From NCBI RefSeq assembly GCF_964204645.1, contig NC_134027.1, forward strand, positions 27,676,560 to 27,740,559: 64,000 bases of DNA. The letters run 5' to 3'. This stretch comes from Tubulanus polymorphus. Its lineage: Eukaryota; Animalia; Nemertea. The position numbers and the translations under genes are program-made. The notes below the pieces were generated by a model, which did not search any database, was not told where the DNA came from, and saw only the letters and a program-made list of their open reading frames with translations. This document shows, piece after piece, positions 1 to 64,000 of the stretch (positions are counted from its first letter, which is position 1; each line of letters starts with the position of its first letter).

Positions 1-136
1 AGCGGCAATCAAACCCTGGCAAGCGAGGATGTAATATACAATTCTAAACGCCGAAATAAGGCAGTCGACGCTGTATGTACACAGTATGTACACAGTATGT
101 ACATGTACATGTATGATTGTCTTCGTCTCCCGCATG

Positions 137-3100
137 TTATATGTACATTATAAACGTCATTTTATTCGTATCGATAAAAAACTCTTGGTTGGTTGGTGAA
201 GTTGGATTCGAACCCAGGACGTCAGCTGGCTGTTGAATGTTCTGTTTACTTTTGTTCGAAGGAGGAGACATATTAATAGCCTGCGAACTTTTAGAAGTTG
301 TAACTAAAACGGGGAACTCCGATGTAGAAGTATCAGTTGGACAAACCGATGGCACGTTAGATATGTCCTTAAGATTTAGATTTGAAGGTCGTGACGCCAC
401 CTGACGGGTGGCCGATCCTGACGCCACCTGGTGGACTGTTAATCCCGAGACCCCAGCCTCGGTTTGTGGAGTATTGTCTTTATTTACAAATTCCGGCCGC
501 AGATTGACGAGTGGCCACATACTATCACAGGCGTCTCCTACATCAGCCGGTACGACACGAGTAGGAGGGCTCCGGTCTGAATCCCCGGGAGGAGCCGGAG
601 AGTTCCTCCTTCGTCTATCCGGTTTAAATCGATTCATATTTGAACTGTTTTCACTATGTAAACTAAAAGGTTCCGATTTATAAGAGATGTAAGTAGTAAC
701 AGTGCTGTTGTAACCAACTTCCGGTTTATCGCTATCCTCGTAGTCACGTGGTGTCGTTATATCCAATCTGGATGTCATTTGTTTTTGTTCTAAACTAATC
801 GATTCATTGCCTAAAACTCCTCCAGCTCCTCCAACTCCTCCTGCTCCTCCAGCTCCACGACCTCCAGTCCCTCCACGATTCAAATTCGTATCGTAACCGT
901 TTTCAACGTTATTCATAAATTTAGTTTTAATTTTTCCGCTCAATTGTAGCTTTAGAACGTTCTGTAACTGTTGAACTTGTAATCTGTACATTTCCTTCTC
1001 GGTTCTGAGTTTCGATAACAGCGACACCAATCGGTCGATTTCAGCCTGAAAACATTTTAAAAAGATGATACCGCGGGTTACGAAACTTTTAATAAATTCT
1101 TCTCATTTTCTAGACCGCTTCTCGTTCAACCGGAGATTCAAAAGTTATGGAATTTTAACCTAATGACGTTAACGGGTATTAACGGGTTATTAACGGTTAT
1201 GGCTTCTGTTTTAAACTTCAAAAAGAAGGAATATCTGATTATAGAATGTGATTACGGTAGACATGGAATATTAATTCAATTATCAACATCAAAGACACAC
1301 AGCACCGATTCTCTGCTCCACCGTCTCACCACCGATCGATAACTAGTGGTCCCGCTCCGTCATTTGACTTATTGGATTAAAACTGGCAACGCGATTGATT
1401 TTATACACGAATTTACCATTGAATTGTTGAGCTGCGTGGAAAGTCTAGAGTACGGTGGGGATAAAGGGGATTGGGGATTCCAGTCTCCGCGGTTGGAACC
1501 GCCGCTCAAATGAGATTATGAGGAATACTGCGAATCGGCGCATCCCAGTCATAGACAAACACGTATTAGTGTGTCCCCATCCCCGTCCAACACTCCCCCT
1601 CCTGACACTACCCCACCCGTCCAACACTATCCCCTAACACCGTGAAAAGTATGTTAGTGTATGAAAATTCCGCTAACGATGAGTATAGTGGCAGCACCTG
1701 ACGGTGTAGTACCCGTTATATTACCACTGCTGAGACCTATGGAGAACACGACGTAATTACGAAATCAGAAGCGTTATAAAAAATGGTATATCCGTTGAAT
1801 TTGAATTAGAATGGGCAAATTTGTCTGAATAATGTCTTCTACAAAAATTGTGTTTGTTCTCCCGGTAAACTCCTCGGTGTAGATTAATGGAAGTTTGAAT
1901 AATTTATGAATTCAATCTCACAGTCCAAAATTATCCTCGCCTTCCTTTATCAAATATGAATTGAATGTCACGTGATGCGTAACTAGAAACATAGCATCGT
2001 TATAACATGAAATCTGTCATCATCATCATCATCATCATGCAGCCCTAAAGCCCTGGGCCCGGCCCCATAGTAGCCCTAAAGCCCTGGGCCCAGCCCCATA
2101 ACAGCCCTTAAGCTCTAGACCCAGCCCCATAGTAGCCCTAAAGCCCTGGGCCAAGTCCCATAACAGCCCTAAAGCCCTGGGCCCAGCCCCATAACAGCCC
2201 TAAAGCTCTAGACCCAGCCACATAGCAACCCTAAAGCCCTGGGCCCAGCCACATAGCAGCTCTAGATTTCTCGACACAGTCCACAGAGCAACTCTCTGGT
2301 CCCAGCCCTTCAGCCTTGCACCCCTACTGACCTGGACCTTAAGTGTCGCTCCGGTCCACTGCCCTGAGCCACCAGTCCCTAGATAGCCCTGTACCCCAGT
2401 TCCGCAGTTCTATAGTGACCCAGATCTGGAACTGGGTTCTCAGAATTCAGGATCCAGATAAGATGAGATTTTAATTACCTCAGTGTAACCAGTATCTTTA
2501 TTGAGATTATTATCAGTAGTTGTTGAATCTATCGATGACTCGGTATAGTTTAACGGACCGCACGGATGGCAATAGATATTTTTGATGTCACCGTATTTAT
2601 TGACGATCAGTGCGAGACGATGCGTGCGCCGCTCTCCGTAAACATCCGTCAATGTACCGTGTAACTCCCGATACGACGTAGACACTCGATAAAACTGAAA
2701 ATAAACAGATTTACCCGAAATAATTAACCTCAGAAAATAAAACACATTAACCGCAATTTCGTGGGTAATTACTTCCATCGAGCACCTGTCAAGCACCTGT
2801 CGGCCGCTACCAGATAACGCTGGCGGTATGAAGGTGCGGTTTATCACGGGGTCTTTGATTGTATTAATTATGTTATCCTACCTTTGAGCCGAACACGATT
2901 GCTATAGTTAAAGTGACGGTCAGTTGAATCCGTATCAGACACAAATAGTAAAACAGATTTTCACTTGCATACAACTTTAGCATGTAACTGTAAATATAAA
3001 AAGCAAATGATTAAACACCCAGTCCAAACACTGCGAGTCCAAACACTACGAGTCCGTGATGAAACACGAAATGTTTCCTTGAGCTAGCTGTAGTTTATTC

Positions 3101-3794
3101 AACGTTTCGACTATATCCTAATAGTTATCTTCAGGGATACTGAGTTGAATATATATATATACATAATCCAGAACATAGAGAGAATACTGTTCAGCAATCA
3201 TTTAATTATGTTCGGGACTTACATATATATACAGTCACGCCCCGATATACCACGGGCCCACATCGGTGCAGAACGATTTTGACGGTATAGAAAGTATGGC
3301 GGTATATCGGGAGTGTTTTACTATGTATTTTTTGTATTGAGTACATTGAGAAATCCTGGTGGCAGGTGGGGGTTGGTATGGGAGGGCGGTATATTCGGGG
3401 GCTGACTGTATATATCTGTTATAACACTGGGAATCCCTGAAAATGACTAAGGATAAAGTCGAAACGTTGAATGAATATTAAGATCATTGAAATTTCGGGC
3501 TCTTTTTACTCTGTGTGAATCTGGAATTGTATATAATAATAAAGTAGACCTAATTCACAGCCGTTTCTTGTCTCTCGGTATTTAAACGAATGTGAAATTG
3601 AATCCGTGCTGAAGGTGTTTACCGCAGATCACGTCGTCTCCAGTTCGAGTTTTCCCCCCGGCGAGTGTCTGTCGAGCTCTTGTTTTGTTAATGAAGCAGC
3701 CACCACTTGTATGAGATGATTCGTAATTTGTCGCCTGGTTTACTGGTCAGAAAGTGTCCGTTAGTAATTACTGTATATATATTGGATCAGTAGG

Positions 3795-3826
<32 letters not shown>

Positions 3827-6800
3827 GGGGGAGAGAGAGAGGGGAGAGAGAGGGAGAGAGAGGGGAGAGAGCCGATGGAAAATGAGAGTGGTTATTGACG
3901 GAAAGGGCTGTAGCTAAGATGCTCGTTCTCTATTGATGTTGTGTCATTATCAACCTACAGAAAAAAGGCTCAAGTACCAATAATCAGAGGACACGATCTC
4001 ACACCAGACGGTGACTATCAGAGAAGCTCTACCAGATCTCTATTAATCCGACTTATGACATATTTTTTGCTATCGTCAAGACACATGGGTTGTATGACGA
4101 CTAGTCTGATTATTAGATATTGGCCTTAAGTCGATGTTCGTTAGAGACAGATCCCGGCGTGTGGTTGATACAGAGTCGTGTCATAACACGTCTCCTACTT
4201 CATTACTGATAGAATCAGCATCAGCTGCAGCAGCAGCACCAGCAGTACCACCACCAGCACCAGTATCAGCACCACCGCCAGCAGCACCAGCAACCACAGC
4301 ACCACCGCCAGCAGCACCAGCAGCGGCACCAGCAGCCACAGCACCGCCACCAGCACCAGTACCAGCACCATCACTAGCACCACCACCAGCAGCACCAGCA
4401 GCCACAGCACCACCGCCAGCAGCACCAGTAGCGGCACCAGCAGCCACAGCACCAGCAGCCACAGCACCAGTAGCGGCACCAGTAGCGGCTCGAGCAATAC
4501 GTGTTCAATACTCATTTGAAAACTTCCACCTTACAATAAACACCATGGTTACAATAGAAACCATAGAATTACTGAGATCGACGACAAGTTGAAAGAAATT
4601 AGTTGCACCAGAACCGTAAACATACAGTGTCAGTTAGGGGGGAGCACCAGAACCGTAAACATACAGTGTCAGTTAGGGGAGCACCAGATCCGTAAACATA
4701 CAGTGTCAGTTAGGGGAGCACCAGAACCGTAAACATACAGTGTCAGTTAGGGGGGAGCACCAGATCCGTAAACATACAGTGTCAGTTAGGGGGGAGCACC
4801 AGAACCGTAAACATACAGTGTCAGTTAGGGGGGGGGGCACCAGAACCGTAAACATACAGTGTCAGTTAGGGGGGAGCACCAGAACCGTAAACATACAGTG
4901 TCAGTTAGGGGGGGAGCACCAGATCCGTAAACATACAGTGTCAGTTAGGGGGGAGCACCAGAACCGTAAACATACAGTGTCAGTTAGGGGGGAGCACCAG
5001 AACCGTAAACATACAGTGTCAGTTAGGGGGGGGGGCACCAGAACCGTAAACATACAGTGTCAGTTAGGGGGGAGCACCAGAACCGTAAACATACAGTGTC
5101 AGTTAGGGGGGGAGCACCAGATCCGTAAACATACAGTGTCAGTTAGGGGGGAGCACCAGAACCGTAAACATACAGTGTCAGTTAGGGGGGGGAGCACCAG
5201 AACCGTAAACATACAGTGTCAGTTAGGGGGAGCACCAGAACCGTAAACATACAGTGTCAGTTAGGGGGGGGGGCACCAGAACCGTAAACATACAGTGTCA
5301 GTTAGGGGGGAGCACCAGAACCGTAAACATACAGTGTCAGTTAGGGGGGAGCACCAGATCCGTAAACATACAGTGTCAGTTAGGGGGGAGCACCAGAACC
5401 GTAAACATACAGTGTCAGTTAGGGGGGAGCACCAGAACCGTAAACATACAGTGTCAGTTAGGGGGGAGCACCAGATCCGTAAACATACAGTGTCAGTTAG
5501 GGGGGGAGCACCAGAACCGTAAACATACAGTGTCAGTTAGGGGGGGGGGCACCAGAACCGTAAACATACAGTGTCAGTTAGGGGGAGCACCAGAACCGTA
5601 AACATACAGTGTCAGTTAGGGGGGAGCACCAGATCCGTAAACATACAGTGTCAGTTAGGGGGGAGCACCAGATCCGTAAACATACAGTGTCAGTTAAGGG
5701 GGGGAGCACCAGAACCGTAAACATACAGTGTCAGTTAGGGGGGAGCACCAGATCCGTAAACATACAGTGTCAGTTAGGGGGGAGCACCAGAACCGTAAAC
5801 ATACAGTGTCAGTTAGGGGGGGAGCACCAGAACCGTAAACATACAGTGTCAGTTAGGGGGGAGCACCAGAACCGTAAACATACAGTGTCAGTTAGGGGCG
5901 AGCACCAGAACCGTAAACATACAGTGTCAGTTAGGGGGGAGCACCAGAACCGTAAACATACAGTGTCAGTTAGGGGGGAGCACCAGAACCGTAAACATAC
6001 AGTGTCAGTTAGGGGGGGAGCACCAGAACCGTAAACATACAGTGTCAGTTAGGGGGGAGCACCAGAACCGTAAACATACAGTGTCAGTTAGGGGGGGAGC
6101 ACCAGAACCGTAAACATACAGTGTCAGTTAGGGGGGAGCACCAGAACCGTAAACATACAGTGTCAGTTAGGGGGGAGCACCAGAACCGTAAACATACAGT
6201 GTCAGTTAGGGGGGAGGCACCAGAACCGTAACTATACAGTGTCAGTTAGGGGGGAGCACCAGATCCGTAAACATACAGTGTCAGTTAGGGGGGAGCACCA
6301 GAACCGTAAACATACAGTGTCAGTTAGGGGGGGAGCACCAGAACCGTAAACATACAGTGTCAGTTAGGGGGGGAGCACCAGAACCGTAAACATACAGTGT
6401 CAGTTAGGGGGGAGCACCAGAACCGTAAACATACAGTGTCAGTTAAGGGGGGGAGCACCAGAACCGTAAACATACAGTGTCAGTTAGGGGGGGAGCACCA
6501 GAACCGTAAACATACAGTGTCAGTTAGGGGGGAGCACCAGAACCGTAAACATACAGTGTCAGTTAGAGGGGAGCACCAGAACCGTAAACATACAGTGTCA
6601 GTTAGGGGGGAGCACCAGAACCGTAAACATACAGTGTCAGTTAGGGGAGCACCAGAACCGTAAACATACAATGTCAGTTAGGGGGGAGCACCAGAACCGT
6701 AAACATACAGTGTCAGTTAGGGGGGGGCACCAGAACCGTAAACATACAGTGTCAGTTAGGGGGGGGGCACCAGAACCGTAAACATACAGTGTCAGTTAGG

Positions 6801-8848
6801 GGGGAGCACCAGAACCGTAAACATACAGTGTCAGTTAGGGGGGGGCACCAGAACCGTAAACATACAGTGTCAGTTAGGGGGGAGCACCAGAACCGTAACT
6901 ATACAGTGTCAGTTAGGGGGGAGCACCAGAACCGTAAACATACAGTGTCAGTTAGGGGGGGGGCACCAGAACCGTAAACATACAGTGTCAGTTAGGGGGG
7001 AGCACCAGAACCGTAAACATACAGTGTCAGTTAGGGGGGAGCACCAGAACCGTAAACATACAGTGTCAGTTAGGGGGGGGGGCACCAGAACCGTAAACAT
7101 ACAGTGTCAGTTAGGGGGGAGCACCAGATCCGTAAACATACAGTGTCAGTTAGGGGGGAGCACCAGAACCGTAAACATACAGTGTCAGTTAGGGGGAGCA
7201 CCAGAACCGTAAACATACAGTGTCAGTTAGGGGGGAGCACCAGAACCGTAAACATTACAGTGTCAGTTAGGGGGGAGCACAAGAACCGTAAACATACAGT
7301 GTCAGTTAGGGGGAGCACCAGAACCGTAAACATACAGTGTCAGTTAGGGGGGGAGCACCAGAACCGTAAACATTACAGTGTCAGTTAGGGGGGAGCACAA
7401 GAACCGTAAACATACAGTGTCAGTTAGGGGGGAGCACCAGAACCGTAAACATACAGTGTCAGTTAGGGGGGAGCACCAGAACCGTAAACATACAGTGTCA
7501 GTTAGGGGGGGAGCACCAGAACCGTAAACATACAGTGTCAGTTAGGGGGGAGCACCAGAACCGTAAACATACAGTGTCAGTTAGGGGGGAGCACCAGAAC
7601 CGTAAACATACAGTGTCAGTTAGGGGGAGCACCAGAACCGTAAACATACAGTGTCAGTTAGGGGGGAGCACCAGAACCGTAAACATACAGTGTCAGTTAG
7701 GGGGGAGCACCAGAACCGTAAACATACAGTGTCAGTTAGGGGGAGCACCAGAACCGTAAACATACAGTGTCAGTTAGGGGGGGAGCACCAGATCCGTAAA
7801 CATACAGTGTCAGTTAGGGGCGAGCACCAGAACCGTAAACATACAGTGTCAGTTAGGGGGGAGCACCAGAACCGTAAACATACAGTGTCAGTTAGGGGGA
7901 GCACCAGAACCGTAAACATACAGTGTCAGTTAGGGGGAGCACCACAAGGATGTACAGTTTATCCATTTTACAACCTGGACGGAACAGTTGTTTGTACAGT
8001 GGCTTATATTCAAAACCTGTCCAAGCTACCATTGGGTTCTTACAACTTTAGACCAGTCTAAGATCATTTTACTTCTATAACCAATCTAACTACTTAAGAC
8101 CAGGCTGAGCTCATCTAGCCTCTATAACCAGTTATAACCTGTTATTAAACATTAAGTGTGATGACGGTGCAACTGGGCTCAGAACGAGATCGTTAAACAT
8201 GATCTCATCAACTCGTTCAATGTAACGGCGAGTGTGAGGGTGGATGAGTAACTGGGTCGCGTGGTGGATGAAGAGGGTGGATGAGTAACTGGGTCGCGTG
8301 GTGGATGAAGAGGGTGGATGAGTAACTGGGTCGCGTGATGGATGAAGAGGGTGGATGAGTAACTGGGTCGGTGGATGAAGAGGGTGGATGAGTAACTGGG
8401 TCGGTGGATGAAGAGGGTGGATGAGTAACTGGGTCGCGCGGTGGATGAAGAGGGTGGATGAGTAACTGGGTCGCGTGGTGGATGAAGAGGGTGGATGAGT
8501 AACTGGGTCGGTGGATGAAGAGGGTGGATGAGTAACTGGGTCGCGCGGTGGATGAAGAGGGTGGATGAGTCGGTGGATGAACTCGGTTAAAGGTTCTCTC
8601 ATCATACGCGTGTCTGGTGAATGTTATATCAATTCTCCGCCAATCAACACCAGCAGAAAATCATCTTCAATATCTTCATAAAAAACACTTGTTCATATTC
8701 ACTGCGCGGTAGCTTGAACGAGTCACGTGGCTAAACACACGAGAACAGAAACGACAAATTACTGTTTTACTAAAAACACTTGGTGTTTTCCGATGTCGAG
8801 AGACTCTGGCTGTTCGTTTTTCTGCTGTTTAGTTGTCATGGGAGTATT

Positions 8849-8879
<31 letters not shown>

Positions 8880-11800
8880 GGGAGAGGTGAGAGAAGAGAA
8901 AAAAGAGAGGAGAGGGTTATTGACTAAGTCTTGTCTATTCCGCTCTAGACAAATTGTCTACACCTAATTTGCTCGACACTGATTCGTTCTATTCGTGTCA
9001 CCGGCGCGTGTTTTCTGTTGTTAATCTCTACAGGAAATGACAGTCACGAATTCCTTGTTTATCACCATCAGAAACAGAAATAAAAACCTCAACTTTATTT
9101 CTATCCACAATTAAAAAAAAAACAACAGAAGAATAATTTACAAATCGCTTGATAGAATCAAACCCCATATTCAAATATAAACAGATTGAATTCATAACCA
9201 AGTTATATAGATATAATCTAAATACATTATTTATATTTCGAACATATATTTAAAAGCATAAAAACAAAATATGAAAAAAAGGAGATGCATTTATCAAAAA
9301 TTAAAACCATACATTAGGACACACGCCGTATTGGTTGCATCATTTCATGTTGTTAGATTGGTTCTAATCTATAAAGGTTATTTAAGATAAAATTTGAAAT
9401 TTGAAATGTAAGCTTATCATCACTGGGTCTCGACTTGTCTTTATCTATGCTATATCCACGGACGCTGAACTTATCATCTCAACGAATGTCCCGGTACAAA
9501 AAGAGAGAGCGCGCTGTACAGAGAGAAAACCAGTAGATGTGAAATCAGATCAGTGAAGCATCAGTAATGGTTTTGATGAGAGTACGGATGAGTGGACTGT
9601 ACACAGGAACTGCCTCTCTTTTCATCGATAGAAAACAGACCGTTAAATAGTGTCTACCCAGTTCATTGTTGATCAACTACAAGTAAAAAGCTCGCCACAA
9701 TATTCCCAACAGTTCTTAGAACTCGACTGAAAAAATAATAATCGAGCGGAAAGGCATCTTCATACCAAATATTAAAAATAACACTAATGCCAGCCTCGAA
9801 CACCCAGGATATCCAGCATCACTAGACCACTGAGCTGGAGTTTGTCTGGTCAGTAGACTGCTGAACAGTTCTTGTTTCAGATCTTTTCAATAGGAAAAGG
9901 ATCTTCAGGGCAAAACTAGAAGTAACTCTACCTATAGGAAAAATTTGGTGCTCGCCTGACATTTGAGCTAACCCTAACCCTAGCTCGTAACCCTAACCCT
10001 AATAGGACTCGAACCTGTCACCTCGAGCATGCCAGTCGAGCATGCTAACCACTAGACCATAGACCAGTAGTGATCTACAGAGTTTGTAAGTTTGTCTGGT
10101 TAGTGTGGTGACTGGTGACCAGTCAGGTCAGTTGACTACCCGTACCGGCTTCTCTGATTTCAACATCAATCTCCTCAGGGTTATTTTCAGAGGCAGTTTT
10201 TAATTCGAACATTTTTTCCATCATTAAAGGCATTTTTCAAACATGAATATTTAAGAGGCTCGGGTGAATTTATAGCGACTTTATCAGATATTTTGTCTCT
10301 GATTTTAATGAATAAAATGCAAACTATGAAGATTCACGACGGAATTAATGAATGTTTGAACACGTGACTGTAAAACACTCTGAAACACAGTTTGTTTATT
10401 TTGAACACAGTATAAAAATTGCTTGCTTTCCTGATAGATTGTGAGACTATAAGCCAAGCTTATTGGTTGCTTACCTGATAGATTGTGAGACTATAAGCCA
10501 AGCTGATTGGTTGTAGAATATGAATCCGGTAATCTTACTGTCGTTGTATAGATTGGGTGATTGACGCGCGCGCACACATTGTATCATACCCCAAATCAGA
10601 AAACATAATTCACCTGAAACAAATATCATACGTATAGTACTGGGTCTGTAACATTTAGCACACTCCCTGAGAGTCCGCACACTCCCCGAGGGTTCACACA
10701 CTCCCCGAGGGCTCGCACACTCCCCAAGGGTTCGCACACTCCCTAAGCGTTCGCACACTCCCCGAGGGTTCACACACTCCCCGAGGGCTCGCACACTCCC
10801 CAAGGGTTCGCACACTCCCTAAGCGTTCGCACACTCCCTGAGGGCTCGCACACTCCCTGAGGGCTCGCACGCTCTCCAAGGGTTCGCACACTCCCTAAGG
10901 GTTCGCACACTCCCTGAGGGCTCGCACGCTCTCCAAGGGTTCGCACACTCCCTAAGGGTTCGCACACTCCCTGAGGGCTCGCACACTCCCTGAGGGCTCG
11001 CACGCTCTCCACTAAGTTCCGTGGACCTCCCTTTACACGTATTAATGATTACAATTTCTCTCAATTGCTTCAAGTGTCAAATCTCATCTGCATTTAATCG
11101 CTATTTCTCCATATCTGATTATCTCTTTGATTATAAATCAATAACCTAGCATCGGTAACGGAGGAGGCGGCTGCGGGAAGCGAGTATGTCATCAGTACCA
11201 TACTGGCTGTTGTATATACTGTACATACAGCGCAGGAGGGAGGGAGAGGGAGAGGGAGAGGGAGAGGGAGGGGGAGGAGGGGGAGGGGAGGGGGAGGGAG
11301 AGTATCACCTCATGCACCACACGTATATGTAATACGATTATATGATATTTTTTCACTGATGAATGATCGAATGAATAAAAGCTGCTGCTGCTGATGATGA
11401 TAATGATGATGATGATGAAGATGATGATGATGATGAAATAAATTTCGTGACCGTCGCTTCTTTCAGTAACGTGGATAAAAACATTCGATTCTGTACCGCA
11501 AATAACCGCTGTTGAGCTGTTGAGCTGGTGATCACCGGCTCACCAGTTATAGATGAATTTTATATGTGCAAAAAATCAGCGCGGAATGGAAAATAAATCA
11601 CCACACGTTTATCCCGGCTGAATTAATCCGTCACGGAAATTGAGAAGCAGGGGTCACATTTACAAAATTATCACAAAAAACTGACATCAGAAAAAACCGT
11701 TTTTTCATCATCGAATTTTTTCCATTGAACGGAATAGAAAGAGTGCGCGCGCAATATGAACTGCATTAGCGGCTGCTACTTAAATTAATGGTATACCTCT

Positions 11801-12169
11801 ACGGGGGGGGGGGAGGGCGCAGGGGGCGTTAGTGTCGCATCTCTATTCAGTTTAGCTGCACTAACATTTTCGAGTTTTTATTTTGTAAAGATAACGTTCG
11901 ACATAAATTGTCAACTCGTGCAGATCATAAATGCGAGTGATTAGTCTTGAACTGAGGGAGTTGTGTGAGATCTGTGGGAGGTCGGGGAGTGGAGGGAGTG
12001 AGGGAGGGGAAGGGGCGGGAGGGAGGGGGAGGGGGCGGGGTTTTGTTTCACCGAATGATCGCTATTATTACTGTATTTCACACATTCTAAAGACCGCACG
12101 ATTTTACGATTTTTACTTTGTGAATCGTGACCGATCGCGACATATACACCCGTTACAAACATGTTCTTC

Positions 12170-12210
<41 letters not shown>

Positions 12211-14543
12211 CTTTCCTCTCCCTCTCCTGACTCTCACTCTCCCAATCCCTCTCCCTCTCCCGCTCCTGGCTCCCCCTCTCCCACTCCCTCTCCCTCTTCC
12301 TCTCCCACTCCCTCTCCCTCTCTCTCTCCCTGTCCCTGGCCCTCTCCCTCTTTCCTCTCCCCCTCCCTCTCCCTCTCCCTCTCTCTCTCCCTCTCCCTCT
12401 CCCTCTCCTGGCTCTCCCTCTCCCTCTCCTGGCTCTCCCTCTCCTGGCTCTCCCTCTCCTGGCTCTCCCTCTCCTAGCTCTCCCTCTCCTGGCTCTCCCT
12501 CTCCCTCTCCCCTCTCTCTCTCTCCCTCTCCCTCTCCCTCTCCCTCTTTCCGCTCCCTCTCCTTCTCAAACTCTCGGAAACCAAATTACCATACTTTTTT
12601 CTACCGTACGTCAATAATGCGACACACGTTACCGGGGTAACAGGGGAACCGTCAGTAAAAACGTAATTACATTGGAGAATGGAGAGAAGGAGGGCGAGAG
12701 AAGGGGTGAGAGAAGGGGGAGAGGGGAGGCCTGAATTAAAGTGTGAACTGTCTATAAGCTGCAGTAAACTAACTTCAATTCTACAAATTCCACTCAAGAT
12801 TGCCAATCACCGGCCGCTGCTACTGCTGCTGCTACTGCTGCTGCTACTGCTGGTGCTCAGATCAGTGCGAGTGACGCCGCGATTATTAATTGCTCTAATT
12901 AAAGTTTCACTCACTAATTGCGTTCCATTTCTCGAGTCGCTGTGGTATGTGGCTACTCTCCACTCGCTGTGGTATGTGGCGACTCTCCACTCGCTGTGGT
13001 ATGTGGCTACTCTCCACTCGCTGTGGTATGTGGCGACTCTCCACTCGCTGTGGTATGTGGCGACTCTCCACTCGCTGTGGTATGTGGCGACTCTCCACTC
13101 GCTGTGGTATGTGGCGACTCTCCACTCGCTGTGGTATGTGGCGACTCTCCACTCGCTGTGGTATGTGAATTGATATTGATTTGAATCGAAGTGACCACTC
13201 TAAATCTACGTAACTCACTCGTACGATACTGGGTTCACGGGTTCGAATCCTCCCGGTAATTCATCGGAATATAAAACAGGCGTGGATCCAGGGGGCAGCA
13301 CCCACCCCCTTGAAGAACTTCCTTCCGTACGATTTTCAGTTTTTCATTGCTACACGTTGGTTAAAGTTACAACATCTAACGAACAATGAAAGCAGCTCGA
13401 GTCTTTAACTAATTTATGAGGGGCAATTAAATGAATTAGACAATCATTGCTTACCGATAGCTCCTGCGAACTGCCACCAGGTGTCGCTACACATTGACGT
13501 CATCATTCCTCGATTGTTTTTACGCTGTATGACTGGTACCGATTTAGTCACTGCCCACACGAGTAAATACACGAATACAACTGCTAGTAATACTGCTTGT
13601 ATTTTGTAAAGGGCGGAATTTTTCATACGGTAAACTCGAGCTTTCACGACCTGCATGATCACCGCAACTCTACAAATATAGAAAATACAAATCATGTAGA
13701 AAACGTTGCACCAGCTTAACAGTTCTGGGTCCAGCTTAACAGTTCTGGATCCAGCTTAACAGTTCTGGATCCAGCTTAACAGTTCTGGATCCAGCTGAAC
13801 AGTTCTGGATCCAGCTGAACAGTTCTGGATCCAGCCGATGAAGTGTAATAGGTGTCTCATTACACTTCCCTGATCCAGCTAATCAGTTCTGCATCCAGTT
13901 TCACAGTTGCGCTCCTCGCTCTCAGACGGTTGGTGGCTTCTATATTGTGTCTGTCCCCCAAGGGGGAGTAGGGCGGGGGACGATTGACCGATGGTTTTTT
14001 CTTGATCTTTCTTATAGCTTTTTGCAAAGATAAAAGCTTTTCGTTCACGGATATTTGGATCTTCAAAGAGAAGAAAAGCAATATTCTATACCGGCGGCGG
14101 CGGTGGCGGCGGTGGCGGCGGTGGCGGCGGTGGCGGCGGTGGCGGCGGTGGCGCTGTTACATGTATACGACATGTAGTATAACGACTGATCATAGTTTCA
14201 CATCCGCTAATATTAGTTACACCTGTAATAATAACAATCCGGTTTTTGTTGTCATAGTCCCAAACAGCTGCTGCTGCTGCTTCTGCTGCTGCTGCTGCGA
14301 CGTCTTCAAGAGAATATCGATTACTACTGATATCAATTCGAACAGCATTTAGAAATGGAAATTATCATTTACATCAATCCCGACAATAATCAAATATATC
14401 TACGTCTAGACTTTGTTATTAATAGATCCTTAACCGAGAAACCGAACAATTCCCTCAGGGGAAATTAATAATTTCTGACAAAACCCAAACAGCTTGGAGA
14501 GAGAGTAAGAGAAGGGAGGACGGAGAGAGGAGAGGGAGAGGAG

Positions 14544-14610
<67 letters not shown>

Positions 14611-17600
14611 CTTTTTTCTGAACCTACCTCCAAATTTTTAGAGCCAGTGGTCCATAAGTGAGAGTAAATCCGAGTAAATGGAAGCTCGGTCTCATCATGC
14701 ACGTGACATTATTAGCGGTCAAAAACGATACAATTCCCTACAAAATATAAACAATGCAACTATATCTAATACTAGTAGTATTGGGTGAGGAGGGAGAGAC
14801 GGTATAGCCCCCAGTGGCGATATGGAGCGAGGTGCGAGGCATTCTCCCGACGAGAGACCTGAAGGAATCATCACGCACTGCCCCCCCCTCATGGTATGAA
14901 TGATTCTGAATCGCGTGACGAATGAACTAAAAACAAGTCGAAACGAAATAGAAATAATTGAGAGAAATTTAGCGTGAAAATTGCCGGTAAATTGCTCTGT
15001 AGTTTCATAGCGCGTTATAAACCGCAGTCTACAGATTTCGGAGCAATTTTCAAAGCGAGAAAAACCATTTTCTTCCATTAAAATTGCGTATCAGAAAATA
15101 ATGCGGTTTTTCTATCAATCGTCACGGTCTGCACGCGTCATCATAGAAACAGTGGTCGGTATCTGGGAGAGGGCTGTGAGTCCGGTAGGTCAGTGGAGGT
15201 AAGCCGAGCGGGCTCTGTGGACCACAACAGTGATGGACTAGGTGGTCCGGAGGGTATAGGCTATAGAGGACGGGACTAGGTGGTCCGAAGAGTGGGCTAG
15301 GACGTGGTCCACTGAACACGCAGTGATGGGCTAGGTGGTCAGAAGAGTGGGCTATGACGTGGTCCACTAAACACACTCATTTGGCTTCACAAATCTCCAA
15401 TAACTCAATGTATATTTACATTACGTGTCACGCTGACTACAACACGTTCACACAGTTCATTACCGGAGACTTTATCGGTAAATATAATCCGAGAAACACG
15501 TCTTTTATTTGAATAAGAGTCGTTTATAGTATCAATCTACATCAGGGTGGCTCCGGGGAGGAGGAGGGGAGGAGGGGGCAGCGGAATAAAGCAACGAATC
15601 ATTCAGAAATATCTCATTAAACCGAGACATGTCTACAGGGAAATAAAACCAGTCCATTTCTATTGATTAAAACATGAATTTTACATATGTCATAAATTCC
15701 CAGTGTGATTGTGAAATATTCAACCCGCTTATTTTCCCAACGCGCAATAAGTTAAATACAATACGAGCCTCTTTCTGTCGTCTTCTGATTGTAAAAACAG
15801 GAATGTTTGCGGCACTTAATGAATTACTAGAACGAACCGTACCTCGGAATACAATATCAAACATCCGAACAATGTGACGTACAGTAGACCTGGACTTGAT
15901 GCGCGAAAAATCTATAAAGAAAAATCCATTCAATTTTATACATTTTCAAGCAATAAAACGTTTCATCTTAAAGCGATGCATTATAAATTCTAATCGTATC
16001 AAAATTAGGTTGACTGATATTCGGGTCAAGAAAAAGGTTCCTCAAAAAGAAAAAACGTGAAGAAGAAAAAATAGATTTATAAAAATCTTTTTATTTTAGA
16101 TGAATTTCTTCACGTAAAGAATTTCAATCGATTTAAGAAAAAGATTTTCAGTGAAAACATTTAGAGATATCGCGTGGCCTCCTCTGGTAATTCTGAACCT
16201 TGCTGATAAACAAATATCGCACATAGTGTCATCAATCAATAACATCATCAGTTACACCAGTTTCAATTTATATTCTAACTCTCTGAATCGGAGGATATTG
16301 AGTCGAATTTAAACTCTCTCAATCTGCGGAATTTGAGCTGAGTTTAAACTCCCTGAATCGGAGGAGATTGAACTGAGTTTAAACTCACTGAATCAGAGGA
16401 AATTGAACTGAGTTTAAACTCACTGAATCAGAGGAGATTGAACTGAGTTTAAACTCACTGAATCAGAGGAGATTGAACTGAGTTTAAACTCCCTGAATCA
16501 GAGGAGATCGAACTGAGTTTAAACTCCCTGAATCAGAGGAGATTGAACTGAGTTTAAACTCCCTGAATCAGAGGAGATTGAACTGAGTTTAAACTCCCTG
16601 AATCGGAGGAAATTGAGCTGAGTTTAAACTCTCTCAATCTGCAGAATCTGAGCTGAGTTTAAACTCTTTCAATCTGCAGAATCTGAGCAGGGTTTTCTTT
16701 TATTCGTTTTAATTTTTTCTTTTTGAAGAATGGACGGAATTTTCAATTTTTTCTCGAACGAGTAACAAACAGCAGACGGTGCATCATTAATCAAACAAAG
16801 CATTTTTACTACAACATTCACTTACAACTTGTAGAAAATTCCTACACTACTATTAGACTCACAGCTGTATAAAATAGAGTGAATATTAGACAGCTATATA
16901 CCGGTAGCCTGTCTATAGTCTATAGAGTGAATATTAGACAGCTATATACCGGTAGCCTGTCTATAGTCTATAGAGTGAATATTAGACAGCTATATACCGG
17001 TAGCCTGTCTATAGTCTATAGAGTGAATATTAGACAGCTATATACCGGTAGCCTGTCTATAGTCTATAGAGTGAATATTAGACAGCTATATACCGGTAGC
17101 CTGTCTATAGTCTATAGAGTGAATATTAGACAGCTATATACCGGTAGCCTGTCTATAGTCTATAGAGTGAATATTAGACAGCTATATACCGGTAGCCTGT
17201 CTATAGTCTATAGAGTGAATATTAGACAGCTATATACCGGTAGCCTGTCTATAGTCTATAGAGTGAATATTAGACAGCTATATACCGGTAGCCTGTCTAT
17301 AGTCTATAGAGTGAAGATTTTAGAATTTCATTGAGATATTGAACTGATTTATTTGTGACGATATTTTGTTTCCCGTTTATCACGGATCCACAGTCAAATG
17401 TTGTTTAGTATTTCCCGATATTTTATCAGAATTAAATTCTAAATTGCAGCTATCAACTCGAGCATCGTTCGATAGATAGATAGATGAGAATTGAAAATTT
17501 AAATCATTTCAAACATGAGGAGATGCTTTTTTAAATATGTTACAGTTCGCAGTTTAAACTCATATGTGTTAAATGGTAATCAATGATAAACTCATCTCAT

Positions 17601-18059
17601 TTCCGCTCATCCGTTAGAAATCAATTCCCTATCATCGCGGTCTCAGCTGATAAACCAACCGACAATCAGCAGCCTGCTCGACCGACAATCAGCAGCCTGC
17701 TCGACCGACAATCAGCAGCCTGCTCGACCGACAATCAGCAGCCTGCTCGACCGACAATCAGCAGCCTGCTCGACCGACAATCAGCAGCCTGCTCGACCGA
17801 CAATCAGCAGCCTGCTAGACCGACAATCAGCAGCCTGCTCGACCGACAATCAGCAGCCTGCTTATTCTGAATCAGATATTATACCGGTTCTATTCACTGC
17901 GTCTTCAACAACAAAAATGATCTCAACAAGAAAATTAATGAATAAATCAATTTATTACCTTATTTTTTCTGAATCGTAAAGTAAATATGCAGACTATGAA
18001 TACAGCTATCATACAGCATCCAGTAATCGACAACAGCACCACCTGGAGGGTACTCAAAT
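137..18059 (-). CDS. GPR158/GPR179-like class C GPCR (partial model: most 7TM exons and C-terminal tail; TM2 exon and N-terminal exons not located)
   Basis: GT-AG exons: ~17959-18059 (TM1, [30 protein letters not shown]; 5' boundary uncertain), 14628-14737 ([37 protein letters not shown]), 13455-13669 (VAVIMQ...[13 protein letters not shown]), 10475-10613 ([35 protein letters not shown]), 2882-2987 ([25 protein letters not shown]), 2479-2694, 137-1045 (coiled coil plus low-complexity tail). Phases are compatible from 14737 to the stop. Motifs parallel recalled GPR158 segments LLGFATVYGTVTLKLHR, ELLFLLWGVYLC...EPRY and LTVTVTIGLLLIPK. Confidence 0.8.
2040..2262. repeat. ~31-bp minisatellite (agccctaaagccctgggcccagccccataac)
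   Basis: About 7 visible tandem copies. Confidence 0.9.
3095..3138 (-). ncRNA. Penelope-type minimal hammerhead ribozyme-like motif
   Basis: Minus strand reads ccCTGAAGA-taactattaggatatagtc-GAAACGTTg: hammerhead core boxes, an imperfect stem II and a palindromic AACGTT stem III. Confidence 0.5.
3232..3408. mobile_element. Tc1/mariner-type MITE
   Basis: Imperfect TIRs cagtcacgccccgatatacc / ggtatattcgggggctgactg with TA on both sides. Confidence 0.7.
3435..3470 (+). ncRNA. Degenerate Penelope-type hammerhead-like motif
   Basis: ccCTGAAAA-tgactaaggataaagtc-GAAACGTTg; inverted relative to the 3095-3138 copy; core CUGANGA mutated. Confidence 0.4.
4215..4490. repeat. GC-rich cag/cac/gcc triplet low-complexity tract (intronic)
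   Basis: Source of the spurious Ala/Pro-rich and Leu/Val-rich ORFs. Confidence 0.8.
4605..7943. repeat. ~39-bp tandem array (agcaccagaaccgtaaacatacagtgtcagttaGn), ~85 copies, in GPCR intron
   Basis: Highly homogeneous units; variation is almost entirely G-run length plus an aac/atc variant. Confidence 0.97.
8237..8580. repeat. ~36-40-bp minisatellite (ggtggatgaagagggtggatgagtaactgggtcgcg)
   Basis: Visible tandem copies. Confidence 0.9.
9968..10065 (-). mobile_element. tRNA-derived SINE head / tRNA pseudogene followed by TTAGGG-like repeats
   Basis: Minus strand: A box TGGTCTAGTGG and B box GGTTCGAGTCC, then ttagggttagggttacgagctagggttagggttag; related fragments at ~9795-9870 and ~28917-28965. 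Confidence 0.6.
10659..11011. repeat. ~20-bp minisatellite (cgcacactccctgagggct/tt) near a GPCR exon acceptor
   Basis: Visible tandem copies. Confidence 0.9.
12170..12565. repeat. Pyrimidine-rich (ccctgt/ccctct) microsatellite tract
   Basis: Visible. Confidence 0.9.
12937..13167. repeat. 27-bp minisatellite (cactcgctgtggtatgtggcgactctc)
   Basis: About 8.5 copies. Confidence 0.95.
13711..13836. repeat. 20-bp minisatellite (ccagcttaacagttctggat)
   Basis: About 6 copies next to a GPCR exon acceptor. Confidence 0.9.
16278..16690. repeat. Minisatellite (aactgagtttaaactccctgaatcagaggagattg)
   Basis: Visible tandem copies. Confidence 0.9.
16875..17314. repeat. 48-bp perfect minisatellite
   Basis: About 9 identical copies; gives the 16-aa periodic ORF artefact. 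Confidence 0.95.
17658..17861. repeat. 23-bp minisatellite (accgacaatcagcagcctgctcg)
   Basis: About 9 copies. Confidence 0.95.
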
Positions 18060-19117
18060 CTGATGACGTCATAGGTGGTCATTTCTTATATACATACGAC
18101 TGACGACTGAAATTCGGGTCACGTGAGAAGCTGCCGCCCTGATAAAAACATCGCCGATATTTAACGACACTGTAACAGAAATGGAAAAAATTCATTCAAA
18201 TAATTAGAATTTGACGACAGCGTATGAACAGTAGGTTCTACAGGGTGTTCGTGCAGGTGTCTGCACAATTTTTCTCATGGATCTGGACAATTGCCAAATA
18301 CACGGCACTGGTAGTTAAAACTAGAACCAGGACTAAACTCGAACCTCTGTGAGTTTGAAGTGTTTGATGACACCCACACACAGTCCGCTGTTTGGCCCCT
18401 CAGTCGCCACAGTGTATCAATCACATCACTAACTCGTCTTAAGACAATCGGTCATTTTCTAGAAATTGTCACGAATTGACTACTAAATCAACAGATGCTG
18501 CGCATGCGCGTACACCACGTGATGATGATAATCAGATGACCCTAGAGCCGCAATAGACGATTAGACAATAAACACGGCGGTAACGTCTGTGATTGATTTG
18601 TATGAGGTTTGTCAGATACGTTTACTAAGGGTATTTACTAGTTAATCACTGAGCTGTCAACATCGCCACCAAATCCGCTGCAAATAGTTGATGAATTACT
18701 GAATTATTTGCACTGTTTAAGAAAACTCATCGACAATTAAAAGATATATCGAGATAAAACAGTAGTACTCCTGAAGATCACTATTATAAGGATACAGTTT
18801 TTTTAACACCCTCAAACCGCTAAGCGCCACGCAGGGCATTATAAGTGGGTTCGATGTTTCTTTTTCCCAATAGGGGAGAGACCAGAGAAGAACCTCCGAC
18901 CAAGAAACTCTGTCGCCACCAGGGTTTGAAATATAAGGATACAGTCATAACGATGTATGAAGTTCAGGAATATTTCTGCACTCTATTTTTCATTGTTTGT
19001 GTGCGGAGCATCGCGCTATCAAAAATATCACCGTTAGAACTCAGTGTTTCATTAACAGTTCACTGTGATATCTCGAGAATTTATTTGCTATAATTAAATG
19101 AATTCCATTCTAGTAGC

Positions 19118-19183
<66 letters not shown>

Positions 19184-19882
19184 GTATGAATGATTTACGA
19201 GGTGAACTGAAATTCACCCGGAATTTTAATATCAGTTCAATTCCATCAATTTGAATCTATTTATTGTAGATGTTGTTGTGTAGAGGAGGAGACTGTGGCA
19301 ATAGAGTAACTGAAACAGCAGACATCCAGATCATCTAACCACAAACTACAGCAGGTTCTGATTCAATCCTATCGTTCACATGGCCCTTTGTCATTCAATT
19401 ATAAAATAGTTCAAATAAAGAAACGCGAATCAAATTATTTTCTCTTAGAAAAAAAAAATCATTACAAAAACCATTTCAATCGGTCGTTTTAACAAACGTC
19501 GGAATCTTGTAGGGGGCGCCACAGAAAAGCCATCGAGCTGCAATCTATGGACCTCTTAAGGTCCCGTAAACAAATTATGAAATCTATATTGAAGTGAAGA
19601 TCGTCTGCGAAACCGATGCCGTGTAAACTGCAGTGACCTTGACCTATATACACACACGCGGTGACAGGCAGGAAGGTCGTTAATAAACGGAACGGAGAGT
19701 CTCACGAGATTCTCACGAGATTAAGGAAGGAGTCTATAAATAAATAACTGTCATCTACATATCAGAATAAATTCATATCGTATTCATCAGGAATATTTGT
19801 GACACACGTCGCCATTGTGTTTAGATTGTTCCGTATAACACTGTGGTATGTTGAATAATGATAATGATGATGATGATGTTGG

Positions 19883-19956
<74 letters not shown>

Positions 19957-20065
19957 TTGGTGATGATGATTACTCTCCTCCTCTCCCCTCCCCTAGGACT
20001 AGAGTCTATTTGCAATTATTGGCCATGAATTTAATAAGGAACATTTTATATGGTATACGTGTCTC

Positions 20066-20430
20066 CTGTACCCGCGGAGACCACGTGGTATCTCGGGAAG
20101 TGGATAACCTGTACCCCCCGCGGAGACCACGTGGTATCTCGGGCAGCGGATAACCTGTACCCCCCGCGGAGACCACGTGGTATCTCGGGAAGTGGATAAC
20201 CTGTACCCGCGGAGACCACGTGGTATCTCGGGAAGTGGATAACCTGTACCCCCGCGGAGACCACGTGGTATCTCGGGAAGTGGATAACCTGTACCCCCCG
20301 AGGAGACCACGTGGTATCTCGGGAAGTGGATAACCTGTACCCGAGGAGACCACGTGGTATCTCGGGAAGTGAATAACCTGTGCCCCCTGCGGAGACCACG
20401 TGGTATCTCGGGAAGTGAATAACCTGTACC
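20066..20430. repeat. ~43-46-bp minisatellite (cctgtacccCngcggagaccacgtggtatctcgggaagtggataa)
   Basis: About 8 copies, each with a CACGTG E-box palindrome. Confidence 0.92.
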
Positions 20431-22135
20431 TGGCGAAGACTTATGGCTCCTTCGCCTATTGACAATATCCCGAGTCTGTCGTAACAGAACTATGTATGAG
20501 GTATGTGTGAGGTTTGTGTGAGGTATGTGAGAGGTATGTGAGAGGTAATGAGGCATTTGTGAAATATGTGATTGATACGGTGACGCATTAGTGACATTCT
20601 TTCGATAGGAATCCAAGGAAACGATTGCATTAGTGGCAATAATGTGAACAGATTCGGTTACCCGCGATACTAATCCCTGACTTTACACAGGAATGGACTT
20701 ATTCTCTAATCCTGAATGAGGGTATTAAGCCAGGGTTAACTATCAATCAATGTCTGTAAATGTGAGATAGGTGATAAAAACAGTTACATTGTGAGCAGCA
20801 TCAGCACCAGCTGCAGCGGCAGCAGCGGCAGCGGCAGCAAATATGAAACTGATTTAAATTTCAGTATGTGACTCGGAGACAAGTTCCCACACGCTGCTCT
20901 ACGCGTTTCTAACTGTACGCGCATTCAATTGAAAAATAAAATGGTTCGCAGGAAATTCCTTTGTTCGCTGACTTCTTATTTTTTTCAATCAGAGTTAATT
21001 TTTGGGCTATCATTAACTCTCCATAACGGACACCAATCACTGAAACATACTAAACCGGTACCAGAAATATCTGGACAGTTACTGATACAGTACCAAACAC
21101 CAAGACCCAGTTACACAGGCATAGCTTGGATTTAAACTCTTTTTGGTTCTATATAAACCTCTAACTAACAATTTAAGACTTAAACTCATTTTCGATCTAC
21201 AGCCAATCTAATAACTTAAGACCAATCTAAGCTCATTTTGGTTGTATCAATGAGACCACTTTTGGACGACTGGTCCCTTTGGCCTTAAACAATTTTTTTC
21301 AGTAACTGCTCGAAATACATGTGAAATACAAATAAACGGTTTGATATTTTCTCCACAATAAGATGAATTCGCACTTTTTGAATAAGGATGTTGGGATCTA
21401 TTCCGACGTTTTAATATAACGTGACTGAATGATTATAGATTGTACTGTTATGAGGTGAGAGAGAGAATCCATGGAATCTGTCACTGTCGATTTGTAACAC
21501 AATAACGCCGAACGTAGTTAGTGGTGTTTAACCGTGGGGCGAGGGGAGGCGAGAGTAGGGGGGGGGCGATGTAGAGACATTCGGTGGATTTTCCTAGAAA
21601 AAGACAAGACTCATAATTTAATATTGACAATATTGTAACTGTACTGTCCATTTATATTAGGTTAAATCATGCCGTGTGTACTTCCAGCCATCAGCTCCAT
21701 CCTCCCCTTCCCCTCCTCTCTCCTCCCCTCGAGACACACGAGAATACCTCTAATTATACTCCCTCCCTTTACCTCACCTAGCCTCCAGTCACCTGAGTTA
21801 ACTCAATTCTGTCATCAATTCTTATCCAATTTGATTCTTTAAAAACTGACATTGTAAGCAGGGTGCAGTAACCTGCCGGGTCTATAGCATGGATGCAGGC
21901 TGCAGGGATGCTGGGAAACTGAGTCCTGATGTGGGACCCTTATCCACTGTGGTGATTTATTGCTACACAATATTGATGATTTTACAGGTAACTGATGTTT
22001 ATCTGTGTTTGTACAATGTAAACCTCCCACACCTCGAGTAACAGAGAATTACCTCGTGCGCGCCCGCTTTGAGAGTTTATCACGAATAATGTGCAAATAT
22101 GTCATTCATTCACAATATGAAATAATAAGAAGGTA

Positions 22136-22392
22136 AGCTGGTTGGTTAGCTGTTTAGTTGGTTGGTTAGCTGTTTAGTTGGCTGGTTAGCTGTTTAGTTG
22201 GTTGGTTAGCTGTTTAGTTGGCTGGTTAGCTGTTTAGTTGGTTGGTTAGCTGTTTAGTTGGCTGGTTAGCTGTTTAGTTGGCTGGTTGGCTGTTTAGTTG
22301 GTTGGTTAGCTGTTTAGTTGGCTGGTTAGCTGTTTAGTTGGTTGGTTAGCTGTTTAGTTGGCTGGTTAGCTGTTTGGCTGGTTTACCTGTTT
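22136..22392. repeat. 20-bp minisatellite (gttggttagctgtttagttg)
   Basis: Visible tandem copies. Confidence 0.92.
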
Positions 22393-25300
22393 AATAGGGT
22401 GGTTGGTTGGTGAGTTGACTGGTTGACTTGTTGTGATGTTGAGATGTTGTGCACTAACTGGTAACCCCTATGAATCGAGGACGATAAGGTTTCTATGGTT
22501 CCGGTATTTCACTAGATTTATGTTGTTAAATTGTCAATGATCACGTGTTATCAACAGCAGCCAACTCTATAAACCATTCGCTATGATTACATCTTAATGA
22601 CGTATCTTATCTTTAATCTCCCAATTCAAACGAATCAAATCATGTTTGATTTAAGCATTTTTGGTGCTTCAATCGTCATTACAGATAGAATGCATTAACA
22701 AAACATTTAGAGACGAATCGAACTAGAAATAAAATTCTATTCATGTTTGTAGGAAAAATCATAATGAGATGTCGATCAGAAAAAACACGATATTTCAATT
22801 AAACGGTTCCACAGTAATTCACGGACCCGGACCCGGTTCCATCCACAGTAATTCACGGACCCGGACCCGGTTCCATCCACAGTTATTCACAGGACCCGGT
22901 TCCACCCACAGTTATTCACTAGCTAGCCCAGAGAGTTGATTCCCAGTGCTTCACTGCTCCGAGTTTCAATTTGACTTTATAAAGTTCAAACAATGTTAAT
23001 GAAATATAGTTTGAACTCAGCAGTTAGACTCTCACTCACAACTGCGGAACTGGATCGCACGTTTTAGTTAAACATAGGGAACGTGAGCTAGTCGGACTCT
23101 TCAAGCGGTAACTCAAAGTTTACTAAGTTTGAATTTAATTTCTAACTTTGTGAAAAATGTGAATAAAAGTATAATCGTAAACACAGAAAATATGGCAGAA
23201 AACTCGAATAGAAAATAAACCAACAATAATCTGGATATATGTTTAACAGAAACATACCTCGAGTGAATGACAACTGGTGTATCCGGATGAGACTGTTTGC
23301 GTGCTCTCTCTCCTCTCTCCTCTCTCCTCTCTCCTCTCTCTCGCCGATACTCGCGAGGATGATCGGGCAGAGAAACAAAATCGATGCATCAGCGACACAA
23401 ATCGTCGTAGCGTAGAAGATTGGAACTGACCAATCAGAGCCATGGGAAATCACGCAAGTATTCACTCATTTGTTAAATCAATATTCCCAGCGTCTGGTAT
23501 TAGTTCAACAGTTCGATTGTGTATATGTAATTACAGATCTATCTTTGAAGGTTCAGATACAAATTCGAAATAAGAAACATAATTTGGAGCAAGCATTTCT
23601 CAAGTGGTTGCTGAATGCTTACAATTCGATCGCGAAACAACAAATCAAGTTGATATGAAGCTTCTTTGTAAAGGAATTTGCGCACAATTCGGGAGGGAAT
23701 CTTATGAGATTTCTGATTTTTTATTAGTTAACGCTACTGGTCCTACAACTCATCGGTGAGATACTCTGGTGGCATTTTATATGTGTCTTTTTTCATGGAG
23801 CCAAAATCAATAAGAAATTGCATTGATCGAACCAGACCTTCAAGTCATACTACCGCGTCCTCGGCATGTGGTGAAATAGCTCTCTTTTGCCAGTTGTATT
23901 GATTTTACGTGTATATGTACAAAATCAGCAGGGACCGTAAATAAACTAGAAATATCACAAAAATAATACCACAAAAATAAGTTATTACCACTGATTAAGT
24001 TCTTATGAAATCTAACCCCTAAATTTCATCAATACTCTGTTTTAGTGTATACCCAGCCTGAGCGAGTCGACCTAGCGAGGCCCGACCTCAGATATCTCCA
24101 GTTGTGGCCAGTCACTCAACGAGGCTCGACCTCAGATCTTGTAGTCCCCTTTGAGAGACTGAAACAGTTTAATATCTGCCATATTGGAAAATAATGTTTA
24201 GGGATCGAGTGTCATTAGATCTCCGCTGATCACCTGATTTCAACATTCTCGCCCGAATATTCATTGAAACAACAAGAAAAATACTTACGAAGAAAATATT
24301 GTCGCCTGGTGGAAACATGGAGAATATAGTGATATATGCGTATAGGTGAAATGGGACATGGAGGTTTGTGTGTTTGGGGATTTTTCATGTAACTAGGGGT
24401 CCAGGGACATCGTGGTCACTTTGGACATGATTATAAGACTGGTGTACATCGCCCACAATACTTCAGCTGTCATTAAGTAAATGTTATAACCTTTCACTTG
24501 GTGTCAATCGATGGGTTATATTATTTGCAATAATATTGCATTATCAAATTTGCCGCCTTTAGGAATTAGAGGAAAGAAGCAGCTTTTTCTGTTTCGATGA
24601 CGTTTTGTGTGACTGTTAAACATCTCTCATTCGTAGTGGCTTATGAACAGTTTTTTATGGTTCTCATTGATGTGCGGTTACGGGCGCCAAAAATCTAGAA
24701 CGCGACTATAAATCTAGAACGCGACTGCTGTTCAACACAATACAGTACCGTACTGTTCAACTGAATACACTCAATACGTGTACGTTCGAAAGGATCACTT
24801 AAAACGTGTAACTTATTCGAACTATATTCAAGTTTCTAAGGAGAAATTAATTATATTTACTGGACTGTCAGAGCGACAGTTTTCACTGGATTCTCACATC
24901 TCTCCGACCGGTAAAACCTCTCTATCGTAAAGTAAGTATGACTACGTTTTTGTGAATCTGTGCAACAGGTTTCATATGTGAAGTTCATCTATAGGAACAA
25001 GTGAAATATTCTGCGGGATTATTCACGGGATTTACAGGATCCACGTTTTCTGGGGCGGCTCCAGGATTTTGCGAGGTGGGTTTCCAATAGAAATAGGATA
25101 CATCGTCTAAAAGGAGTGCTCCGAGGAGGGTAAGAATGCATTAGATGGGATCAGACAAATTTCAAAATTTCATCTCTAAGTGAAGGTATCCTACAACTTC
25201 TGACCAGAATCCCCCCCCCCCCCCCCAAATGAAAATTAAACGTGTCGCGTTGAAGAAATGACCCCCGACCTACAGCTTTTTCAGTTTTGTATTTTCAATT

Positions 25301-25424
25301 TTTGTACTGTGTATTTGTATTTTGAGTTATTGTACTGTGCATTTGTATTTCCAGCTATTGTACTGTGTATTTGTATTTTGAGTTATTGTACTGTGTATTT
25401 AAATGTGTATTTGTATTTTCAGCG

Positions 25425-28400
25425 ATGGCTCTGCAATTATTTCTGAGGAATATCAGAAACCTGAAGCCGAAGACCGGCGTTAGTTTCAGTGCTTTAAACC
25501 GTTATACGACTTCGTCACAAACTGCAGACGATAGTAGACCTCGTTTGATAGCAACCATGAAACAGGGTGAAAAGGTATCTATATTCCAGTTTGTTCCTGT
25601 CCCATTTTGCGAGTGTCATTTGGCTTTTTACCAAGTTACATAACACATAGTGAATAATTGTCTCAATACCCGACAGTCTGATAAATGAGCTCGCATGATT
25701 TGAATAGACCAATCTCTAACAGTCGTGGTCATGGGATTGTCTATAGAATTCAGAATTTATTATCTTGTTTAGAATATATTCTTATCTACTGATCCGTATA
25801 TAAGTAATCCATGCGTATTGCAGACCTAAACCATACAATATATTTTTAATATTTGATGCCCAGTTATTTTCATTATTATTTATAACTTCATGCCTCACAA
25901 TGAGGTAGAGTCGTCTGTTTATTGTCTGTGAGTTTTAGCCAGTATTTTATAGCTCTTAGCTGAAAATGTAAATAAAGAGGGAATCTCCCCAAATCATCCT
26001 ATCTCAAAATACATTCTTGAAAAAGGGTTTGTTTCGTTGTTTAATAGGTTTGTTTCGTTGTTTAATAGGTTTGTTTCGTTGTTTAATAGGTTTGTTCCGT
26101 TGTTTAATAGGTTTGTTTCGTTGTTTAATAGGTTTGTTTCGTTGTTTAAAAGGTTTGTTTCGTTGTTTAATAGGTTTGTTTCGTTGTTTAATAGGTTTGT
26201 TCCGTTGTTTAATAGGTTTGTTTCGTTGTTTAATAGGTTTGTTTCGTTGTTTAAAAGGTTTGTTTCGTTGTTTAATAGGTTTGTTTCGTTGTTTAAAAGG
26301 TTTGTTTCGTTGTATAAAAGGTTTGTTTCGTTGTTTAATAGGTTTGTTCCGTTGTTTAATAGGTTTGTTTCGTTGTTTAATAGGTTTGTTTCGTTGTTTA
26401 AAAGGTTTGTTTCGTTGTTTAATAGGTTTGTTTCGTTGTTTAAAAGGTTTGTTTCGTTGTATAAAAAGGTTTGTTTTGTTGTATAAAAAGGTTTGTTTCG
26501 TTGTTTAAAAGGTTTGTTTCGTTGTTTAAAAGGTTTGTTTCGTTGTTTAAAAGGTTTGTTTCGTTGTTTAAAAGGTTTGTTTCGTTGTTTAATAGGTTTG
26601 TTTCGTTGTTTAATTTGTTTGTTTCGTTGTTTAATAGGTTTGTTTCGTTGTTTAATAGGTTTGTTTCGTTGCTTAATAGGTTTGTTTCGTTGTTTAAAAG
26701 GTTTGTTTCGTTGTTTAATAGGTTTGTTTCGTTGTTTAATAGGTTTGTTTCGTTGTTTAATAGGTTTGTTTCGTTGTTTAATAGGTTTGTTTCGTTGTTT
26801 AATAGGTTTGTTTCGTTGTTTAATAGGTTTGTTTCGTTGTTTAATAAGTTTGTTTCGTTGTTTAATAGGCGAGCGTGTTCTCAACAACTGAAATCGAAAA
26901 TAGAATATCGAAATTACGATCCAACATGAGTCAGAATGATATCGGCGGAATTGTGTTAACGTCATACCACAATATAAACTACTACACTGGGGGCTTCCTT
27001 TACTGTTATTTCGGGAGAAACTATGGTTTACTGGTTACACAGGACCAATGTTTACCCATATGCCCCAGTATTGATGCGGGTCAGCCCTGGAGGAGGTCAC
27101 TCATAGCCGATAATGTCGTCACTTATACAGATTGGCAGCGTGATAATTATTTCCATGCAGTACAGAATTGTCTGAAAGACACAAAAGGTAAAATAGGTCT
27201 CGAATTCGACCATGTCAGTTTGGATAATTTCAAGAAGTTCGATAAAGCTTTACCGAACGGCTCAGAGAAGGTCGATATCGGTGAGCCGACTATGAGAATG
27301 AGGATGGTGAAATCCGCTGAAGAAATCGACGTCATTAAATCTGGAACTGCTATAGCTGAAATAGGTGGCGCTGCACAGATCGATGCGTTACACGAAGGCG
27401 TACCCGAGCACGAGGTGGCGCTGGCGTCGACTCAAGCTATGATTCGTGAAATTGCTCACAGATATCCGCAATGTGAAATTATGGACAGTAAGTCTATAAA
27501 CTACAGGACTCCAGTTTAACAGTTGTGAGTTCAAATTCACTCATTGATTTTGAGGAACTGTGAAACCGGCTCCATTTGTTGCTGTCTTTATCCCAGTTTA
27601 AAATGTTAAATTGTTTCTAATTGTTTTAATGATATTATTCTGAAGCTTGGAGTTGGTTCATGTCTGGAGTAAACACAGATGGCGCTCATAATCCAGTAAC
27701 TACTCGTAAAGTGGAGAAAGGTGATATACTCAGTCTGAACTGCTTCCCGAATATTGCTGGGTAGGTATGACGTCACGATTATTTCTTCGTAAAACCGCTA
27801 GGGGGCAGCACTATTACTAGTTTGTTTATTTGAACAAGTTTATTGTGTTTCACAGTTTGTAATGTTTCTATTGAGTCATCTAATTTGTAATTTAGAGTCT
27901 CTGATCGAGTCGAGAAGAAACACATCCGTGATTGATTCGTCAGATGATCGCCTGATGATGGCTAATATTCAATACTACTTTTTGCACAGGTATCATATGG
28001 CTTTGGAGAGGACGCTATTTCTCGATCACGCTTCGGACAAACATCTGGAACTGTTTGAAAAGAACTGCGCCGTCCATCGTCGCGGTTTAGAACTAATAAA
28101 ACCGGGCGTTAGATGTAAAGATATAGCTCTTGAATTGAATGAAATGTATCGTCAGTTTGGGCTGTTACAATATCGTAGTTTTGGTTATGGTCATTCGTTT
28201 GGGTCATTGAGTCATTATTACGGACGAGAGGCCGGTAAGAACAGAAATACATCGTAGATATCCTATAGTTTCCAGGTGTTGAATATTAATTAGCATTAAT
28301 TAGCATAATTTTGCATATATTTGCATAAATTATTCAGTGAAAAATAGATAATTACATTATCTCATTCGTTCTTCATTATTGAAGTCTCGACTGTAAGACG

Positions 28401-28746
28401 GTGTTTACACAAATTTACATAAATCTGCATAAATTATCATATTTTAATATAGTAAAGATATTTATATTAATTTGCACGAATCTACATTAATTATCCTTAA
28501 AAAAATTCTAAAAATGAATGGGTTGGAATAATTCTTTCAATTTTAGCTCTAGAATTACGGGAAGATATTGAGACTGTATTGGAACCAAATATGGTAATAT
28601 CGATGGAGCCTATGATAACAGTACCGGAAGGAGAGGCTGGAGCTGGTGGTTACAGAGAACATCACATTGTAGTCATTACTGAAACAGGTGCTGATATTGT
28701 TACCAAATTTCCATTTGGTCCCGAACACAATATCATTAAAAAATAA
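25425..28746 (+). CDS. Creatinase-family (creatine amidinohydrolase, M24 pita-bread fold) paralog 1, divergent pocket, putative mitochondrial presequence; 442 aa
   Basis: Exons 25425-25574, 26869-27487, 27646-27760, 27990-28234, 28547-28746 (1329 nt, in phase, GT-AG). Creatinase motifs TSYHNINYY, FGR, QPWRR, YTDWQRDNYF, NTDGAHNPVTTRKV, LERTLFLDH, FGYGHSFG.LSHYYGREA, SMEPM, GAGGYREH, TKFPFGPEHNII. Confidence 0.93.
26026..26868. repeat. 21-bp minisatellite (gtttgtttcgttgtttaatag) forming the 3' end of creatinase-1 intron 1
   Basis: About 40 copies; the last unit supplies the acceptor AG at 26867-26868. Confidence 0.95.
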
Positions 28747-29421
28747 TCCACTTTCGAATAACATTATTCAATCACGTATTATTTTCTAATGTGATTTTAT
28801 TCGTATATAGAATAATAACCTCTCATCAATTATTATGAAAAGTCTTAAATAAATTCATCTTTTAATTCAGTTTAATTGTTTTTTATTTATCTGCTGGGTC
28901 GCTCAACTGTAGTCTGGATTCGAACCTGAGTCCACCGGCCCACTGGGTCACCGGCCCGAACTCCTGAGTGATCACTATCAACATGACCCACATCAACATG
29001 AAACAATCTTCGGAATCTTGGGCGCTAAAGTTTACAAGAAGTGTTAATTCAAAGATTCTCCGATTAACGAGATAACTAATTTTCCTATCGGAATGATTGG
29101 AGATGTTTTGAAATTATCAAGCCTAAGCGAGCCTGGGGCTGACCTCTCTGATGCAGTCGTCCTAGTGAGAGACTTGACCTCGGATCTCTCTGGCTGTAGT
29201 GGCCCATCACTCGAGTGAGGCCCGGTCTCGCGTGTCTCAGGCTGTGGCCCATCACTCGAGTGAGGCCCGGTCTCGCGTGTCTCCAGCTGTGGCCAGTGAC
29301 TCTTTCTCACATTTTATATTGAGCTTGTTGAAAATTTATCAAATCTTATTGCTGTTTGTTTGTTTGTTTCTCTTAATATCTCAGTGTTATACGCTCTGTG
29401 TGAGATATATTTGAACTCGGT

Positions 29422-29660
29422 GAGGCCCGACCTCAGATATCTCCAGTTGTGGCCAGTCACTCAGCGAGGTTCGACCTCAGATATCACCAGTTGTGGACAG
29501 TCACTCAGCGAGGTTCGACCTCAGATATCTCCAGTTGTGACCAGTCACTCAACGAGGTTCGACCTCAGATATCTCCAGTTGTGACCAGTCACTCAACGAG
29601 GCTCAACCTCAAATATCTCCAGTTGCGGCCAGTCTCTCAGCGAGGCTCGACCTCAGATCT
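29422..29660. repeat. ~43-bp minisatellite upstream of creatinase 2
   Basis: About 5 copies; single-copy homolog at ~24078-24140. Confidence 0.88.
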
Positions 29661-30067
29661 TGTGGTCTCCTTTGAGAGACTGAAACAGTTTGATATCTGC
29701 TATATTGGAATGTACTGTAGGGCCGAGTGCCATTAGATCTCCGCTGATCACCTGATTTCAACATTCTCGCCCGAATAATCATTGAAACAATTGGCTACAA
29801 ATTTAAAACGTGACTAGCAAATCTAGAACGCGACTGTTGTTCAACACAACTGTTCACAGTATAAACTGATAGTCGATTACTGATCAATTGATACTAGAGT
29901 CACACTTAAAACTTTTGTTGTACTTTGTTCAAGTGTCGATTTTCTGATATGCGAGAAATTGATAATATTTACTGGATCAATCTGGTGGAGCCCGGCTCAA
30001 ACTGATAAAGGAAGGTGTCGCCACTGTAATCTCCGACTGGTAAACCGTGCCTTTCATTAGATAAGCA

Positions 30068-30468
30068 GCTCTCCGACTGGTAAAAGCTCTCTATTGTCAG
30101 GATTATCAGCTCTCCGACTGGTAAAACTTCTCTATTGTCAGGATTATCAGCTCTCCGACTGGTAAAACCTCACTATTGTCAGGATTATCAGCTCTCCGAC
30201 TGGTAAAACTTCTCTATTGTCAGGATTATCAGCTCTCCGACTGGTAAAACTTCTCTATTGTCAGGATTATCAGCTCTCCGACTGGTAAAACTTCTCTATT
30301 GTCAGAATTATCAGCTCTCCGACTGGTAAAACTTCTCTATTGTCAGGATTATCAGCTCTCCGTCTGGTAAAACTTCTCTATTGTCAGGATTATCAGCTCT
30401 CCGACTGGTAAAACCTCACTATTGTCAGGATTATCAGCTCTCCGACTGGTAAAACTCACTATTGTCAG
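30068..30468. repeat. 41-bp minisatellite in the putative 5'UTR exon of creatinase 2
   Basis: About 10 copies ending at a cag|gtacgt donor; single-copy homolog at ~24900-24931. Confidence 0.88.
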
Positions 30469-30727
30469 GTACGTTTAAACTGCTGTATAAGTATGTTGCA
30501 TAAACTTGTGCACAGGTTGTTTTAGATGTATCTAGGCACCAGATGAAAATATTCTGCGGGTTTTTTTCATGCGGTTTACAGGATCCACGATTTCTTCTTA
30601 CGTGTGCGGGGATTAAAACAATCAAGGTATAATAAACAATGTAGAACCTGAATGTAGGACTATTTGTGTGTATTTGTATTTCCAGCTATTGTACTGTGTA
30701 TTTAAATGTGTATTTGTATTTTCAGCG

Positions 30728-33700
30728 ATGGCTCTGCAATTATTTCTGAGGAATGTCAGAAACCTGAAGCCGAAGACCGGCGTTAGTTTCAGTGCTTTAA
30801 ACCGTTATACGACTTCGTCACAAACTGCAGACGATAGTAGACCTCGTTTGATAGCAACCATGAAACAGGGTGAAAAGGTATCTATATTCCAGTTTGTTCC
30901 TGTCAAATTTTGCGAGTGTCATTTGGCTTTTAACCAAGTTACGTAACACATAGTGAATAATTGTCTAGACAATTATCTAGACTCATATAAAAGATCTCTG
31001 ACACAGTTTGATAAAGGCCCTCGTGATACGAGTAGAACAAGGACATATAATATAATCGCGGTCAATTGATTTCTTATATAGAATTTAAAAGTTTTAGAAC
31101 TGAATTTATCGATTTAACAATTTGGACTAGAAATAGCTCTGACTAAAGATCGTACCTGATGATCGTTCAAATACCTGAATAATTTCTGTTTTAGACACGT
31201 GATTTGTTTCAACTCATACAAGGATACGTGTCTAATAAACAACCATTTTCCTGACGAGAATAAATTCTTATCTACAGATCCGTATATAGAATCACCCCTA
31301 TCTCAAGATAGCGTTTGTTTCGTTGTTTGATAGGTTTGTTTCGTTGTATAAAAAGGTTTGTTCCGTTGTTTAATAGGTTTGTTTCGTTGTTTAATAGGTT
31401 TGTTTCGTTGTTTAATAGGTTTGTTTCGTTGTTTAAAAGGTTTGTTCCGTTGTTTAATAGGTTTGTTTCGTTGTTTAATAGGTTTGTTTCGTTGTTTAAT
31501 AGGTTTGTTTCGTTGTTTAAAAGGTTTGTTTCGTTGTTTAATAGGTTTATTTCATTGTTTAAAAGGTTTGTTTCGTTGTTTGATGGGTTTGTTTCGTTGT
31601 AAAAAAAGGTTTGTTTCGTTGTTTAATGGGTTTGTTTCGTTGTATAAAAAGGTTTGTTTCGTTGTTTAATAGGTTTGTTTCGTTGTTTAATAGGTTTGTT
31701 TCGTTGTTCAAAAGGTTTGTTTCGTTGTTTAATAAGTTTATTTTCGTTGTTTAATAAGTTTGTTTCGTTGTTTAATAGGTTTGTTTCGTTGTTTAATAGG
31801 TTTGTTTCGTTGTTTAAAAGGTTTGTTTCGTTGTTTAATAAGTTTGTTTCGTTGTTTAATAAGTTTGTTTCGTTGTTTAATAGGTTTGTTTCGTTGTTTA
31901 ATAGGTTTGTTTCGTTGTTTAAAAGGTTTGTTTCGTTGTTTAATAAGTTTGTTTCGTTGTATAAAAAAGTTTGTTTCGTTGTTTAATAGGTTTGTTTCGT
32001 TGTATAAAAAGGTTTGTTTCGTTGTATAAAAAGGTTTGTTTCGTTGTTTAATAGGTTTATTTCGTTGTATAAAAAGGTTTGTTTCGTTGTTTAATAGGTT
32101 TATTTCGTTGTATAAAAAGGTTTGTTTCGTTGTTTAATAGGTTTGTTTCGTTGTATAAAAAGGTTTGTTTTGTTGTTTAATAGGTTTGTTTCGTTGTATA
32201 AAAAGGTTTGTTTCGTTGTTTAATAGGTTTGTTTCGTTGTATAAAAAGGTTTGTTTCGTTGTTTAATAGGTTTGTTTCGTTGTTTAATAAGTTTGTTTCG
32301 TTGTATAAAAAGGTTTGTTTCGTTGTTTAATAGGTTTGTTTCGTTGTATAAAAAGGTTTGTTTCGTTGTTTAATAGGTTTGTTTCGTTGTTTAAAAGGTT
32401 TGTTTCGTTGTTTAATAGGTTTGTTTCGTTGTTTAATAGGTTTGTTTCGTTGTTTAATAGGTTTGTTTCGATGTTTAAAAGGTTTGTTTCGTTGTTTAAT
32501 AGGTTTGTTTCGTTGTTTAATAGGCGAGCGTGTTCTCAACAACTGAAATCGAAAATAGAATATCGAAATTACGATCCTACATGAGTCAGAATGATATCGG
32601 CGGAATTGTGTTAACGTCATACCACAATATAAACTACTACACTGGTGGCTTCGTTTACTGTGCTTTCGGGAGAAACTATGGTTTACTGGTTACACACGAT
32701 CAGTGTACGACAGTTTGTCACGGTATTGATGGGGGTCAGCCCTGGAGGAGATCACTCATAGCCGATAATGTCGTCACTTATACAGATTGGCAGCGTGATA
32801 ATTATTTCCATGCAGTACAGAATTGTCTGAAAGACACAAAAGGTAAAATAGGTCTCGAATTCGACCATGTCAGTTTGGATAATTTCAAGAAGTTCGATAA
32901 AGCTTTACCGAACGGCTCAGAGAAGGTCGATATCGGTGAGCCGACTATGAGAATGAGGATGGTGAAATCCGCTGAAGAAATCGACGTCATTAAATCCGGG
33001 GCTGCTGTAGCCGATATAGGTGGCGCTGCAGGAGTCGACGCGTTACGTGATGGCGTACCCGAGCACGAGGTGGCGCTGGCGTCGACTCAAGCTATGATTC
33101 GTGAAATTTCTCACAGATACCCGCAATGTGAAATTATGGACAGTAAGTCTATAAACTACAGGACTCCAGTTTAACAGTTGTGAGTTCAAATTCACTCATT
33201 GATTTTGAGTCAAATTTGAACTCACAACTGTGAAACCGGCTCCAGTTGTTGCCATCTTTATCCCAGTTTAAAATGTTAAATTGTTTCTAATTGTTTCAAT
33301 GACATTATTCTAAAGCTTGGACTTGGTTCCAGTCTGGAATGAACACAGATGGCGCTCATAATCCAGTAACTACTCGTAAAGTGCAGAAAGGTGATATACT
33401 CAGTCTGAACTGCTTCCCGATGATATCTGGGTATGTATGACGTCACGATATTTTCGTCGTAAAACCGCTAGGGGGCAGCACCATCGCCGCACGCTGTATT
33501 TTTTCAAGATGTTGTGAACGGTCGAAATTTGATCCTTATTGAACTTACTTAAGCTCTTGAGAGCGTTTGTCGGTTTCAACAAAGTGTACACAAGTTTGTC
33601 TTATACCTCTAATACCTGCCAGGGATTTGAGTGTAAATAAAATAAGATTTAAAAAGATACTCTTCACTTTGCACAGGTATTATACGGCTTTAGAGAGGAC

Positions 33701-34417
33701 GCTATTTCTCGATCACGCTTCGGACAAACATCTGGAACTGTTTGAAAAGAACTGCGCCGTCCATCGACGCGGTTTAGAACTAATAAAACCGGGCGTTAGA
33801 TGTAAAGATATAGCTCTTGAATTGAATGAAATGTATCGTCAGTTTGGGCTGTTACAATATCGTAGTTTTGGTTATGGTCATTCGTTTGGGTCATTGAGTC
33901 ATTATTACGGACGAGAGGCCGGTAAGAACAGAAATACATCGTAGATATCCTTTAGTTTCCAATTGTTAAACATAAATTTGCATGAATTAGCATATTTTTG
34001 CATAAATTATTCTGAAGAAAAATAGATAATTACACGATTTCATTCTTTCTTCATTATTGAGGTCTCGACTGTAAGAAGGTTTTTTACGCCAATTTACATA
34101 AATCTGCATAAATTATTGTATTTTAGTAAAGATACTACATAAATTAACATATATCTGCATTAATTATCTTACAAGACTTCCAAAATGAATGGGTTGGAAT
34201 AATTTTTTCGATTTTAGCTCTAGAATTACGGGAAGATATTGAGACAGTATTGGAACCAAATATGGTAATATCGATGGAGCCTATGATAACAGTACCGGAA
34301 GGAGAGGCTGGAGCTGGTGGTTATAGAGAACATGATATACTAGTCATTACTGAAACAGGTGCTGAAAATATTACTAAATTTCCGTTCGGTCCCGAACACA
34401 ATATCATTAAAAAATAA
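30728..34417 (+). CDS. Creatinase (creatine amidinohydrolase) paralog 2, canonical motifs, putative mitochondrial presequence; 442 aa
   Basis: Exons 30728-30877, 32524-33142, 33316-33430, 33677-33921, 34218-34417 (1329 nt). Matches recalled Pseudomonas creatinase motifs IDGGQPWRR, ADIGGAA, DTWTWFQSG.NTDGAHN, NCFPMI.GYYTALERT, GGYREHDIL, ENITKFP. Confidence 0.95.
31314..32523. repeat. 21-22-bp minisatellite forming the 3' end of creatinase-2 intron 1
   Basis: More than 50 copies; same unit as 26026-26868. Confidence 0.95.
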
Positions 34418-35741
34418 ACTCGCTGTCTCATCAATTATCAATAATAATAATATACTCTTATAGCGTCGCCATTGCTTTAATGCTTTCCCGGTTATTTAAT
34501 TGAATTTTATATACTGTGTTCAATAAAATTATCTCAAATAAAAAAATGTGATTTTTTTGCTACTATCCGTCATTCTGGAACCCACGTTGCTCGTACATCT
34601 TTCGAAATTGTCATTGAATTTTTCTGGCGTCAGTGACAGTTTCGCACCGAGATAAGTAAAGAGCGGAAAACGCGTGTAAATAGATCGCATAAATCACTAA
34701 GTTTATAATTTCTTATAAAAACGAACGATTTTACTACAAATAAATATGAATCACAATCAGCTGAACAGGAAAATATTTATACATTAAATCTACACAATGA
34801 ATTTATACGTGAAACATGATTAAACGTTACGTATTTTATACTTATTTACACAAATATTGCATCTTGTGAAAGGAAATACAGGGATCTAATGAGAGAAAAT
34901 TAATGGGGATTGTTTTATCTATTCTTAACTTATTGGATCCAGTTCTTCGATTGTGGGATAAAAATGTGAGAAAATATTAGTTAATATCAGATGAGTAAAA
35001 TCTAAAGTCGTAAACAACTATAGACGCTGGTTTAATATACTGAACTCGGTTCAGCAGTTCAAACAGCAGTTATTAAACAAATTCGAGCTTTTTTAGTCTA
35101 ACTGAACCGACCACTGCAACTGTTAAACTGGTCGCAGGACCTCCTGACACTGGTTGCATGACCTGACAGGTTATCGGTTTATCTCTAAGAGTTCGAACAT
35201 CGTAAATTAACTAATTTTACCCCTACGATGAAACTGAACCAAGAACTGTAGAATTGGATCTGGTTGGGTATCAAACAATTAAACCGACTAATTTTACTGC
35301 AATAAATTAAATGATTCCAAATCGAATGAATTCCTGATTGGACGGAAATGAAATTCTACACTAAATTCTAATCAACGATTCATAGAAATATGTCATCCTA
35401 GAGTCACGATCATATTTTACAGTAATTTAACTTTTTAAAACTTGTTGTATAGAGATTTTAACAATTGTAGAATAAGGCTGAGTTTTACAGAGAATTCTAT
35501 AAACATTTCTAAACAACTATTTCATAGTTTAAACTATTTCTACAAATCTATTTTTTACATTTCTACGACTAAATTTATTTGCAAAAATATCATTCGCAAG
35601 TTTAAGAAATTCTGATATTTCTGTAACACTCAGTGGCGCGCTCTGCTGGGCTCGGTTTTACAAAAACTCAAATTTTTGGTTTAGTTGCTGTTGGATACTT
35701 CATGTTTCAATGAGGACAACAATTCTAACTTAATAAGGCTG

Positions 35742-36223
35742 CAGGGTTTCCAGTGGTAAGGCCAGGGTAAAAAGAAGTACTAAGGACTTTTTTCGCAATT
35801 TTAGACCCAGATCCAAAAGGAAGGACTTTTTGACTCTGAAATGTATACTTTCCAGTAAAATGAGGGTCCATAAAGGAGCATTTTTGCAATGCCTTTGCCC
35901 GAATTCTAGTCATGTAGACCAATCATATATTTTATGGTAATTCCATAACACTTTTCTGTAGATTCAATCTTACCAAAAATACATAAAGAGGAGTGTTTGA
36001 TTTTACTGATAATTGAATTACCAGTTACTGAGTAATAAAATACTTCAACGATCGAATTTGTGACAAAATTGCCCACAAAAAAATACATAAAAATCAAATT
36101 TGGAAGGACTTTTTTATCAAAAGGAAGGACTTAGAGTCAAATAGAAGACCAAAGATGATGTTCGTCCAAACGTCTTCCAAAAGAATGACAAAGAAGGACT
36201 TGGAAGGACCGCTGGAAACCCTG
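35742..36223. mobile_element. Non-autonomous DNA transposon with CAGGG termini and 5-bp TSD (hAT-like)
   Basis: 16-bp TIRs cagggtttccagtggt / accgctggaaaccctg (1 mismatch), flanked by a direct repeat of ggctg; internal aaggactttt subterminal repeats. Confidence 0.8.
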
Positions 36224-36269
36224 GGCTGTAACTTTTTCGTGAAACCGGGCTGTGTTGAGTTTTAGAGAT

Positions 36270-39200
36270 TCATTTGTAAACTGGTTTTAAATTCAGATGG
36301 AAATTACGACTTGGTTTCGCCGGTGCCGCTGATGAGTCATCAATTGTTGGTCGTTTTCGACGTTGTTTATGAACAGACGTACGACTTGCTCGTACTATAC
36401 TCACTATCATCGATTTACACTCTTTACAAATCGTCATCTGAGGACCTTTTAAATTAGGATTGATTTGTTGTGGTTTTGTGGAGACAGTAGTTTGAGCTCG
36501 TTGGAACCGGGTACGCCTGTGTTCTGCTCCTCCTCCTCCTGCTCCTCCTCCTCCGGTTGGTGTACTCGTTTTAGGCGGTGTTTTATTTTGAACTGTTTTC
36601 AATGCTATCACAGGAGAAGATGGACACGAACCAGTCCTAGAAAATACAACAACTCTGTGCAGTTTACTGTGGCAAGTGAGGTGTCGCTAGTGTGCAGTAG
36701 GACATCAACTAAAAATGCAGCAAAAGAAGATTCCGCTTGTGGCAATAGAGGATCCTCCAGGTGTCATTAGTGTGAAGTAGGACATTCTATTCCATCTCTG
36801 TTGAATGTGCACTCCTTCCCCTCCCCAAACACAAATTCTAAATTGATTAAATTTCCCATAAACTTCATGATAAGCGCTCCTGAGTGTTTGTTAAAATACT
36901 CACATATCATTCAATAATTGCTGTTCGGTGTTTGGTGACATCGGACTCGGACTCAATGTGTAAACAGGAATATTCTCAAAATGTTCAGTCGGTATGTGCA
37001 TCTAAAATAAACAGTATTCCGGTGAAGCTCTCAGTCAGTCAGACCGATATAATCAACAGAAATAGGAAATACTGATCTTACCTTCCTGCAGCATCGATTA
37101 CAAATAGTTCTCTTACAGAATTTACATTTAGTTCCCCATTCTCCGAACAAAGTGAATCGAGTCAATTTACAATTAAAACAGATCTAGAAAAATAACGAAT
37201 CATTAAATAAACTCAATGTCATTCTGATAAATAGATAATATTGATTGATTATCGTTGAGCTACCTTTGATTTTTCCACTAGTTTATACAACTCTGCGTCT
37301 ACTATTAAACTTTCCAACTCTGCTTTAGTTAAAACGTTTCTGATATGCATAACTTCCTCGACTGTTAGAGACAAACACTGTAGCGGATCTTTAAATTTAG
37401 ACTACAAGAAACAAAACAAAACGACACCAAATTTTAAAACATTTTATCAAATTGTTCAGCCTTTTGTTCTAACGCGATATTCATGCAATAGAAACAAGCT
37501 GACATCAGATCTGATCAATTCAAAGATATTTGTTTAACACAAAATGCCATCCCTCGAAGAATTTAGGACCAAAAAGATCTGACTTGAGAGGAGTCAACAG
37601 CCAAAGTCTGTTATAACGATGCTATCTATTTCAATGCCAGTGTTTAGTTCAAGCTAACATTCCTCTGGGAACAAATCATGCAAAATCTCACTCAAATTCT
37701 ATGAAAATATTATTCATCGGCGATCATTATAATCCAGTGTCCCAGGTACTCGTAATAATGAGGTTCCATCGTCAATTTCTCTAAAACTTGTTATAATTCC
37801 ATATTTATCTTGAACTCGATTGCGAGTATTACTGCTGTATAGTTTATAAAACTGAACTAATTTCATTAATAAAACTCACACAAACAATCATTAATAAATA
37901 AAGATATTAGTAATAAACGAACATACTTACATTAGGAGAGGATGAGATATTGAGAATGTTAGGTGGTGAATGTTTAGCAGTCCACGGAACTCCATGCGGA
38001 TCAATAAAATCATCGGTTTCATCACGTTTTGTTTCACCGAATAATAATAAAGGACTCAATACCTTATATGGGTATGAAGCAGCAGCAGCAGATACAGGTG
38101 ATTGACAAACTGTTATACTGTGCCTGCGTTCTGGGCCACTGTTCAATTTTCTCTCTTCGGTAGCTAAATCTAAAGTGACTGCAAACAGAGAAATTAAAGA
38201 ATCTACAATCAGTCATCACAGGAGTCATGTAGCTGCCAGTCAGTCATCACAGGAGTCATGTAGCTGCCAGTCAGTCATCACAGGAGTCATGTATCTACAA
38301 TCAGTCATCAGGGGAGTCATGTATCTACAATCAGTCATCAGGGGAGTCATGTATCTACAATCAGTCATCAGGGGAGTCATGTATCTACAATCAGTCATCA
38401 GGGGAGTCATGTATCTACAATCAGTCATCAGGGGAGTCATGTATCTGCAGTCAGTCATCAGGGGAGTCATGTATCTGCAGTCAGTCATCAGGGGAGTCAT
38501 GTATCTGCAGTCAGTCATCAGGGGAGTCATGTATCTACAATCAGTCATCAGGGAGTCATGTATCTGCAGTCAGTCATCAAGGGATTCATTTATCTGCAGT
38601 CAGTCATTAGGGGAGTCATGTATCTGCAGTCAGTCATCAGGGGAGTCATGTATCTGCAGTCAGTCATCAGGGGAGTCATGTATCTGCAGTCAGTCATCAC
38701 GAAAGTCCTGTGAAATACCCTATTATTGAGGCATTAACTCAACACAGAAATCATTGCTATTTTTGAGTCTCAATTTATACTGCTAATTCAATTAACTATT
38801 AGTATAAGTCATTATTTGGATCAGATATTAACACAATGATTGACTTAAACAGTCAATGATTTTCTCAGTATTTCATCGAATTATGATTAACGAGATTTAG
38901 TTGAGGTAAAAATTATATGATTGATTGTGATATACCTCGTTTTTGCCAGGATTGTAAATGTTGTTGATTTGTATCTGGTGTTATCGGTGATAACTGTACA
39001 ACATTAGCGGGTGACACGTGAACGCGATTCTTTATTTCCTCATCTTCATCTTCAGACATTTCATCATCATCCTGAAATAAACCACGCATACAATTTAAAC
39101 ACGTGTTCTCAAACGGATGAAATTAACCATAGACAATTTAAACACACCTTCTAAAACGGAGGAAATTAACCATACACAATTTAAACACGTGTTCTAAAAC

Positions 39201-42200
39201 GGATGAAATTAACCATAGACAATTTAAACACGCGTTCTCAAACGGATTAAATTAACCATACACAATTTAAACACGTGTTCTCAAACGGATGAAATTAACC
39301 ATACACAATTTAAACACGTGTTCTCAAACGGATGAAATTAACCATACACAATTTAAACACGTGTTCTCAAACGGATGAAATTAACCATACACAATTTAAA
39401 CACGCGTTCTATAACGGATGAAATTAACCATACACAATTTAAACACGCGTTCTCAAACGGATGAAATTAACCATACACAATTTAAACACGCGTTCTAAAA
39501 CGAATGAATGACGTGTAAAACATGAATCTCACTTACGCTGTAACTACTCAACAAATTGAAATCAGCTTTGATTAATTTTCTCGTCGGTGTCGGCGTTAAA
39601 CCGTCCTCAAATAGTTTCGTCCTCGACGTTTCAACTGAAATATATAAATAAAACTTCTGAATGAATTTACATGGAAGAAACAGAGCTGTTTATGAGAACA
39701 AGGATTAAAGAGACAGTAACAGATTCTACAGTTCATTTCTAAATCAAATAGTATTCATTTCAAGTTATATTCAGTGATTACTGGTGAGCAGCGATACCGT
39801 ACTGGTAGCAGCGATACCGTACTGGTACTGCAGCAGCGATACCGTACTGGTACTGCAGCAGCGATACCGTACTGGTACTGCAGCAGCGATACTGTACTGG
39901 TACTGCAGCAGCGATACCGTACTGGTACTGCAGCAGCGATACCGTACTGGTACTGCAGCAGCGATACTGTACTGGTACTGCAGCAGCGATACTGTACTGG
40001 TACTGCAGCAGCGATACTGTACTGGTACTGCAGCAGCGATACCGTACTGGTACTGCAGCAGCGATACCGTACTGGTAGCAGCGATACCGTACTGGTACTG
40101 CAGCAGCGATACCGTACTGGTACTGCAGCAGCGATACCGTACTGGTACTGCAGCAGCGATACTGTACTGGTACTGCAGCAGCGATACTGTACTGGTACTG
40201 CAGCAGCGATACTGTACTGGTACTGCAGCAGCGATACTGTACTGGTACTGTAGCAGCGATACCGTACTGGTACTGCAGCAGCGATACCGTACTGGTACTG
40301 CAGCAGCGATACCGTACTGGTACTGCAGCAGCGATACCGTACTGGTACTGCAGCAGCGATACTGTACTGGTACTGCAGCAGCGATACTGTACTGGTACTG
40401 CAGCAGCGATACTGTACTGGTACTGCAGCAGCGATACTGTACTGGTACTGCAGCAGCGATACTGTTACATGTATAGTATTATAGCAGACACAGTCAGGGT
40501 TTATAGTCGTACAGGCTGAGACAAAGTAAACCGTTTTAACGCTCTTTTTGATTGTAAAAGTCAGCACTTTTTAAGCATCTTGTAGACTGACTATGAACCC
40601 TGTCGGTAGAGTGTAGAGTTAAATTGTTAATTCTTACTACTAAAATTAGATGATTAACACCATGAACCCAGGGGAAGGTGTACAGTGCTCGAACCTCTCC
40701 GATTAAAGTCAGGGGAAGGTGTACAATACTCTAACCTCTCTGATTAAAGTCAGGGGAAGGTGTACAATACTGTAACCTCTCCGATTAAAGTCAGGGGAAG
40801 GTGAACAGTCGGCTATTGAAACCAAAACCCGATTATATAGTAGAAATTAAAATAGAAACTGTTTTAATTAATAATCATAAATCACCCGAGCTTTTTACAG
40901 GTTCTCGCAGGCCTGAAATGGAATAATTATCACTGTATATATGAAACACTAGTGACAGACGTGATAAATCTCTCATCATTACCTCCTGATATTGTATTCC
41001 TTCTTTGTAAATCACCTTTATAAATTACATACAAATAAACATTAAAATATTGAAACAAAAATAAATGAATTCACAACAAAAACTGAATCAAGAGAATCTT
41101 GAGATTTTACCGTAAGCGGTCGGTTTGAGTTGACGATGTTCACCGGCTGACCCTCGAATAGCTTCCATTAACTCCTCGCGAGGATCAAAATCACGTTTTG
41201 GAGGAGACTTCAACACTCGGTCTTTAGCCTGACAAAATATCATGACTCATCGTCAAAATAAAAGCCATGATTTATAGGTGTGTGATTGATACCGGTTCTT
41301 ACTGGATGTAACGGAGGTCTAGTACTTACCGGATGTAACGGAGGTCTAGATCTTATAAACTCTAATATCACTGCGTGCGCATCTTCTTTTACTTTAGCCG
41401 GCAATTTACTAGTTTCAATCTGTAGAATAAATCAGTAAGATTATTCTTTATTCAGAGGGAAGGAAGGAGGTAGAAGGGGAGGTAGGGAGGAGGGCATCCT
41501 CCCGTGGCAGGGATTTGATGGCATCGAGACTCATCACGGTATGAAACCCTGCCACTCTAGACCGAGTGCGCAGCTACATGCACAGCTTAGATGATGTCAT
41601 TATTTGCAATCAGATATCCCGCTTTATTTCAGCACAGGTTTTCCCATTTATAGTTCTTTTGTGAAATTTGCACAAGCGATTATACAACGAGCAATCTGAT
41701 TGGTGCCGCAAGTTTTCGTGCGGTAAAGCTGCGCATGTACCTGCGCACCCGGTCTAGTGTGGCAGGGGCCTTCATGCCGTGGCTGAGTGTAGCAAGTGAT
41801 GTCATCAGGTTGGAATCCCTGCCATGGAGGATGGATAGGGAGGTAGGGTGGTAGGATGGATAGGGAGGTAGTAGGGAGGGTGCCAGGATGGATAGGGAGG
41901 TAGGATAGATAGGGAGGTAGGAGGGAAGGTAGTAGGGAGGGTGGTAGGATGGATAGGGAGGTAGAAGGGAGGGTGGTAGTAGGGAGGGTGGTAAAATGGA
42001 TAGGGAGGTAGTAGGGAGGGTGGTAGGATGGATAGGGAGGTAGAAGGGAGGGTGGGAGGGAGGGTGGTAGGATGGATAGGGAGGTAGGAGGGAAGGTGGA
42101 AGGAGGGTTGTAGGATGGATAGGGAGGTAGTAGGGAGGGTGGTAAAATGGATAGGGAGGTAGTAGGGAGGGAGGTGGGAGGTAGGTATAATTTACCTGTA

Positions 42201-45200
42201 CTTTATTCAGTCTATATCTCCTGTATCTAATATCCTCCATTAACATCTCATAAGGCGTTAACTCATACTCTATAGACTGTGAATAATGATTTTGAGTTTT
42301 TTTGAGTTGAATTCCGGTTCTCATCTGTTTCAATACTTGAATCCATATTCGAGCCTATAATTAATCATCATAATTATAATTAACTAATCATAGATAACAG
42401 TGATGATGATGATGAACTCAATATCTGTATATTGATTGACTAATTATGTCTATTTCAACTCGGTTTGAAGGGACATCAAGTGGCCTAACTCATGTCAGTT
42501 TCAGTAGTACATATACCTGATATAGCTCGGTTTGAAGGGACATCAAGTGGCCTAACTCATGTCAGTTTCAGTAGTACATATACCTGATATAGCTCGGTTT
42601 GAAGGGACATCAAGTGGCCTAACTCATGTCAGTTTCAGTAGTATATATACCTGATATAGCTCGGTTTGAAGGGACATCAAGTGGCCTAACTCATGTCAGT
42701 TTCAGTAGTACATATACCTGATATAGCTCGGTTTGAAGGGACATCAAGTGGCCTAACTCATGTCAGTTTCAGTAGTACATATACCTGATATAGCTCGGTT
42801 TGAAGGGACATCAAGTGGCCTAACTCATGTCAGTTTCAGTAGTACATATACCTGATATAGCTCGGTTTGAAGGGACATCAAGTGGCCTAACTCATGTCAG
42901 TTTCAGTAGTACATACCTGTAGCTATCGGGTCTGGTATGTTGTACTCATAAAACTGACTGTTATATTGAAATAGAATAAGGACTATTGAGTCCACTGGGA
43001 GTCATGACCGGTATAATCATATTGATTGAGTATTTTAAGATCCGATGATTGGACTTTATTGATTGATTCTTTAAGATCTGATGATCTATGATGTGACTCT
43101 ATTGATTGAGTCTGTACCCTGTAATCAAATTCTTACCCAATCAACTCTTTCCAGATCTTCTAATTGTTTTTCCTCGTCTCGAACTTTTTCTTCGTTAAAC
43201 GATATTTTCTCGAGGAACGTCACTAATTCCTCAGCCTCGCTCACTAACGCTCGACATACAGCTCTATAGTGTGAATCACTGTCATCAGGTAAATGTCTAC
43301 GACAAACCTATAATAGATACACATAGACAGTGACAACAGACACCACAGGGAGGGAGGGGTCTCGAGGAAACTGCTGCAGCACTCACAGAAAACATACTTT
43401 TTAAAACTGATCTATTTTTGAAGTATTATTCTACTAGCTGCAGACTGCACACAGATATATTCAGCCAGATGAGTCCTCCCATCCCCCGTCTAGCTGATAT
43501 AATACTGTATCAGTGATTGAATAGATATAATAGTAAATTCTCCCGGGGACCCCCCCCCCTGTTAATGATATATGTAATACAGTATCTAATAGAAAACAGT
43601 AATTTCTAGTAATTGATCAGCAAAACAACAATCGCTATAATTACACATCTATCAACAGTATTTATATATCACATGACCAGTAAAATAATGTATAAAATTA
43701 CTCTCAATTACGGACAACAAACAACGCAAAAATAGATCAGATAAAAACATCGCGCAGTTGTTTTACCGTAACAGAACACCAGTCCAAAGTTAGTTAGGTT
43801 TATATAGAACCGAAATGAGCTTAGACTGGTCTTAAGTTGTTAGATTGTTTATAGAACAAGAATGTGACTGTGAAACTGGAACCAATTAATTTTACCTTCA
43901 AAACATCATTTAAAGTGAATGAATTCTGATTAATTGAATCATTTTCGATTCCTTCATCGTCGATTCCATCCGTTGATTCAGAGTGTTTCGACGAATCGGT
44001 CATTTTTAAGATGATTTCCTCGAGTTGTGAACTCAGTGAATGTTCCTCAGTCGCTTGTAAACCGTAGTCTAAAGCTCTGTATATCACAACTCCGAGAGAT
44101 TCCAATAACTGAAATAAACACGACTCCACATCATCCACCAGGTGTCACTAGTGTGCAGTAGGCACTAGAACATCAACAGTTTATGATCACGCCACAAGTG
44201 GAATCCACTATTGTCGCAGTAGTTGACAATAGAGGATTCCACATTTGTGGTATGAAAATCCACCAGGTGTCGCTAGTGTGCAGTAGGCCCACAATGCCGG
44301 ATTTTTACTCAGATTCAATTAAAATCAACCCATAATTTTCTAAAATTCAATTGAATGAATGGATTGGGAATGAGAAACCAGTGAAGGGGGGGGGGGGGGG
44401 GTAGAGAAGGTTGTTTCCGCGGAGAGAAGTAAAACTTAACCATTCAAATCATTTCTCAATTCTCTGATTTATAAACTATCATAGTATAATGAACTTGAGG
44501 AGGTAAGTTGTAATAGTTCATGTTAATAAAACTGTCTCTCACCAAATCATTATACAAACACTCTGAAAATATATCAGACTTATGAATCAATCTCAAACAT
44601 CTCTGACAGAGAAACAGGACCCGATACCGATCTTACATATGCTCCCTCCCTGTAGCCTCTCTCACACCCTCCCCCACAGTAGCCTCTCTCACACCCTCCC
44701 CCCACAGTAGCCTCTCAACCCCCTCAAGCCTGTAGCCTCTCTCACCCTCTCCCCCCACAGTAGCCTCTCTCACCCGCTACACACTTTGTAGCTAATTTAC
44801 CTGTGATTCTGTCTCTGCCAAATCTGAAAATACAAAACAGAACAATAGAAAAACAAAAAAAGAAATGAATTTAGGCCTACAAGTGGAATGAACAGTGATA
44901 AACTGTGTCTGTTGTGAAGAATGCGTGTCTGGTGTATCGTCTGGGGGGGTCAGAAGCTCAGCTCATTATCAATCCTGCACATTTGTTATCATGAAACACA
45001 ATTACCCATGAATTTGATGGAAGGGATCTAATGTTTTTGTAATCAATCAACTTGTTGTTCATAAAAATGAAATCAGTCAGACACAAACACAGATGAGTCA
45101 CCACACAGGAATTGTACGGTACTCCTCCCTGTTGTGTTGTTACCCTACTCAGCCCTCCTCTAACCCTGTATCCCTCACTGACCTCTCTCTACCCCTCCCT

Positions 45201-45506
45201 ACCTCCTCTTAACCTCTACCGATATACCATCTTACCTGTACAATCTCGAGCAGTCGTAGAAATGTGTCCATCTTTATGAATAAAAACTGATTGTAATCCG
45301 TTTAAACAGTAACACTGACTGGCGCCCTGTTCCACACCGTCCTCCCCGCTCCCTCCGCCCTTCACACAGTTCCATCTGTCTGATAAATAATACGCGCACT
45401 CGTAACAAACAGCCCAGGCCTGTTCCTCATTGATAGGAGCATTAAATACTTCAACTATCTCACTTAAAAGTCTTCCATCAGTATCATTACCGCTACCGGC
45501 CGCCAT
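36270..45506 (-). CDS. SPIRE: Protein Spire (KIND, 4x WH2, Spir-box, FYVE-type zinc finger); ~763 aa
   Basis: 16 in-phase exons: 45236-45506, 44801-44823, 43896-44108, 43137-43307, 42196-42354, 41330-41419, 41111-41228, 40983-41015, 40886-40912, 39537-39634, 38936-39071, 37931-38178, 37264-37401, 37082-37183, 36904-37001, 36270-36636. Motifs [79 protein letters not shown]...[12 protein letters not shown]. Confidence 0.95.
38203..38702. repeat. 30-bp minisatellite in Spire intron
   Basis: tcagtcatcaggggagtcatgtatctacaa, about 16 copies. Confidence 0.93.
39085..39505. repeat. ~45-bp minisatellite in Spire intron
   Basis: catacacaatttaaacacgtgttctcaaacggatgaaattaac, about 9 copies. Confidence 0.92.
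39788..40465. repeat. 24-bp minisatellite in Spire intron
   Basis: gcagcgataccgtactggtactgca, about 28 copies. Confidence 0.95.
41497..41830. mobile_element. Foldback/MITE-like element with ~90-100-bp imperfect terminal inverted repeats
   Basis: cctcccgtggcagggatt...cctgccactctagaccgagtgcgcagctacatgcacagctt is inverted relative to aagctgcgcatgtacctgcgcacccggtctagtgtggcagg...aatccctgccatggagg. Confidence 0.7.
42459..42917. repeat. ~68-bp minisatellite in Spire intron
   Basis: About 7 near-identical copies. Confidence 0.93.
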
Positions 45507-47592
45507 CTTTATTATTATTTCAATACATACGACATACAACGTACGACTTACAACATACACTAAACCGACATACAACTTACAACATACAACAAATTCAAAA
45601 TTACTTTATTTAATTCAATTAATAATTTATTGATGTGCCGTCCGGCGTGGTGCCGATTCAAAGATGTGTAAAATAAAGGGATCAACTTGATCCAAACCCA
45701 AAACATTCAAACCCGCAGTGTGTGTCATCATCAGGTAGGCCAAGACTATTAGGGCTCACTAATCAGATGCCGCAACGGGTGTCCCGGGACGCATTTCAGG
45801 GGTCCATCCCTTCATTTTTCCCTTCATGTGGAAAATGCAGTGAAATTGACTCATTCTGAAACTGAGGGCCGAGAACCCCTCATGCGTCGCCCGCATCGCG
45901 GCCTGCGAGCCAACCCGGCACAAATTTTTCCCGGCACCACTCCCTGAACGATATTCTATTTTCATCTTTTGAACTGAATGACGAAAATAGGTCAGTGCGT
46001 TTTAAGGCTACACCAGAAATTCTGAATTTTTGGCCTAAGTCGAAGTGACCTGCATTTACTGGCGACAATTCAATAGTGGATTTAAATATTGTATAAAGTT
46101 AATAGTGAATATTGTAAGTTTGACGGAAATCCTCCAATGACCTGTTTCGGTTATAATAGACGAATAATGCGTAATATGAAACGCATCACTATGTGACAGA
46201 TACTTGGTCGATATCAGAGGTGCATCCAGCGTGAGCCCCGTCATTCCGCAGTAGACAGACCAGCAGTGCGCCGTGGTGTCTACAGTAGAGAGAGAGGAGT
46301 GTCGCGGAGACCAGCAGTGCACGTGGTGCCTATAGTACAGAGAGGAGTCTCGTGGAAGATATCGTCAAAAACAAGGCAGAAAAAAGGAACTCACAATATC
46401 TGAACTTGACAGCCGCAGTTTTGAAACCAGGAGACGAGATGGAAAGATACAATGATAGTCGTTACCCGAGACATCACTTCTTGGGTATGTTAATATTATA
46501 GGTATACGATACTTGTTACTGTTGGTTTATTTTCTCGAGTCGGCTGATATAAATTCACGTAAAAACCAATTAGTAAATCAATGAAAAGAGCGTCCTGTGA
46601 AATCATTTGGATACCCGGTATTCATTAGATACCGGTATCGGATTTTCTAAGTTTTCTAACCTTTTCACTCGTGTTTCTGGATTGGTAAATATTAGAATAT
46701 GGAGAACAAGAAACCAACATTTCATCACCGGTAGTTACTAAGTATCACAGTTGTATAGGTAAAACAATTATCGATTCTCCTATTCTTTCAGGGAGGTTAT
46801 CTTCAGAAGGACCGAGCAACTGAAAATCTCTTCAACACAGCACCGAAATTTCAGAGAGTTTGAAACCAGGCAGCAAGAAGAAGATACTAAACCCCGGCCC
46901 GCTTAGACGTCACTTCTGAGGTTTGTTATACATGTACTATATTATATATTGTGGATACCGTGAATAGAATATAAAATGCATTATTAGGAAATCAATGAAA
47001 TAACGTATTGATATTGTTTATTTCTGGATGAATTGAAGTTACCTAAATGAACATTATACATAGAAAAAATAATTTACAATATATAATAGTCTATAATGAG
47101 TTATTAACATTTCCAATACAACAGCAAGGATGCCAAAAGAAACCTAAAGCTTGTAAAAATGATAACATTAGATAGATTATGAAAAAATGAATATAACTGC
47201 CTGATTCATTCATCCATATCATCATGATGATCTTTTCTCCTTATAACCTGACTTGGAACAGATGCTGCACGAATTTCTCTGCGCTGCATTTCTAGTTAAA
47301 CGGTGATATTCTTGTAAATGTTCTTCGAATCTTCCCTGAATTTCGATCTCGCAAAATACAGAAAATCCCATCATATTTGGTATCACTGCTGACTTGCTAG
47401 TACGCGGGATATTTCACTTGGAGGAGGAGTTAATACACTTTATTTGTATCCTTAATTAATCTTCCTTGACTCTTGTAGCCAGGTACCCTTATAGTTTTAC
47501 CAATATAGGCTGTGTTTATAAAACGAGATAAATCCCACAATAATGAAGCCAAAATTGTAAAGTTCTATATTAAAATGATTATATTTGAGGAG

Positions 47593-47630
47593 CAACGTTT
47601 CGGCTAAATGCTATTAGGCATCATCAGGCG
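47593..47630 (-). ncRNA. Penelope-type minimal hammerhead ribozyme-like motif
   Basis: Minus strand: gcCTGATGA-tgcctaatagcatttagcc-GAAACGTTgc. Confidence 0.5.
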
Positions 47631-47715
47631 TACTGTGTTTATTCAGTCACGGGGTGGTTTTCTGAGGTATAAAAATATATCAATAGTAAATGAATAAATG
47701 AAACATCAGCTTCAT

Positions 47716-47756
<41 letters not shown>

Positions 47757-48399
47757 CTGCGTGATTCATTCGACCACTAGTTTCCATTGCTTTACTTTAT
47801 TTAAGCTTTAATAAATAATTATTTACTTAAAATTTGACAAACTCTTAGTTTTTACCGCGCGTCTCGGACACGTGTTTATACAATATATAGTTATATCTCA
47901 TATAGACACAGAAATGCGTATTAACGCAGAAGTTACAGAGGATGATCAGTTGATTCGTCTCTAATTCATTACTTTCAACGGTTTTTATCTCGTACTGTTT
48001 ATATATAGAGTAATACAGACTATTGATGACGATTGAGTTTTTATACGATCGCATCACATTTTGCGTATCGCAGAGTCTGATAGATATGAATTTGAAGAAC
48101 AATTTTACCTCATTTTACTTTCTCCGGCTGAAAACAGCGTGAAACTCGCCAACGACTTCTAACTCGTTTTTCTTGGTGGTATATCTGGCATCATTTCGAT
48201 GCAGTCCATGTTTGTAGATATTCAATCGCAGTTCCTTCAGGTGCCTGGTTTAAGCATCTAGTCAATATGAATCGATGCGGTTAAGACTGGAATATTGAAC
48301 TTCTGATGAACGCTAGAAATAAGATATATAAATATATTATTTAAAACCACATTCATTCAACCAACCACACCGTCTATTGATTTACTTTCACTTGGCTTT

Positions 48400-51300
48400 G
48401 CTAGACTTAATTTAGTTTAAACATTCGGCTCCTCGGCGCTCTGTGTGAAATTAGATTGGGTAGTGGGTGGATTAGACAAGACATTTCTGAGTTTGTCAGA
48501 CAGTCTGACCGCGGAATTTCGACCGGAGATCGAGCGCGATATTGAAAAGCCGGATCGTTCCGGGGCTCAAACGGGAGCCGAAATTCTTCCGGGCCCATGT
48601 CAGGGCGACATCCTGTCCTGACAGTCCGGCAGAGGATCACCCATTAGCTCAACAAATGTGCCGGCATAATGAATGGTCAGCTCTTTCGAAACTGTCTCAT
48701 CCAGTTGTCCGCGGCAGCGTGCAGCTGCACCGTCACTGCTTCAGTGCAGGCAGCTGGTCGCAGGAACGTCTTGAGGTGCTCCCCCTTCCTCCGCATCGCT
48801 TTCGGTACAACGCTCAGCTGGACAAAGTGGTGCGCCACTTGAAGAGCTCTATAGTAAGTTTTCGGCGACATCCCGGGTTGCTGGTGTCGCTGGGGGTGTC
48901 CTCCACCCGTGCTAGAAAATCCGCGACATCATCAAGCATTTCATCAACGATTTCCTCTAATTCATCTTCTGCCGGCAAATCATCGACAGCGGCAAGCTCA
49001 TCAACCATTGGTTCCTTCTTCTAATGGATCTGCGACTGGTCGCTTTTCCATCTAATAATAATAAAGATATAAAGATTATAAAGCGCGCACCTGTTTACCC
49101 TTGCGGTTTCATTTCCCAGTGTTCGCTAAATCTCTCTTTACTCGAGAAATAGATGCCACATTGATAAAGGTTATTCCCCTTGGAATTAGAAAAAAATCTA
49201 CCTCGTTAATTTCGTCGACAGCCGGCTCTGCTGCAGCTTCATCTAACTATTAACAATAAAAATTGATTATTTTTTCTTTATCATACATTCATACTTCATT
49301 TTTTACATATTACATTTATTTTATCTATTTATTTTTTCTATCATACATTAATCTCAATTAATTATGCATCTCCCGGCAGGCGCCACCGCATCTACCTAAT
49401 AACGATAGAAATTGATTATTATTTCGGATGAAAATAAACAGTGGGATTAAAGGGTTTGATAATTTCTGTGACAAAGAAATCATTTTTCTTAACAAAAATA
49501 ATCGATGATATAATTCGCTTATATTGCGAAGAACTTAAGAAATAATTGCCATGATTTACATTAAAAAACACAATAGATGCAAAATTAATAAAAAATGGTT
49601 ATTTCCATTGGAATTACAAGAAAATCTCCTACCTCATGAACCACTGGTTCCGCCTCCGGTTCATCCGCCGGTTCCGCCTCCGGTTCATCCGCCGGTTCCG
49701 CCTCCGGTTCCGCCTCCGGTTCCGCCTCCGGTTCCGCCTCCGGTTCATCCGCCGGTTACGCCGCCGGTTACGCCTCCGGTTCATCCGCCGGTTCCGCCTC
49801 CGGTTCCGCCTCCGGTTCATCCGCCGGTTCCGCCTCCGGTTCATCCGCCGGTTCCGCCTCCGGTTCATCCGCCGGTTCCGCCATTTCTCCATCTAACTAA
49901 TAACAATAAACATGAATTATTATTCCGGATGAAAATAAACAGTGGGATTAATGGGTTTGATTATTTCTTTAAAAATCTCTTACCACAACTTCTTTATTTG
50001 ATAAGAATTCGCGATAACGCGCGTCGTTCGGCCGCAGGCCATGTAATTGCGTTTTGAGGTGGTGGTCCAGCCGTTGGACCACTGCCCGGCACCCGCCAAT
50101 CGGGCAACGATACCTTCGTGGTATTAAAGCGAGTCGTTGAAAATAAAACATTCGGTATCATTAGTTTGTTTAGCTGTAGTTATAGTGGGATTTCTCTTGT
50201 TATTCATCATACATCGGGTAGTGAGGGTCGAGTGAGGGTCGAATGAGGGTCGAATGAGGATTAATGGGTTTGATAATTTCTTTAAAAATCTCTTACCACA
50301 ACTTCTTTATTTAATAAGAATTCCCGATAGCGCGGGTCGTTCGGCTGCAGGCCATGCCTGTTTGTAGGTGGCGGTCCAATCGCTTAACCACTGCCCGGCA
50401 CCCGCCAATCGGGCAACGATACCTTCGTGGTATTAAAGCGAGTCGTTGAAAATAAAACATTCGGTATCATTAGTTTGTTTAGCTGTAGTTATAGTGGGAT
50501 TTCTCTTGTTATTCATCATACGTCGGGTAGTGAGGGTCGAGTGAGGGTCGAGTGAGGGTTGAATGAGGGTCGAGTGAGGGTCGAGTGAGGGTCGAGTGAG
50601 GGTCGAGTGAGGGTCGAGTGAGGGTCGAGTGAGGGTCGAGTGAGGGTCGAGTGAGGGTCGAGTGAGGGTCGAGTGAGGGTCGAGTGAGGGTCGAGTGAGG
50701 GTCGAGTGAGGGTCGAGTGAGGGTCGAGTGAGGGTCGAGTGAGGGTCGAGTGAGGGTCGAGTGAGGGTCGAGTGAGGGTCGAGTGAGGGTCGAGTGAGGG
50801 TCGAGTGAGGGTCGAGTGAGGGTCGAGTGAGGGTCGAGTGAGGGTCGAGTGAGGGTCGAGTGAGGGTCGAGTGAGGGTCGAGTGAGGGTTGAATGAGGGT
50901 CGAATGAGGATTAATGGGTTTGATAATTTCTTTAAAAATCTCTTACCACAACTTCTTTATTTAATAAGAATTCCCGATAGCGCGGGTCGTTCGGCTGCAG
51001 GCCATGCTCGTTGTAGGTGGCGGTCCAATCGCTTAACCACAGCGCGGCACCCGCCAATCGGGCAACGATACCTTCGTGGTATTAAAGCGAGTCGCTGAAA
51101 ATAAAACATTCGGTATCATTAGTTTGTTTAGCTGTAGTTATAGTGGGATTTCTCTTGTTATTCATCATACATCGGGTAGTGAGGGTTGAGTGAGGGTCGA
51201 GTGAGGGTTGAATGAGGGTCGAGTGAGGGTCGAGTGAGGGTCGAATGAGGATTAATGGGTTTGGGTTCGTTCGGCCGCAGGCCATGCAATAGATTTCTAT

Positions 51301-52234
51301 GAATGCCGTGTATGTTTTTGTCTGCAGGTGGCGGTCTAACCTTCTTACTTTCGCCGGACAACCGCCAATAGGGCAACGATAACGGCTTGCGGCGAGCACC
51401 AAAGCTAGTCTCTGAAAATGTAATATTCGGAATCATTCCAGTGGAGAATTGAAACAATTGAAACAAATGCCATATTAATAAAAAAGGTTATTTCCATTGA
51501 AATTAGTGAAAATCTTACACCTCGTTCGTTGCGAGAAAGTCGGCGACATCTTCTTCGGCTGATGCATCTGCGATATCTGCTGCATGTACGGTATCTGCGA
51601 CAGCGGACATTGCATCTACGACTAGCAGCTGTTTTGCCAACTGGGCCGTCATTATTCGGTGCAGGCAGCTGGTCGTCTCCAGATGGTCCTTCTGATGGTT
51701 CGCGGTACATCGCTCAGCTGTGCAAAGTGGTGCGCAGAATTTCGACCGGAAATCGAGCGCGATATTGAAAAGCCGGATTGTTCCGGGGCTCAGACGGGAG
51801 CCGAAATTCCTCCGGGCCCATGTCAGGGCGACATCCTGTGCTGACAGACAGTCCGGCAGAGGATCACTCATAAGCTCAACAAATGTGGCAGCATAATGGA
51901 TGGTCAGCTCTTTCGAAACTGTCTCCATCCAGACGTCCGCGGCAGCGTGCAGCTGCACCGTCACTGCTTCGGTGCAAGCCGCCGGCCGCAGGAACATCTT
52001 CAGATGGTCCTTCTTCCTCCGAATCGCTTTCGGACCAGAGCTCAACTGGGCAAGGTGGTGCGCCACTTGAAGAGCTCTATAATAAGTTTTCGGCGACATC
52101 CCGGGTTGCTGGTGTCGCTCAGGGCGTCCTCCGCCCTTGCTGGTCTTCTCAGCTGGTGGTCGTTTCTTCTTAGATCGCTCCGTTGACAGATATTTCGGCG
52201 AGGTTGCCTTCGTCAGTGTCAGTGCAGGAATCAT
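48400..52234 (-). pseudogene. Unknown GC-rich spliced gene with duplicated C2H2-like zinc-finger cassettes, partly decayed (TE- or virus-like)
   Basis: Intact 239-aa ORF 51515-52234; frameshifted second copy of its core at ~48480-48890; four cassettes encoding YRCPIGGC..V.RLD.HL (~50000-50140, 50270-50450, 50930-51100, 51260-51415), two with the acceptor mutated AG>AA; acidic (AEPADEPE)n exon-like block 49633-49892. Confidence 0.5.
50526..50908. repeat. 11-bp minisatellite (gagtgagggtc)
   Basis: About 34 copies; short versions at ~50220 and ~51180 within the duplicated cassettes. Confidence 0.95.
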
Positions 52235-52667
52235 GCTGAACTAGGATTAGACACGGGTTTTTATACACGCAGCGCGCAACAAGTGAACAGTATTTGAGTT
52301 AGAAGTTAAGTGACCATATGAGACCTTGTGATCTAGACTAATTGTACTTCTGTGATCAAGCTTAGGATGCATCAGGTTCAATGGTTTCTCAGTTCAGTGT
52401 TTACCGAAGTTTCGCCTCAGTAACCGATCAGAAAGAAACTGTATAAGACACGTTGTTGCCCTCCATGCAAAACCCAGGTTCTCCGAGCCACTGAACTGTC
52501 CCATTACCTACTGTCCCATTCTTGTCCTAGGCATGACTTAATAACCGCACCATTCTGGATAAACTTAGCACGTTTGAAATGGTTCAGAGTTATTACATTG
52601 TAAATGTAATAAAAGAGGTTGCAGTATATTAACCATAAGGAGCTGGTGATGCTTCGACCGTCCATTC

Positions 52668-52980
52668 AGGGCAAACCCTAGACCATCTCTGCAGCCCATG
52701 GGCAAACCCTAGTCCATCTCTGCAGCCCATGGGCAAACCCTAGTCCAAACCTAGTCCATCTTTTCAACCCATGGGCAGACTCGAGTCCATCTTTGCAGCC
52801 CATGGGCAAACCCTAAGTCAGCTAGCTGACCCTGCAGCTCATGGGCAACCCTGAATAATTTCTGCAGCCCATGGGCAAACCCTAAGTCAGCTAGCTGACC
52901 CTGCAGCTCATGGGCAACCCTGAATAATTTTTGCAGCCCATGGGCAAACCCTAAGTCAGCTAGCTGACCCTGCAGCCCAG
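52668..52980. repeat. Complex tandem repeat (gcagcccatgggcaaaccct core)
   Basis: Visible repeated units. Confidence 0.8.
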
Positions 52981-53356
52981 ATGGGCTATGATAATTCTGC
53001 TGGCTAACTGTCAGTCTCCGGACTGTCAGTTAGCCCTGTAATATTGAATATTGCAGGTATTTCCCACAGCTGAACAGTGTGGAGAGCATCGTCTCAGTTT
53101 ACAGAATTGTGTAAGTAATGCGTCTCATGTCCTGTATCCCTCACTTTTGTCATAATTTCACATGTATATCGGGTTCATATCTAATATTATCTATTTTTCA
53201 GTACACAGATCACCACCAACACCAATTGACAAAATCCACAAAAACGAAGAAACAAAAAGATTGAAAAAAGCTTGAATTATTTGCTCTGTTATTAGATATA
53301 TATGTTCTAAATAAAAGAGTTACAGTTACGTTTTAATTGTTTTGTGTTGTCCATCT

Positions 53357-53497
53357 CACAATCAGTAGTGGAGGATCTGAGGCACAATCAGTAGTGGAGG
53401 ATCTGAGGCACAATCAGTAGTGGAGGATCTGAGGCACAATCAGTAGTGGAGGATCTGAGGCACAATCAGTAGTGGAGGATCTGAGGCACAATCAGTA
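53357..53497. repeat. 26-bp minisatellite (cacaatcagtagtggaggatctgagg)
   Basis: About 5 copies. Confidence 0.92.
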
Positions 53498-53607
53498 CAA
53501 TTTTTGACTCTTATAAACCAGATTCCCAAACCCTACATCCCCATCTATTCTATAGACAATATCAGTAAAGCACATTAAAACAAACCCCGAATCAGACTAT
53601 GGAATTA

Positions 53608-54709
53608 TCAGTGATGTGGATGCGATTTTTTCCCCTTTGTCTCGAAAGTAAACGGATTAAAGGGAATATTTTCCTTTAATTCATCAACTTCCTGAACGTG
53701 TAAAACCCGATCATTCAACTTCAGAGTTTCAATCATTTTACCGTCTAGCCATTTCCTATACACGAACGGTAAATACGGCTTCATGTTTTTACACTCTGTA
53801 AAAATCCAATACGTTTTACATAAACTCGACGAACCGTATTCATCTATAATAACCTGCACTGGATCTCTCGGGGCTGGTAGCATGAACGCCTCCAGAGGGC
53901 GCTTGTGCAGCGGAAACACGTCGCTCTTTTTAAGTATATGCCTTTTCGAATTCGAAGAACTGAAAATATGCGTTTCGTTTTGTTTGTAAAAGAAAATATC
54001 TAAAGATGGCGTGAACCATCGTCCCACATTCTTATAAAATGCCGTTCCACGAATATATTTGGCATCGTGAAGGCGTATTTTATCATACAACATTTGTTTG
54101 GGAATATATCGCGCTTGCGCCTCCATTGTGTTCAGAAGGTCGTGTCTGTGTTTATAATCCATCATCAAATCGATATCTGCGTCAGATGGAACTAGCGCGT
54201 GATGTCTCCATGAACCGATTAGAGTGCCAAATATCATAAAATACGTCCAATTTCTTTGAGTAGCCAAATCATCCAGATATTTCAGTTGTCGCATGTAGGC
54301 CTGTCTGTGTGATTCGCTTACTGTTGCCTTTAACAACCGGCATACACCGCTGTCAACTGTTTTATTCACTGCCGGGTTGCATTTCGGAATATAATATTCC
54401 CTTTTAGGGAAGTCATGAGGCGGGTCCGAATCTAAAAACAAAATGTTAGTTTGATTATTTTTGCGGTCAAATTTTAGAATCTGATTTTATTGAAGATTGA
54501 ATTCGGAATTATCACCGTAATCGATTTTGCTCGGGTTGATAATAACTTCCGGTTCTTCCACGGCATCGACATCCTTCTCAGACGAGATCAACGTCACAAT
54601 AAGTCCATGAATATCACTTCTTGACGTAGATATATACATCAGCGCGTAACACAGCAAACAAACACCGCTGACCAATAAAACAGCGGACACGACGCGACTC
54701 GCCGGATAA
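53608..54709 (-). CDS. LicD/fukutin/FKRP-family phosphotransferase, type II membrane protein (first exon not located)
   Basis: Exons 54516-54709 (signal anchor VSAVLLVSGVCLLCYALMYI) and 53608-54431 (YFMIFGTLIGSWRHHALVPSDADIDLMM, LDIFFY, DVFPLHKRP...PAPRDP...YG); phases match across an 84-nt intron. Confidence 0.85.
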
Positions 54710-56184
54710 CTTCATTAAAAAAAAAAAACAACATCAAAATAAAGAGAATATCTGTGCGTAATTGAAAGTTCTCTTATAAATAAATCGTTTATCATGTCGT
54801 ATAAACTCTGATACGCCGCATATCAAGTCATTCCTGGCGATGCTTTTTAGTGGAAAAACCGAAAATTCAGATTTTAATGAATTTTAACCCATTGATTAAT
54901 TTAATCCATTATGATATTTTCAGTTTTTCAGCTGCGTGGGGCATATTTCACTCGAAGTTTTACCACGTCATGAAAATCCTTTACTTGTAATTAATTATTG
55001 CCCATTCATAAAATACGTAATGGGATATTTCTCATGAAATATCCGATGTATTTCCTATAATGTTCCTAAAATTGTAAAATAACATTACTAACTTCATTCT
55101 GATCTGATCAGTACTCTGAATCACAACTCACGAATACGAATGAACATTATTGAAACTTCTATCACAAACTGCCTTGTGACTCGATAGGTTACGTAAACCA
55201 GCAGCAGCTGCAGCTGCAGGGAAACATGTTTTTCGGTGTTTATTACTAGAGGGGTCGTAAAATTGTTTTCAGCTGGCGAAATCACCATTGCACGGGCAGT
55301 TTACTAGAGAATCGGACAACAAAACGAAGAGTGACATATTCCACAATATTATATAACCACATGTGTGATAGACCGAACTCTGAAAGCTGATGACAGTCTC
55401 TGATACTGATACACTGAGCCTGTCAATCAGTTACTGTCCGATCATAATATATCATAAACACGATATTCATTGTTCAAACGTACAAAATACACGTATCTAA
55501 AACGATAAACAAATATAATGTTAACACAATTAAACACGTGTTCGATGAAAGAGGGGAACCTACGTCTTCTGGTTATTCTACTACTCAAAAGTAACAACTC
55601 TGAAACTGAAATGAAGTCGTTCACGCGACACAATTAAATACATATATGGATCAATGGACTGCGCTTCTTTGCTTTAAGTTTGTAAAAACTCCAAGATGTA
55701 TGAATGAATATGATATGATATTTAGAATAACTGAGTTCAATTAATAAGATACTAGGATTAGGAGAGAGAGCGAGCAGTCTTTTCCAATAAACTACTGATT
55801 GTTTTTGCGCGTGTTCTATGTTTCTTTCAGACGATTAGACACAAGAGAAACGCGGACAGGATAATGCAGTTCCGATTAGCCTGTCTAGGTTCGGTGATGG
55901 TAGATTGAAGTATACATATTTATATGCCATACACCAGTTGTTCACCTATAAAATCGATCTGTTGCTCTATGTTTTAGTTAACCGTCAAACAGCACAGATT
56001 TCTCAGTCTACGTTCATGAATATGAAGCTGATTAAAGGTGATTAAAACTAAACCCACTTTATAGTGATTTATCAATGCTATTAATCTTTGGGTATTGGAT
56101 AAAATCGGCCGAAACTGAATGAATGAATTTCGATACTAAAAGTTCAATCTGTTACCATTATATACAGGGATGAATAAAGTGGTA

Positions 56185-56337
56185 CCATCAGGTGCTGCCT
56201 CTATACCCATCATTAGCGGGACTATCAAACACTAACGAGAATTGACTGCGGCAGTCGAGTGCGTTGATTGCCACAGTCAACTCGTGTCAGTTCATAAAAA
56301 TTCCGCTAATGACGAGCATAGCGGCAGCACCTGACGG
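56185..56337. mobile_element. MITE with TA target-site duplication
   Basis: ~37-bp imperfect TIRs ccatcaggtgctgcctctatacccatcattagcgg / ccgctaatgacgagcatagcggcagcacctgacgg flanked by TA; a further end of the same family at ~1663-1704. Confidence 0.78.
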
Positions 56338-56860
56338 TACATTGAGCTCGGATCCGCGGCTGTTAGAAAAGATTCGTACTTGTTTCAGTAACTATACGCG
56401 AGACTGCGTGCGACTTTTTTACACAACCTTACGCTAATAAAAAAGTTCCGTAGTAAAGCAACGTGTTGAGAGTCTCGCGTTGAGAGTTTGCAAATGAAAG
56501 AAAAAATAACTCAAACATAAATCATATTTTACAATAAATATACATGTTTATTTGAATATACGTGATTGATATAAGAAGAGATATAACTCTACTAGAAGCC
56601 ACTACTAACAAATACTATTTCCATTTTACTGATTCTACACCAGGATGTGGTTAAAACTAGTTCATTTTCGATGAGTGAACTCTGAGTCAAATCTAAACTC
56701 ACAACATTGAAACCTGGTTTTACGAGGCTACAACTAAAGTTCATTTGGGAAAACGTCCCCTGATTTTCAAATGGAATATTTACAGCAATCCCAACACGTT
56801 ATAACTAGTATGGCGCAGTCTAGTGTTATCTAAACTAACTGTATTTTCTGAAGATGGAAT

Positions 56861-59800
56861 TTAAGCACGTTCATCGATTATTATATCGTATGGTTTAGAC
56901 ATACAAACAAATCCGTTACTTTCAAATCGTGATGGAGATATAGGTTTATCTTTAAAGTCGCATCCGTCCGGGAATCGAAATCTGAATTTCTGCATTAAAC
57001 TAGTGAAGAATACAAAGACTTGATGTCTGCCAACTGGTTCACCGATACAGGAACGGCGTCCAGCTCCGAATGTTAGCCACGATCTAGGACGAGGCATTAT
57101 CTTCCCGTCCTTTTGTATGAATCTTTCGGGTTTAAACTCATCCGGATCGGGCCAAATCTTCTCATCGTGGTGACTAGCGTAGATATTAGCCCAAACCTGA
57201 GAACCTTTTGGTACATCGAAATCAACTGTAATCAAAAATGTAAAGATAAAACATAATTTGAAATTTCACGATAAATGAAAAAGAAAACATAAATACTAAA
57301 TAAGATAACAATCCTTTATATTATACAAGTTTCAAAGATTAGAAATAATAACTCAATTAACAAAAATTGAAATAAAAGATCAAAGACACAACGTGATGGA
57401 CTGACTGTAGAGATCATCGTCAGGTCTGACTGAACGCGCATAAAACGAGGAGTTAAAGATTTATGTTTAGAATTAGATGATTCAATCAGTGAAATAACTT
57501 TTAACTAGTGTTTCAAACGACACCACAACCGCCTGAGACCACGTGACGTCATATCACATTCGACCGAGGCCCGATACATTAACCATATACACGTCAACTG
57601 TACATTAGATAACATCATTACGCTTCTCTGGTTAAACATTCAAATCTCACAATTATGATTCAATTACATTTGTAAAACTGTTCATACACACATATATAGC
57701 TGTATAAAACTGTTTATTCGTAGCTGAATACATCATACACATATAGCTGATACATAAAACTCATTAAATTCAGTTCAGGAAATATATTGACGATGAATAT
57801 TCGAAATGAGACGCATTTTGATCATTTTTATCTTTATTCCTATGAATATAAAGTGGGTTTAATTCCAGCATATGTTGCACGTATAGACACTTTATGTAAA
57901 TCATACTTACATAGTTTAGCGTCAGTTGATGTAGCGTGTAAAGCTAAAGCCCCGTACGGGCAGAATCGCATTGATTCTAACATTACCGCTTCACAATACA
58001 CTAAATTAGGCTTGTCGCTCATCGATGGTAAATTATGTCCTGAAAATAGTTTAAGTAAAAGTTTTGGTAACAATGGCGGATCCAGGGCTGGGTTCCAGAG
58101 AAAAATGTATATTCACCAATAATGCCCTCATAATATTTCGCATCTTAAATATCTTAACATAATTTTTGGCAAGTCGTTTGGGCAATTCCCTTGTTTATCT
58201 ATTTGAAATCCTCGATTCCTGTTATGGCGCCCTGAGTAACTGTATCTACCCTACTGGAAGCAGCTCGTGGTACAAGTGGTGAATAAACTAAACAAATTAC
58301 GGTAAATTCCAGTTGTATTATCAATACCATTTAATACATGAATACTCAACGTGGATTTATACTGTTAATCCTAATTCTCTGACTATATGATGAATGTTTA
58401 TGAAAAGCCTCGATAAGGATGAATAAACCACCTGGTAAATGGCGGGGGGGGGGTACAGAAGCTCGAATGACCATTTACCGCCGAATTAAAGAAATGAAAT
58501 TGATTTTAAGGGTAAGATATTTTTTCAACCGGTCCCAGATTGTGACCTGGTGTTACTGTTTATCCTGGTTTTATGTTGAAATAAAATCACATTAAAGCTT
58601 TCTTTTCTGTTGGTTGTATTTAACAAAATCCAGTTCCACAGTTGAGTCCAGAACTGTAGAACTTGGAACAGAACTGTGGAGTTGGATACTGAACTGTGGA
58701 AATGGGTGTTTATACCTATCGTATCGTCTAACTCCGATTGAACACGAGTTTGAATTTCTGGATATTTTGCCATAAAGAATATCATCCAATATAAAGTCTG
58801 ACTTGATGTTGATGTACCAGCTACAAAAAACACGGTAAAACATGTATCACACAAACAGCGTCACAAACGCCTTCAACACTTCAAACATTTCATTTATATT
58901 GTAATTGTAGCATTGAATATCAGATGACGTCACCGAATCCAGTTCCATTAGTTACGAATTAGAATTAACTATGAACTGAATTTGAATTCAGAACTATGGA
59001 ATTGGATCCTGGTATTTTGAACAGTTCGAAAGATAACTGACCACTTACCCCCAAATCCATCATTAACAATTTGTACCATGTGACGCTCTGTTAATTTCGC
59101 CGCCAGATTCGGATTTTCTATTTCTAATTTCTTTTTAGCTCGGATTATATAATCAATCAGATCTGAGATGTCATCTACAAATTCAAAGTTCAGATAAATT
59201 CAATTTTATTTCAATATCTAAATTGCTTATTGCTAAAAGCGTTCATTATTATTAAAAAAAAAGTAAAATTATTGCATTGTGTGAAAGAATGTGATTTATA
59301 AAAACAGGAGGTTTTACTTCCTCTATTTTCGAGTTTATCAATTCGACACCACAAACACAGTTCATGTAAAGAAATGAAATAAAAACGTTTCTCACTTGAA
59401 ACGGCAGCCATTTTGAATCTCGCATCCTCTCGCGCGATTCAATATGGCCGATTTAATGTTAATGAGATAATCATAGGGTTAGTTAGTCATAATTTACCCG
59501 GATCATATTTCTCCTGGTGATCAGTGACGTATTTTCCCAGTATGTCCAGCACATGTGTATCTAACTCTATAGCTTTCCTTGTAGTCGGTGTTTTAAACGG
59601 TAGCCATTGTAACGGCGTTATCACATCTTCTAATATTACATTACCGAATATCTTATCGACAGCGTCTAGCGATGTGTAGAGATCTTCAAATTCGGCGTCG
59701 TCAAATTCAAACCTAGTCACAAATTAATATTCATTCATATATTCCAGTTGAATTTCTATTTTTAATCAGTATGAAAAGAACTGTATTTGTGTATAGGCCA

Positions 59801-60908
59801 GTTTTTATGTTAAATCAGTAACAAAATAGCTACCAGTATTGTTTCATTTGACTCGAGACCCAGTTATACAAAATGTTGGGCTAAAAACTTACTAATTTCG
59901 GAATGAACTAATTCCAACTGCTTAGAGTTTTAGCATTCATTTAGTGATCGAAATCGAAACTTACTGCGCATTGAACAACATATCACAAATGACGTTGAAT
60001 ATCATGAGGTTTAAGACTGGTTTAGTATCGAACGGTTCTCCGAGATGTTGTTTCAATAATGTCACGCCTTTTTCTAACGAAGAATGACATTTATGATCCA
60101 TACGAGCCCCGCTTAGAAAATTCCTATCAAAACATAAAAACAGATGAATTTAATGTAGAGATTTAATAGGCTTGTCAGATCTCAGAACTATAGAAACTTG
60201 AGAATGTTGTTTGTACCGGAGTCCTCCTGAAGTGAGTTTTCTCATTAACATCCAGACAGGATCATCAGGGTCACCCATCATTATATCTCTACCACCATCT
60301 GTGAACTTCTCAACTATTCATAATGGAAAACTTTCGTAAATGAAATGACGAATTGAAACTGAGATTCTCGATTGAGATTCTCAAAAAACTGATAAGTTGA
60401 GAAGCAGGGTTTATACTCACGTGACCAGGTTTTGGGTCGAGCATCAAAAGGAGATTTCGGTTGTAAAAATGCCTCATTTATACTTTCACCTGAATTTAAT
60501 ACTATGATATTCTCTAGAAAACCAAATCCTGAAATAAACCACGTCAAAACCAATTCAAATATTTCCACTGTTTTCAATCGATCGGAAATTTCTCTACGAG
60601 AATAAAACTCACCTAATTTAAAGTTGAAAATATCACCGTAAGTTTTGGTAAGATTATGAAAATGTAACCAAGGTGGACGACCATCCCTCTTGTAGTCTAG
60701 AAAATATAGAGATTTCATTAGAATCGTTTTTAAGTCATGCGCACGACCGTTCGTGGTTCGACAAATATAATATCAACTTACCTAACAAATTACCGATTAA
60801 AGGATATCCTTTCGGTCCTGGCGGAAGATTGAAACATTTACCATTCCTCAAATACAAATAGATTATAACTAACGCACCGGCAATTAGTGTTAACGTTATC
60901 GGATCCAT
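56861..60908 (-). CDS. Cytochrome P450, clan 2 (CYP17/CYP1/CYP2-like); ~504 aa
   Basis: 10 in-phase exons: 60782-60908, 60613-60696, 60421-60528, 60217-60313, 59965-60123, 59498-59712, 59049-59174, 58716-58820, 57911-58039, 56861-57225. N-terminal anchor plus PPGP, WxxxR (WMLMR), AGTST, ExxR (ESMR), PERF, heme motif FGAGRRSCIG. Confidence 0.95.
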
Positions 60909-61191
60909 GTTGAAGAGTGATGTAGTCAGGAGTGAGCACTCGATGTGAGATTAGTTTTTTATATCAATCAGTTTTATATCTGGTGTGAGATTCAATCTGT
61001 GACTGGTGTGAGATTCAATCTGTGACGCCCGGGTGTGGTTTAATCTCAGCGAATAATTTAGCATTAGGAGAATATGTAAAATGTACCTGACATCACAGAC
61101 GAACCAACAATAAGTCTGCGTGTATAGTATAACAGCATCAGGGATTAATCGATTGATGTCTGTCTGCAGAGTTTCCAGAACACCTGTCATG

Positions 61192-64000
61192 TCAGTTTTA
61201 ATGCAGACCTGTCACCACAGGTCCCGAAGACTCTGCAAAATGGCGCGAGCTGCCGTGTGAGGTCTCGCTTCAAAATTATTGTTTTATAGTAACTTAAGAT
61301 TACCTATATCCATGGTTAGCAATTTAATATTATATTCATTACTATAAAGATACCATAAAAAGTGAAGTTTTTTCCATTTCATCAGTTTTAATGCAGACCT
61401 GTCACCACAGGTCCCGAGAAGCTCTGCAAAATGGCGCGAGCTGCCGTGTGAGGTCTCGCTGCATAATTATTGTTTTATAGTAACTTAAGATTAATTCTAT
61501 CCATGGTTACCAATTTATGTTATACTCTTTACTATAAAGAGACCATAAAAATTAAAGTTTTCCTTCATTTCATCAGTTTTAATGCAGACCTGTCACCACA
61601 GGTCCCGAAGGCTCTGCAAAATGGCGCGAGCTGCCGTGTGAGGTCTCGCTTCATAATTATTGTTTTATAGTAACTTAAGATTAACTATATCCATGTTTAG
61701 CAATCTATATTATACTCTTTACTATAATAGAGACCATAAAAATTAAAGTTTTCCTTCATTTCATCAGTTTTAACGCAGACCTGTCACCACAGGTCCCGAG
61801 AAGCTCTGCAAAATGGCGCGAGCTGCCGTGTGAGGTCTCGCTGCATAATTATTGTTTTATAGTAACTTAAGATTAATTCTATCCATGGTTACCAATTTAT
61901 GTTATACTCTTTACTATAAAGAGACCATAAAAATTAAAGTTTTCCTTCATTTCATCAGTTTTAATGCAGACCTGTCACCACAGGTCCCGAAGGCTCTGCA
62001 AAATGGCGCGAGCTGCCGTGTGAGGTCTCGCTTCAAAATTATTGTTTTATAGTAACTTAAGATTAACTATGTCCATGTTTAGCAATCTATATTATACTCT
62101 TTACTATAATAGAGACCATAAAAATTAAAGTTTTCCTTCATTTCATCAGTTTTAATGCAGACCTGTCACCACAGGTCCCGAAGACTCTGCAAAATGGTGC
62201 GAGCTGCCGTGTGAGGTCTCGCTTCAAAATTATTGTTTTATAGTAACTTAAGATTACCTATATCCATGGTTAGCAATTTAATATTATATTCATTGCTATA
62301 AAGAGACCATAAAAATTAAAGTTTTCCTTCATTTCATCAGTTTTAATGCAGACCTGTCACCACAGGTCCCGAAGACTCTGCAAAATGGTGCGAGCTGCCG
62401 TGTGAGGTCTCGCTTCAAAATTATTGTTTTATAGTAACTTACGATTACCTATATCCATGGTTAGCAATTTAATATTATATTCATTGCTATAAAGAGACCA
62501 TAAAAATTAAAGTTTTCCTTCATTTCATCAGTTTTAATGCAGACCTGTCACCACAGGTCCCGAGAAGCTCTGCAAAATGGCGCGAGCTGCCGTGTGAGGT
62601 CTCGCTTCATAATTATTGTTTTATAGTAACTTAAGATTACCTATATCCATGGTTAGCAATTTAATATTATATTCATTGCTATAAAGAGACCATAAAAATT
62701 AAAGTTTTCCTTCATTTCATCAGTTTTAATGCAGACCTGTCACCACAGGTCCCGAGAAGCTCTGCAAAATGGCGCGAGCTGCCGTGTGAGGTCTCGCTTC
62801 ATAATTATTGTTTTATAGTAACTTAAGATTAACTATATCCATGTTTAGCAATCTATATTATACTCTTTACTATAATAGAGACCATAAAAATTAAAGTTTT
62901 CCTTCATTTCATCAGTTTTAATGCAGACCTGTCACCACAGGTCCCGAAGGCTCTGCAAAAAGGCGCGAGCTGCCGTGTGAGGTCTCGCTTCATAATTATT
63001 GTTTTATAGTAACTTAAGATTAACTATATCCATGTTTAGCAATCTATATTATACTCTTTACTATAATAGAGACCATAAAAATTAAAGTTTTCCTTCATTT
63101 CATCAGTTTTAACGCAGACCTGTCACCACAGGTCCCGAGAAGCTCTGCAAAATGGCGCGAGCTGCCGTGTGAGGTCTCGCTGCATAATTATTGTTTTATA
63201 GTAACTTAAGATTAATTCTATCCATGGTTACCAATTTATGTTATACTCTTTACTATAAAGAGACCATAAAAATTAAAGTTTTCCTTCATTTCATCAGTTT
63301 TAATGCAGACCTGTCACCACAGGTCCCGAAGGCTCTGCAAAATGGCGCGAGCTGCCGTGTGAGGTCTCGCTTCATAATTATTGTTTTATAGTAACTTAAG
63401 ATTAACTATATCCATGTTTAGCAATCTATATTATACTCTTTACTATAATAGAGACCATAAAAATTAAAGTTTTCCTTCATTTCATCAGTTTTAACGCAGA
63501 CCTGTCACCACAGGTCCCGAGAAGCTCTGCAAAATGGCGCGAGCTGCCGTGTGAGGTCTCGCTGCATAATTATTGTTTTATAGTAACTTAAGATTAATTC
63601 TATCCATGGTTACCAATTTATGTTATACTCTTTACTATAAAGAGACCATAAAAATTAAAGTTTTCCTTCATTTCATCAGTTTTAATGCAGACCTGTCACC
63701 ACAGGTCCCGAAGGCTCTGCAAAATGGCGCGAGCTGCCGTGTGAGGTCTCGCTTCAAAATTATTGTTTTATAGTAACTTAAGATTAACTATGTCCATGTT
63801 TAGCAATCTATATTATACTCTTTACTATAATAGAGACCATAAAAATTAAAGTTTTCCTTCATTTCATCAGTTTTAATGCAGACCTGTCACCACAGGTCCC
63901 GAAGACTCTGCAAAATGGTGCGAGCTGCCGTGTGAGGTCTCGCTTCAAAATTATTGTTTTATAGTAACTTAAGATTACCTATATCCATGGTTAGCAATTT
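61192..64000. repeat. ~191-bp satellite DNA with higher-order structure, continuing beyond the window
   Basis: About 14.7 monomers; variant pattern recurs at a 1721-bp offset (9 monomers). Confidence 0.97.

What the first reader, a model, noticed from the sequence alone, without database searches (positions are those of the whole stretch)
25425..34417. Intron-containing, apparently mitochondria-targeted creatinase genes in an animal genome
Seen: two complete 5-exon genes whose products carry the creatinase signature motifs throughout. Each has a ~37-aa N-terminal extension (MALQLFLRNIRNLKPKTGVSFSALNRYTTSSQ...) rich in R/K/S/L and free of acidic residues for its first 34 aa. Neighbours are clearly animal genes (Spire, GPCR), so this is not bacterial contamination. 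Established: creatinase (EC 3.5.3.3, creatine to sarcosine plus urea) is characterised in bacteria; vertebrates lose creatine only via creatinine; sarcosine dehydrogenase is a mitochondrial matrix enzyme. Inference: an animal mitochondrial route creatine > sarcosine > glycine/one-carbon pool, acquired by old horizontal transfer or retained patchily.
Basis: partly seen in the sequence, partly recalled or inferred. Interest (0 to 1): 0.85.

Follow-up and report, generated by a model that had tools for sequence, protein, structure and literature searches.

The report
Mitochondrial creatinase family in marine animals
A ribbon worm carries two intact, intron-containing copies of a bacterial-type enzyme gene that likely breaks creatine down inside mitochondria; a coral gene has three of its four introns in the same places, so this unstudied gene probably predates the split of corals and worms, and one worm copy has changed around its predicted active site.

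Summary
Real. Two tandem genes with five coding exons each encode 442-aa creatinase-family proteins, identical to RefSeq 'creatinase-like' records of the nemertean Tubulanus polymorphus. Contigs from two studies splice copy B at all four introns. Both copies keep the ten creatinase pocket residues checked, lack the peptidase metal site and match solved creatinases (E 6e-163). The gene is not peculiar to this genome: named homologues come from 23 animal species (nemerteans, hemichordates, cnidarians), mostly with a basic, acid-free presequence. A coral gene shares 3 of the 4 introns in position and phase, so cnidarian and nemertean genes have one old origin. The tree puts animals beside a mostly alphaproteobacterial clade but leaves animal monophyly unresolved (45/0). 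New here: copy A departs at 10 near-invariant positions (B at 4), several beside catalytic residues, in patches that seem to resist gene conversion. Activity, import and the downstream enzymes are untested. Ten literature searches found no study of an animal creatinase, though databases name it. The scan noted an intron-rich creatinase before on other DNA (e1-7367176).

The parts
25425..25574 (+). Gene A coding exon 1: start codon, predicted mitochondrial presequence (about aa 1-34), second in-frame Met45
   Evidence: identical to RefSeq XP_074646046.1
26026..26869 (.). 21-bp tandem array, 40 copies, at the 3' end of intron 1 of gene A
26869..27487 (+). Gene A exon 2: Creatinase_N domain (Phe98, Arg100) and start of the M24 domain; divergent patches at aa 91-126 and 208-226
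27646..27760 (+). Gene A exon 3: His271 (His232 of 1CHM), Asn288; A-specific Q262M and M292N
27990..28234 (+). Gene A exon 4: Glu301, His363, Arg374; A-specific Y297H and T298M
28547..28746 (+). Gene A exon 5 to stop codon: Glu397, His415; A-specific D416H
30066..30469 (+). 41-bp tandem array (9.9 copies) whose last unit probably ends the non-coding first exon of gene B; one related unit lies upstream of gene A at 24902
   Evidence: exact donor inferred
30728..30877 (+). Gene B coding exon 1: start codon, predicted mitochondrial presequence, Met45
   Evidence: exon 1 to exon 2 joint in contigs of X2 and X5
31308..32524 (.). 21-bp tandem array, 57 copies, at the 3' end of intron 1 of gene B
32524..33142 (+). 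Gene B exon 2
33316..33430 (+). Gene B exon 3; both flanking introns match coral introns in position and phase
33677..33921 (+). Gene B exon 4
34218..34417 (+). Gene B exon 5 to stop codon; protein identical to XP_074646978-80
24076..24272 (.). Upstream segment 90% identical to 29597-29790: the duplicated unit (about 5.5 kb) includes upstream DNA

Best explanation
Both genes are intact nuclear creatinase-family genes of a nemertean, and the spliced copy B likely encodes a mitochondrial creatinase that is predicted to split creatine into sarcosine and urea. Inferred working: the basic presequence takes the protein into the matrix and is cut off; the mature enzyme forms the metal-free creatinase dimer, His271 activates water, Glu301 and Glu397 hold the guanidinium group, Arg374 and Arg100 of the partner subunit hold the carboxylate; sarcosine would then go to matrix sarcosine dehydrogenase, giving glycine and one-carbon units. 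The gene is old in animals: it had introns in the common ancestor of cnidarians and nemerteans and was inherited from there, with losses. Copy A is an older duplicate than its 93% identity suggests; gene conversion probably keeps most of it like B, while patches around the pocket stay different, most likely because A has shifted substrate preference or kinetics.
For: Family: E 6e-163, 3e-159 and 1e-153 to the three solved creatinases against 1e-22 to the best prolidase; the model of A matches them at TM 0.83-0.84, peptidases at 0.73 or less among the rows shown. Ten pocket residues are kept in both copies and in 415-419 of 419 other rows. Splicing: B introns 2-4 are skipped at GT..AG, and exon 1 joins exon 2, in contigs of two runs from two studies. 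Presequence: 67 of 93 animal-clade rows have 33 or more residues before Gly48, and 59 of these 67 have at most one D/E and at least three K/R in the first 25 aa; 6 of 248 non-animal rows are that long (many rows are near-copies). Helical moment of B aa 1-25 is 0.77, reached by 137 of 5000 shuffles; no signal-peptide-like hydrophobic core. Age: coral loci L082/L083 have introns at B positions 50/0, 116/1, 151/0, 256/1, 294/2 against 50/0, 256/1, 294/2, 376/1 here, chance 1e-7, or 1e-4 if only a tenth of positions can take an intron. Tree: hemichordate (100/100), nemertean-containing (100/99) and cnidarian (98/91) clades. In the sister bacterial clade one creatinase gene lies next to a creatininase gene (L066; 1 of the 10 loci scanned, 41 of 119 ORFs sent). 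Copy A: 17 A-specific against 4 B-specific changes (p 0.007); dS 0.33 and dN/dS 0.38 in four patches against 2 silent changes in 201 sites elsewhere; longest identical run 245 nt, reached in 1 of 20000 permutations.
Against: No activity or localisation was measured, and no targeting predictor was available. Sarcosine dehydrogenase, creatine kinase and creatine synthesis genes could not be checked in this genome. Animal monophyly has support of only 45/0 (52% of 200 bootstrap trees), and a tree joining hemichordates to the alphaproteobacterial clade is not rejected (p-AU 0.36; group chosen after seeing the tree). Met45 could start a cytosolic form. B itself has the odd A116H and A246S. The excess of A-specific changes is weaker with distant outgroups (14 against 6, p 0.12, with Oculina). 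The patches were delimited after the data were seen. Residue roles are recalled from the P. putida structure papers, which I could not read.
Confidence: 0.7

Rival explanations
1. The animal enzymes, or copy A alone, act mainly on another guanidino compound (for example glycocyamine, taurocyamine or lombricine, the bases of other invertebrate phosphagens) and not on creatine.
For: A changes Y297, T298, M292, Q262 and D416, each conserved in 393-418 of 419 rows. Duplicates with pocket changes recur: E397V in a Lineus copy and in a fragment of an unnamed medusozoan-like cluster, M399H in octocorals. Use of creatine by this worm is not shown.
Against: B has the bacterial consensus at all ten pocket residues checked and at those five positions and is 65-69% identical to bacterial members of the family.
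Confidence: 0.12
2. Copy A is a relaxed or decaying duplicate with no new function; conversion from B keeps its frame open.
For: A departs at 10 of 152 columns that are at least 95% conserved, B at 4; some changes (D214E, A210T, D416H) could simply destabilise the fold; the A branch is three times longer (0.070 against 0.023).
Against: In the unconverted patches dN/dS is 0.38 (Fisher p 0.001), the frame and all splice sites are intact, and all ten pocket residues are kept although neighbours changed.
Confidence: 0.3
3. The animal genes come from more than one transfer (hemichordates separately), or the gene is older than animals (an early eukaryotic or mitochondrial-ancestor gene lost widely) and not a transfer into the animal stem.
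For: Monophyly of all animals is unsupported. The sister clade is mostly alphaproteobacterial (98/92). Creatinase genes are common on plasmids (1004 records with a match, distant M24 hits included), so bacterial donors are hard to trace.
Against: Shared introns tie cnidarian and nemertean genes to one origin; the best tree needs one change for 22 animal rows against 19 for shuffled labels; hemichordate proteins carry the same kind of presequence.
Confidence: 0.35
4. The proteins are cytosolic, made from Met45, and the extension is not a functional presequence.
For: Met45 aligns with the bacterial start region and is kept in several animal homologues; some database models begin there.
Against: The upstream frame is open, basic and acid-free in nemerteans, hemichordates and cnidarians although its sequence is not conserved; exon 1 is spliced into the transcript.
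Confidence: 0.08
5. Bacterial contamination, assembly artefact or a misread Xaa-Pro peptidase.
For: Closest non-nemertean hits are bacterial at 67-69% identity; Pfam gives only the broad M24 families.
Against: Spliceosomal introns removed in contigs, animal neighbours, A-specific DNA present without differences in contigs of run X1 (possibly the source sample), and Asn288/Ala299/His415 where peptidases have metal-binding Asp/Asp/Glu (correspondence recalled).
Confidence: 0.01

Closest known systems
Bacterial creatinase (creatine amidinohydrolase, EC 3.5.3.3): Pseudomonas putida 1CHM, Alcaligenes 7YTO, Actinobacillus 1KP0
   Same: Two-domain Creatinase_N plus M24 layout, 59-61% identity in the structural alignment of A, ten pocket residues, no metal site.
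   Different: Nuclear, spliced, with a presequence of about 36 aa; duplicated, with copy A changed at conserved positions near the pocket; activity not measured.
Auto-annotated 'creatinase-like' proteins of invertebrates (RefSeq, UniRef), including Saccoglossus 'Creatinase-like protein 228' (APU50784.1)
   Same: The window's two proteins are themselves such records; same clade, presequence and, for a coral, three introns.
   Different: Nothing sets B apart; no functional, localisation or evolutionary study was found in the ten searches.
Xaa-Pro dipeptidases and aminopeptidase P (M24B), ectoine hydrolase EutD/DoeA
   Same: Pita-bread fold.
   Different: About 20% identity, far below NCBIfam cut-offs (single exons scanned); metal ligands absent.
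Microbe-like metabolic genes described as deuterostome novelties (Simakov et al. 2015, PMC4729200)
   Same: Animal genes with introns whose best matches are microbial; transfer against repeated loss is the same open question.
   Different: This family is also in cnidarians and nemerteans. 'Creatinase' is absent from the main text and the two readable spreadsheets; the supplementary PDF and one spreadsheet could not be read and may mention it.

Membership tests
Creatinase (EC 3.5.3.3) | Creatinase_N plus M24 domains and high similarity to solved creatinases | tested here: met
Creatinase (EC 3.5.3.3) | His232, Glu262, Glu358, Arg64, Arg335, Phe62, His324, His376 (1CHM numbers; roles recalled) | tested here: met
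   H271, E301, E397, R100, R374, F98, H363, H415 in both copies (mapping, counts)
Creatinase (EC 3.5.3.3) | Consensus residues next to the catalytic ones (Gln223, Met253, Tyr258, Thr259, Asp377) | tested here: inconclusive
   Met in B, changed in A; effect on activity unknown
Creatinase (EC 3.5.3.3) | Hydrolysis of creatine to sarcosine and urea | not testable with these tools
   needs an enzyme assay
Creatinase (EC 3.5.3.3) | Homodimer with a shared active site | not tested
   dimer of the P. putida enzyme is stated in PMC4108388 (passages); no complex job sent
Xaa-Pro peptidases (M24B) | Dimetal site Asp, Asp, His, Glu, Glu | tested here: not met
   Asn288, Ala299, His363, Glu397, His415 (correspondence to the peptidase site recalled from Bazan et al. 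1994, not held)
Mitochondrial matrix proteins with a cleavable presequence | Basic, hydroxylated, acid-free, amphipathic N-terminus without a hydrophobic core | tested here: met
   (composition and helical moment only; no trained predictor)
Mitochondrial matrix proteins with a cleavable presequence | Import and processing | not testable with these tools
   model shows aa 1-34 at pLDDT under 50, which fits but does not show it
Horizontally acquired, domesticated animal gene | Nested among bacterial sequences, with introns and animal neighbours | tested here: met
   only close bacterial relatives were in the tree and the root is not inferred
Horizontally acquired, domesticated animal gene | Absent from the non-animal relatives of animals | not tested
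   hit lists were capped at 120 and dominated by bacteria; the exhaustive search had not run

The most novel reading that the evidence does not exclude
Animals had an enzymatic, mitochondrial route for breaking down creatine from before the cnidarian-bilaterian split, taken once from an alphaproteobacterium-like donor and later lost in vertebrates, and duplicates such as copy A have repeatedly been retuned into amidinohydrolases for other phosphagen bases. The textbook view that animals lose creatine only as creatinine would then describe a derived vertebrate state.
Probability: 0.3. Interest if true: 0.75.

Novelty: new variant of a known kind. Interest (0 to 1): 0.55.

Why it matters
Creatinase is treated as a microbial enzyme (PMC11601203, PMC11970497, passages), and work on sponges and marine bacteria assigns creatine breakdown to microbes. 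An old, intron-bearing, probably mitochondrial creatinase in corals, jellyfish, acorn worms and ribbon worms would give animal hosts their own way to turn creatine into glycine, one-carbon units and urea, which bears on phosphagen evolution and on nitrogen cycling in coral holobionts. The A/B pair is a ready natural experiment on creatinase specificity: 32 differences, core residues intact. It is testable with a standard urea assay. The enzyme type is known and the genes are already labelled in databases, which caps the surprise.

Tried and rejected
No whole genome is held, so creatine kinase, AGAT, GAMT and sarcosine dehydrogenase were not checked. Expression of A: no listed run is on record as RNA; in the two runs with spliced contigs the letters shown at positions that tell A from B were B-type or uncovered, and 66 pieces were not shown; this is no evidence for or against expression of A. 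Run X6 laid nothing. GPCR neighbour: no match among 60 ORFs scanned against Pfam or in the PDB. The exhaustive protein search was still queued; no result was used. Literature: ten searches. One search ('creatinase-like') gave 0 papers. One search was badly set (any two of six terms): none of the 40 listed of 6,893 holds 'creatinase'; none of the 25 listed of 494 holds 'nemertean'. A crab paper (PMC13351845, passages) names a 'creatinase' gene but describes arginine-to-creatine conversion, so it was not taken as evidence. PMC6884489 (passages) asserts creatinase action in rat brain by citation only. Bazan 1994 and the 2018 nemertean genome paper are not held. PMC7568399, PMC11601203 and PMC12467219 (passages) gave no residue list or invertebrate creatine kinase distribution. 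P0257/P0211 look presequence-like but group with Acidiphilium and were not counted as animal. Positive selection on A is not shown: dN/dS stays under 1 in every patch. Tree rows: 22 of 94 animal-clade rows and 52 non-animal rows (61 picked by distance plus 3, minus 12 dropped for run time) went into the careful tree; all 422 rows were in the FastTree run, which also gave one animal clade, support 39. No complex prediction was sent, since a creatinase dimer would pass by likeness to solved structures.
Full report
Observation. Splicing the window at GT..AG boundaries gives two tandem genes with five coding exons, 1329 nt and 442 aa each, differing at 63 nt and 32 aa. They are identical to RefSeq XP_074646046.1 (A) and XP_074646978-80 (B), both 'creatinase-like' of the nemertean Tubulanus polymorphus and both on a 27.8-Mb contig. 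Contigs of runs X2 and X5, from two studies, skip B introns 2, 3 and 4 exactly and join exon 1 to exon 2; the runs are not on record as RNA, so cDNA is inferred from the joints. One X2 contig adds a non-coding first exon from the 41-bp array upstream of B. Spire, LicD and P450 genes lie in the window; the GPCR was not confirmed.

Family. A matches the solved creatinases 1CHM, 7YTO and 1KP0 at E 6e-163 to 1e-153 and the best prolidase at 1e-22. Its AlphaFold model (mean pLDDT 78, aa 1-34 under 50) finds the same three first. Mapping through the 1CHM alignment, both copies keep Phe62, Arg64, His232, Asn249, Ala260, Glu262, His324, Arg335, Glu358 and His376, each found in 415-419 of 419 other rows. 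The roles of these residues and their match to the peptidase metal site are recalled; the source papers were not readable here (one search showed passages and references only).

Targeting. The first 34 residues hold five K/R and no D/E. The helical moment of aa 1-25 of B exceeds all but 137 of 5000 shuffles, and there is no hydrophobic core. Among 93 animal-clade rows, 67 have a long N-terminus and 59 of those are basic and nearly acid-free; 6 of 248 non-animal rows are as long (rows include isoforms and near-copies). Composition is kept while sequence is not, as expected of a presequence. Import is inferred, not shown.

Distribution. Named homologues come from 23 animal species: two nemerteans, three hemichordates and 18 cnidarians (stony corals, octocorals, an anemone, a jellyfish). 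The nearest ESM Atlas cluster has 118 members, 89% eukaryotic, commonest Echinodermata (a lead only). No vertebrate, arthropod or nematode name appeared, but each list was cut at 120 and filled with bacteria, so absence is not shown; loss in vertebrates is recalled knowledge.

Origin. A scan of metagenome contigs with a coral exon gave 80 loci, of which L081-L085 are coral-like and L082/L083 hold one whole gene. Its five introns map to B positions 50/0, 116/1, 151/0, 256/1 and 294/2; the nemertean introns are 50/0, 256/1, 294/2 and 376/1. Three of four shared has a chance of 1e-7 to 1e-4. Acropora and Pocillopora database isoforms break at two of the same points. So cnidarian and nemertean genes descend from one intron-bearing gene. 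In the 74-row tree the 22 animal rows form one side of a branch with support 45/0; hemichordate, nemertean-containing and cnidarian groups are each well supported, and all sit with an 11-row, mostly alphaproteobacterial clade at 98/92. Joining hemichordates to that clade is not rejected (p-AU 0.36). One origin for all animals is therefore likely but not shown, and transfer into the animal stem cannot be told from older eukaryotic inheritance.

The two copies. Differences are patchy: codons 127-207 are identical and 301-411 carry two silent changes, while four patches (91-126, 208-226, 246-300, 412-433; chosen after seeing the data) have dS 0.33 and dN/dS 0.38; the flanks are as unlike as random DNA, though some upstream segments are 90-95% alike. 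This fits an old duplication under gene conversion. Against the nearest outgroup A has 17 private changes and B 4 (p 0.007), weakening with distant outgroups (p 0.12 with Oculina). A departs at 10 of 152 near-invariant columns, B at 4; two are shared with other nemertean-group rows. Y297H and T298M lie on the strand that carries Ala299 and Glu301, M292N follows Asn288 and D416H follows His415. A shift in substrate or kinetics is my preferred reading (about 0.55), relaxed decay the rival (about 0.3). Expression of A was not established.

Mechanism. Shown: gene structure, splicing of B, family, residues, shared introns. Inferred: matrix import, creatine hydrolysis to sarcosine and urea, and hand-over to sarcosine dehydrogenase, whose mitochondrial location in mammals is stated in PMC6884489 (passages) but whose gene could not be checked here.

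Prior knowledge. Ten searches of the held library found no study of an animal creatinase; subscription journals are mostly missing. Seen as passages: PMC4729200 (plus two spreadsheets searched; PDF unreadable), PMC7568399, PMC4108388, PMC8864220, PMC13351845, PMC6884489, PMC11970497, PMC11601203, PMC12467219, PMC6790972; the rest as listings. The Saccoglossus protein carries a submitter's name, 'Creatinase-like protein 228', so someone has noticed it; the unread supplement may discuss it. I also recall an old, unconfirmed report of creatinase activity in human muscle, and creatine kinases in cnidarians and annelids; neither comes from a call.

Verdict. A real and old animal gene family, a mitochondrial-type variant of a known bacterial enzyme, labelled in databases but apparently unstudied, with a diverged duplicate that makes specificity easy to test. 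Interest 0.55.

Noticed in passing
P0003/P0123 (Lineus) and fragment P0236 (unnamed, medusozoan-like cluster): Independent duplicates in two lineages both replace the conserved Glu397 (Glu358 of 1CHM) with Val, beside a canonical copy; octocoral copies share M399H and D383H.
   Followed up: partly
L081:2-400 and 4438-4635: A coral-like contig holds the last exon of one creatinase gene and, 4 kb on, an exon of a second, more divergent copy; Paramuricea has five records on three contigs plus the query. Tandem duplication recurs.
   Followed up: no
window 26026-26869 and 31308-32524: The same 21-bp tandem array (40 and 57 copies) runs right up to the intron 1 acceptor of both genes and forms the acceptor itself.
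   Followed up: no
window 25559 and 30862 (Met45 codons, approximate): A second in-frame Met at the bacterial start region could give a cytosolic form beside the mitochondrial one.
   Followed up: no
window 41683-45605, minus strand: Spire gene exons (KIND domain).
   Followed up: partly
window 53611-54486, minus strand: Long open frame with a LicD family match (E 4e-9).
   Followed up: no
window 56864-60772, minus strand: Exons of a cytochrome P450 gene.
   Followed up: no
window 48509-49024 and 51515-52240: Two related GC-rich open frames, apparently copies of a repeated element; no Pfam match for the second.
   Followed up: no
   Followed up: partly
L051, L056, L070 upstream of the creatinase gene: PotABCD-like ABC transporter genes directly precede creatinase in three alphaproteobacterial loci.
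   Followed up: no

What the first reader, a model, noticed from the sequence alone, without database searches (positions are those of the whole stretch)
26990..28710. Paralog 1 differs from paralog 2 in clusters around the substrate pocket: candidate new guanidino-hydrolase specificity
Seen (copy 2 > copy 1): YCAFGR>YCYFGR, TTVCHGIDGG>LPICPSIDAG, ADIGGAAGV>AEIGGAAQI, WTWFQSG>WSWFMSG, FPMISG>FPNIAG, YYTALE>YHMALE, REHDIL>REHHIV, ENIT>DIVT. At most of these sites copy 2 matches the bacterial consensus as I recall it. Residues recalled as catalytic or binding in P. putida creatinase (His232 in GAHN, Glu262, Glu358, Arg64, Arg335) are intact in both copies, while neighbouring positions (next to Phe62/Arg64, Tyr258>His) change. 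Copy 1 has no stops or frameshifts. Inference: neofunctionalisation toward another guanidino compound, such as an invertebrate phosphagen precursor (glycocyamine, taurocyamine, lombricine), or a heterodimer with asymmetric sites, since the pocket is built from both subunits.
Basis: partly seen in the sequence, partly recalled or inferred. Interest (0 to 1): 0.85.

Follow-up and report, generated by a model that had tools for sequence, protein, structure and literature searches.

The report
Ribbon worm creatinase with remodelled pocket
A ribbon worm has two side-by-side copies of a creatine-splitting enzyme gene that are almost identical except in four patches, where one copy has replaced residues that its relatives keep; gene conversion likely erased the other differences while selection likely preserved these, which would make that copy an enzyme with a changed, still untested substrate preference.

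Summary
Two intact five-exon creatinase genes lie in tandem; NCBI annotates the matching proteins as Tubulanus polymorphus creatinase-like. They differ at 32 of 442 residues. That fits an old duplicate homogenised by gene conversion, with patches held apart. Copy 1 carries most derived changes (17 against 4). Six of its residues occur in none of about 279 homologues, including Tyr258His. The catalytic and carboxylate-binding residues (roles recalled) and the reading frame are intact. Best reading (0.5): selection keeps copy 1 as an altered amidinohydrolase; glycocyamine is my top substrate guess. Main rival (0.3): relaxed selection. Enrichment at the pocket was not shown: the tests were not significant and no 3D distances were available. 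Spliced copy-2 transcripts exist; copy-1 expression is untested. The scan's earlier notes hold only bacterial creatinase cassettes.

The parts
25425..25574 (+). Copy 1 exon 1 (codons 1-50); the first 32 residues look like a mitochondrial presequence (inferred)
   Evidence: 5 R/K, 0 D/E, 7 S/T in residues 1-32; an X4 contig joins exon-1 letters to 26867 (copy not distinguishable there)
26026..26868 (.). Tandem repeat of about 21 bp filling the 3' part of intron 1; its last unit supplies the splice acceptor; copy 2 has the same array
26869..27487 (+). Copy 1 exon 2 (codons 51-256)
26989..27096 (+). Divergence patch 1 (codons 91-126): N-domain loops 94-99 and 116-122, which lie in the modelled subunit interface
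27097..27341 (+). 245-nt run identical in both copies (likely conversion tract)
   Evidence: X2 contig 1 joins copy-1-type patch 1 to this run
27340..27396 (+). Divergence patch 2 (codons 208-226): helix 200-223, with A210T, D214E, G220Q, V221I
27454..28005 (+). Divergence patch 3 (codons 246-300, spanning introns 2 and 3 and exon 3 at 27646-27760): T259S, Q262M, M292N, Y297H, T298M; holds His271; intron 3 is the most diverged of the short introns
27990..28234 (+). Copy 1 exon 4; no amino-acid difference from copy 2 after codon 298; holds Glu301, His363, Arg374
28547..28746 (+). Copy 1 exon 5 with the stop codon; holds Glu397, His415
28651..28716 (+). Divergence patch 4 (codons 412-433): D416H, L418V, E426D, N427I, I428V on strands 416-420 and 425-427
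30728..34417 (+). Copy 2, near-canonical creatinase (exons 30728-30877, 32524-33142, 33316-33430, 33677-33921, 34218-34417)
   Evidence: spliced copy-2 contig in X5
24076..24272 (.). Upstream block 90% identical to 29597-29790; shows that the duplicated unit includes upstream DNA

Best explanation
Copy 1 is an intact tandem duplicate of a creatinase gene that differs from copy 2 almost only in four patches; gene conversion likely keeps the rest identical, and selection likely protects the patches because they give copy 1 a changed substrate pocket, so copy 1 is predicted to be a working amidinohydrolase with shifted specificity or kinetics. Shown: gene structure, mosaic divergence, excess of derived changes in copy 1, intact catalytic set. 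Inferred: conversion, selection on the patches, mitochondrial targeting. The chemistry would stay that of creatinase (His271 activates water, Glu301 and Glu397 hold the amidino group, Arg100 of the partner subunit and Arg374 hold the acid group, urea is released; roles recalled). Met292Asn and Tyr297His, likely cross-strand neighbours, would turn a greasy pocket wall polar, and the partner subunit's loops 94-99 and 116-122 are reshaped. The changes in helix 200-223 and strands 416-428 would be packing compensation. The simplest new substrate is the N-demethyl analogue guanidinoacetate (glycocyamine), giving glycine and urea. I put that specific guess at about 0.2 overall.
For: Mosaic: dS 0.33 in 132 patch codons against 0.010 in 310 others; 17 of 19 silent codon changes lie within 6 codons of a replacement (37% of codons do, p=5e-5); intron 3 and the flanks barely align, so the duplication is old. 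A peak of divergence in converted duplicates is the published signature of selection (PMC3924837, passages; bioRxiv 2020.08.04.234435, abstract). Patches 1, 2 and 4 lie inside exons, with near-identical exon ends. Copy 1 has 17 unique changes against 4 (Tajima p=0.005; p<0.05 with 6 of 8 outgroups), with branch lengths 0.079 and 0.018. 11 of 31 differences are in columns at least 90% conserved, against 5 of 61 for changes shared by both copies (Fisher p=0.0025). No indel in the patches, where about 9.6 are expected for a neutral copy at the intron indel rate. The changes are milder than random (mean BLOSUM 0.29 against -0.58 +/- 0.39). Six distant creatinase-like proteins (five keep all five of His/Glu/Glu/Arg/His, one keeps four) vary at the same columns and some use copy 1's own residues: P116 in 2 of 6, E214 in 2, H297 in 1, M298 in 1, V418 in 3. 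The fold is predicted unchanged (pTM 0.86 for both copies; 1.5 A to 1CHM).
Against: Copy 1's polarised changes hit near-invariant columns at the neutral rate (9 of 17, or 10 with A116P, against 9.1 expected), and its sparing of the deep core is not significant (P 0.26-0.41). dN/dS in the patches is 0.38, not above 1. The patch edges were drawn from the data, which inflates the contrast; on silent sites alone the longest identical run gives p=0.17 and the three longest p=0.012. No enrichment near recalled pocket residues or at the interface. The overlap with columns that vary in distant enzymes gives p=0.10. D416H hits a column kept in 277 of 278 homologues and 6 of 6 distant enzymes; His there was seen only in 2 of 13 catalytically degenerate proteins. 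No orthologue of copy 1 came up in another species. No call tested activity, and expression of copy 1 is untested.
Confidence: 0.5

Rival explanations
1. Relaxed selection: copy 1 is a little-used spare that has drifted; conversion resets parts of it, and the patches are stretches that diverged enough to escape conversion.
For: Invariant columns are hit at the neutral rate. Absence of stops alone is unremarkable (P 0.16-0.30). D416H and two new prolines (113, 116) at the end of a predicted strand look damaging. A Lineus paralogue (P0003) has lost Glu397 and Asn288, so decaying or catalytically dead duplicates occur in this family.
Against: No indels where about 9.6 are expected (an upper-end estimate). 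Changes are chemically mild. All recalled catalytic residues are kept. Copy-1 patch letters recur with 0-2 differences in read contigs of sample S2.
Confidence: 0.3
2. Copy 1 works as a partner subunit: heterodimers with copy 2 have asymmetric or tuned sites, because the N-domain loops of one chain complete the other chain's pocket.
For: The modelled copy 2-copy 1 pair scored 0.93 against a best control of 0.00. The mark was reached by 116 of 157 solved complexes and 2 of 215 mismatched pairs (eukaryotes: 39 of 65 solved pairs with no like complex, 2 of 126 unrelated); the runs agree in at least 94% of contacts and partner pLDDT is at least 90. Solved creatinases with like chains exist, so the pass shows likeness, not binding. 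67 of 74 interface residues are identical. Both copies left the consensus at interface sites 116 and 265.
Against: Copy 1 keeps a full catalytic set, so it does not need a partner to work. Changes are not enriched at the interface (p=0.34).
Confidence: 0.08
3. The patches came in by conversion or recombination from a third, more distant creatinase paralogue, so copy 1 is a chimera and was not remodelled in place.
For: Very dense local divergence (14 nucleotide changes in codons 101-120). The whole genome could not be searched.
Against: A search with residues 205-305 found no protein carrying the patch residues among the best 120 listed of 6635 hits. No other T. polymorphus-named protein was in the listed hits.
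Confidence: 0.06
4. Assembly artefact: two alleles placed in tandem, or copies blended in polishing.
For: Long identical runs between the copies.
Against: The flanks of the two copies have no match elsewhere in the window. Read contigs hold copy-1-specific and copy-2-specific forms side by side, and one contig joins patch 1 to the identical run.
Confidence: 0.03

Closest known systems
Bacterial creatinase (creatine amidinohydrolase, EC 3.5.3.3): P. putida 1CHM, Alcaligenes 7YTO, Actinobacillus 1KP0
   Same: 58-61% identity, same two domains and fold (TM 0.95-0.97 by target, rmsd 1.5-1.7 A); same His/Glu/Glu/Arg/Arg/Phe set.
   Different: Animal gene with four introns and a 44-residue N-terminal extension. 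Copy 1 replaces Asp175, Gln223, Met253, Tyr258, Asp377 and Asn388 (P. putida numbers) with residues seen in none of 278-279 homologues. Activity of either copy is untested.
Duplicates kept apart by selection under gene conversion: human red/green opsins (PMC3924837, passages) and Leptodactylus ATP1A1 (bioRxiv 2020.08.04.234435, abstract)
   Same: Tandem pair, homogenised background, peaks of divergence around amino-acid differences.
   Different: There the differences are shared across species and the function was measured; here there is one species and no assay. Here exons are homogenised more than introns, the reverse of the opsin case.
Distant creatinase-like proteins of unknown substrate (P0307, P0319, P0357, P0379, P0395, P0414)
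   Same: Keep the catalytic set (one has His at the Glu301 column) and vary at columns 116, 214, 262, 292, 297, 298, 418.
   Different: 27-39% identical to copy 2, unnamed, and all keep Asp416; any shared residues would be convergent.
Metal-dependent pita-bread peptidases (prolidase, aminopeptidase P, MetAP; Pfam PF00557)
   Same: C-terminal fold.
   Different: Both copies have Asn288, Ala299 and His415 where prolidases align Asp, Asp and Glu (metal-ligand role recalled) and score far below every NCBIfam peptidase cut-off.

Membership tests
Creatinase (EC 3.5.3.3) | Creatinase_N plus M24 domains, about 400 aa mature | tested here: met
   both copies
Creatinase (EC 3.5.3.3) | Fold superimposes on solved creatinases | tested here: met
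   copy-1 model: rmsd 1.5 A to 1CHM
Creatinase (EC 3.5.3.3) | His232, Glu262, Glu358, Arg64, Arg335, Phe62 present (roles recalled) | tested here: met
   both copies
Creatinase (EC 3.5.3.3) | Family-invariant Tyr258, Met253, Gln223, Asp175, Asp377 | tested here: not met
   copy 1 differs at all five; copy 2 has all five
Creatinase (EC 3.5.3.3) | Dimer with the pocket built from both subunits | tested here: inconclusive
   only the mixed pair was modelled; 0.93 against control 0.00, by likeness to solved creatinases
Creatinase (EC 3.5.3.3) | Hydrolyses creatine to sarcosine and urea | not testable with these tools
   needs an assay
M24 metallopeptidases | Asp/Asp/His/Glu/Glu metal-ligand set (recalled) | tested here: not met
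   Asn288, Ala299 and His415 at three of those columns
Duplicates maintained by selection against gene conversion | Close tandem pair with homogenised background and old flanks | tested here: met
Duplicates maintained by selection against gene conversion | Peaks of silent divergence around replacements | tested here: met
   p=5e-5; silent-only run tests p=0.17 and 0.012
Duplicates maintained by selection against gene conversion | Paralogue-specific residues shared across species or fixed in populations | tested here: inconclusive
   no orthologue among the listed hits; copy-1 letters seen in one laid sample
Duplicates maintained by selection against gene conversion | Measured functional difference | not testable with these tools
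   needs an assay

The most novel reading that the evidence does not exclude
Copy 1 is the first creatinase-fold enzyme to split a guanidino compound other than creatine (glycocyamine first, taurocyamine or guanidinopropionate next), evolved in an animal mitochondrion, and gene conversion has stripped the pair down to the short list of co-adapted residues that switch specificity.
Probability: 0.3. Interest if true: 0.72.

Novelty: new variant of a known kind. Interest (0 to 1): 0.47.

Why it matters
I found no study of an animal creatinase gene in the held library; one paper reports the activity in nematode homogenates without finding a gene (PMC3655251, passages). A pair that is 93% identical, with its differences packed into four swappable patches, is a ready-made experiment on what sets specificity in an enzyme used in clinical creatinine assays (PMC7568399, passages and section 7), and a clean candidate for selection against gene conversion in a little-studied phylum. 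If copy 1 is merely relaxed, it is an ordinary duplicate.

Tried and rejected
Expression. No RNA holder was listed on record. Laid contigs of X4 and X5 are spliced (312-nt GT..AG skip), so they behave as RNA. X5's exon-5 piece carries 11 copy-2 letters and the copy-2 3' end. No copy-1-specific spliced contig was among the pieces shown (18 pieces were not shown), and the word shares of X4 and X5 (0.29, 0.25) equal the copy-2-only value of 0.283 rather than 0.588. Contigs drop rare variants, so this does not show silence. One 39-letter X4 contig (depth about 100, beside forms at about 800) matches copy 1 exactly at 28546-28584, but its one diagnostic site also has the copy-1 letter in X5's copy-2 transcript, so it is only a hint. 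The matching read layout on copy 2 was not obtained. 3D mapping: no tool returns coordinates; neighbour relations come from the secondary-structure string, the interface list and recalled geometry. Papers on creatinase contacts were not held and two searches found none, so pocket roles are recalled; Teshima and Innan 2008 was not held. AlphaFold models of the two copies look alike and do not discriminate. Recent duplication plus a burst of selection was rejected because silent sites, intron 3 and the flanks are diverged. Intron-driven blocking of conversion was rejected for patches 1, 2 and 4, which lie inside exons. Regained metal-peptidase activity was rejected. The Atlas search gave only creatinase/M24 clusters. 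No genome was held. Earlier-findings look-ups gave seven bacterial notes and two blanks. Nothing on nemertean phosphagens was found (2 listings, neither on nemerteans by title; 0 hits for the word).

Full report
What is there. The window is intron- and repeat-rich animal DNA; no whole genome was held. Two five-exon genes lie head to tail on the + strand, at 25425-28746 (copy 1) and 30728-34417 (copy 2). Exon lengths are identical, all introns are GT..AG, and each gene gives 442 residues. The products read the same as two NCBI proteins named creatinase-like of Tubulanus polymorphus, P0001 and P0121. Both carry Creatinase_N and Peptidase_M24. The copy-1 model matches solved creatinases at 1.5-1.7 A. 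The first 32 residues are basic with no acidic residue, which suggests a mitochondrial presequence (inference). Neighbouring genes (KIND domain, LicD, cytochrome P450) have no evident link.

The observation. All eight motif changes are real; 51 codons differ, 32 by residue and 19 silently. Those 279 are the listed top hits of three searches plus cluster members, redundant and a small part of the 7974 found. Copy 2 has the majority residue at 17 of 31 mature sites, copy 1 at 5, neither at 9. Glu214, Met262, Asn292 and His297 occur in 0 of 279, His416 and Ile427 in 0 of 278. Tyr97 is ordinary (28 of 268, and in 7YTO and 1KP0). Copy 2 is not fully canonical either: His116 (0 of 272), Met265, Ser246.

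59 of 63 nucleotide differences fall in four patches covering 132 codons (dS 0.33, dN 0.125). The other 310 codons have dS 0.010, with identical runs of 245, 182 and 176 nt. Silent changes follow the replacements (17 of 19 within 6 codons, p=5e-5). Intron 2 is 96% identical, intron 4 88%; intron 3, most of intron 1's unique part and the flanks reach only 68-76% in forced alignments. A recent duplication cannot give this; an old one with repeated gene conversion can. The patch edges were chosen from the data, and tests on silent sites alone are weaker (p=0.17 and 0.012). A review describes such divergence peaks as the signature of selection against conversion, with red/green opsins as the example (PMC3924837, passages). 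The frog ATP1A1 pair is a second case (bioRxiv 2020.08.04.234435, abstract only).

It is not an artefact. The flanks are unique in the window. Contigs of two unspliced runs from one sample hold copy-1-specific pieces with no other letters; X2 also holds a copy-2-type piece, and one X2 contig joins copy-1 patch 1 to the identical run.

Which copy changed, and how. With the nearest outgroup P0002, 17 changes are unique to copy 1 and 4 to copy 2 (p=0.005; 6 of 8 outgroups give p<0.05). Branch lengths are 0.079 and 0.018 in a 41-row tree of hand-picked sequences. Differences fall on near-invariant columns more often than ordinary divergence does (11 of 31 against 5 of 61, p=0.0025, conservation from 43 non-redundant of 174 sequences, two dropped for length). 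That rate is, however, what a neutral gene would show (9-10 of 17 against 9.1). Two results speak against full neutrality. There is no indel in the patches, where about 9.6 are expected at the rate seen in introns 2 and 4 (8 per 44 substitutions). The changes are also milder than random (about 2.2 SD). Absence of stops and sparing of the deep core are not significant on their own. By contrast the Lineus paralogue P0003 departs at 5 of 54 deep-core columns, including Glu397, where copy 1 departs at 1.

Where the changes sit. In both models residues 292-293 and 296-297 are paired strands, so Asn292 and His297 are likely neighbours; 210, 214 and 221 share a face of helix 200-223; 416-420 and 425-427 are successive strands (inference from secondary structure). 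The modelled mixed dimer scored 0.93 against a best control of 0.00 (mark reached by 116 of 157 solved and 2 of 215 mismatched pairs; run agreement at least 94%, pLDDT at least 90; a pass by likeness to solved creatinases). It puts loops 94-99 and 116-122 in the interface along with the His271 loop and 370-374. So patch 1 plausibly reshapes the lid that one subunit lends the other. Formal enrichment was not found: 7 of 31 changes at 74 interface positions (p=0.34), and p=0.19-0.48 for closeness in sequence to 11 recalled pocket residues. Residues 299-415, with Glu301, His363, Arg374 and Glu397, have no change, so the changes fall on one side of the pocket only. Among 30 near-full-length distant hits, six divergent proteins that keep all or nearly all of the catalytic set vary at the same columns (mean 0.70 against 0.53, p=0.10) and sometimes use copy 1's residue, but all keep Asp416.

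Mechanism. Most likely copy 1 still splits urea from a guanidino acid by the creatinase route, with a more polar wall at 292/297 and reshaped partner loops, and the buried changes compensate. That would favour a substrate with N-H in place of creatine's N-methyl, so glycocyamine, a phosphagen precursor in many invertebrates, mainly annelids (PMC6429109, passages; the word nemert- does not occur in it). This step rests on recalled contacts of the 1CHM complex; the structural papers were not held. Copy 2 is likely the ordinary creatinase, and spliced copy-2 transcripts exist. Expression of copy 1 is untested.

Literature seen. PMC7568399: passages and section 7. PMC11685841, PMC8438212, PMC3655251, PMC6429109, PMC3924837: passages. 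The frog preprint: abstract. No supplements were read. Searches for animal or nemertean creatinase and for creatinase with other guanidino substrates (25 of 80 listed, judged by title and abstract start) showed no study of this. Most subscription journals are not searched.

Verdict. A real and unusually clean mosaic duplicate. Selection-maintained change of function 0.5, relaxed selection 0.3, heterodimer 0.08, chimera 0.06, artefact 0.03. It is a new variant of a known enzyme, shaped by a known evolutionary process, and directly testable. Interest 0.47.

Noticed in passing
P0003 / P0123 (Lineus longissimus creatinase-like): A second nemertean has an independent creatinase duplicate in which one copy has lost Glu358 (to Val) and Asn249 (to Ser): a likely dead or non-catalytic paralogue.
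   Followed up: partly
P0285, P0286, P0298, P0300, P0320, P0323, P0330, P0338, P0351, P0359, P0360, P0366, P0385: Thirteen near-full-length creatinase-like proteins lacking two or more of His/Glu/Glu/Arg/His: a possible pseudoenzyme group.
   Followed up: no
P0307, P0319, P0357, P0379, P0395, P0414: Distant creatinase-like proteins that keep the catalytic set with a different pocket: candidate amidinohydrolases of unknown substrate.
   Followed up: partly
tree: Named animal creatinases (nemertean, hemichordate, sea urchin, mantis shrimp) fall on one side of a weakly supported split (87/77) from the named bacterial ones; the Amorphochlora protein sits among bacteria. No root, so no transfer claim.
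   Followed up: partly
window 26026-26868 and about 31300-32523: Intron 1 ends in a tandem array whose unit holds an AG; only the last unit serves as acceptor in the models.
   Followed up: no
window 41680-45605, - strand: Exons with a KIND domain, Spire-like by recall.
   Followed up: no
window 53608-54486 and 56861-60772, - strand: A LicD-family gene and a cytochrome P450 gene.
   Followed up: no
window 48510-48913 / 51733-52141, 49945-51250, 61192-61516 / 63676-64000: Further dispersed duplicated blocks, 89-97% identical.
   Followed up: no
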